Assembly (NCBI GenBank): GCA_035760825.1
Contig: DASTSF010000199.1
Location: 1-34,245 of the forward strand
Source: Bacteroidia bacterium
GTDB taxonomy: Bacteria; Bacteroidota; Bacteroidia; Palsa-965
Length of the DNA: 34,245 nt
Direction of reading: 5' to 3'
Below, piece by piece: positions 1 through 34,245 of this stretch; position 1 is the stretch's first letter, and each line of letters starts with the position of its first letter. The notes beneath the pieces were generated by a model that was given only the letters and a program-made list of their open reading frames with translations, made no database searches and was not told the DNA's origin. A program made the translations under genes and the position numbers.

Positions 1-885
1 CGTATTCGTGTCGGTATGCCCGTACGTCGGTTTTTCCAGCGTAAAAGGCCCTGCGTCGATCCTGAAAAACTCTTCGTCTTTTGTAAATCCCCCGAGCTGC
101 ATGCCCCCGGGGATCTTCTTATTCCAGCTCCAGTTCTCACCGGTATACACCTTGATGTAAAACGTCCCGTTCGGAAGCGCTTTCATGACGAATGCGTTTT
201 TCGCGTGAATGAATTCATTGCGTATCGTCTTGTGCGCTTTTGCGTCAACAGCACACACAACCGCATCGGAAAGCGGGTTGTAGATCACCAGCTCGTTCGG
301 GGAAAGCCAGGTTTCCCGGCCCGTTCCGAAAAGACTGTCGTACGGTGAATCGAGGTTCTGAATATCCCGCTTTTTTAAATCGGGTTTGGCCAGGTCTAGG
401 TCTTCGAGCTTCTTCGTCAGCGCCAGCGATTCCTCTTCTCTCTTTTTCGTGATGTGATTCTCGAACGCGGCCGTGGCGGCAAGATAGAGAACGAACGTGA
501 TGATCATTCCCACGAGCAGCTTTTTCCGTTTGCGCATGTGCTGCAGCAGCCGCGCCTTGTGCACGCGCCTTGCCCGGTAAAGATCCTCCGGCGAATATTC
601 CCGCCGCCGCGGTTCCCTTCTTTCCTCCCGGGGAAAGCCGGAATAGAAATCGGAATGCGTGGAAAAGGAATACTGGTGTACCCGTTTGAAGTCGTAATCC
701 CTTTTTTTCCCGGGATCCGAAAGAACATCATACGCTTCCTGCAGCTCCTTGAACTTTTCTTCCGCGTAAAGATTCCCGGGGTTGACATCGGGATGAAATT
801 TTTTGGCAAGACGGCGGTACGCCGCTTTGATGTCGGCATCCGGCGCATTTTCTGCAACGCCAAGTATGCGGTAATAATCTTTCAC
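1..885 (-). CDS. J-domain (DnaJ-like) protein with one predicted TM helix; 3' end runs off the window
   Basis: Absent from the ORF track because the frame has no stop inside the window. My translation of the minus strand from GTG at 885 gives [65 protein letters not shown], a canonical J domain with the HPD motif. It continues with an Arg-rich linker, the hydrophobic segment [19 protein letters not shown], and an open frame to position 1 (…[20 protein letters not shown]). An in-frame TAA lies just upstream of the GTG. Confidence 0.8.
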
Positions 886-932
886 GTAAGCTGTAAATCC
901 GTTCCGTTACAAAAACAGTTCCCGGCCGGTTA

Positions 933-2684
933 TCAGAATTTCGCCCTCGACGTTGTTTTGAACTTGCGCGTGTTCACCACTTTGTTCTTCGGATATTTGA
1001 TCGTGTACGTGAGCACGATCTTGCTCGTCTCCCCGGGCTGTATGTTCAGGTTCCACGTAACAATGCCCGTGGCCGGGTCGAGCGTTCCGCCGGAAAGCTG
1101 TGAAGCGTCGACAATAATCTCCGCATCCTGCGAAACCGGGATCTGGTCCTGCAGCTGAACGGTCACCGCTGTCTTCCGCGTGTTCTTCACATCGATCTCG
1201 TAGGAATATGTTTCCTTCTTCTGCGTCGCGGATGATTTTTCGTTGTTGAACTCTTTCAGCTTCGTTCGCGTAACAACAAGCTTCTGGTCGCGGCCGAGCG
1301 AAAGATCGAGCGTGTCGTCCGTGCTCCGCGTATCGATGTACGACTGCCCGACGTATGTTCCGCCGAAATAAACATTTGCCGGACCTTCCACCAGGTCGAG
1401 ATCTTCCCAGCCGGTGATGCGGGCCATGAGAAACGCTTCGCGCTCCATTTTCGGAACACAGTGATACTGGAACGTCGCGTTGAGGTTGTACTCCGTCACA
1501 TCGACGATGTACGGTTTTCCGTCAGCAGGAATATCATATTGCAGCTTGATGTCGAATTCGGCGCTCAGCTCCGAGACCTGGATCTGGTCGTACTGAATCT
1601 GCTGCGTTTGCTGCACCTGCTTATCGTTGAAAACGACCTGCGCATTCCCGTTCTGGTTGTAATACTGTTGCTGCGCGGGAGCTCTTTGCGGCTGCGCCGG
1701 CATGGAATTGGCGAGGTTCTGGTTGGCAAGACCGCCGGCGTCGGTTGGCTGATTGCCGCCATAATTCCACCCGCTGGTATTTCCATAACCGGAATTGTTG
1801 TAATACGATGAATTGTTCTGCTCGAAGCTCAGCGTCCACGGATCGAGCTGCGGTGCCGCAGCCGTCTGCATCGGGTCTGCCGTGGAAAGTTTCATCTTCA
1901 CATTTTTCCAGTCGACATCCGTGTTATTGAAAACTTTTGCGCGGTATTTCAGATCGATCGGCTTGCTGACATCATCGGCAATAAGATCATAGCTCGGCGC
2001 CCAGCCGGCATCGCTTACCACGTAGTGAAGCTCCGTCGCCGATTCGAACTTGATCGTGCTGGTCGAGTTCAGCAGCACAACCACTTCCGCCATCGGCGGG
2101 TTTGTGCGCTGGTTCGCTTCCGTCAGCTGCCAGTTGAGGCGGTTGACGACCTCCTGCTGATCGGAAGCTTTCCGGTTCAGCTTCACCAGCTCGGTATTGA
2201 TCTCGAGCGTGCGCGTGTAATAAAAATCCGCCGACAGCTTGAGGTCAGCAGGAACAACTCCGTTGTTCGTTCCGCCGATTCCCTGGTTCGCATCGAGCAT
2301 TTGTTTTTCTTTTTCGTAGGCATCGATCTGCCCGCGCGTGATCGCGAGGTTGTCCGACATGAGGTTGAGCGAATCCGTCAGCTGCTTTACATGCTCGTCA
2401 TTTTTTTTCTGGCCGTACAGGTAATCGATGTGATCGCTGATGGCGAGAACGGAGACATCGCCGCTTGCGGTGAACTGCAGGCTTTTCGGAATGAGCTTCG
2501 AGGTGAGCCCGACAAAATGCAGCTCGTTCCTTCCCGGTGAAATGGAAACGGTTTTCGTGTGCGTCACTTCCGCACCGGTGAGGTAAACAACCACCGACGT
2601 GATCGGCGATTCTATTTTTTGTGTAACGTCTCCCGCAAGCAGTGTTACCGGAAGCAGGCAGAGAAGAAAAATAATTTTTTTCAT
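933..2684 (-). CDS. Secreted DUF4139/DUF4140-type protein (mucoidy-inhibitor MuiA-like family) with an internal Q/N-rich insert
   Basis: 583-aa ORF with an ATG start and signal peptide MKKIIFLLCLLPVTLLAG. The N-terminal segment ITSVVVYLTGAEVTHT and the overall layout match, from memory, the Bacteroidota DUF4140+DUF4139 proteins. Family assignment was not checked by HMM. Confidence 0.7.
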   Translation of the reverse strand: MKKIIFLLCLLPVTLLAGDVTQKIESPITSVVVYLTGAEVTHTKTVSISPGRNELHFVGLTSKLIPKSLQFTASGDVSVLAISDHIDYLYGQKKNDEHVKQLTDSLNLMSDNLAITRGQIDAYEKEKQMLDANQGIGGTNNGVVPADLKLSADFYYTRTLEINTELVKLNRKASDQQEVVNRLNWQLTEANQRTNPPMAEVVVLLNSTSTIKFESATELHYVVSDAGWAPSYDLIADDVSKPIDLKYRAKVFNNTDVDWKNVKMKLSTADPMQTAAAPQLDPWTLSFEQNNSSYYNNSGYGNTSGWNYGGNQPTDAGGLANQNLANSMPAQPQRAPAQQQYYNQNGNAQVVFNDKQVQQTQQIQYDQIQVSELSAEFDIKLQYDIPADGKPYIVDVTEYNLNATFQYHCVPKMEREAFLMARITGWEDLDLVEGPANVYFGGTYVGQSYIDTRSTDDTLDLSLGRDQKLVVTRTKLKEFNNEKSSATQKKETYSYEIDVKNTRKTAVTVQLQDQIPVSQDAEIIVDASQLSGGTLDPATGIVTWNLNIQPGETSKIVLTYTIKYPKNKVVNTRKFKTTSRAKF

Positions 2685-2702
2685 GGGGAATAGTTTTGGG
2701 TT

Positions 2703-2739
2703 GGAACAAAAACCCCTGTCCGCAAGGCGAACAGGGGTT
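2703..2739 (-). terminator. Rho-independent terminator candidate downstream of the solute-binding protein gene
   Basis: Perfect 9-bp inverted repeat aacccctgt (2711-2719) / acaggggtt (2731-2739) with an 11-nt loop. On the minus strand it is followed by tttgttcc. Confidence 0.55.
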
Positions 2740-2759
2740 CGGTGAAATCGTTTTACGGA

Positions 2760-4601
2760 TCAGTGCTTGTCTTCTTTATTCTCTTCCGTGCTGGCGTCAC
2801 TTTTTGTATTCGAGCCGCCACCTGCCGAATCTTTGCCGTCTTTGGAAGGGGATTCTTTAATATAAACCTGTGAGAAATCGAGGTAACGCATCGGGTTGGT
2901 ATAGAAATTCTTCACACGGTATTGCGTGAAACGGTAGTTCTCATCATACCACAGGATGATCGCAGGCGCGTCATTCATCATGATCTGTTCCGCCTGGAGG
3001 AAAAGCTTGTTGGCCTCTTCGGTTGTTTTCGCCGTACGCGCAGCATTGTAAAGACTGTCGAACTGCGGATTTTTATACCGCGATGTATTCGGGAACGACG
3101 CAACCGAAAGACTGTCCGGCACATCACCGCCATAGAAGAGGGAAAGGAACGTTTCCGGCGAAGGATAATCCGCAACCCACGCGGAACGGAACATATCCGA
3201 CTGGCCGTGTTGTTCATCGGCAAGCTTTTGCTGGAACGAAACACTTGCATACTCGATGTTGACGTGAAGCACTTCGCGCAGCTCATTCGAAATTTCTTCC
3301 GCCACGCGCGTGTTTTTCGATCCGCCGCTGTTCAGCACGAGCTTCACCGTGGGGAAACCTTTCCCGTCGGGGTAGCCGGCTTCCGCAAGCAGCTTGCGCG
3401 CAAGGTCGCGATCGGCTTCTTTCTGCTTCGCCGTTTCTTCATCGGTTTCCTTGATGGATTCGTATCCTTTGATCTCGCTTGCTTTGTAACCGGGAAGCGC
3501 GGGCGGACAGATACCGTTGAGTCCCGGGCCGTACGCTTCACCGCCGAGAACTTCATCCACAAGGTGTCGCCGGTCGATCGCATAGCTGAACGCCTGGCGG
3601 ACTTTCACATTATTGAAAGGAGGACGCGTCGTATTGAACACGTAGATCTGCGTCACGAATTCCGAAGAATGATCGAGCTGGAATTTCGGCGGCTTCTGCT
3701 TGAAATCGGAAATGACCTGCGGCAGAAACACCTTGACCGCTTCCGCGTTGAGTCCCCACACAAAATCAAGACGGCCGGCCTGGAAAAGGTCGAGCTCTTC
3801 TTTTTTGTTGTCGATGAAAGACACTTTGATGGTGTCGAGGAACGGCAGCTGGTTGCCGAGGGAATCTTTCCCGTAGTAGTTGTCGTTGCGGACAAGCACG
3901 AGGCTGCTCGTATCATTGGCAATGGACGAAAGAATGAACGGCCCCGTTCCGACGTGCATTTTTTCTTTGTACTTCTCGACAGCTTCTTTCGGCACAATGC
4001 TCGCGATGGGATTGGCCAGCACGCTCAGGAACGAGATGCTCGGTTTTTCCAGCGTCACCTGTACGGTTTGCGGATCGATCACCGTCACGCCCTGGAGACT
4101 GCCTTCCGCGGCAGAAGCACCGGCGGTGTAGAATGCATTGGCACCCACCACGCGATCTTTGAACGAGGAAGAGAAGTTGGGGTTGTGCCCGTCATTCCGG
4201 CAAAGCAGCTCGAATGAATACTTGACATCGTTTGCCGTCATCACACGGCCTTTTCCGTCGGGGAAGCAGGGATCGTCCTGGAAATGAACATCTTTTTTGA
4301 GATGGAAAGTATACGTCGTACCCGTCGGGTCGACTTCCCATTTATCAGCAAGGCCGGGCAGGATCTGCAGCGTGCGCGGATCGAATTTTACCAGTCCTTC
4401 GTATATCTGGGTGGCTACGTGAGCAGAAATCCCGTCCGTTATCATTGTCGGGAAAAGCGTCTGGATTTTGTCCGTTTCGTTAAAACGGAGTGTTCCGCCA
4501 TAAACACGTCCGCCTTTACCCTCCTTGTGTGTAACGTTATTGTCGTTACCGCAAGACCCCATCAAAAAGACTAAAGGGAGAAACAGCAGGAGTTTTCTCA
4601 T
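2760..4601 (-). CDS. ABC transporter substrate-binding lipoprotein, family 5 (peptide/nickel, OppA/DppA-like)
   Basis: 613-aa ORF with lipobox LFLPLVFLMGSCGND. Length and motifs (GGTLRF, TDGISAHVATQIYEGLVKFDP, WYDENYRF) are typical of SBP_bac_5 proteins. The C-terminus is a low-complexity tail. Confidence 0.85.
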   Translation of the reverse strand: MRKLLLFLPLVFLMGSCGNDNNVTHKEGKGGRVYGGTLRFNETDKIQTLFPTMITDGISAHVATQIYEGLVKFDPRTLQILPGLADKWEVDPTGTTYTFHLKKDVHFQDDPCFPDGKGRVMTANDVKYSFELLCRNDGHNPNFSSSFKDRVVGANAFYTAGASAAEGSLQGVTVIDPQTVQVTLEKPSISFLSVLANPIASIVPKEAVEKYKEKMHVGTGPFILSSIANDTSSLVLVRNDNYYGKDSLGNQLPFLDTIKVSFIDNKKEELDLFQAGRLDFVWGLNAEAVKVFLPQVISDFKQKPPKFQLDHSSEFVTQIYVFNTTRPPFNNVKVRQAFSYAIDRRHLVDEVLGGEAYGPGLNGICPPALPGYKASEIKGYESIKETDEETAKQKEADRDLARKLLAEAGYPDGKGFPTVKLVLNSGGSKNTRVAEEISNELREVLHVNIEYASVSFQQKLADEQHGQSDMFRSAWVADYPSPETFLSLFYGGDVPDSLSVASFPNTSRYKNPQFDSLYNAARTAKTTEEANKLFLQAEQIMMNDAPAIILWYDENYRFTQYRVKNFYTNPMRYLDFSQVYIKESPSKDGKDSAGGGSNTKSDASTEENKEDKH

Positions 4602-4903
4602 ATATGCGTAATTGATAACGAGTTAGTTGCCGATTTATCGGGCGAAGATACGAATTCGTCGTTCATTGCATAAGGTTTTTGTCAAATTATGTGGCTTCGT
4701 TTTCGCGCGCAAATCCCTTTGACATTCCATATTATCTTCAATCCGCTGTTTTACAGTTTTTTCCAAGCACCTTCATTGGGCTGGGCGAAGAATACGCGGA
4801 ATTGATCGAAAATTAATAGGGTTTTATTTTGAATTTTCTCAGTAACACACTAATATTGCCCGTCAAATTCGGAGGTGCACCCCCTAAATTGCGCATTCGT
4901 TAA

Positions 4904-5704
4904 ATGAAAAATAGATTTCTGCTGCTGTCCTTTGCTGTTCTTCTCCTTGTTTTTAAGGGATACAGCCAATCCATGATCCTTCTTGAAGGAACTTACCAGG
5001 GAAAAAACGTTTACGTTCAGAACCCTTTTAATAACAACGGCGTAGGTTTCTGCGTGTATGAGGTTCGTGTGAACGACCAGATTACAACGGACGAGATCGG
5101 TTCCAGCGCGTTTGAGATCGACCTGCGCAATTTCAACCTCAAGCAGGGCGATGCCGTTTCCATCAAGATTTTCCACAAGCCTGATTGCACTCCCAAAGTG
5201 CTGAACCCCGAAGTGCTTAAACCCAAATCCACTTTCAATACGACTTCCATCACCGTTGATAAAACGGATGAAACGCTCAAATGGACGACCACCGGCGAAT
5301 CCGGGAAGCTGACGTTCGTTGTGGAGCAGTTCCGCTGGAACAAATGGGTTAAAGTCGGCGAGGTGGAAGGCCTCGGAACGGCCGGGCCCAATAATTATTC
5401 ATTCAAGATCGTTCCGCATTCCGGCGAAAACCAGTTCCGCGTCAAACAGGTGGATTATTCCGGGCAGGCGCGCACATCCCCGGTTGCCAAATACACATCT
5501 GACGTGCAGCCGATCAAGTTCTATCCTGTCAAGGTCAAAGACAAGATCACTTTCGAGGGAGGGGAAACCATGTGGGAAATTTATGACCAGTACGGAAATA
5601 TCGTGAAGAAAGGATTTGGAAGTACCGTCGACTGTACGGGCCTTGCCAAAGGCGGCTACTTCCTGAATTACGACAACACGACTGCTGAATTCTTCAAGCA
5701 GTAA
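4904..5704 (+). CDS. Hypothetical secreted protein, possibly with a T9SS-type C-terminal sorting domain
   Basis: 266-aa ORF with signal peptide MKNRFLLLSFAVLLLVFKGYSQ. The C-terminal ~70 aa (KFYPVKVKDKITFEGGETMWEIYDQYGNIVKKGFGSTVDCTGLAKGGYFLNYDNTTAEFFKQ) resemble Por-secretion tails. A strong terminator follows. Confidence 0.6.
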   Translation: MKNRFLLLSFAVLLLVFKGYSQSMILLEGTYQGKNVYVQNPFNNNGVGFCVYEVRVNDQITTDEIGSSAFEIDLRNFNLKQGDAVSIKIFHKPDCTPKVLNPEVLKPKSTFNTTSITVDKTDETLKWTTTGESGKLTFVVEQFRWNKWVKVGEVEGLGTAGPNNYSFKIVPHSGENQFRVKQVDYSGQARTSPVAKYTSDVQPIKFYPVKVKDKITFEGGETMWEIYDQYGNIVKKGFGSTVDCTGLAKGGYFLNYDNTTAEFFKQ

Positions 5705-5726
5705 ATTCATAAACCGACAGACTTCC

Positions 5727-5755
5727 GATCCCGCCAAAGGCGGGATCATTTTTTT
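5727..5755 (+). terminator. Rho-independent terminator
   Basis: Perfect 9-bp stem gatcccgcc / ggcgggatc with loop aaa, followed directly by attttttt. Confidence 0.8.
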
Positions 5756-5763
5756 CCGGCCAC

Positions 5764-6168
5764 ATGAAAAAAATAGAGCACATCGGCATTGCCGTAAAAA
5801 ACCTGGATGAAGCGGAAAAGCTCTACGCAAAGCTTCTCGGATCGCCCTCTTATAAACGGGAAACTGTCGAAAGCGAAGGTGTGATCACTTCTTTTTTCCG
5901 TACCGGCGAAAACAAGATCGAATTGCTGGGATCGCTTACGGAAAACGGACCGGTGGCAAAGTTCCTGGAAAAAAAAGGCGAAGGAATTCATCACATCGCG
6001 TTCGATGTGGAAGATATCCGGGCAGAGATGAAGCGGCTGCATGCGGAAGGATTTGTCCTGCTGAACGAAGAGCCGAAAAAAGGAGCCGACAACAAGCTTA
6101 TCTGCTTTGTGCATCCGAAATCATCCGCGGGCGTGCTGATCGAACTGTGCCAGGAGATCCGGGAGTAA
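5764..6168 (+). CDS. mce: Methylmalonyl-CoA epimerase (VOC/glyoxalase-fold)
   Basis: 134-aa ORF. MKKIEHIGIAVKNLDEA … GEGIHHIAFDVEDI … FVHPKSSAGVLIELCQ matches the conserved pattern of methylmalonyl-CoA epimerases. Confidence 0.8.
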   Translation: MKKIEHIGIAVKNLDEAEKLYAKLLGSPSYKRETVESEGVITSFFRTGENKIELLGSLTENGPVAKFLEKKGEGIHHIAFDVEDIRAEMKRLHAEGFVLLNEEPKKGADNKLICFVHPKSSAGVLIELCQEIRE

Positions 6169-6189
6169 TTCCGGGAGCAGAAAAAACAA

Positions 6190-6216
6190 AAAAGCGGATC
6201 GCAGTGATCCGCTTTT
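6190..6216. terminator. Bidirectional terminator between convergent genes
   Basis: aaaagcggatc-gcagt-gatccgctttt: a 7-bp GC-rich stem extended by an A4/T4 flank, so it is usable from either strand. It sits between the mce stop (6168) and the minus-strand gene stop (6239). Confidence 0.7.
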
Positions 6217-6238
6217 CGCATTTAAGAACGAAGCTTGT

Positions 6239-7924
6239 TTACGGATGAGCGACAACGATTCTTGCTGTCGAGCTTTTCCCGTTGTTGAGCATTGTCACGA
6301 AATAAACACCGTTCGCCCAGCCCGAAACATCGAACTGCTCGGTGTGGTTTCCCGGACCTGATCCGTCAGGCCGGCGTGTTTCCACAACCTCTCCGAGCGT
6401 ATTGGTAACCGTGAACAGCACGGCGTTATTATCGCTGGTGGAATAATTCAGCGTAAAAGAAGAAGAGGATGGATTCGGGAAAAGTCCCGTGATGGAAGCT
6501 CCCCCGGCCTCGCTGATGGAAGAGGTCAGGTATTCCGCATCGAACATCGCCACACCATTCGATCCTGCACCTTCCGCAATCCACGCATGCGCGGTTTGCG
6601 TGAGCATGGGATTGATCTCCACACGCGGCCAAGCCGCCCTGAGGTTACCGGTCATGTCGTTGTATTGCGGAGTGATGTAGTTCCACGTATTAGGGGCGAC
6701 AAGATTATTTCCATTCACACAATACGGAAGTTTTCCATCCGTGGAATCATAATAAACGGTGAGAAAATTATCATAGCCCGGATCATAGCTGATGTCCGGC
6801 TGAAGATCATTTTCCCCTGAGTTGACGATGTCGAGGCGGTTCCAGAAGTTAGTGTAGTGAGCCCGTTTATTGTAAAAGCCCAGCAGGTCATAATCGGTAC
6901 CGTTCCCGTAAAAATCGCGCTGGCAAAGAACGACCGCTGTAACTGAAGAGCTGTCGTTATCCGTGCCGTTGAATTGAACGGCGATCTCAGGATTGCAGCA
7001 GAGGTTGATCATGGAAGAAGAAATTGAATCGAGGTTGACCGGCGGTATCCAGGCGTCATTCACCGTAGACGTGCTCCGCGAGGTGTAGATATGACCTGTG
7101 CGGTCACCGGAAGACGTCAGCATTTCCCATGCCCCGAAATAGCGGCCGTTGGATGCGCTCGCACTGCGCCCGTAGGCAAGCGAAACATTCCGGAAATAAT
7201 ACCCGGTTGTCATCACGGACTGACGCACACTCCATGTTCCGCCGCCGTCAACTGACCCGAGAAACACCATCGAATCGACCGAGCTGCTGTAAGCAGAATA
7301 AAGAAGCCCGACGCTGTACGGGCTCGCACCGACCGCCGGAAAGCGGTAATCGGAAGCGAGAGCAACGTCATATATTCTCCGCGTTCCGTTCTGCAGGTTG
7401 TAATTGCTGCCGATGAAGCTGCCGGTTGTTGCATTGTAACGGTCAACAAACAGAACATAGTTCCCGGACGTCGTATTATGATTCACTCCCGCGAGATACA
7501 GCGTAAGATTATTCGTATCCGTTCCGCAGACGACGATGTCGAACGCAGGATAAACGATGTTCTGCGGACTATAGCTGTCGACGGTCGTCCAGGTCATCCC
7601 GTTGTCGCGTGAACTGCGGATGGTAATTCCGCCGGCAACTCCGGCCGAGTCATACGTGGAATAAGCCGCATACACCCAGCCGTTGAATGCAACGCTGATG
7701 CGGACCCTGCGCTGATCGATCGCCGGCGCGTTCTGGATAATAATGTCGTTCCCGTACTGAACCGTAGGTGCCGAAGGTGTGCGCGCGTCGTTGTGCGTTT
7801 CGCTTTGAGAAGCTCTGATAGTCTGCAAAAAACCTCCCGCCGGTATGGGCTGGCGGCCCGTCTGCGCGGAAAGCATGGTACATGCTCCCAGCATGGCGAT
7901 AAACGATAAGTAAATTGTTTTCAT
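6239..7924 (-). CDS. Secreted BNR/Asp-box repeat protein with T9SS C-terminal sorting domain
   Basis: 561 aa with a signal peptide. Asp-box motifs SRDNGMTWT and SVDGGGTWS (S-x-D-x-G-x-T-W). C-terminal tail LFPNPSSSSFTLNY…GVYFVTMLNNGKSSTARIVV is typical of T9SS cargo. Confidence 0.75.
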   Translation of the reverse strand: MKTIYLSFIAMLGACTMLSAQTGRQPIPAGGFLQTIRASQSETHNDARTPSAPTVQYGNDIIIQNAPAIDQRRVRISVAFNGWVYAAYSTYDSAGVAGGITIRSSRDNGMTWTTVDSYSPQNIVYPAFDIVVCGTDTNNLTLYLAGVNHNTTSGNYVLFVDRYNATTGSFIGSNYNLQNGTRRIYDVALASDYRFPAVGASPYSVGLLYSAYSSSVDSMVFLGSVDGGGTWSVRQSVMTTGYYFRNVSLAYGRSASASNGRYFGAWEMLTSSGDRTGHIYTSRSTSTVNDAWIPPVNLDSISSSMINLCCNPEIAVQFNGTDNDSSSVTAVVLCQRDFYGNGTDYDLLGFYNKRAHYTNFWNRLDIVNSGENDLQPDISYDPGYDNFLTVYYDSTDGKLPYCVNGNNLVAPNTWNYITPQYNDMTGNLRAAWPRVEINPMLTQTAHAWIAEGAGSNGVAMFDAEYLTSSISEAGGASITGLFPNPSSSSFTLNYSTSDNNAVLFTVTNTLGEVVETRRPDGSGPGNHTEQFDVSGWANGVYFVTMLNNGKSSTARIVVAHP

Positions 7925-7972
7925 GGCTATATTTTTTGTTACACATCAAAATTAGATCAAATAGAAACGCAG

Positions 7973-7991
7973 CAGGGAAAAAATCTCCCTG
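7973..7991 (-). terminator. Weak hairpin downstream of the HAD hydrolase gene
   Basis: caggga-aaaaatc-tccctg, a 6-bp stem. The downstream sequence on the minus strand is only moderately T-rich. Confidence 0.3.
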
Positions 7992-8019
7992 AAAAAATTC
8001 CGGCGACAGGTGTTGCTTT

Positions 8020-8640
8020 TCAGAACACTTTTTCGCGCACGAGATCAAGAATTGTTTTTCCGGGAGCAAGCCACAAGGAGGAGATGCCCGTTTCCGCGGC
8101 GCCCTTCACGTGCTGCATCGAATCATCGATGAAAAGTGTTTCGGCCGGATCGAGCTTGTTTTCATCCAGCACGCGAAGAAAAATTTCCCTGTCCGGTTTG
8201 CGCATGCCCATGCGGCAGGAGTAATACCATTTTTCGAAAAAGCCTGAAAAATCACTGAATCCGTATTCACGCTGAAGATAGGCGGAGAAAGCCGCGACGT
8301 GAATTTCGTTCGTGTTGCTGAGGAGAAAGAGCCGGTAGCGTTTCCCGAGATGCGCAAGCAACTCAAGCCTCTCCGGCGGAACATCCAGCAGCATCGCGTT
8401 CCATGCCTCATCGATCGCGCGGCCGGTGACCGGCGCGGGAAAATATTTTTTCAGCTCCGTGCGGAATGCTTCCGGTGAAATTTTCCCTTTGTCGAAATCA
8501 TCGAATAATCCCGATTGCTTTGCCGTGGAATACTGCGAAGAAAAATCAGTCATGCCGAGGCGCACGAAGGCCTGTTCAGTTGCGGCCGGATCAAGATTGA
8601 TGATCACGCCGCCGAGATCGAAAATGATGTTGCGCAGCAT
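8020..8640 (-). CDS. HAD-superfamily hydrolase (subfamily IA-like)
   Basis: 206 aa. Motif I IIFDLGGVIINLD, motif II LLSNTN, C-terminal FIDDS. Confidence 0.85.
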   Translation of the reverse strand: MLRNIIFDLGGVIINLDPAATEQAFVRLGMTDFSSQYSTAKQSGLFDDFDKGKISPEAFRTELKKYFPAPVTGRAIDEAWNAMLLDVPPERLELLAHLGKRYRLFLLSNTNEIHVAAFSAYLQREYGFSDFSGFFEKWYYSCRMGMRKPDREIFLRVLDENKLDPAETLFIDDSMQHVKGAAETGISSLWLAPGKTILDLVREKVF

Positions 8641-8696
8641 CTGCGCAAAGAACTGAAATCCGGTTGTAACCTAAAAACGTATATTTACTTCACACG

Positions 8697-9680
8697 ATGA
8701 AAGGCAAGCCCGTTTATACGATTTCCGGATTAGTCCTGGCTGTCGCCTCCGTTCCCTTCGTTTTTTTCCTCCACCTGCCGCTCGCCGGGGCGATCCTCGC
8801 GGCGCTCGGGTATTTCGTGGCGATGAAGGAATTTTCAAAGTTCACCGGGCCGCTGCAGTTTTTCACCCAGCTGTTTGCCGGGCTGATGACGGGAACCGCG
8901 CTCGAATACCCGTTCCATGTATTTCCGTTCCTGCTGCTGACGATGTTCTTCGCGACGCTGTCGACGTTCGGAAGGATCATGTTCTTCCGGTTTTTCGCAT
9001 ACACGGGAAAAACCTGGTTCGAGCCGCTGATGCTTTTCCTGGCGATCGGCTGCCACGTGGCCGGCAACATGTCGGCGCACAGCGACTGGGCGGGGTGGTT
9101 GCTCCCGGGACCTGCCATAATTTTTGCCGGGATCATCACGTGGGGGATCATCAAGGACAAGCGGCAGCTGCTGGCGAAAACGATGAAAGGATACAAAATT
9201 GCGATCGGTTCACCGGCACCTCCCTTCTCCCTCGAGGCGAACGACGGCACAACGGTGAGTCTTTCCGATTTTTACGGCGACCGGAACCTCCTGCTCATTT
9301 TCGTACGCGGCGACTGGTGCCCGGGATGTCACATGATGCTGCGCACTTACCAGAAAAACAGCGAACAGTTCCGGCAGAAAAATATTTTTGTTCTTTCTAT
9401 CGGGCCCGACCCTGTCGGCGTGAACAAAGAGATGGTGGAGCGCCTGGGTCTTGACTTCAAAGTGCTGGCGGATGAAGGCCAGAAAGTGGCGATGAAATAC
9501 GGCGTGCAGCTGCAGGAATACGACAATGCATTTGCCGAAAAATATGACGAAGGAATTCCGCTTCCCGCATCGTTCCTTGTAGACAAAACCGGGATCGTAC
9601 GTTACGTGTCGAGACCGGATAAAGTGGGTGAATTTCTTAATCCTTCGCTCATTTTCCCCATTGTCGAAAAATTGGCGTAA
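8697..9680 (+). CDS. Membrane-anchored thioredoxin-fold redoxin (AhpC/TSA-redoxin family, CxxC)
   Basis: 327 aa. The N-terminal ~160 aa are hydrophobic multi-pass. The C-terminal domain carries LLIFVRGDWCPGCHMMLRTYQ and LPASFLVD. Confidence 0.8.
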   Translation: MKGKPVYTISGLVLAVASVPFVFFLHLPLAGAILAALGYFVAMKEFSKFTGPLQFFTQLFAGLMTGTALEYPFHVFPFLLLTMFFATLSTFGRIMFFRFFAYTGKTWFEPLMLFLAIGCHVAGNMSAHSDWAGWLLPGPAIIFAGIITWGIIKDKRQLLAKTMKGYKIAIGSPAPPFSLEANDGTTVSLSDFYGDRNLLLIFVRGDWCPGCHMMLRTYQKNSEQFRQKNIFVLSIGPDPVGVNKEMVERLGLDFKVLADEGQKVAMKYGVQLQEYDNAFAEKYDEGIPLPASFLVDKTGIVRYVSRPDKVGEFLNPSLIFPIVEKLA

Positions 9681-9689
9681 TATTCGTTT

Positions 9690-10670
9690 ATGTACTTTTT
9701 CCTGGCCATTTTTTCCTTCCTTTTCTCCGCAACATCCGTTGTGCTCTGTGTGCTGAAACCGGATCTCCAGCCGTGGATGTTCCCGGTTCCGGCTTTCCTG
9801 GGATGGATCACCGGGCTTTTGCTTATCAAAACAAGGACCGCCGCCGTGGATATCGCGGCCAACATTTGCGGACTCATTTCGCTGGGATTTTCACTCGACC
9901 AGGCGGGTGCCTCATTCCCGCTTTTCACCGTGACGCTTGTCGTGCTGATGCTCACGTACTCTTCCCGCACATTGTTTATCCGGAACATCGGCTATGTGAA
10001 GCAGACGTGGATAGAGCCGGTAACATTACTGACGGGTATTGCGCTTTTCGTTTTCGTGAACGTCGTGAAACACCCGGGATGGTATGGCTGGGCCTTCCCT
10101 GCACCGATCGTGCTGTTCGGTATCGTATATTATTCCTCGGCGCGCATCGAGACAAAAGCATTCCGGCGCGGCGCAGCGAACGAGCTGAAAGTTGGCATCG
10201 GATCGAAAGCACCTGACTTCGCGCTGAACGACGAGAACGGGAAGAGCATTTCGCTCGCGGAGATCCTGAAAACACAGCCGGTCCTGCTGCTTTTCGTGCG
10301 CGGCGACTGGTGCCCCACCTGCCACATCATGCTGCGCACCTACCAGCGTGAAAGCGATCACTTCAAAAGAAAAAACGTGATGGTCCTTGCCATCGGTCCC
10401 GATCCGCAGGGCGTGAACAAAGCCATGGTGGAGAAAATGAGCCTCAGCTTCCACGTGCTTTCGGATGACCGGCAGGAAGTCCTTTCGCTTTACGGGATCC
10501 AGTTCCTCGAACCGATCATGGGTCAGAAATTCGAAGTCGGATCACCGCTTCCCGCGTCCATTCTCATCGACCGGAAAGGCGTCATCCGGCACATTTGCCG
10601 CGCCGACCGTGCGGGCGAGTTCCTGAACCCGCTGCAGATATTCACCGTGCTTGAAAAAATGGACACATGA
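9690..10670 (+). CDS. Membrane-anchored thioredoxin-fold redoxin, tandem paralogue of the preceding gene
   Basis: 326 aa with the same architecture. LLLFVRGDWCPTCHIMLRTYQ and LPASILID; collinear with the upstream paralogue along the whole C-terminal domain. Confidence 0.8.
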   Translation: MYFFLAIFSFLFSATSVVLCVLKPDLQPWMFPVPAFLGWITGLLLIKTRTAAVDIAANICGLISLGFSLDQAGASFPLFTVTLVVLMLTYSSRTLFIRNIGYVKQTWIEPVTLLTGIALFVFVNVVKHPGWYGWAFPAPIVLFGIVYYSSARIETKAFRRGAANELKVGIGSKAPDFALNDENGKSISLAEILKTQPVLLLFVRGDWCPTCHIMLRTYQRESDHFKRKNVMVLAIGPDPQGVNKAMVEKMSLSFHVLSDDRQEVLSLYGIQFLEPIMGQKFEVGSPLPASILIDRKGVIRHICRADRAGEFLNPLQIFTVLEKMDT

Positions 10671-11995
10671 TAACCGCGGTTATTATTTCGGGCATTATCG
10701 CGCTGGCCTGTGCCGGGTTTTCAGTGTATGCGCTTCTTTCGCGGAACAGGATGAGATCGGCGTTCGACGGGCTGAACAAGCAGATCAACAATTACCAGAG
10801 CATCATCGACCAGGCGAACGACGCCATGATCGTGATCGACATCGTGGACGGACGCATTCACCAGTCGAACCCCGGCGCCGCACAGCTGCTGGGTTATTCA
10901 CAGGAAGAGCTTTCGAAAAAATCGCTTTTCGATCTGCACCCGAAAGAAGACCTGGAAAGATCCTCGATGATCGTGGCGGATGTGTGGGAAAAAGGCGGAC
11001 TTATCTACAAAGACATCCCGTTCGTTACAAAATCAGGAGAAATTCTCCCGGTGGAATGCAGCGCGAAGGTCGCTCCTTTCGCCGGCCGTCCCGCTATCGT
11101 GATCTACGCACGGGACATCCGCGAACGCCTTAAGCTCGAAGGCGAGATCCAGCTGCAGAAAAACATCATCGAGCAGAAGAACAAGGATATCACGGACAGC
11201 ATCAATTATGCGAAACGCATCCAGGAAGCCATCCTGCCCACGGAAGAACAGATGAAAGAAGTGGCCCCGGATCATTTTGTTTTTTACCGTCCGAAAGATA
11301 TCGTCAGCGGGGATTTTTACTGGGCGACGAGCGTAACCACCACAGATCCTTCGCGGCCCGACCAGAAAAAATATTCCCTCATCGCCGCGATCGATTGCAC
11401 CGGCCACGGCGTTCCCGGGGCATTCATGAGCATCGTGGGCCACACCATACTCGAGCAGACGATCACCGACCCCGACGTGAACAGCCCGGCCCAGGCGCTG
11501 GATTTTCTCAATCGCGGGGTGATCAAAACGCTCAAGCAGAAAGCGAACGATGATTTTTCCGTGAAGGACGGAATGGATATGGCCTTCTGCGCCATCGACC
11601 CGGAAAAACGGATCCTCAATTTCGCCGGGGCGAACAATCCCGTTTATATCATTCGCGGCGGGCAACTCATTGAGCTGTCCGGGGACAAACAGCCGATCGG
11701 CGCGTACATGAAAGATGTCGCCCCGTTCACCGATAAAAGTTTCCAGCTCGAAAAAGGTGATTGCATCTACATTTTCACGGACGGCATCGCCGACCAGTTC
11801 GGCGGACCGAAGGGAAAAAAATTCAAATACAAACAACTGCAGCAACTGCTGGTGAACATTCATTCGCAGAATATGGACCAGCAGAAAAAAACCATCGTTA
11901 AAACGGTGGAGGACTGGATGAGCTTCCCCACGCCATCGGGAGGAACGTTCGAGCAGACAGACGACATGCTTATCATCGGCGTACGGGTTTCCTGA
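10667..11995 (+). CDS. TM + PAS sensor SpoIIE/PP2C-family protein phosphatase
   Basis: 442 aa. One N-terminal TM helix, then a PAS-like segment (IIDQANDAMIVIDIVDGRIHQSNPGAAQLLGYSQEEL) and a coiled-coil linker. PP2C motifs: DIVSGDFYWA, DCTGHGVPGAFMS, DGMDMAF, TDGIADQFGG, DDMLIIGVRV. Its ATG overlaps the upstream stop (ATGA at 10667-10670). Confidence 0.85.
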   Translation: MITAVIISGIIALACAGFSVYALLSRNRMRSAFDGLNKQINNYQSIIDQANDAMIVIDIVDGRIHQSNPGAAQLLGYSQEELSKKSLFDLHPKEDLERSSMIVADVWEKGGLIYKDIPFVTKSGEILPVECSAKVAPFAGRPAIVIYARDIRERLKLEGEIQLQKNIIEQKNKDITDSINYAKRIQEAILPTEEQMKEVAPDHFVFYRPKDIVSGDFYWATSVTTTDPSRPDQKKYSLIAAIDCTGHGVPGAFMSIVGHTILEQTITDPDVNSPAQALDFLNRGVIKTLKQKANDDFSVKDGMDMAFCAIDPEKRILNFAGANNPVYIIRGGQLIELSGDKQPIGAYMKDVAPFTDKSFQLEKGDCIYIFTDGIADQFGGPKGKKFKYKQLQQLLVNIHSQNMDQQKKTIVKTVEDWMSFPTPSGGTFEQTDDMLIIGVRVS

Positions 11996-12009
11996 ATTTT
12001 CCATAACGC

Positions 12010-13944
12010 ATGACCAGCGAAGAGCGAGCAGGAATCGAAAAAATGCTTGCCGGCGGAGTGAGCGGCCGGGAGCGCGTTGACCTGCTCAATAAAGTGGCCG
12101 TGGAATACCGGTTTTCAGAGCCGCAGCGTTTCTGCGATTATGCGACGGAAGCCTGCACAGCTGCGGAAGAGATCGGGTACACGGAAGGTCTTGCACGTGC
12201 AGAACGGCATCTCGGCTATTTCTACGAGCAACAGGCCGATTACCCGAAAACACTTTCCTATTGCAGCAAAGCGCTCGAACATTACAAGTCCGTGCCCGGC
12301 TTATCGACGGAGATCATCGCAACAAACAACCTGGTTGCGAAAGTTTATGCCAACCTCGGCGATTTTACCAAAGGGCTGGAATACCTCTACGAAAGTCTAC
12401 GGCTGTCGGAAGAAACGGGAAACAAAACGGCGGAAACCAACACGCTGAATTCGATGAGCGTTCTTTACCAGCGTCTGGGGAATGCAGCAAAAGCGGAGGA
12501 ATGCGCTTCGCGCGGCCTGACGCTGGCGGCAGAGCTAACCGACCAGCGTGTGCTTGGCGTGACGATGGTGAATCTCGGCAATGCGTACGGCATGACCAAA
12601 GACTGGACGCGCGCGCTCGAACAGTGGAAAACGAGTCTTTCTATTTTTGAAAAGCTCGGCGACGAAGACCTGCAATCGAGCGTGCTCGGGAACATGGGCA
12701 TTACGCACATGAACCTCGGCGAATACGATCGCGCTGATGAATACCTCTCGCGCTGCCTTGCCATCAAAAAACAAACGGGCAACCGGTACGACGTGGCACG
12801 TTCGCTGCAGAACCTCGCTTCCGTCAGCAGCTCGATGAAGCAATACCGGAAATCGCTCGATTATTGCCGCGAAGGTCTTGAGCTCGCGGCGCTGGTTGAT
12901 GCACGTTCGCTCGAATACCAGCTGTGGTATGAAATGGCGGCCGCGTATAAAGGTCTCGGCGATTTTGAGAATGCGCTGACGTGCTTTGAAAAATACCATT
13001 CGCTGGAAAAAGAAATTTTCACGGAAGAGATGCGCCTGAAAACGGATGCGCTCCAGCTGCGTTTCGCCATTGAAAAATCAGAAAAAGAAAAAGAGATCTA
13101 CCGGCTGAAGAACATCGACCTTGCCGAGGCGAACGAAAAGATCACGATCCAGAAAGAAGTAATCGAGGAAAAGAACCGCGACATCACGGCCGGCATACGA
13201 TATGCGCAGCGCATCCAGGAAGCGTTGCTGCCGCAGGAAAGCGCGTTACGCCATGGATTCAGCGAAGCTTTCGTGGCATATTTTCCACGCGACATCGTGA
13301 GCGGCGATTTTTACTGGTCGCTCATCAGCGAGGACGCGGTTCTTTTTGCCGCAGCCGACTGCACGGGACACGGTGTTCCGGGCGCGCTCATGAGCGTGAT
13401 GGGCGCGGCGTTCCTTTCCGAGATCGTCAATGAGCGCGGCGTCACCGATCCTGCGGAAGCGCTGAACCTGCTCCGCCTGAAAGTCATCACCGCGCTGCAG
13501 GGAAAGGAAGAACGCGATGCCACCGAAAGCGGTTTACGCGACGGGATGGACATCGTGCTGTGCCGGTACGAACCGGCTTCGCGGCTGCTCCGTTTTGCCT
13601 GTGCGAACAACCCGCTGTGGCTGCTGCGCAAAGGAAACATTACAGAATTCGGGGCGGATAAATTCCCTGTCGGACTGCATCACGGCGCAATGATGAATTT
13701 CACCACGCGGCAGGTCACGCTCCAGCCCGGCGACCAGCTTTTCCTTTTCACCGATGGTTTTGCAGACCAGTTCGGCGGAACGAAAGAAAAAAAATTCGGG
13801 TACCGCCGCCTGCGTGAGCTGTTCGTTTCCATAGCGGGTCTTGCGGCGGCGGAACAAAAAGCCGCTCTTGAAAAAGCCTTCCGCGAATGGAAGGGAGAGA
13901 ACGACCAGGTAGATGATCTGCTGGTGATCGGCGTTAAAGCCTGA
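12010..13944 (+). CDS. TPR-repeat sensor SpoIIE/PP2C-family protein phosphatase
   Basis: 644 aa. The N-terminal ~330 aa contain repeated TPR-like units (…YANLGDFTKGLEYLYESL…, …LGNAYGMTKDWTRALEQW…, …HMNLGEYDRADEYLSRCL…). A coiled coil and PP2C motifs follow: DIVSGDFYWS, DCTGHGVPGALMS, DGMDIVL, TDGFADQFGG, DDLLVIGVK. Confidence 0.85.
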   Translation: MTSEERAGIEKMLAGGVSGRERVDLLNKVAVEYRFSEPQRFCDYATEACTAAEEIGYTEGLARAERHLGYFYEQQADYPKTLSYCSKALEHYKSVPGLSTEIIATNNLVAKVYANLGDFTKGLEYLYESLRLSEETGNKTAETNTLNSMSVLYQRLGNAAKAEECASRGLTLAAELTDQRVLGVTMVNLGNAYGMTKDWTRALEQWKTSLSIFEKLGDEDLQSSVLGNMGITHMNLGEYDRADEYLSRCLAIKKQTGNRYDVARSLQNLASVSSSMKQYRKSLDYCREGLELAALVDARSLEYQLWYEMAAAYKGLGDFENALTCFEKYHSLEKEIFTEEMRLKTDALQLRFAIEKSEKEKEIYRLKNIDLAEANEKITIQKEVIEEKNRDITAGIRYAQRIQEALLPQESALRHGFSEAFVAYFPRDIVSGDFYWSLISEDAVLFAAADCTGHGVPGALMSVMGAAFLSEIVNERGVTDPAEALNLLRLKVITALQGKEERDATESGLRDGMDIVLCRYEPASRLLRFACANNPLWLLRKGNITEFGADKFPVGLHHGAMMNFTTRQVTLQPGDQLFLFTDGFADQFGGTKEKKFGYRRLRELFVSIAGLAAAEQKAALEKAFREWKGENDQVDDLLVIGVKA

Positions 13945-13950
13945 ACGGGA

Positions 13951-15237
13951 TCAGGTGCTGACGGGAGCAGAATTCCCTTTGCGCAATGTAAGCACCGTCA
14001 CCTCCGGCCATATTCCCACGCGACCGGGAAAAGCAAGAAATCCGAAACCGCGGTTGACGTAGATGTAACGTTTCGCTTCATTATACAATCCGGCCCAGTG
14101 CGGGTAGGCAAACTGTACCGGGCTCCATTTGACGCCGGGAATTTCCACACCGAATTGCGCACCGTGCGTGTGGCCGGACAGCGTCATGTGCACATGAGTC
14201 GGGTGCTGCGAAACGATCTCGTCGAAATGGGAAGGATCGTGCGACAATAATATTTTGAACGCATTTTCAGGAACACCTTCGAGCGCTTTGTCGAGGTCGC
14301 CCTCATGAAGAAATCCCCTTCCCCAGTCTTCGACGCCGAGCAGGTAAAGCTGCTGGCCGTCCTTTTCGATCACCGTGTGTTCGTTGCGCAGCAGCCTGAA
14401 GCCGAGCTCGCCGTGAATTTCGCAAAGACGGTTGAAACTTTTCAGGCGTTCCTGCTCGGGCCAGGTGAGGTACATTCCGTAATCGTGGTTGCCGAGGATG
14501 GAATATTGTCCGTACGGTGCGCGCAGCTGTTTCACCTCGTTCATCCACGGGTCCATTTCAGAGGCCATGTTGTTGACAAGATCGCCGGTAAAAACGAAGA
14601 GATCGGATTTTTCCGCATTGGCCATTGCGATCCCGCGGCGCACTTCGTCACGGTCGGAATCGGGGTCGAAGCTGCCGATGTGAATATCCGAAAGCTGCGT
14701 GATGGTGAACCCGTCGAACGCATCCGGCAGATCGGGAAAGAAAACTTCTTCGCGGCGCACGCGGAAACGGAATTTTCCGGCGGTAAGTCCGTGAATGATC
14801 CCGGCAAACGGGATGGCCGCAGTCGCCGCCGCCACGGTGCTGATGAATTTCCTGCGGCTGCTTCCGAACTCCATCGGGTCGTTTTTTGTCAGCACATTAT
14901 GCCCGAGCGAATAAAATCCCCGCAGGAGCCGGTAAACATCTTCTCCCAGCAGGAAAAGCGAAAACACCAGCTTGGGAATAAAGAACAGCACCCAGGCCCC
15001 GACGAACATCATGAACGAACGCGGAAATCCTTTGCTGAAAGAAGTGAACAGCACCAGCGCGAACATCCACAGGTAAAGACCTGCATTGATGCTCCAGAAA
15101 GTCCACTGGACGATTTTTTTCGTTCGTGATGAATATCCGCTGGTGATCGCTTTTACGCCTGAAAAAACGTAGAAATCGATGAGCAGAAGAAAGACAACGA
15201 AAATGAGGATGCCGATAAAACCAGGTGCTCTGTGCAT
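13951..15237 (-). CDS. Membrane-anchored metallophosphoesterase (calcineurin-like)
   Basis: 428 aa. Four N-terminal hydrophobic helices, then metallophosphoesterase motifs LSDIHIG, FTGDLVNN, GNHDY, SHDP, SGHTHG. Confidence 0.85.
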   Translation of the reverse strand: MHRAPGFIGILIFVVFLLLIDFYVFSGVKAITSGYSSRTKKIVQWTFWSINAGLYLWMFALVLFTSFSKGFPRSFMMFVGAWVLFFIPKLVFSLFLLGEDVYRLLRGFYSLGHNVLTKNDPMEFGSSRRKFISTVAAATAAIPFAGIIHGLTAGKFRFRVRREEVFFPDLPDAFDGFTITQLSDIHIGSFDPDSDRDEVRRGIAMANAEKSDLFVFTGDLVNNMASEMDPWMNEVKQLRAPYGQYSILGNHDYGMYLTWPEQERLKSFNRLCEIHGELGFRLLRNEHTVIEKDGQQLYLLGVEDWGRGFLHEGDLDKALEGVPENAFKILLSHDPSHFDEIVSQHPTHVHMTLSGHTHGAQFGVEIPGVKWSPVQFAYPHWAGLYNEAKRYIYVNRGFGFLAFPGRVGIWPEVTVLTLRKGNSAPVST

Positions 15238-15398
15238 TGTGAAAACAAAGGTACTGGTTAGTGGTCGGAATGATTGGTTAATTTATTTTAAACGGGAGAA
15301 AATATCGCCGGGAAAAGATTTATCTGTGCCTGCATCAGCTCAATGAATGCGCCTGTTTGCGGTTTTTGAGATATGCTCTACCTTTCGCTTCCCGTGGA

Positions 15399-18300
15399 AT
15401 GAAACACCTGCTCTCCTTTTTTCTTTCGCTTGCACTTTCTTCGCTTGCCGCGCAGGAAACAGGACAATTCCGCCACTACACCACGGAAGATGGTCTTTCG
15501 CAGAATTCCGTTTACTCCATTGTGCAGGACCGCCAGGGATTTATGTGGATGGCCACACAGGACGGCCTCAGCCGTTTCGACGGTTATCGCTTCGAGGTTT
15601 TTCATCCGGATGCTGCCGATTCCAATTCACTTTCGAACAACAGCGTGCGCTGCCTCCTTGTCGCACGCGACGGACTGATCTGGATCGGGACGCGGGACGG
15701 CCTGAACGTTTTCGACCCGGTGAAAAAAAGGTTCTCGCATTTTTTCAAAGCGAAGAACGGATTGATCTCGGGAAATATTCTCAGTCTTGCGCAGGACAGC
15801 TCAGGCAACATCTGGGTGTCTTCGCTTCATGAAGGCGTCAGTGTCTACAACCAGCAGAAAAAAACATTCTCGTATTTCCGCCACGACGACAGTAACCCGA
15901 ATTCCCTCTGCGGGAACGACGTACGCGGCATGTGCTGCGATCATAACGGGCACATGTGGCTCGTCACCTGGTCGAACGGCATGAGCGAATACGACCCTTC
16001 TTCCGGAAAATGGACAACCTTTTCCAGCGGGGGCGGACCGGGACAGCTTTCGCATCCCAACAGCCGTGGCGCCATCTGCGCCGACAGCAAAGGAAGGATC
16101 TGGATCGGCACGTGGGGCCGCGGGCTCGACATGTGGGATCCGTCGAAGCACGAAATGTTTTCCGAAGACCGCAACACGCCGGAACTTCCGCAGATGCGCT
16201 CGGGTCTTGTGTGGTCGGTTTATGAAACAAGGAACGGGCACATCTGGTTCACGACAGCGGAAAAAGGCGTTTATGATTTCGATCCCGCCACCGGCCATTA
16301 CAGGAATTTCATCCACGATGCAGACGATCCTCGCTCCATCAACGACAACAGCATCTGGTCGATCACCGAAGACCGGAGCGGGCTCATCTGGACAGGCGCC
16401 TGGCAGGGCGGCGTGAACGTGTACGATCCGCGCATGGAACGTTTCGCGCTGTTCCGCGTAAACCCGAACGACAGCAACAGTCTTCCCGCGAATGTGACGT
16501 GGACCTTCTGCACGGACGGCGCCGGCGGAATATGGATGGGAACAGCGGCAGGACCGGTTCATTACGACCCGGTGACGAAACAGTTCCGGCAGCCTCCGCT
16601 CGACGATCCGGATCACAAAGTGCTTTACAAAAACGCTCCTACGCCGCGCTCGAACATACAGGCGCTTTGCCGCGACGGAAACGGCAACATCTGGATGGGA
16701 ACAGCCGGGGCAGGATTGCACTGCTATGATCCCGTTACGAAAACCTATGACCTTTACATGCCCGAAGAAAACAACGATGCTTCGCTCACCGGCAATACGG
16801 TTAACTCGCTTACGACAGATGAAGAGGGAAACGTCTGGGTTTGCTGCGGCAGCAGTCCTTTCCAGCGTTTCGACCCGGTCAGAAAAGCGTTTGAAAATTT
16901 TCCTTTTGCAAAAGGAGATTCGATCAGGCCCAACGACGGACCGGTCTGCAGCATCTCCGGCGGACCTGGAAAAATGATCGTCGGTCTCACAGGCGGAGAA
17001 GTTTTCGAGCTCGATGTAAAAACGCGGAAGTATACGCTCATCTGGAAATCTCCTTCCGATGTTTCCGTTACGAGTCTCTGCAGGGACAAGCTTGGCAGCC
17101 TGTGGATCGGCATGGGCGGATCGGGACTGATGTTCATCAACGGAAAAACGCAGACGCTGTTTACCGATAAAGATGGCTTGCCGAATGATTTCATCAACGG
17201 AATTATTCCCGGGGATAACGGCGAATTATGGCTAAGCACGAACCGCGGGATCTGCCGCTTTGATCCTGTGAAGCATGACGTACGCATTTTTACGACGGAA
17301 GACGGGCTGCAGGCGAACGAATTCAACCAGGGCGGCGCCTTCCGTTCGCACGACGGAAGGATCTGGTTTGGCGGCGTGAACGGCATCTCGGCATTTTTCC
17401 CCGACCAGATCACACCGAACACCTCTCCCGCCGCGGCGATCATCACATCGCTGACCGTGCTTAACAAAAAAATCCCGCTCGACAGCGACATCACGTTCAC
17501 GAAAGAGATCCGTCTTTCCTGGCGCGATTATTTTTTCTCGTTCGAGTTCAGCGGACTTGAATTCACCAACCCTGAGCGTAACCAGTATAAATACATGATG
17601 GAAGGTTTCGATGACGACTGGGTGGATGCCGGCACGCGGAGATTCGCCACCTATACGAATCTCGATCCCGGCGAATACACCTTCCGCGTTAAAGCGTCGA
17701 ACAACGACGGCAACTGGGACGGCCGCGAAGCGCGCATTCACATCATCATAACACCGCCCTTCTGGAAAACAAAATGGTTCTATACGCTCTGCGGAATTTT
17801 CATGCTGCTGTCTGTCGTCGGTTACATCCGCTGGCGCGAACGGAAACTGAGAAAAGAGAAAGAGGTGCTCGAATCGAAAGTGACGGAACGCACGTACGAG
17901 CTGCAGCAGGAAAAAGAAAAAGTAACCGCCGCGCACAAAGACATCCGCGACAGCATCAACTACGCGCAGCGCATACAGTATGCGCTTCTCTCGCACGACG
18001 AGCTGCTGAAGAAAAACCTGCCGGAGCATTTTATTTTCTTCCGCCCGAAAGACGTTGTCAGCGGCGATTTTTACTGGGCCACGCAGCAGGGACCCGTTTT
18101 CTGGCTCGCCGTCTGCGACAGCACGGGGCACGGTGTTCCCGGCGCATTCATGAGCCTGCTGAATATTTCCTACCTCAACGAAGCCATCATTGAAAAGAAA
18201 ATGACAGAGCCCGGCGCCGTTTTCGATTATGTACGGAGCCGCCTTATTGAAAATATTTCACAGGATGGCGGCAAGGATGGAATGGACGCGATCCTGCTGA

Positions 18301-18677
18301 AGATCGACCATGAAAAAAACACGATCACGTACGCCGCAGCGCACAATGCCCCGGTTGTAATCGTCAATGGAAATACGCTGGTGACGGAAACTGATAAAAT
18401 GCCGGTAGGCAAAGGAGAGCGAACCGATCACTTCAAAACACGAACGCTGGAAACCGTTCCCGGTGAAATGATCTACCTTTTTACGGACGGCTGTGCAGAC
18501 CAGTTCGGCGGACCGGCGGGGAAAAAATTCAAAGAGGTCAACCTGCGAAAAAATCTCGCGGAAATTTCTGCGCTTCCGGCGGGCGAACAGCGCAGCCGGC
18601 TGGAAAAAACGTTCGAAGACTGGAAAAGCCATCATGAACAGGTAGACGACGTGCTGGTGATCGGTGTGCGAATCTGA
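15399..18677 (+). CDS. Periplasmic beta-propeller / Y_Y_Y sensor + TM + SpoIIE/PP2C phosphatase
   Basis: The track ORF starts at a TTG (15357). I prefer ATG at 15399, which gives signal peptide MKHLLSFFLSLALSSLAAQE. Many two-component-regulator-propeller repeats are present (…G.IW.GT..GL..YD…). A YKYMMEGFDDDW…YTFRVKASNNDGNW (Y_Y_Y) domain and a TM helix (WFYTLCGIFMLLSVVGYI) follow. The coiled coil and PP2C motifs are VVSGDFYWA, DSTGHGVPGAFMS, DGMDAIL, TDGCADQFGG, DDVLVIGVRI. Confidence 0.85.
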   Translation: MKHLLSFFLSLALSSLAAQETGQFRHYTTEDGLSQNSVYSIVQDRQGFMWMATQDGLSRFDGYRFEVFHPDAADSNSLSNNSVRCLLVARDGLIWIGTRDGLNVFDPVKKRFSHFFKAKNGLISGNILSLAQDSSGNIWVSSLHEGVSVYNQQKKTFSYFRHDDSNPNSLCGNDVRGMCCDHNGHMWLVTWSNGMSEYDPSSGKWTTFSSGGGPGQLSHPNSRGAICADSKGRIWIGTWGRGLDMWDPSKHEMFSEDRNTPELPQMRSGLVWSVYETRNGHIWFTTAEKGVYDFDPATGHYRNFIHDADDPRSINDNSIWSITEDRSGLIWTGAWQGGVNVYDPRMERFALFRVNPNDSNSLPANVTWTFCTDGAGGIWMGTAAGPVHYDPVTKQFRQPPLDDPDHKVLYKNAPTPRSNIQALCRDGNGNIWMGTAGAGLHCYDPVTKTYDLYMPEENNDASLTGNTVNSLTTDEEGNVWVCCGSSPFQRFDPVRKAFENFPFAKGDSIRPNDGPVCSISGGPGKMIVGLTGGEVFELDVKTRKYTLIWKSPSDVSVTSLCRDKLGSLWIGMGGSGLMFINGKTQTLFTDKDGLPNDFINGIIPGDNGELWLSTNRGICRFDPVKHDVRIFTTEDGLQANEFNQGGAFRSHDGRIWFGGVNGISAFFPDQITPNTSPAAAIITSLTVLNKKIPLDSDITFTKEIRLSWRDYFFSFEFSGLEFTNPERNQYKYMMEGFDDDWVDAGTRRFATYTNLDPGEYTFRVKASNNDGNWDGREARIHIIITPPFWKTKWFYTLCGIFMLLSVVGYIRWRERKLRKEKEVLESKVTERTYELQQEKEKVTAAHKDIRDSINYAQRIQYALLSHDELLKKNLPEHFIFFRPKDVVSGDFYWATQQGPVFWLAVCDSTGHGVPGAFMSLLNISYLNEAIIEKKMTEPGAVFDYVRSRLIENISQDGGKDGMDAILLKIDHEKNTITYAAAHNAPVVIVNGNTLVTETDKMPVGKGERTDHFKTRTLETVPGEMIYLFTDGCADQFGGPAGKKFKEVNLRKNLAEISALPAGEQRSRLEKTFEDWKSHHEQVDDVLVIGVRI

Positions 18678-18780
18678 CGAAGTCCAACATCCCGCAACCA
18701 GCCGCCTGCAGAGCACACCGCCAAAACCAATTGCCGTGCCGGCGGGCAAACGTGGGCAAACCCGGTTCCGGTCTAATTTC

Positions 18781-18788
18781 TATTTTTG
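18781..18788 (+). promoter_or_regulatory. Bacteroidota-type -7 promoter box (TAnnTTTG) for the tRNA gene
   Basis: tatttttg is a perfect match to TAnnTTTG and lies 28 nt upstream of tRNA position 1. A 7-bp leader hairpin gttgcgc-tat-gcgcaac (18799-18815) abuts the tRNA 5' end. No clear -33 TTTG was seen. Confidence 0.45.
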
Positions 18789-18815
18789 CACCTCGTTTGT
18801 TGCGCTATGCGCAAC

Positions 18816-18889
<74 letters not shown>

Positions 18890-18890
18890 C

Positions 18891-18921
18891 AATGCGTCAG
18901 TTTCCAAGAAGCTGGCGCATT
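18891..18921 (+). terminator. Hairpin directly after the tRNA (terminator-like)
   Basis: aatgcgtcag (18891-18900) pairs with ctggcgcatt (18912-18921): 10 bp with one G.U and an 11-nt loop. It is followed by ttcattt. Confidence 0.45.
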
Positions 18922-19009
18922 TTCATTTGGGTGGTTTGCCGATCAGGAAGGCGACTTGTGGCGGCTTTGCCGCGCATCTCTCGCTACGAATGTCCACCGG
19001 ACATTCGCT

Positions 19010-19037
19010 TAACGCGCGTTCTCCCTCTGGGCCCACA
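19010..19037 (+). repeat. Decayed duplicate of the tRNA 3' end (att-like direct repeat)
   Basis: The 16-nt stretch tccctctgggcccaca at 19022-19037 is identical to 18876-18891 (T-stem 3' strand, acceptor 3' strand, discriminator and 2 nt beyond). Upstream similarity continues, degraded: cgcgcgttc versus cgcgggttcaag. Confidence 0.7.
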
Positions 19038-20240
19038 GGATAAACGTAACGTAGTCGCCCGATTGCGTGGCGTTTGGGTTTCCGGGCGAAAAGGAGTGCC
19101 GGTAAGTGCAGTGTAAGAGCGGATGCACACGAAAGAGAAACGATCTTGAAGGAGTTGAGAAATGTATCCCGGAAAATAAAGTGCTTACTGTCGCCGGGTG
19201 ATACTATGTTTCTTTCTATAAATACTGTTTGAGTTTCGCGCCTCAGGTATATACGGTCCTCAATCCTCAACTGCATTTTTGGTCAAATTCATCACGGAGG
19301 AAATACCCATTACGAGCGCGGCGGCCCTCAGCCGGTTTTTTTGTGTGTTGAATTTCATTGCGCGGGAATTAGTTGTATGAATCGCCGGAATTCCTTTACA
19401 TGCATTGCCATCGCTGCCTGAAGCCTGTGCACCCGTTTCAGCTCTGCCGGTTCCCGGAATGTTTTTAACTGCGAAAGGTCCTTCTGCAGGAAAAAATTAC
19501 CTGCTGCCGGGAACCTCTTTTCCCGGCAAGAGTCCGAACCCTGCTTTCACCCGCATAAAAAGACTGCGTAATGGTTCCAGTATCTTTTTCGCCGCCGTCT
19601 GCAGAAATCGCTTCCGGTTTTTCCCCGGGGCGCCGCTGGTTTCCTTGTCCATTGCCAGCCGGTAAATGCCGTTTATGAATTGCCCGGAAGCAAGATAATC
19701 CGCTACGGACCGGTTCCTGTCCGAAATAACGGACTGCTTTTTCCCGGAGGGACCATTGACGGTTTTCACCTGAAGATTGTTCTCATAGAAATTCCTGTAC
19801 GGCCTGTAGGGCCGTATGTTCGGCGAGTAGGTTTGCATAACCGCTTTGTATGGTTTTATGCCGGCCGTGTAATTCATTGCCGGCATGCGCCCGTTATTTG
19901 CAGCTGCAAAGGTTTTTTGTTCATAATTTGCATCCGGAATTTTTTAAAAAATACAAAAATTCATCACTGCCTGTCATGAAATCGTAAAATATTCCGGTCC
20001 CTGCAAATCTTCCTGTTATTTATCATTATCATTACATCAATAACCGGGGTGTAATGACCTGATTCAATGATCCCTGATCACAGGTTGTGTTATCCGTCCG
20101 TAAAATTATCCGCCTGCATCGCATTTTTGAAAATATGTTTCCGGTAATCGATTATTGGTTTACTTTAGTAATATAATAATCGCATTATTTAAAGTATTAA
20201 ATAAAAAAACACTAATCAAACCCAACTTAAAAAAAGATTT

Positions 20241-20912
20241 ATGGCAGAAACTGCTTTAGTATCGATGGCCCAGCAATTCACCGGGCTGCCGATGGATGCG
20301 CTGATCGGCGCTCCTTTGAATGCCGCGGCGAACGCAAACGCCGCAATGGCGATCACACAGACAAAGTTCATGCTCGACACCTGCTTTTCACGCCAGGGTG
20401 ACGACAAAACCGGGTACAACTACACGCCGATCATGATCAAGATGTCGCTTACGCGCGGCGTGATCACACCTGGAGACCCCAACGCCAACCCGCCCACAAA
20501 GACGGATATCCAGAGCGTGACGACGACATTCGACCTCCCGCTGCTGACCATTATTCCGCTGAACTCGCTTGGCGTGGATAATGTCAATGTCACGTTCGAA
20601 ATGGAAGTTAAATCCAGCTTCGCCGAAGAACAATCCGAAGCGACGGAAAAAAACATCCAGGCCGAAACCAGCTTCGAGGTGAAAGTGGGCTGGGGCCCGG
20701 TTTCTGCCACGGTGAAAGGCAGCGCCAGCTACGACCAGAAAGATTCTTCGAATCACAGCACACACTACGAAAAAAGCAACTCGGCGAAATACACGGTACT
20801 CGTTCATGCCGGCCAGCTTCCACTGCCGAAAGGCGTGAACACCATCATCGAAGCCTATACAATGGCTATTCAGCCCGTCACGATGCCCGTTGTGACGCCG
20901 CCCAAATCCTGA
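20241..20912 (+). CDS. DUF2589-like protein, paralogue A (function unknown)
   Basis: 223 aa, ATG start, no signal peptide or TM segment. Motifs GLPMDALIGAPLNAAANANAAMA, TTTFDLPLLTIIPLNSLGVDNVNVTFEMEV, VKVGWGPVSATVKGSAS and AKYTVLVHAGQLPLPKGV match my memory of the Pfam DUF2589 family (not HMM-verified). The 3'-neighbour gene is clearly paralogous. Confidence 0.8.
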   Translation: MAETALVSMAQQFTGLPMDALIGAPLNAAANANAAMAITQTKFMLDTCFSRQGDDKTGYNYTPIMIKMSLTRGVITPGDPNANPPTKTDIQSVTTTFDLPLLTIIPLNSLGVDNVNVTFEMEVKSSFAEEQSEATEKNIQAETSFEVKVGWGPVSATVKGSASYDQKDSSNHSTHYEKSNSAKYTVLVHAGQLPLPKGVNTIIEAYTMAIQPVTMPVVTPPKS

Positions 20913-20928
20913 CCAGGCCGGTAAGGCA

Positions 20929-20965
20929 GCCGGCGCATAAACCCGCCGGTTGCTTTTATTTTGTG
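20929..20965 (+). terminator. Intra-operon terminator/attenuator candidate after paralogue A
   Basis: gccggcg (20929-20935) pairs with cgccggt (20944-20950): 7 bp including one G.U, with an 8-nt loop. It is followed by tgcttttattttgtg. Confidence 0.45.
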
Positions 20966-21020
20966 CCTGTTTCTGGAGCAGGTTTTTCCGAGGGCATCTA
21001 TCCTGTAACATTCATTGCCT

Positions 21021-21656
21021 ATGGCAAATTTTCAAACGAAAACGCTGGACCCTTCCGACTATTCGGGATCCGACATCGCGGCGATCATCGGGGCTCCACT
21101 CGTGGCGGCCGCACATGCAAATGCGATGATGGCCCGGGAGCAGATCAAGTTCCTGATGTCTTTCTGCTTTTCGAAAACCGGTGAAGTGTACGAGCCGGTG
21201 ATGATCCGCATGTCCATGACCAAAGGCGTGCTTACTCCTTCCGACGAAAAAGACAAACCTCCGTTCATCCAGCAGCTGACAACGACGTTTGAAATTCCCC
21301 TGCTTACGGTCATTCCCATCAACTCCCTTGCCGTGCAAAGCATGGAAGTTAATTTTGACCTCGAAGTGACTTCACATATCAACGTGCCCTCTTCGCGAAA
21401 TTCCCCCGGGAACCTGAAACCGGATCATAAATCCGTTCGCATGATGGGAAAGATCAGCAGCTCTCCCGGTGACGGACAGGGTACGGATAAAGACTATTAC
21501 GACAAAACGGGCGCATCGACATTGAAGGTGAACATCAAATCGGGACCGCTGCCGTTGCCTAAAGGGCTCGCTTCGGTGCTCGAGGTTTATTCCAAGAACA
21601 TTCATCCCGTAGAACTCAATCCTGGCGCCGATACTGCACAAACCGACAAAAAATAA
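21021..21656 (+). CDS. DUF2589-like protein, paralogue B (function unknown)
   Basis: The track ORF begins at TTG 21015; I prefer ATG 21021 (MANFQTK…). The protein aligns collinearly with paralogue A: IIGAPLVAAAHANAMMA, TTTFEIPLLTVIPINSLAVQSMEVNFDLEV, LKVNIKSGPLPLPKGL. There is no signal peptide or TM segment. Confidence 0.8.
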   Translation: MANFQTKTLDPSDYSGSDIAAIIGAPLVAAAHANAMMAREQIKFLMSFCFSKTGEVYEPVMIRMSMTKGVLTPSDEKDKPPFIQQLTTTFEIPLLTVIPINSLAVQSMEVNFDLEVTSHINVPSSRNSPGNLKPDHKSVRMMGKISSSPGDGQGTDKDYYDKTGASTLKVNIKSGPLPLPKGLASVLEVYSKNIHPVELNPGADTAQTDKK

Positions 21657-21713
21657 CATTCCCCGGTAATCTGCCGGCCGGAACAGCGTCTATTCATCCG
21701 ACAAAAAAACAAC

Positions 21714-21932
21714 ATGAGCGATCAACTCAGCATTCCCTGCCCCGACTGTAAAACACCCATCCCGTTCGACCCCCGGATGCTTATCCAGGGCGCGCAGTTC
21801 TCCTGTCCCAAATGCAAAGCATTTCTGGGCCTCGCATCAGAGAGCAAGGAAATTGTACGCGAGTCGCTGGATAAATTCGACAAGATGAAGAGCGAAGTGC
21901 TGAAAGCCAAAGGAGACACGACCGGGTTTTAA
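21714..21932 (+). CDS. Small zinc-ribbon protein (72 aa)
   Basis: CPDC…(17 aa)…CPKC forms a four-Cys ribbon, followed by a charged helical tail ESKEIVRESLDKFDKMKSEVLKAKG. ATG start. The ORF ends 11 nt before the next gene. Confidence 0.65.
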   Translation: MSDQLSIPCPDCKTPIPFDPRMLIQGAQFSCPKCKAFLGLASESKEIVRESLDKFDKMKSEVLKAKGDTTGF

Positions 21933-21943
21933 CTGCTATTGTT

Positions 21944-22450
21944 ATGATAAGTTTCAAAGCTTTTATCGAAGGTATCAACAGTGCGATCGTCGCTGCGAAT
22001 GACGACCTGATGAACAAGCACGAGGAGATTCTTGATACGTATTTCGAAAAAACAGGAGAGGACAAAACGGACGGACACGAAGGTCATTCCACGCTGCGGC
22101 CGAAATCCGTCTGCATTCAATATCCCAAAATGGAGGTTGACGGCTCCATTACCATGATCGACGTGGACGTTCCGCTCGTCACGCTCATTCCCATCGAGTT
22201 CACCAAGATCGACAAAGTCAAAATAACCGCACAGTTCGGATTGCAGGTAATAAATAATGACCTGCAGATCATTTTTTCCAATGAGGCGCCCAAAAAGAAA
22301 TGGAGCCTGTTCGGCGGATCAAAAACGGATGACAAAACGCCCTCGCCGGGACAGCTTGAAATAACGATCCGCCCTTCCGAAACGCCCGAAGGACTCAAAA
22401 AAATGATCGACGGGTACGATAAAGTGCTGCGCGCACAGATCCCGCACTGA
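21944..22450 (+). CDS. Divergent DUF2589-like protein, paralogue C (function unknown)
   Basis: 168 aa. It is collinear with A and B. FKAFIEGINSAIVAANDDLMNKHEEILDTYFEKTGEDK aligns with MDALIGAPLNAAANANAAMAITQTKFMLDTCFSRQGDDK. DVDVPLVTLIPIEFTKIDKVKITAQFGLQV aligns with TFDLPLLTIIPLNSLGVDNVNVTFEMEV. The C-terminal ETPEGLKKMIDGY aligns with LPLPKGVNTIIEAY. Confidence 0.75.
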   Translation: MISFKAFIEGINSAIVAANDDLMNKHEEILDTYFEKTGEDKTDGHEGHSTLRPKSVCIQYPKMEVDGSITMIDVDVPLVTLIPIEFTKIDKVKITAQFGLQVINNDLQIIFSNEAPKKKWSLFGGSKTDDKTPSPGQLEITIRPSETPEGLKKMIDGYDKVLRAQIPH

Positions 22451-22492
22451 TCTTTTCCGCAACAGGTTTTTTTCTCATTAAACCGCAAAACG

Positions 22493-23017
22493 ATGCCTTC
22501 ATTATCCGGGTTCCCCGCCGCAAAACAGGAAGATCCCAATTCCTGCTGGGCCTGCGCTTCGCGCGAAATAAGCAACTATTACAAGTCGCTCGGAAAAGGC
22601 GGAAAAAACGAAATGTATTCTTCCGACAAGGAACTCGCCGCAGCGTGGTCGAAGATCACGGGTAAACCGGGCAACGCGGATATCAGCATCCAGCAATCGG
22701 CATCAGCCGCCCTCGGGGATCTCGGCTATACGAATTCCGCTGACAGCGCCCCGGTTCCAACGGTCGGTGAGATCACGGACGCGATCAACGACAAGAAACC
22801 CCTGCTTGCCATTGTCGGAAGCACCGATCCGAAAGGTAAACGCAAGCTCGGTTACCAGCAGGGTCATTGGGTCGTAATCACGGGCATTTCCGACAAAGGC
22901 GATCTCATCGAAGTCTTCGATCCCGACAGTGGAAAAATCGAAACCGTAGCCTACAGCAGCCAGGTCTACAAAAGCGGCATGTTCTGGCAAAACACCTCGT
23001 ACGTTGACGGCCAGTAA
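22493..23017 (+). CDS. Leaderless papain-fold (clan CA, C39-like/C70-like) cysteine peptidase
   Basis: 174 aa. Gln12-x5-Cys18 within KQEDPNSCWACASR (Cys codon 22544-22546), His125 within QQGHWVVITG (codon 22865-22867), then Asp143/Asp145 within VFDPDSG. This is the Q/C/H/D arrangement of small papain-like peptidases. No signal peptide. Confidence 0.75.
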   Translation: MPSLSGFPAAKQEDPNSCWACASREISNYYKSLGKGGKNEMYSSDKELAAAWSKITGKPGNADISIQQSASAALGDLGYTNSADSAPVPTVGEITDAINDKKPLLAIVGSTDPKGKRKLGYQQGHWVVITGISDKGDLIEVFDPDSGKIETVAYSSQVYKSGMFWQNTSYVDGQ

Positions 23018-23033
23018 ATGCCGGAAGATGATC

Positions 23034-24656
23034 TCACCACGCCACTTTCTGCGTGATCCGGTTTTCTTCATCACCGAACACGACCAGGAACATATCGTGT
23101 GAAGGAACGGCAAGCGGAATAACATTGTCGCCGTTTCCCGAAACGGTTTCGTATACGAGGCGCCCGGAAGAATCGAAAATGGAAATATGCATTTCACTGC
23201 TCCAGTTCGCAGAACGATAGTGGATCCCTGTTCCGTCATACCACGCGTTTGCATATACGCGGTCTGTTTCTGCCGTGACGGAAATGATCGCACTTACGAT
23301 TGACGCGCCGTTGAAATCGGTCCACCGCAGGCGGTAATAATTCTGCCCGGGAAGCGGCGTCACATCGGTGAACTCATATTCAACCGGCTGGCTCGTGGTT
23401 CCGCTTCCGTTCACCGTCCCGATCGCTGTGAAATTTCCGTCGGCGCCTGCACGTTCCACCGTGAAGAACGAATTGTTGTTCTCCGATTCTGTTGTCCAGC
23501 TGAGCACAACGCTTCCTCCCTGCACCTCGCCGGAAAATACGGACAGCTCGATGGGAAGCACCGTGAACGTGGTGCAGCCGGTATTGATATACGTTGCGCT
23601 GTGCCCGGCCGAACCGAAATACGCCATTTCCCCGTTGTTGTTCGGGATCGCTCCGCGATTGTAATAATTCGTATCGACGCAGCCGGTGGCGTTGTTGCGC
23701 AACATGGCATCGCGCGGGCACGCCTGGCCCGTGCAGGCCCCGTTGTTCCCGAATCGTCCGTTGTTATCGCTCGTGTTGTTTGCAAAAACGGCGTAGTACG
23801 TCAATCCGGTGCTGCACAGGTTACTGAAGTTGTACGTATAGGTCGGCGGCGCTCCCGCAAACACAATGAAGTTTCCACCGGCAGGGATCACATTTCCCGG
23901 CGGCGCCATGAAAAGAGTTCCACAACCGGCCATGGTATTCAGGCTGGCTATGTATGTGTTCGTCGCAGCATTGTTCACGAAAAAATTATCGCAGGGATTT
24001 CCGGTCGTTCCGCAATACGTGCATCCTCCGTTCGAGCCTACATCGGAAAATGTGATCTCGAGATCGGAAAGGTTCATCGCAGGTCCTCCGTTGGCGCAGG
24101 AAACAAATTCGTCGTAACCTTCATCCGATCCGCATGCATCGGCCATGATGCCCGTGATAGAAAGCTGGCCCGAGCAAAATCCTGCTGCACGCACTTTGAC
24201 ATCGTCGAAAGCGCAGTTCGCCACCACTTTTGTATACGTGAAACGAAGACGGGTGACGTTCGATGCCAGCGGGAATACAAAAACTTTCGCTGTCGTCTGT
24301 GGATAAGCGCGGCCCACCGTCGTCCATGAAGAACCGTTCCAGCCTTCGATGAGAAAATTGTCGGTCGTGGGTGTAGATCCGTTCCCGCGCGTGAAGAATG
24401 TCACTTCATCCGCGCTTCCCGACCATGCGGGGCTCAGCGCAATTTCACCGCTTCCGTCGAATTTGACGGATGGGGATGACCGGCCATAATTCGCCGAAGA
24501 TGTATAGGTGGAAGAGATGGATGTGAATGTCCATCCGGCAGGAGCTGCAGGAGCCGCGTTAAACTCTTCATCGATTAGGAATGCCTGGGCGTTCGCTTTG
24601 ACACAGAAAATAGTCAGCGCGAGAAGCGCAAAGAAAAATATACGCGTGCCTTTCAT
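23034..24656 (-). CDS. Secreted lamin-tail-domain-like protein with T9SS C-terminal sorting domain
   Basis: The track ORF extends to 24737; I prefer ATG 24656, giving signal peptide MKGTRIFFFALLALTIFCVKANAQ. An LTD-like stretch is present (LSITGIMADACGSDEGYDEFVSCANGGPAMNLSDLEITF). The C-terminal tail MHISIFDSSGRLVYETV…MFLVVFGDEENRITQKVAW is typical of T9SS cargo. Confidence 0.7.
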   Translation of the reverse strand: MKGTRIFFFALLALTIFCVKANAQAFLIDEEFNAAPAAPAGWTFTSISSTYTSSANYGRSSPSVKFDGSGEIALSPAWSGSADEVTFFTRGNGSTPTTDNFLIEGWNGSSWTTVGRAYPQTTAKVFVFPLASNVTRLRFTYTKVVANCAFDDVKVRAAGFCSGQLSITGIMADACGSDEGYDEFVSCANGGPAMNLSDLEITFSDVGSNGGCTYCGTTGNPCDNFFVNNAATNTYIASLNTMAGCGTLFMAPPGNVIPAGGNFIVFAGAPPTYTYNFSNLCSTGLTYYAVFANNTSDNNGRFGNNGACTGQACPRDAMLRNNATGCVDTNYYNRGAIPNNNGEMAYFGSAGHSATYINTGCTTFTVLPIELSVFSGEVQGGSVVLSWTTESENNNSFFTVERAGADGNFTAIGTVNGSGTTSQPVEYEFTDVTPLPGQNYYRLRWTDFNGASIVSAIISVTAETDRVYANAWYDGTGIHYRSANWSSEMHISIFDSSGRLVYETVSGNGDNVIPLAVPSHDMFLVVFGDEENRITQKVAW

Positions 24657-25052
24657 GGCTGGGTCGGGAAAATGTATGAGGAATTTATCCGGCAGGTGGT
24701 TTCGGCTGATCCGGGAAAGCGGATGCTTCAAGGGCATTCACCTGTATTGAATTTCGCCAAAGGTATTCCGGGCCCCGAAACTTTCTGTTAGCGCTGTGTG
24801 ATAGTTGCGTGAACGGAAGAAAAAGAAGTTACGGTCCGTTTACATCGATGTGCTGACAGCCTTGTGCCGCTTCCGCATCGCGGTGAAAACGATACGGGGC
24901 GCCGGTGCTTAATGCGCAGGTCATGCGGGAGAGAATACCCGCCAGTTGCTTTCCGCCGCCGAACGACAGAATGCCCGGGTGGCAGGAACATAAAGCGCTG
25001 CATCACGAAACAAGCAGAACAGCGAAGAGAAAAAGGGCTTCACAAACAATAG

Positions 25053-25625
25053 CTACAAAAGGCGGATCACATTCCGGTCTATGGTTTCTGCGAAATGGGC
25101 ATGCTCCAGCTGCTGCACCCGCGCAGACAACGTCTCCGGTGTGTCGCCGGGAAGCACGGGACACGTAAACTGCGCGATGTGCTTTCCGTCGTCGAATTTT
25201 TCATTCACGAAATGAATAGTAACCCCGGTTACTTTTTCTCCTGAAGCGAGCACGGCTTCATGCACTTTTTTGCCGTACATCCCTTTGCCGCCGAATTTCG
25301 GGAGAAGCGCCGGGTGAATGTTGACGATCTTTCCGGGGAATGCAGAAATGACCGCGGGCGGTATCAGCCAGAGAAACCCGGCAAGGACAATAAGATCGAT
25401 GCCGCGCTCTTTCAGCTGCGGAACAATGGAATGTTCCGAAAAAAATTGTTCGCGGTCGGTAAGCAGCACTTCCACTCCGTGCTCCTTCGCGATGGAAATA
25501 ACGCCCGCCTGCGGGTTGTTGCATACGAGCAGCGTTACCTGTGCGTTGTGATGAGGTTCGAAATACTCAATGAGGTTCCGGGCATTGGTGCCCGTTCCTG
25601 AAGCGAAGACCGCAATTCTTTTCAC
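25053..25625 (-). CDS. purN: Phosphoribosylglycinamide formyltransferase
   Basis: KRIAVFASGTGTNARNLI, LIVLAGFLWLIP, IVNIHPALLPKFGGKGMYG and GVTIHFVNEKFDDG are classic PurN motifs. The track start (25640) is a TTG; GTG at 25625 (VKRIAVF) fits the family N-terminus better. Confidence 0.9.
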   Translation of the reverse strand: MKRIAVFASGTGTNARNLIEYFEPHHNAQVTLLVCNNPQAGVISIAKEHGVEVLLTDREQFFSEHSIVPQLKERGIDLIVLAGFLWLIPPAVISAFPGKIVNIHPALLPKFGGKGMYGKKVHEAVLASGEKVTGVTIHFVNEKFDDGKHIAQFTCPVLPGDTPETLSARVQQLEHAHFAETIDRNVIRLL

Positions 25626-25653
25626 GGCGCAAAAATACAAATAGGAACGGCGC

Positions 25654-26439
25654 TCAGTTGAAATCGAATGTGCCGGTGCTGTCGCGGGAAATTTCCCTTG
25701 AAAAAATCATGCCTGCCGGATCGATCCGGCCTGTGCTCACGGTTTTCACCACGCCGTAAACGGGTTTGTCTTCCCCCTCATCGCCCATCGTGTCGGTGCT
25801 GCACGAGCGGAACGTTCCGTCGGTGTATACATTGGTTCGCTGCTGCGAATGAAAAAACACAGGCGCATCGGCGCCGGAAATATCCTGCGCGATCATGTAC
25901 GAACGGATGGCCTTTCCGTCTTTCCCGTACGTAGTGATCATGAAATAATCGCCGCTGCTGAACGGGCAGGCTTCATAGGAAACGAAATGCATGCGCCAGG
26001 CAACCGCGCAGAAAGGACCAGCGTTTTTGAGCGTGTCGAGCACGTCGATGTCCACCTGCATGATGTCGCCCACATCGCCTTCGTATTCTTTTCCCGTTTT
26101 GCGGATCGAGTCGAGCTCGAAATAACGCGCGAACGTAAACAGCGCGGAGGGATCGGCTGTTTTGTCGAGCGGCCAGAATCTTTTCCTCACTTCGCCCGCT
26201 TTCAGCAGAACCGGTTTCCGCCCGGATAATTTTTCATCGAACCGGAAAAGCACGAGCGAGGGATCACGCGGCTCGAGCGTATCGCCGTACAGCGATTCTG
26301 CAACGGGCTGCCTGTTTTCCGTTTTTGCGACGGAATCTTTTTTTGCTTCACCGGAAACGGTTTCCTTTTTTACATCGTTTCCGCACGAAAAAAGAAACGC
26401 GCCAAAACATGCGCAGGTCAGCCACTGAAGTTTTTTCAT
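25654..26439 (-). CDS. Hypothetical lipoprotein
   Basis: I prefer ATG 26439, giving MKKLQWLTCACFGAFLFSCGND (lipobox LFSC). No family recognised. Confidence 0.6.
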   Translation of the reverse strand: MKKLQWLTCACFGAFLFSCGNDVKKETVSGEAKKDSVAKTENRQPVAESLYGDTLEPRDPSLVLFRFDEKLSGRKPVLLKAGEVRKRFWPLDKTADPSALFTFARYFELDSIRKTGKEYEGDVGDIMQVDIDVLDTLKNAGPFCAVAWRMHFVSYEACPFSSGDYFMITTYGKDGKAIRSYMIAQDISGADAPVFFHSQQRTNVYTDGTFRSCSTDTMGDEGEDKPVYGVVKTVSTGRIDPAGMIFSREISRDSTGTFDFN

Positions 26440-26506
26440 ATACGCAAATGTGCAAACATTCTGCCGCAGAACACGGCACGAAAAAAACCGTGAGCTCACA
26501 CGGAAA

Positions 26507-27229
26507 TTATTTTTTGTACCGTATCCTGTTCGGGTTCATGGCCAGGTAACGCCGCATGGCGCCGAAATCGCCGAAGGTCAGCTGCAGCTCGCTGCCGTTC
26601 ACATCGAGGGAAACCGCATCCTGGTGATCGGCGCAGTACGGGATGTTGCTTACCGATCCGGAAGCGACGGAAAGATGACCGGCAAGCAGCCTGCCCACGC
26701 TGACGCTCGTTTTTTTCGCCTGCGCATATTTCACCACCGGTGATCCGCAGACGATGCATTCATCCGGCCACAAGCTGGTCACGAAAACCGGGCAGGTGAA
26801 TTTGCTTTTCGCCTGTGTGTCGTTTTCCGTGAAGGCGCGCAGCACGCCTTTGTCGCTGATGAGCCATTCGCAGCAGCGCGGACAGGCTACCTGCAGATCC
26901 GGGTCCTTCATGCTGATCGTGACGTCCGTCGTGCTGCCCACATCGAACGCACAATACGGGCATTTCGCATGGCGCGACCGCAATGCCGCGATCGTGGTCA
27001 GCACCAGCATCAACGCACCGATACCGATGCCCGTGTACATTCCCGGCGCGCCCGCGATGCCGGAACCAATCGCCGAAGCAATTCCGCCGACGATCGCCGA
27101 AGCCACCCAGAAGGCGAATATTTTTTTCGATTTCGTTGCGAACGTAGCCGGAACAAGCGGTGATACAACCGGCGAAAAAGCCGGCCTGACACGACCGTGA
27201 TACGCCGACACTGCTGACTGTTCCTCCAC
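26507..27229 (-). CDS. Hypothetical membrane protein: glycine-zipper TM region + Cys-rich (zinc-ribbon-like) C-terminal domain
   Basis: 240 aa, GTG start. Gly-rich TM segment IVGGIASAIGSGIAGAPGMYTGIGIGALMLVLTTIAAL. Cys pairs CPYC…CPRC and CPVF…CIVC…YCADH. No family recognised. Confidence 0.55.
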   Translation of the reverse strand: MEEQSAVSAYHGRVRPAFSPVVSPLVPATFATKSKKIFAFWVASAIVGGIASAIGSGIAGAPGMYTGIGIGALMLVLTTIAALRSRHAKCPYCAFDVGSTTDVTISMKDPDLQVACPRCCEWLISDKGVLRAFTENDTQAKSKFTCPVFVTSLWPDECIVCGSPVVKYAQAKKTSVSVGRLLAGHLSVASGSVSNIPYCADHQDAVSLDVNGSELQLTFGDFGAMRRYLAMNPNRIRYKK

Positions 27230-27349
27230 CGGTTTATGCTTAGGGGTAATAAAATCTAAGGTGAACTGTGAAAATAAAAAAATTGCGCCACGGGGAAAAT
27301 GGAAAACTTCCCGGGCTAAAAATTACCTTCACCGGTAAATCATGTTCCC

Positions 27350-28012
27350 ATGAATTTTCCTTTCATCCCCTATACGCACGAACGTTTTCCGGATGAAGAA
27401 ATGATCGCGAGAAGCCAGTCTTTTTCCGAATGGATGGATAAACGACGAACGGTGCGCGATTTTTCTTCCGAACCATTTCCTTTTGAAGTGCTGGAAAATA
27501 TTGTCCGCACCGCTTCCACAGCGCCCTCGGGTGCACACAAGCAGCCGTGGACATTCTGCATAGTGACCAATTCAGAACTGAAGAAAAAGATCCGTGAAGC
27601 CGCCGAGAAGGAAGAATACGAAAGCTACAACGGCCGCATGACGCCCGAATGGCTTGAAGATCTGGCCCCGCTCGGTACCGACTGGCGCAAGCCCTTTCTC
27701 GAAACAGCCCCGGCGCTCATCGTGGTTTTCCGCCGGCCGTATGAAATTGTCAATGGCGTGAAAAAGAATAATTATTACGTGAACGAGTCCGTCGGGCTTG
27801 CCTGCGGATTCCTGCTGGCGGCCATCCACCATGCCGGACTTGTTGCGCTCACGCATACGCCCAGCCCGATGAACTTCCTGGCGCAATTGCTTGAGCGGCC
27901 GGAAAACGAGAAACCGTTCCTGCTTATCCCGGTCGGACACCCCGCGGGAAACTGCACGGTCCCGGATATTCGCCGCAAACCGCTTGAAAATGTGTTAGTT
28001 GCCTATAAATGA
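27350..28012 (+). CDS. Nitroreductase-superfamily flavoprotein, iodotyrosine-deiodinase-like subgroup
   Basis: 220 aa. FSEWMDKRRTVRDFSSEPFPFEVLENIVRTASTAPSGAHKQPWTFCIV and the C-terminal HTPSPMNF…RKPLENV resemble bacterial IYD homologues as I recall them. Subgroup call not verified. Confidence 0.7.
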   Translation: MNFPFIPYTHERFPDEEMIARSQSFSEWMDKRRTVRDFSSEPFPFEVLENIVRTASTAPSGAHKQPWTFCIVTNSELKKKIREAAEKEEYESYNGRMTPEWLEDLAPLGTDWRKPFLETAPALIVVFRRPYEIVNGVKKNNYYVNESVGLACGFLLAAIHHAGLVALTHTPSPMNFLAQLLERPENEKPFLLIPVGHPAGNCTVPDIRRKPLENVLVAYK

Positions 28013-28029
28013 GCCTTTTAGATTAATGT

Positions 28030-28059
28030 TTTTGTTATTTACCCCATCCCTCTATCTTT
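28030..28059 (+). promoter_or_regulatory. Bacteroidota sigma-A type promoter upstream of acpP
   Basis: A -33-like TTTG at 28030-28033 and a perfect -7 box tatctttg (TAnnTTTG) at 28052-28059, separated by an 18-nt spacer. The acpP ATG lies 35 nt downstream. Confidence 0.5.
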
Positions 28060-28093
28060 GCAACCGTCTTTTAACCAAAAAACTGCTTTAAAA

Positions 28094-28330
28094 ATGTCTG
28101 ACATCTCAGCAAAAGTGAAAGCTATCATCGTTGACAAGCTCGGCGTTGACGAGAAGGAAGTAACGGAAACAGCGAGCTTTACCAATGATCTTGGCGCCGA
28201 CTCACTCGACACCGTTGAGCTCATCATGGAATTTGAAAAAGAGTTCAACATCGCTATTCCCGATGACCAGGCCGAAAAAATCAACACCGTCGGCGAAGCC
28301 ATCAAGTACATCCAGGAACACGCGAAGTAA
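28094..28330 (+). CDS. acpP: Acyl carrier protein
   Basis: [51 protein letters not shown] with the DSL phosphopantetheine-attachment serine. The track ORF starts 36 nt too early (28058). Confidence 0.95.
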
Positions 28331-28358
28331 TTCCATTCTTTTCTAAAAATTTCGGGGC

Positions 28359-29612
28359 ATGCAACTGAAGCGGGTTGTTGTCACAGGACTTGGAGCAATT
28401 ACGCCCCTTGGAAATTCTGTGCAGGATTATTGGAGTAACCTCGTCGCTGGCAAAAGCGGCGCGGCTACCATTACCCGTTTCGATGCGTCCAAATTCAAAA
28501 CGCAGTTCGCATGCGAGGTCAAAGGCTTCAAAACGGAAGACTACTTCGACCGCAAAGAAGCCCGGAAGCTCGATCCTTTTTCACATTACGGCATTGCGGC
28601 CGCCGACCAGGCTGTCCGCGATGCCGGTGTGAATGCCGATTCCATTGACAAAACCCGCGTGGGCGTCATCTGGGGATCCGGCATTGGCGGACTTCAGACA
28701 TTCCAGGACGAATGCTTCGGGTTTGCCAAAGGCGACGGAACGCCGCGGTTCAACCCGTTCTTCATCCCGAAAATGATCGCCGATATCTGCTCGGGCCATA
28801 TCTCGATGCGTTTCGGCTTTCACGGTCCCAATTTCACCACCGTTTCTGCCTGCGCCTCTTCCACCAATGCACTCATCGATTCATTCAATTACATCCGCCT
28901 CGGCAAAGCGAATGTGATCGTCACCGGCGGATCCGAAGCTGCGATCTGCGAAGCGGGAATCGGCGGATTCAATGCTGCGCAGGCCATGAGCACGCGCAAC
29001 GATTCTCCGGAAACCGCTTCACGTCCGTACGACAAAGACCGCGACGGGTTCGTCCTCGGCGAAGGCGGCGCTGCGCTCGTCTTCGAAGAGCTGGAGCACG
29101 CGCTGAACCGCGGGGCGAAAATTTACTGCGAGGTGGCTGGCGGCGGGCTCAGCGCAGACGCCTACCACATCACGGCGCCGCATCCGGAAGGGCTCGGCGC
29201 TGCACTCGTTATGCGCAATGCGCTCGAAGATGCAGGAATCACGGCCGCAGATATCGATTACATCAATACGCACGGAACGTCAACGCCGCTCGGTGATGTC
29301 GCCGAACTGAAAGCGATCCAGAAAATTTTCGGCGAGCACGCTTATAAGCTCAACATCAGCGCCACAAAATCCATGACCGGCCACCTTCTCGGCGCGGCCG
29401 GTGCCGTGGAGGCCATGGCGACGATCCTTTCCGTCGTCAATAACACCATTCCTCCCACGATCAATCACTTCACTGACGATCCCGAGATCGATCCGAAGCT
29501 CAATCTTACGTTCGGCAAAGCGCAGCAGCGCGAAGTGCGTGCGGCGATCAGCAACACATTCGGTTTCGGCGGACACAACGCCGCGGTTGTCGTACGCAAA
29601 TTTTCCGCCTAA
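28359..29612 (+). CDS. fabF: Beta-ketoacyl-ACP synthase II
   Basis: 417 aa. Active-site Cys in TVSACASSTNAL, His motifs NTHGTSTPLGD and KSMTGHLLGAAG, C-terminal NTFGFGGHNA. Confidence 0.95.
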   Translation: MQLKRVVVTGLGAITPLGNSVQDYWSNLVAGKSGAATITRFDASKFKTQFACEVKGFKTEDYFDRKEARKLDPFSHYGIAAADQAVRDAGVNADSIDKTRVGVIWGSGIGGLQTFQDECFGFAKGDGTPRFNPFFIPKMIADICSGHISMRFGFHGPNFTTVSACASSTNALIDSFNYIRLGKANVIVTGGSEAAICEAGIGGFNAAQAMSTRNDSPETASRPYDKDRDGFVLGEGGAALVFEELEHALNRGAKIYCEVAGGGLSADAYHITAPHPEGLGAALVMRNALEDAGITAADIDYINTHGTSTPLGDVAELKAIQKIFGEHAYKLNISATKSMTGHLLGAAGAVEAMATILSVVNNTIPPTINHFTDDPEIDPKLNLTFGKAQQREVRAAISNTFGFGGHNAAVVVRKFSA

Positions 29613-29620
29613 CTTTAGCC

Positions 29621-30349
29621 GTGTTTTCAGCGTTCAGAGCCCTTTTTTCTTCCGGGCCGGATAAGGCTTTCCGGAAAACGCTCCGAAATCTTCTCGGCTT
29701 CTGGCCGGATAATATCCGCCTGTACCGGAAAGCTTTCACGCACAGCTCTGCGGCCAATCTTGCGAAAGACAGAGAGCAGCCGCGCGAAAGCTATGAACGG
29801 CTCGAATTTCTCGGCGACGCCATTCTCAGCGCCGTGATCGCCGATTACCTCTTCAAGAAATTTCCCTACCGCGACGAAGGCTTCCTTACCAAGCTCCGCT
29901 CGCGCATCGTCAGCCGGCAGACGCTCGGAAAGCTCGCGGTGAAATTCGGCATCGACAAATTCGTGCAGGCGGAATCCGGTCTTGCGGGAAGAAGCAATTC
30001 CATCAACGGCGATGTCTTTGAAGCGCTGATCGGCGCCATTTACCTCGACAAGGGCTATGATTTCACCTCGGATTATATCAATGAACGAATCCTTGGTTTT
30101 CATCTTGACATAGACGAAATAGAGGCGACCGACACCGATTTCAAAAGCAAGCTCATCGAATGGGCGCAGAAGAACAGGAAGGACCTTCGCTTCAATCTTG
30201 CAGGGGAAGTCGGTACGGGGCAGCACAAGCAATTCATAATCGAGGTTACGATCGACGGCGTAGTGCATGGCCGCAGCCAGCATCTTTCGAAAAAACGTGC
30301 GGAGCAGGAAGCAGCAGGATTGTGTCTCGCGGAACTCAAGCTGTCCTGA
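29621..30349 (+). CDS. rnc: Ribonuclease III
   Basis: 242 aa, GTG start 8 nt after fabF. RNase III signature ERLEFLGDAIL. The C-terminal dsRBD ends in KKRAEQEAAGLCLAEL. Confidence 0.9.
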   Translation: MFSAFRALFSSGPDKAFRKTLRNLLGFWPDNIRLYRKAFTHSSAANLAKDREQPRESYERLEFLGDAILSAVIADYLFKKFPYRDEGFLTKLRSRIVSRQTLGKLAVKFGIDKFVQAESGLAGRSNSINGDVFEALIGAIYLDKGYDFTSDYINERILGFHLDIDEIEATDTDFKSKLIEWAQKNRKDLRFNLAGEVGTGQHKQFIIEVTIDGVVHGRSQHLSKKRAEQEAAGLCLAELKLS

Positions 30350-30418
30350 CAAAACCGGCGGCTGAACAGTCTTTTTTCAGTCGAAAACAAGTTCCCGCTC
30401 TTTCAGCAACCGTTCCGG

Positions 30419-30445
30419 CGTGATTTTTTTATCACGTCCCTTTTT
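30419..30445 (+). terminator. Weak terminator-like hairpin downstream of rnc
   Basis: cgtgat-tttttt-atcacg (6-bp stem) followed by tcccttttt. Confidence 0.3.
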
Positions 30446-30656
30446 CGTTTTGTTACTATTCATAAAGGATGCCTTTTCCGTAATTAAACAGTGGAGGGAA
30501 AGTCATTTTTTCAGGCAGGCGGCATTGTTTTCTGCTTTCTTTTCGACGAATGGTTCCGCACCACAATATGTGGGACGTGTCTGCGTTTTGAGGCGACGAA
30601 CATGAGTTTTTTACGCTTATTTGATATTTCACCTATGGCATTCTGCCATTTTGGAA

Positions 30657-30682
30657 GCAACCTCCGCAACCTTTTCACGTCT
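30657..30682 (+). promoter_or_regulatory. Candidate ECF-type promoter upstream of the ECF sigma gene
   Basis: GCAAC-N16-CGTCT resembles the generic ECF pattern (G)GAAC-N16/17-CGTC. It lies 36 nt upstream of the sigma factor ATG. A 6-bp palindrome atggca-ttc-tgccat sits at 30635-30649. Confidence 0.3.
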
Positions 30683-30717
30683 TCTAACCGTAAAAGTAGC
30701 GGACACCTTGCCGCGAT

Positions 30718-31299
30718 ATGAACGATCATGAACTTATAGCCGGTTGCATAAGGCAGGATCGCGCCTGCCAGGAAGCGCTTTACAAGCGGTTTTACGGTAA
30801 AATGATGGGGGTTTGCCTCCGTTATGCCAAAAGCCGGGACGAAGCGCGGGACATGCTGCAGGAAGGTCTCATCAAGGTGTTCACATCGATCCGGAACTTC
30901 CAGGGAAAGGGTTCTTTCGAAGGATGGATAAGACGGATAGTCGTGAACACGGCGGTGGATCATCTCAGGCGCAACAAGCATGAATACATGATCGTCTCAA
31001 CGATCTACGCGCGGGAAGGTGATATCCCTGATCAAGTGGAAGAAATGGAAGAGGACAATCTCATCGCCAACCTTTCGGAAGAAGAAATTCTTGCTTCCGT
31101 GCAGCAGCTGAGCCCGGCCTACCGGACGGTGTTCAACCTGTACGTGATGGAAAATTTCTCGCACCGCGAGATTGCCGACCAGCTCGGCATCAGCGAGGGA
31201 ACATCCAAATCCAATCTTTCCAAGGCCCGCTACCAGCTCAAGAAAAATTTAACCAACCTGATCAAAAACACCGATGGAGAACGGACCTTTACAAGATGA
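30718..31299 (+). CDS. RNA polymerase sigma-70 factor, ECF subfamily
   Basis: 193 aa. Region 2 is AKSRDEARDMLQEGLIKVF…FEGWIRRIVVNTAVDHLR. Region 4 is FNLYVMENFSHREIADQLGISEGTSKSNLSKARYQLKK. Confidence 0.9.
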   Translation: MNDHELIAGCIRQDRACQEALYKRFYGKMMGVCLRYAKSRDEARDMLQEGLIKVFTSIRNFQGKGSFEGWIRRIVVNTAVDHLRRNKHEYMIVSTIYAREGDIPDQVEEMEEDNLIANLSEEEILASVQQLSPAYRTVFNLYVMENFSHREIADQLGISEGTSKSNLSKARYQLKKNLTNLIKNTDGERTFTR

Positions 31300-32020
31300 C
31301 AAGCTCTTCCGGGCTGTGCACGATCGGCTGAGCGACTACGAGGCTCCGTACAACGGAGCTGACTGGGACGCTATGGACCGCTCGCTCGACGCACTTCCCA
31401 AAACCAACCGCTTTCAGTGGAAATTTTCGCTGAATACGCTGCTGATCGCTGTCGGCGTGGCCTCGCTTATCTCGCTGGGGGTTTTCCTCGCTTCGGGACA
31501 CAGTGCGGCGCCTGGCAAGCCGCAGGCGGTTGCACAACCGGCAACAGACAATAATCTTCCTTCGAAGAATACGTCCGTTGTAACGAACGCTCCGCCGTCA
31601 CAGGTGCAAACCGTGAACATGGCGGACGTGCAGGAGGTTTCTTCTCCCGGTCTCGTCACCGGGAACAGCAGCAATCCTTCCCCCGGCAACACGGATGTAG
31701 TTCAAAACACATCGTCTGCCAGGAAAACGAAAACCAAAAAAGATTCCGGCCTGCTTTTCGGCGACCAGATCGATCCGGCCAAGGGGTTCATTCACCGGAC
31801 GCAGGAAGACCAGAAGCTGATCGACCAGTATGCCAACCGCGGTACGCCGTCTGTTTATTTTGATAAAGAGAACGGGCAGCTGAAAGAGATCATCATCAAC
31901 CGCGACAGCGCACACGTCACCGGCATCAAAAAAGATTATGCGCCTGCCGACACAACGGCAAAGAATACGCCCCGCGGAGCTCCTGTTGAAACGGAACAGC
32001 ACGGGTTTGATTTTAACTGA
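31274..32020 (+). CDS. Putative anti-sigma-like membrane protein (single TM, low-complexity exterior)
   Basis: 248 aa, overlapping the sigma gene by 26 nt. The N-terminus FRAVHDRLSDYEAPYNGADWDAM is the kind of short cytoplasmic segment found downstream of Bacteroidota ECF sigmas. One TM helix (LLIAVGVASLISLGVFLA). Function is inferred from position only. Confidence 0.55.
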   Translation: MENGPLQDDKLFRAVHDRLSDYEAPYNGADWDAMDRSLDALPKTNRFQWKFSLNTLLIAVGVASLISLGVFLASGHSAAPGKPQAVAQPATDNNLPSKNTSVVTNAPPSQVQTVNMADVQEVSSPGLVTGNSSNPSPGNTDVVQNTSSARKTKTKKDSGLLFGDQIDPAKGFIHRTQEDQKLIDQYANRGTPSVYFDKENGQLKEIIINRDSAHVTGIKKDYAPADTTAKNTPRGAPVETEQHGFDFN

Positions 32021-32045
32021 GTATTCGTCTCCCGAATACGACAAC

Positions 32046-32066
32046 AGGCCTCCGGGCCTTTTTTTA
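32046..32066 (+). terminator. Rho-independent terminator
   Basis: aggcc-tccg-ggcct followed by ttttttt. It is preceded by a second perfect hairpin gtattcg-tctcc-cgaatac (32021-32039). Confidence 0.6.
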
Positions 32067-32144
32067 TTCCTGTTTTTTTCGTTCCGAAAGCAACCTTTTT
32101 ATTTCCGCCCGTCTTTTTTATGGCAACACCAAAAACTTACGGGC

Positions 32145-33113
32145 ATGAAAACACTGGTACGAATTTTTTCCGTCGCGGTCCTGCTTGCTTCTGCCGCTGA
32201 TGCGCTGCACGCACAGGATCCTGAATTCACACAGTTTTACGCGAACCCGCTTTACCTGAACCCCGCTCTCGCCGGTTCGAAAATCTGTCCCCGCTTCAAC
32301 CTTTCCTACCGTGCGCAATGGCCCGGCATTTACGGAACCTATTCCACCATCGGCGCTTCATTCGATAAATACGCCTACAAAGTAAAAGGCGGCATAGGCG
32401 TGACAGTGGTGGAAGACCGCGCAGCGAAAGGAACGCTCAACACAACCGGTGTCGGTCTTATTTACGCCCCGGTCGTTCCGCTGGGAAAAGACATTTCCGT
32501 TTCCGCAGCGATACAGGCCGGCTACTGGCAGAAAACTGTGGACTGGTCGAAGCTCACTTTCGGCGACCAGATCGATCCGCATTCCGGGTTTAATCTTTTG
32601 ACACAGGAACCCTCGCCGCAAACACAGCGCGAAGGTGATTTCGATCTCGGTGCCGGGCTGCTTTTTTCTTCGCGGAATTTTTACGCCGGCGGCGCCGTTC
32701 ATCATATCCTCGAGCAGAATGAATCGTTCCTCGGCGGATCGAGTCCGCTGCCGCGGAAATACACGCTGCATGCCGGGGGAATGATCCCGCTCACGCACGA
32801 CCGTTACGAAGGCGACTCCTACATTTCCCCGAACATTCTTTACCAGAAGCAGGGCGATTTCCAGCAGCTGAACATCGGCCTGTACGCCAAGAAAGATGCG
32901 ATCGTCGGCGGGCTCTGGTACCGCGGAAACGATTCCTTCATCATGCTGATCGGGATAGAAGCGGGACAGCTTCACCTCGGCTACAGCTACGACGTAACTG
33001 TTTCCAAACTTTCCAATGCTTCAGCCGGTTCGCACGAAGTGACGATGGGTTACCAGATGTCGTGCAAGCCGCCGAAGAAAAAATACAGGCCCGTGAATTG
33101 TCCCGGCTGGTAG
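32145..33113 (+). CDS. PorP/SprF-family type IX secretion system membrane protein
   Basis: I prefer ATG 32145 (MKTLVRIFSVAVLLASAADALHAQ); the track ORF starts 207 nt upstream. QDPEFTQFYANPLYLNPALAG is the hallmark N-terminus of PorP/SprF proteins. Size is ~320 aa. Confidence 0.85.
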   Translation: MKTLVRIFSVAVLLASAADALHAQDPEFTQFYANPLYLNPALAGSKICPRFNLSYRAQWPGIYGTYSTIGASFDKYAYKVKGGIGVTVVEDRAAKGTLNTTGVGLIYAPVVPLGKDISVSAAIQAGYWQKTVDWSKLTFGDQIDPHSGFNLLTQEPSPQTQREGDFDLGAGLLFSSRNFYAGGAVHHILEQNESFLGGSSPLPRKYTLHAGGMIPLTHDRYEGDSYISPNILYQKQGDFQQLNIGLYAKKDAIVGGLWYRGNDSFIMLIGIEAGQLHLGYSYDVTVSKLSNASAGSHEVTMGYQMSCKPPKKKYRPVNCPGW

Positions 33114-33313
33114 GCAGCCATTCCCAGAAACCGGTTTCCGGGGTTGTGAAAAATCAGTTTGCTTCCCTGCCAGGACCGGCTCCGGAACCTGGTTTCCGGG
33201 AACGATTTTTATCAGGTCAGGTGTGCGTGCGCCGCGGTTGGCCTCCCAGGCAGAAATACCGCGGCGCCTTTTTTGCTTTCTTCCCGGTTCTTAATGAAAT
33301 CGTAGATTCGCGC

Positions 33314-34245
33314 ATGCGCATTTTCACACGCGAACGTCTTATCGCACTCGGGCTTTTCTTCGTTTTCCTGTTCGGGATGACGCAGTTTTCCCGGAAAATG
33401 CATTACGCCGTCGGGATGGGAACCTGCATCTGGTCGGACGGCATCGGCTACTACGAATACCTTCCTGCGCTGTTCATCCGCCACGACGTGAACCACATCG
33501 GCTGGGGAATGCCCCTGCCGAACGGGAACCGTTTCGACAAATACGCCACCGGCGTCGCCATTCTTGAAACGCCGTTCTTCCTCGCCGCAGACGCCGCAAC
33601 CGTGCTCAACCACCGTGAACGCACCGGATTCTCTTCCTATTACGGTTACGGCGTCCTGTTCGCTGACCTGTTCTACACGTTCGCCGGTTTTATTTTCCTT
33701 TTTTACACGCTGCGGAAATGGTTCAGCCTGCGGACAGTTTTCTTCTCGATCATTCTCATTGCGCTGGGGACGAATCTTTTTTACTACGGTTTCGCGGAGC
33801 CCAGCATGTCGCACGCGTACTCCTTTTTCGCTTTCGCGGGATTTCTTTTTTACTGCCGCAAATTCCATGAAGAAGGACGAAGATCGCGGCACCTCCACGC
33901 GGTCGGTTTTTTCCTCGGGCTTGCCACCGCCATTCGCCCGACGAGCATTGTCATCGGCATCTTCTTCCTTTTGTATGGCGTTTATTCGGGGAAGGATTTC
34001 CGCGAACGGCTGAAAACATTTTTCTCCGACCGCCGGATCATTCCCGCATTGCTGTTCTGGGGCGTGCTGCTGTTCCTGCCGCAGATGCTGTACTGGCATT
34101 CCACCACGGGAAAATGGTTCACGTATTCGTACGGCTATTACGACGAAGGTTTTACCTACTGGAAATCGCCGCACTTTTTCGACGTGCTGTTCGGGCCGTG
34201 GTGCAGCTGGATCCCGTACACGCCGGTGATGATCTTTTTCTTTCC
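33314..34245 (+). CDS. Polytopic membrane protein, 3'-truncated by the window edge (possibly a GT-C-type glycosyltransferase)
   Basis: Absent from the track because it has no stop in the window. My translation from ATG 33314 is MRIFTRERLIALGLFFVFLFGMTQFSRKMHYAVGMGTCIWSDGIGYYEYLPALFIRHD…FADLFYTFAGFIFLFYTLRKWF…AVGFFLGLATAIRPTSIVIGIFFLLYG…, with many hydrophobic helices. The frame is open to position 34245. The glycosyltransferase idea is a guess from topology only. Confidence 0.6.
   Translation, partial: MRIFTRERLIALGLFFVFLFGMTQFSRKMHYAVGMGTCIWSDGIGYYEYLPALFIRHDVNHIGWGMPLPNGNRFDKYATGVAILETPFFLAADAATVLNHRERTGFSSYYGYGVLFADLFYTFAGFIFLFYTLRKWFSLRTVFFSIILIALGTNLFYYGFAEPSMSHAYSFFAFAGFLFYCRKFHEEGRRSRHLHAVGFFLGLATAIRPTSIVIGIFFLLYGVYSGKDFRERLKTFFSDRRIIPALLFWGVLLFLPQMLYWHSTTGKWFTYSYGYYDEGFTYWKSPHFFDVLFGPWCSWIPYTPVMIFFF

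Follow-up and report, generated by a model that had tools for sequence, protein, structure and literature searches.

Which of five closely packed genes in the genome of a Bacteroidia bacterium belong together, and what might they do? In the window, by which we mean the whole 34,245-nt stretch of DNA analyzed, the ORF listing returned five co-directional ORFs on the + strand. These encode a 223-aa DUF2589 paralogue (gene A, 20241..20912), a second DUF2589 paralogue (gene B, 21021..21656), a 72-aa protein combining a zinc ribbon with a C-terminal helix (gene Z, 21714..21932), a divergent 168-aa DUF2589 paralogue (gene C, 21944..22450), and a 174-aa papain-fold cysteine peptidase (22493..23017), bearing out the coordinates, spacing, and tight same-strand layout given in an earlier note on this DNA. 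Intergenic gaps measure 102 nt (A–B), 57 nt (B–Z), 11 nt (Z–C), and 42 nt (C–peptidase). The ORF of B opens at a TTG (21015–21656, 213 aa), but the 211-aa length of B homologues favors the ATG at 21021, which yields 211 aa and an A–B gap of 108 nt. Across the five proteins, the highest 19-residue Kyte–Doolittle means range from 0.6 to 1.6, i.e. no strong hydrophobic segment, the Ala-rich N-terminal helix of B reaching a borderline 1.63, the top value of the cassette. Judged by hydropathy only, all five are thus likely cytoplasmic, as had been predicted from their apparent lack of signal peptides and transmembrane helices.

The sequence context agrees in part with what had been proposed. Upstream of gene A lies the expected AT-rich leader and likely promoter region (19890..20240, + strand; 32% GC, and 25% in its final 140 nt, vs. 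52.8% for the window), which includes sigma-70-like hexamer matches at 20077–20106 and 20127–20155 and a relaxed match to a Bacteroidota −7-like element (TACTTTAG) at 20161, and has no Rfam family match. Further upstream, the window encodes a 1106-aa Reg_prop/Y_Y_Y-SpoIIE sensor. A tRNA-Met (18816–18890) and an exact repeat of its last 16 nt (19022–19037) are present, but this direct repeat spans only ~130 nt, and both copies lie upstream, so that the att-like scar does not bracket the cassette. Similarly, a purN-like gene (Formyl_trans_N, 25053–25640, minus strand) is found on the far side, but a 567-aa ORF intervenes between it and the cassette. When the window was compared with its closest relative locus (L089), similarity spanned precisely from the start codon of A to the stop codon of the peptidase gene.

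Comparison of 85 loci (the window and 84 others) identified the conserved unit as a four-gene module, DUF2589(A)–DUF2589(B)–Zn-ribbon–DUF2589(C), which also occurs in a three-gene variant. Two DUF2589 genes, Z, and a third DUF2589 gene were found in 68/85 loci and a three-gene form (AZC, CAZ, or BZA) in 13/85, the remaining 4 being cut by contig ends. Z occurs in 82/85 loci, always inside the cassette, and C in 81/85. The linkage of the DUF2589 paralogues with the zinc ribbon is thus conserved, while that with the protease, found in 2/85 loci, is not. These loci come from at least nine phyla and include members of the Bacteroidota, Acidobacteriota, Cyanobacteria, Myxococcota, Planctomycetota, Firmicutes, Alpha-, Beta-, and Gammaproteobacteria, Ignavibacteria, and Chlorobi; precomputed Pfam labels show an identical gene order in Mucilaginibacter, Reichenbachiella, and Aquimarina.

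The earlier assignment of the three larger proteins to DUF2589 was confirmed by a Pfam search in which A, B, and C each exceeded the gathering score of PF11655 (E-values 8e-28, 1e-18, and 6e-14, respectively). B is 40% identical to A (34–72% to its own homologues), and C is 26% identical to A over 94 residues. The four-Cys zinc ribbon (CPxC…CPxC) was likewise upheld: C9, C12, G26, C31, and C34 of Z are invariant among 60 homologues, and searches of Pfam, NCBIfam, PHROGs, and the PDB gave only generic zinc-ribbon matches, all below threshold. PF11655 is an uncharacterized family whose entry describes a single domain and whose public members are named only “DUF2589 domain-containing protein”, whereas here two to three paralogues evolving at unequal rates are combined with an obligatory zinc-ribbon gene and a hairpin after A. 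In the literature searched, DUF2589 is mentioned only in passing, with no functional account and no description of a multi-gene architecture, and the DUF2589 proteins matched no characterized family, such as a phage structural protein, in PHROGs or among PDB sequences and folds.

Constraint within the module is concentrated on A. Its homologues form 1230 clusters, the best 120 of which share 63–81% identity with A, and identity is still 51–76% in genomes from at least nine phyla. Pairwise identity averages 62.8% for A (400 locus pairs), compared to 35.5% for B, 40.8% for Z, and 38.8% for C across the same locus pairs. Because its same-locus partners are under much weaker constraint, the high identity of A reflects selection on A rather than recent transfer of the whole unit. 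Instead of contacts within an assembly, binding to a universal cellular target could also account for this conservation. In the AF2 monomer model of A (mean pLDDT 66), helix 18–48 and strands 49–100 are confident, while residues 124–180 fall below a pLDDT of 50 despite their near-invariant sequence, and the most conserved stretch (approximately residues 148–200) is not confidently folded. This would fit a segment that becomes ordered only within an oligomer. The model has no fold match in the PDB, nor does A have a sequence match there.

A second signature points to the dosage of A. Folding predicted an attenuator- or terminator-like stem-loop with a T-rich tail directly 3′ of A (20923..20956, + strand), with a 13-bp stem including 8 G–C pairs followed by TATTTTGTGC; the minimum free energy of region 20908–20975 is −30.3 kcal/mol (z = −3.8), and none of 200 shuffled sequences was equally stable. 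Hairpins of −15 kcal/mol or below were found between A and the next gene in 72% of 64 loci, vs. 34% within A and 8% in the region upstream of it, and their sequences are unrelated between loci. In the A–B gap, the median energy of the best hairpin is −17.8 kcal/mol, compared to −12.6 inside A and −7.4 upstream (Mann–Whitney, p = 2e-6 and 9e-14, respectively). The gap is also wider, with a median of 80 nt across loci vs. 13 nt for B–Z and 15 nt for Z–C. The recurrence of a strong hairpin after A suggests that A is an abundant major subunit, although the hairpin could alternatively terminate a monocistronic A transcript or stabilize the mRNA.

The product of the fifth gene passes the Pfam cut-offs of both Peptidase_C39_2 (30.0 bits vs. 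24) and Peptidase_C70 (24.3 bits vs. 19), and all 33 homologues compared retain Q12, C18, H125, and D143, in agreement with the earlier assignment to papain-like C39/C70 peptidases with catalytic Cys18. Its AF2 model (pLDDT 96.3) matches staphopains in Foldseek (TM 0.64–0.69, E-value about 3e-6), as well as Alr0975, CdiA-CT 8ssm, 9l5u, and AvrRpt2; overall, structural matches have TM-scores of 0.53–0.69 at a probability of 1.0, with a sequence identity of just 10–16%. The peptidase shares its Gln-Cys-His-Asp set and fold with clan CA peptidases (C39_2/C70, staphopains C47, and the CDI and toxin/immunity papain-like domains 8ssm and 9l5u). Unlike these relatives, however, it is a minimal domain starting at Met1 without a pro-region; it lacks the ABC-transporter fusion of classical C39 peptidases and the delivery domain or adjacent immunity gene of the CDI and toxin domains.

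The description of this enzyme as a private, dedicated protease of the cassette did not hold: the peptidase is missing from 83/84 other loci, and more than 20 of its homologues are solitary genes in unrelated neighborhoods. Three metagenomic contigs of closely related bacteria also have it 3′ of the cassette. The gene thus accompanies the cassette in the window, as two tandem copies in L089/L090, in a JGI contig, and, in divergent form, in L047, which belongs to another order; in L089/L090 and the JGI contig it was co-inherited with the cassette. The peptidase is therefore an accessory add-on of the window lineage and one other in a variable 3′ slot, and not a dedicated activating protease.

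There is no conserved fifth gene, and 112 neighboring proteins are singletons, yet endolysin-type wall hydrolases (GH25, GH108, Rv2525c-like, and M15) recur in the slot occupied here by the peptidase. Within 10 kb on either side of the 85 cassettes, 8/9 GH25 genes lie on the same strand at most 340 nt away, and 4/4 Rv2525c-like matches fall within 2 kb. One locus (L001) encodes GH108+PG_binding_3 and M15_4 proteins, another (L084) a PG_binding_1+M15_4 protein 15 nt 3′ of the cassette, and a single Phage_lysozyme was also found among neighbors. Several of these hydrolases lack a signal peptide, including the directly adjoining Pedobacter GH25+PG_binding_1, L001 GH108, and Rv2525c-like proteins, while others have only an N-terminal anchor. 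Some of the hydrolase-bearing loci are phylogenetically related, namely four from Pedobacter, and L017 with L023. In over 80% of loci, the cassette has no wall hydrolase beside it, most neighbors being heterogeneous housekeeping genes, so that the link to the envelope is based on a minority of loci. Among 96 upstream proteins, regulatory domains were recurrent (Response_reg 9, LytTR 6, GerE 6, HATPase_c 4, AraC-type 3), and HisKA_3 kinase and GerE response-regulator pairs lie directly upstream in several loci. In one study of Bacteroides fragilis, transcripts of a DUF2589 gene were modestly more abundant during meropenem exposure than once the drug had been removed (log2FC 1.15; PMC11402942).

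These neighbors could also be accommodated by a holin-equivalent or pore-forming module, in which A, together with B, C, and Z, would insert into the cytoplasmic membrane or disrupt it upon a regulatory signal, allowing signal-less hydrolases and, here, the peptidase to reach the wall. This would result in regulated lysis or in release through lysis, by a logic similar to that of phage holin/endolysin pairs or LytSR-controlled Cid/Lrg, with which the module shares recurrent adjoining GH25, GH108, GH24-type, and M15 enzymes and nearby LytTR-type regulators. This is consistent with the signal-less endolysin-type genes directly beside the cassette, the LytTR and two-component regulators upstream, the meropenem response, and the absence of a candidate small transmembrane holin from the Pedobacter ORF lists. 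An invariant amphipathic beta-hairpin-like stretch of A (SFEVKVGWGPVSATVKGSASY) within the region left unfolded in the monomer model, and the borderline helix of B, would likewise fit. However, the four core proteins all lack transmembrane segments, A is exceptionally constrained whereas holins and pore formers usually evolve fast, and its model matches no known pore former. Any buried beta-sheet face would also show an alternating hydrophobic pattern, most loci lack the hydrolase, and, in contrast to phage holin–endolysin pairs, the DUF2589 module is absent from phage collections beyond 1 weak match in 50,697 records. We consider this scenario unlikely overall.

Activation by proteolysis, as suggested earlier by analogy with bacterial gasdermins, would have the peptidase cleave one or several DUF2589 paralogues, and appears improbable. 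Peptidase and cassette are co-inherited as one block, with the peptidase duplicated in L089/L090 and a divergent C39_2/C70 enzyme at the same position in L047; the catalytic set is intact; and the lack of a signal peptide places the enzyme in the same compartment as A, B, and C. A possible cleavage site follows I-G-[GA], before P25, in A and B, where the motif L-I-G-[GA] followed by P-L-N-A-A loosely recalls the double-glycine leaders cut by C39 peptidases. Yet this motif is kept in all loci, including those without a peptidase, and a proline at P1′ is unfavorable for most peptidases. The many solitary homologues also argue against this scheme, as do the muramidases and M15 peptidases filling the same slot in other lineages. 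The module resembles gasdermin–protease operons in this lineage only, and only in that a cysteine protease gene adjoins that of a small, non-enzymatic cytoplasmic protein; those operons have a single effector, whereas three paralogues, one ultra-conserved, and a zinc ribbon are found here. As already noted from sequence, there is no similarity to gasdermins, either by HMM or by fold.

A comparably doubtful reading is that of an envelope-stress scaffold, which would coat or support the inner membrane face during wall damage in the manner of PspA/LiaH and be induced by a LiaSR-like or LytTR regulator. The HisKA_3–GerE pairs belong to the LiaSR family, the genes lie near wall-active enzymes, and the signature of an abundant major subunit would also fit. 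However, A has no similarity to PspA, Vipp1, or ESCRT-III folds, the confident part of its model being one helix and a beta-meander, the regulators are limited to a minority of loci, and the meropenem transcriptome provides one weak data point.

Searches for defense, phage, and mobile elements were mostly negative: PADLOC matched none of the five proteins and gave sporadic matches among 181 neighboring proteins, many of them generic domain cross-matches, PHROGs had no match for A, B, C, or the peptidase, IMG/VR had none, and 6/72,556 plasmids, all non-mobilizable, carried a match. Kiwa, AbiLi, OLD-like, or mads genes lie upstream of a few cassettes, and a transposase adjoins the one in L097. 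Anti-phage defense or abortive infection, or a phage or mobile-element remnant integrated at the tRNA, is thus very improbable despite the patchy distribution across phyla, these neighbors, and the repeated tRNA 3′ end, given the sporadic nature of the matches, the location of both repeat copies upstream with no integrase present, the host-like GC of the five genes (48.5–55% vs. 52.8% window-wide), and a purifying selection on A unlike that of typical defense genes, so that the earlier suggestion of a defense island finds no support.

Several small paralogues per operon, one of them strongly conserved and seemingly expressed above the minor ones, with no secretion signals, are also typical of gas-vesicle GvpA/J/M, the Bacillus endospore appendages Ena1A/B/C, and R-body Reb proteins. 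Unlike these, the DUF2589 module resembles no solved structure in sequence, profile, or fold and has no AAA+ or other assembly genes beside it. To our knowledge, its obligatory zinc-ribbon partner has no counterpart in gas-vesicle, Ena, or R-body systems.

From these patterns, we infer an assembly with A as its major subunit and a link to the envelope. Read-through beyond the hairpin would be attenuated so that A is made in excess over the downstream genes, and cytoplasmic A would oligomerize or polymerize, forming an assembly packed so tightly that most residues of A make contacts. B and C may be lower-abundance subunits, e.g. a cap, nucleator, or adaptor, and Z a stoichiometric zinc-ribbon partner or assembly factor, with the module often controlled by an adjacent sensor or regulator gene. 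It would act with an exchangeable envelope-directed hydrolase drawn from the variable edge slot, namely the papain-fold peptidase here and an endolysin-type muramidase or M15 peptidase in other lineages. The peptidase would then be a lineage accessory that may hydrolyze the wall or peptides, or process A and B locally, and not a universal activator; its nearest folds, i.e. staphopains, a phytochelatin-synthase-like enzyme, and polymorphic-toxin domains rather than NlpC/P60 or CHAP wall amidases, count against the envelope link. Of the roles proposed earlier, a self-assembling cytoplasmic structure and a membrane-active complex both remain viable, while proteolytic maturation would at most be a lineage-specific elaboration. 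Taken together, we tentatively favor, as a quite possible reading, an assembly of several subunits that is built in the cytoplasm and linked to envelope hydrolysis; the four-gene module encoding it is widespread and self-contained, and the window carries a five-gene version specific to its lineage.

The five genes between positions 20241 and 23017 comprise a widely conserved four-gene module followed by an accessory peptidase gene. Pfam confirmed three DUF2589 proteins, A (20241-20912), B (21015-21656, or from 21021) and C (21944-22450), which scored 98.1, 68.2 and 53.1 bits (E = 8e-28, 1e-18 and 6e-14) against PF11655, all above its curated gathering threshold of 23 bits, in line with the membership that the earlier note had proposed. 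A is 40% identical to B and 26% to C. The other two genes encode a 72-aa protein, Z (21714-21932), and a 174-aa peptidase (22493-23017) of the Peptidase_C39_2/Peptidase_C70 type. All five ORFs lie on the plus strand, with intergenic gaps of 102 (or 108), 57, 11 and 42 nt, exactly reproducing the placements and spacing first read from the sequence. Four cysteines of Z (C9, C12, C31 and C34) are invariant across 60 homologues and form two CxxC pairs with zinc-ribbon spacing; none of the named Pfam/NCBIfam zinc-ribbon models reaches its cut-off on Z, which we describe as a predicted zinc-ribbon protein. A simple hydropathy scan found no transmembrane segment in the cassette (A-B-Z-C) proteins, as previously suggested, with maximum 19-residue values of 1.17 (A), 1.63 (B), 0.74 (Z) and 1.43 (C), the highest of these located in an Ala-rich N-terminal helix of B.

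The cassette is conserved as a unit across distant phyla. Homologues of A formed 1230 clusters, the best 120 of which were 63-81% identical to it, and a scan of one genome per GTDB species recovered 207 relatives. Among the best 80 of these 207 loci, A was still 51-76% identical, in genomes of Bacteroidota, Ignavibacteria, Chlorobi, Acidobacteriota, Cyanobacteria, Myxococcota, Planctomycetota, Firmicutes, and Alpha-, Beta- and Gammaproteobacteria. When the ORFs of 85 loci were sorted by iterated profile searches, the order DUF2589-DUF2589-Zn ribbon-DUF2589 was found in 68, a three-gene form (A-Z-C, C-A-Z or B-Z-A) in 13, and 4 were cut by contig ends. A C-type paralogue was present in 81 of the 85 loci and a zinc-ribbon gene in 82, so that the proposed linkage of the zinc ribbon to the DUF2589 paralogues holds across genomes. 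Precomputed Pfam labels give the same gene order in Mucilaginibacter, Reichenbachiella and Aquimarina, and the cassette is also present in human-gut Bacteroides; B. intestinalis and B. cellulosilyticus are among its carriers. A profile of 75 A/B/C sequences matched 2261 clusters (50% identity) among 1.84 billion representatives, the best 150 of which were all short single-domain proteins. Clustering of the neighbouring proteins revealed no conserved fifth gene, with 112 of 194 remaining singletons.

Within this unit, A is by far the most constrained component, with a mean identity over 400 locus pairs of 62.8%, as against 35.5% for B, 40.8% for Z and 38.8% for C. The conservation of A therefore reflects selection on A itself rather than recent transfer of the whole unit. 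The spacing of the genes also sets A apart, with a median gap of 80 nt between A and B, 13 nt between B and Z and 15 nt between Z and C. In the window, a hairpin with a 13-bp G+C-rich stem and a T-rich tail begins 11 nt after the A stop codon and folds at -30.3 kcal/mol (z = -3.8). Across 64 loci, the best 45-nt hairpin had a median of -17.8 kcal/mol in the A-B gap, compared to -12.6 inside A and -7.4 upstream of A, and 72% of the A-B gaps reached -15 kcal/mol with unrelated stem sequences. This combination of gap and hairpin is the pattern expected if an abundant major subunit were encoded first and minor subunits after it.

The AF2 model of A includes a confident helix (residues 18-48) and beta-meander (49-100), and falls below a pLDDT of 50 over residues 124-180. 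Much of this low-confidence stretch, together with the ~30 residues that follow, is the most conserved part of the protein (SFEVKVGWGPVSATVKGSASYD…HSTHY.KSNSAKYTV.VHAGQLPLPKG). A segment ordered only in an oligomer would fit this pattern; alternatively, the low pLDDT could reflect a limit of the alignment. The C-termini of many A homologues are low-complexity tails that differ in length and are rich in Thr, Ser, Gly or Asn, presumably exposed at the surface of whatever A builds; in one homologue, 40 residues are inserted behind the N-terminal helix. Foldseek of the model, itself only partly confident, returned nothing below E = 2 in the PDB, and the 75-sequence profile found no PDB sequence relative at E up to 10. 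The single BFVD match to the model (E = 5e-4) is unnamed and probably a homologue. The earlier note had made novelty depend on the absence of a match to a characterised family, and for A, with its partly confident model, neither the PDB nor PHROGs provided one.

The peptidase can be placed with more precision. It scores 30.0 bits against C39_2 (cut-off 24) and 24.3 bits against C70 (cut-off 19), and only 14 bits against classical Peptidase_C39 (PF03412), under the cut-off of 22. Q12, C18, H125 and D143 are invariant across 33 homologues, in the order oxyanion Gln, nucleophile Cys, general-base His and Asp. The AF2 model (pLDDT 96.3) matched staphopains A/B/C (TM 0.64-0.69), the phytochelatin-synthase-like Alr0975, the papain-like toxin domains 8ssm and 9l5u, and 6hqz at Foldseek probabilities of 0.99-1.0, and also resembles PeiR and AvrRpt2. 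Pfam, the invariant residues and the predicted fold thus agree with the initial reading of a papain-fold peptidase with catalytic Cys18. Profile searches put the enzyme, a new member of clan CA, nearest to C39_2/C70, and its fold puts it nearest to staphopain-like enzymes.

Where this reading faltered was in treating the protease as private to the cassette. The peptidase family is small (38 clusters in 5.8 billion), and searches with the window's peptidase across the 85 loci returned only the window itself. Overall, a peptidase is found in 2 of the 85 loci and on 3 metagenomic contigs, and more than 20 homologues are solitary genes in unrelated neighbourhoods (L085-L088, L093-L095 and 17 metagenome loci without DUF2589 nearby). 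The earlier note had listed a lack of conserved paralogue-protease linkage in other genomes among the outcomes that would tell against its proposal, and conserved linkage is what these counts fail to show. The second of the two loci, from a Prolixibacteraceae genome (L047), has a gene for a divergent C39_2/C70 peptidase (E = 1.7e-10) that lies 9 nt downstream of the cassette. In close relatives, a JGI contig has the order A(80%)-B-Z-C-peptidase, and two further contigs, L089 and L090, with A 81% identical, have A-B-Z-C-peptidase-peptidase, the tandem diverged copies being 162 aa each (L089 3805-4792, L090 3420-4407). Similarity between the window and L089 extends from the ATG of A to the peptidase stop codon, with unrelated flanks, and hence these genes travel as one block in this lineage. 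The linkage of cassette and peptidase is therefore real and recurrent but rare, and the peptidase is an accessory outside the core.

Other genes occupy the variable slot at the cassette edge elsewhere. At locus L096, a 184-aa ORF (6193-6747) fills the slot behind the cassette and gives a cytidine-deaminase/MafB19-like match below threshold; considered as a diverged peptidase, it proved unrelated to that of the window. An ORF just upstream of A at a Reichenbachiella locus (L002, 7347-7775) has a weak Tox-HDC match, and together these hint that toxin-type domains may also fill variable slots. One solitary peptidase homologue (P0147, L087 7001-7531) lies ~1.2 kb downstream of three RebB (R-body) genes (3298-5772), themselves preceded by a sigma-factor-like gene, a proximity that may be coincidence.

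The genomic setting of the cassette only partly matches the slot first proposed, between a tRNA with an att-like scar and purN and behind an AT-rich leader. The leader before A is indeed AT-rich (32% GC), and Rfam detects a tRNA-Met at 18816-18890 alone, with no leader RNA element. A purN-like gene is present at 25053-25640 on the minus strand, but a 567-aa ORF stands between it and the cassette. This ORF (23034-24737, minus strand) and the peptidase gene converge, with 16 nt between their stop codons. Pfam gives no match for the ORF; by eye, its N-terminus looks signal-like and part of its C-terminus resembles a type IX secretion sorting domain. The scar exists as an exact direct repeat of the last 16 nt at the tRNA-Met 3' end, TCCCTCTGGGCCCACA (18876-18891 and 19022-19037), with the second copy 146 nt downstream of the first, where chance would give ~0.005 such repeats in 6.6 kb. 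The repeat resembles the trace that an earlier integration or excision event at the tRNA would leave, but both copies precede the cassette, and only ~130 nt, free of genes, separate them. With a repeat that fails to bracket the cassette, no integrase-like ORF in the window, and host-like GC content in the cassette and peptidase genes, a tRNA-integrated island was rejected. An imperfect 29-nt direct repeat (79% identity; 19643-19671 and 22995-23023) does bracket the cassette and peptidase, its second copy overlapping the last codons of the peptidase gene. It was discarded as an element boundary and is probably a chance match, because its exact seed is only 10 nt and ~20 such seeds are expected in 6.6 kb. 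Two ORFs upstream of A, at 18923-19276 and 19497-19886 (minus strand), have no Pfam match and no homology to the upstream genes of L089, and are probably not genes.

Taken together, our best-supported account, held tentatively and at a little under even probability, is that the window carries a self-contained four-gene module in an enlarged, five-gene version specific to this lineage. An assembly made in the cytoplasm would be built from A, the abundant subunit under tight constraint; B and C would contribute minor paralogous subunits, with Z as obligatory zinc-ribbon partner. The module would work with an exchangeable hydrolase whose gene lies at the module's edge, a role that in the window would fall to the papain-fold peptidase. 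Gene content, evolutionary rates, the hairpin, the variability of the slot and the peptidase fold are what the analysis shows; the assembly, the roles of its subunits and the tie to the envelope are inferred. A bolder version, which we consider rather unlikely, is that the module represents an unrecognised, widespread prokaryotic supramolecular structure, made mainly of A, that controls the access of cytoplasmic wall hydrolases to the envelope. Such a structure could be a filament, lattice or pore with a fold unlike any solved, and could allow regulated lysis or release without a classical holin.

The putative envelope link comes from the genes next to the cassette. Eight of the nine GH25 genes found within 10 kb either side of the cassette in the 85 loci sit no more than 340 nt from it on the same strand, upstream in four Pedobacter loci and downstream in L059, L063, L017 and L023. 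All four Rv2525c-like matches lie within 2 kb, GH108+PG_binding_3 and an M15_4 peptidase occur at L001, PG_binding_1+M15_4 follows the cassette by 15 nt at L084, and one Phage_lysozyme was also found. Overall, an adjacent endolysin-type hydrolase (GH25, GH108, Rv2525c-like, M15 or phage lysozyme) is present in ~14-18 of ~80 loci, and annotated plasmid contexts add one more downstream "peptidoglycan-binding protein". The window has none, unless its peptidase acts on the wall. Several of these wall hydrolases, including GH25 from Pedobacter and GH108 from Mucilaginibacter, lack a signal peptide, and in others an N-terminal anchor is the only such feature, a situation shared with phage endolysins. 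An attractive if unlikely explanation is that the assembly is equivalent to a holin and opens the membrane, giving hydrolases without signal peptides a path to the wall. Against this, the hydropathy scan identified none of A, B, Z or C as a small transmembrane-helix protein of the holin kind, and the absence of transmembrane segments is compounded by the extreme conservation of A. At the Reichenbachiella locus L002, a pentameric ligand-gated ion-channel homologue (Neur_chan_LBD, Neur_chan_memb; 11971-13035) and an ornithine/arginine decarboxylase, both co-directional, lie a few genes downstream of the cassette.

The protease-gated, gasdermin-like effector originally envisaged fares worse, and we consider it improbable even for this lineage, the only one in which it could hold. 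In bacterial gasdermin systems, pores form once a protease has cut off an inhibitory segment. A conserved I-G-[GA]-P near the N-termini of A and B loosely recalls a double-glycine site, but this motif is kept in all cassettes, with or without a peptidase. Classical C39 bacteriocin-processing peptidases come with an ABC exporter, either as a fusion or as a companion gene, and with a substrate that has a double-glycine leader, whereas the peptidase here is a stand-alone 174-aa domain with no ABC transporter beside the cassette. The sole Pfam match of A, B and C is to DUF2589, consistent with the lack of gasdermin similarity already remarked on, and Foldseek of the partly confident A model, with nothing below E = 2 in the PDB, gave no gasdermin fold. 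With no gasdermin match and a protease gene beside the putative effector in only 2 of 85 loci and 3 contigs, a gasdermin-protease system finds no support as a general arrangement.

Regulators are a second recurrent theme among the neighbours. Among 96 upstream proteins, we identified regulators of the Response_reg (9), LytTR (6), GerE (6), histidine kinase (4) and AraC (3) types. In the window, two large sensors with C-terminal SpoIIE/PP2C phosphatase domains are encoded upstream on the plus strand, a TPR-SpoIIE protein (12010-13944) and a 1106-aa Reg_prop/Y_Y_Y-SpoIIE protein (15357-18677) that ends ~1.5 kb before the cassette. A role as an envelope-stress scaffold ranks among the weaker readings and seems as doubtful as the protease-gated one. 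Finally, a defence or mobile-element origin is very improbable, as none of the five proteins matched PADLOC-DB 2.0 at E up to 1, matches among 181 neighbouring proteins were sporadic and without pattern (Kiwa in one locus, AbiLi, an OLD-like ATPase, mads), contrary to the suggested defence island, and phage and plasmid collections were essentially negative (no PHROGs match for A, B or C and no meaningful one for the peptidase, one weak partial match in INPHARED, no A match in IMG/VR, and A essentially absent from the mobilisable plasmids of PLSDB).

As the core module fits neither gasdermin operons nor holin-endolysin pairs, catalogued defence systems, phage structural modules or tRNA islands, we rate it, from its genes and predicted structure, as outside the known kinds testable here. 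The searchable literature contains passing mentions of DUF2589/PF11655 and no functional work: a DUF2589 gene appears in a B. fragilis meropenem transcriptome (PMC11402942), and a DUF2589-related cluster, AF0414-AF0417, is mentioned in Archaeoglobus fulgidus. Across the PDB and this literature, the core module has no solved structure, characterised relative or functional description.

A unit whose lead protein stays ~63% identical between groups as distant as Bacteroidota, Cyanobacteria, Myxococcota and Proteobacteria must have a role under strong, universal constraint. The private protease, the most striking feature at first sight, proves peripheral, and for annotation the peptidase should not be read as a member of the core system. 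The conservation pattern and coherent anatomy make the module a good experimental target rather than a demonstration of a surprising mechanism, with A as a handle for imaging, natural cassette-endolysin pairs for lysis, and the peptidase of this lineage for processing. If the module does turn out to self-assemble into a new structure, or to give wall hydrolases a route that needs no holin, it would constitute a new element of bacterial cell biology and regulated lysis, with relevance to membrane-vesicle formation, the release of public goods and antibiotic-induced lysis.
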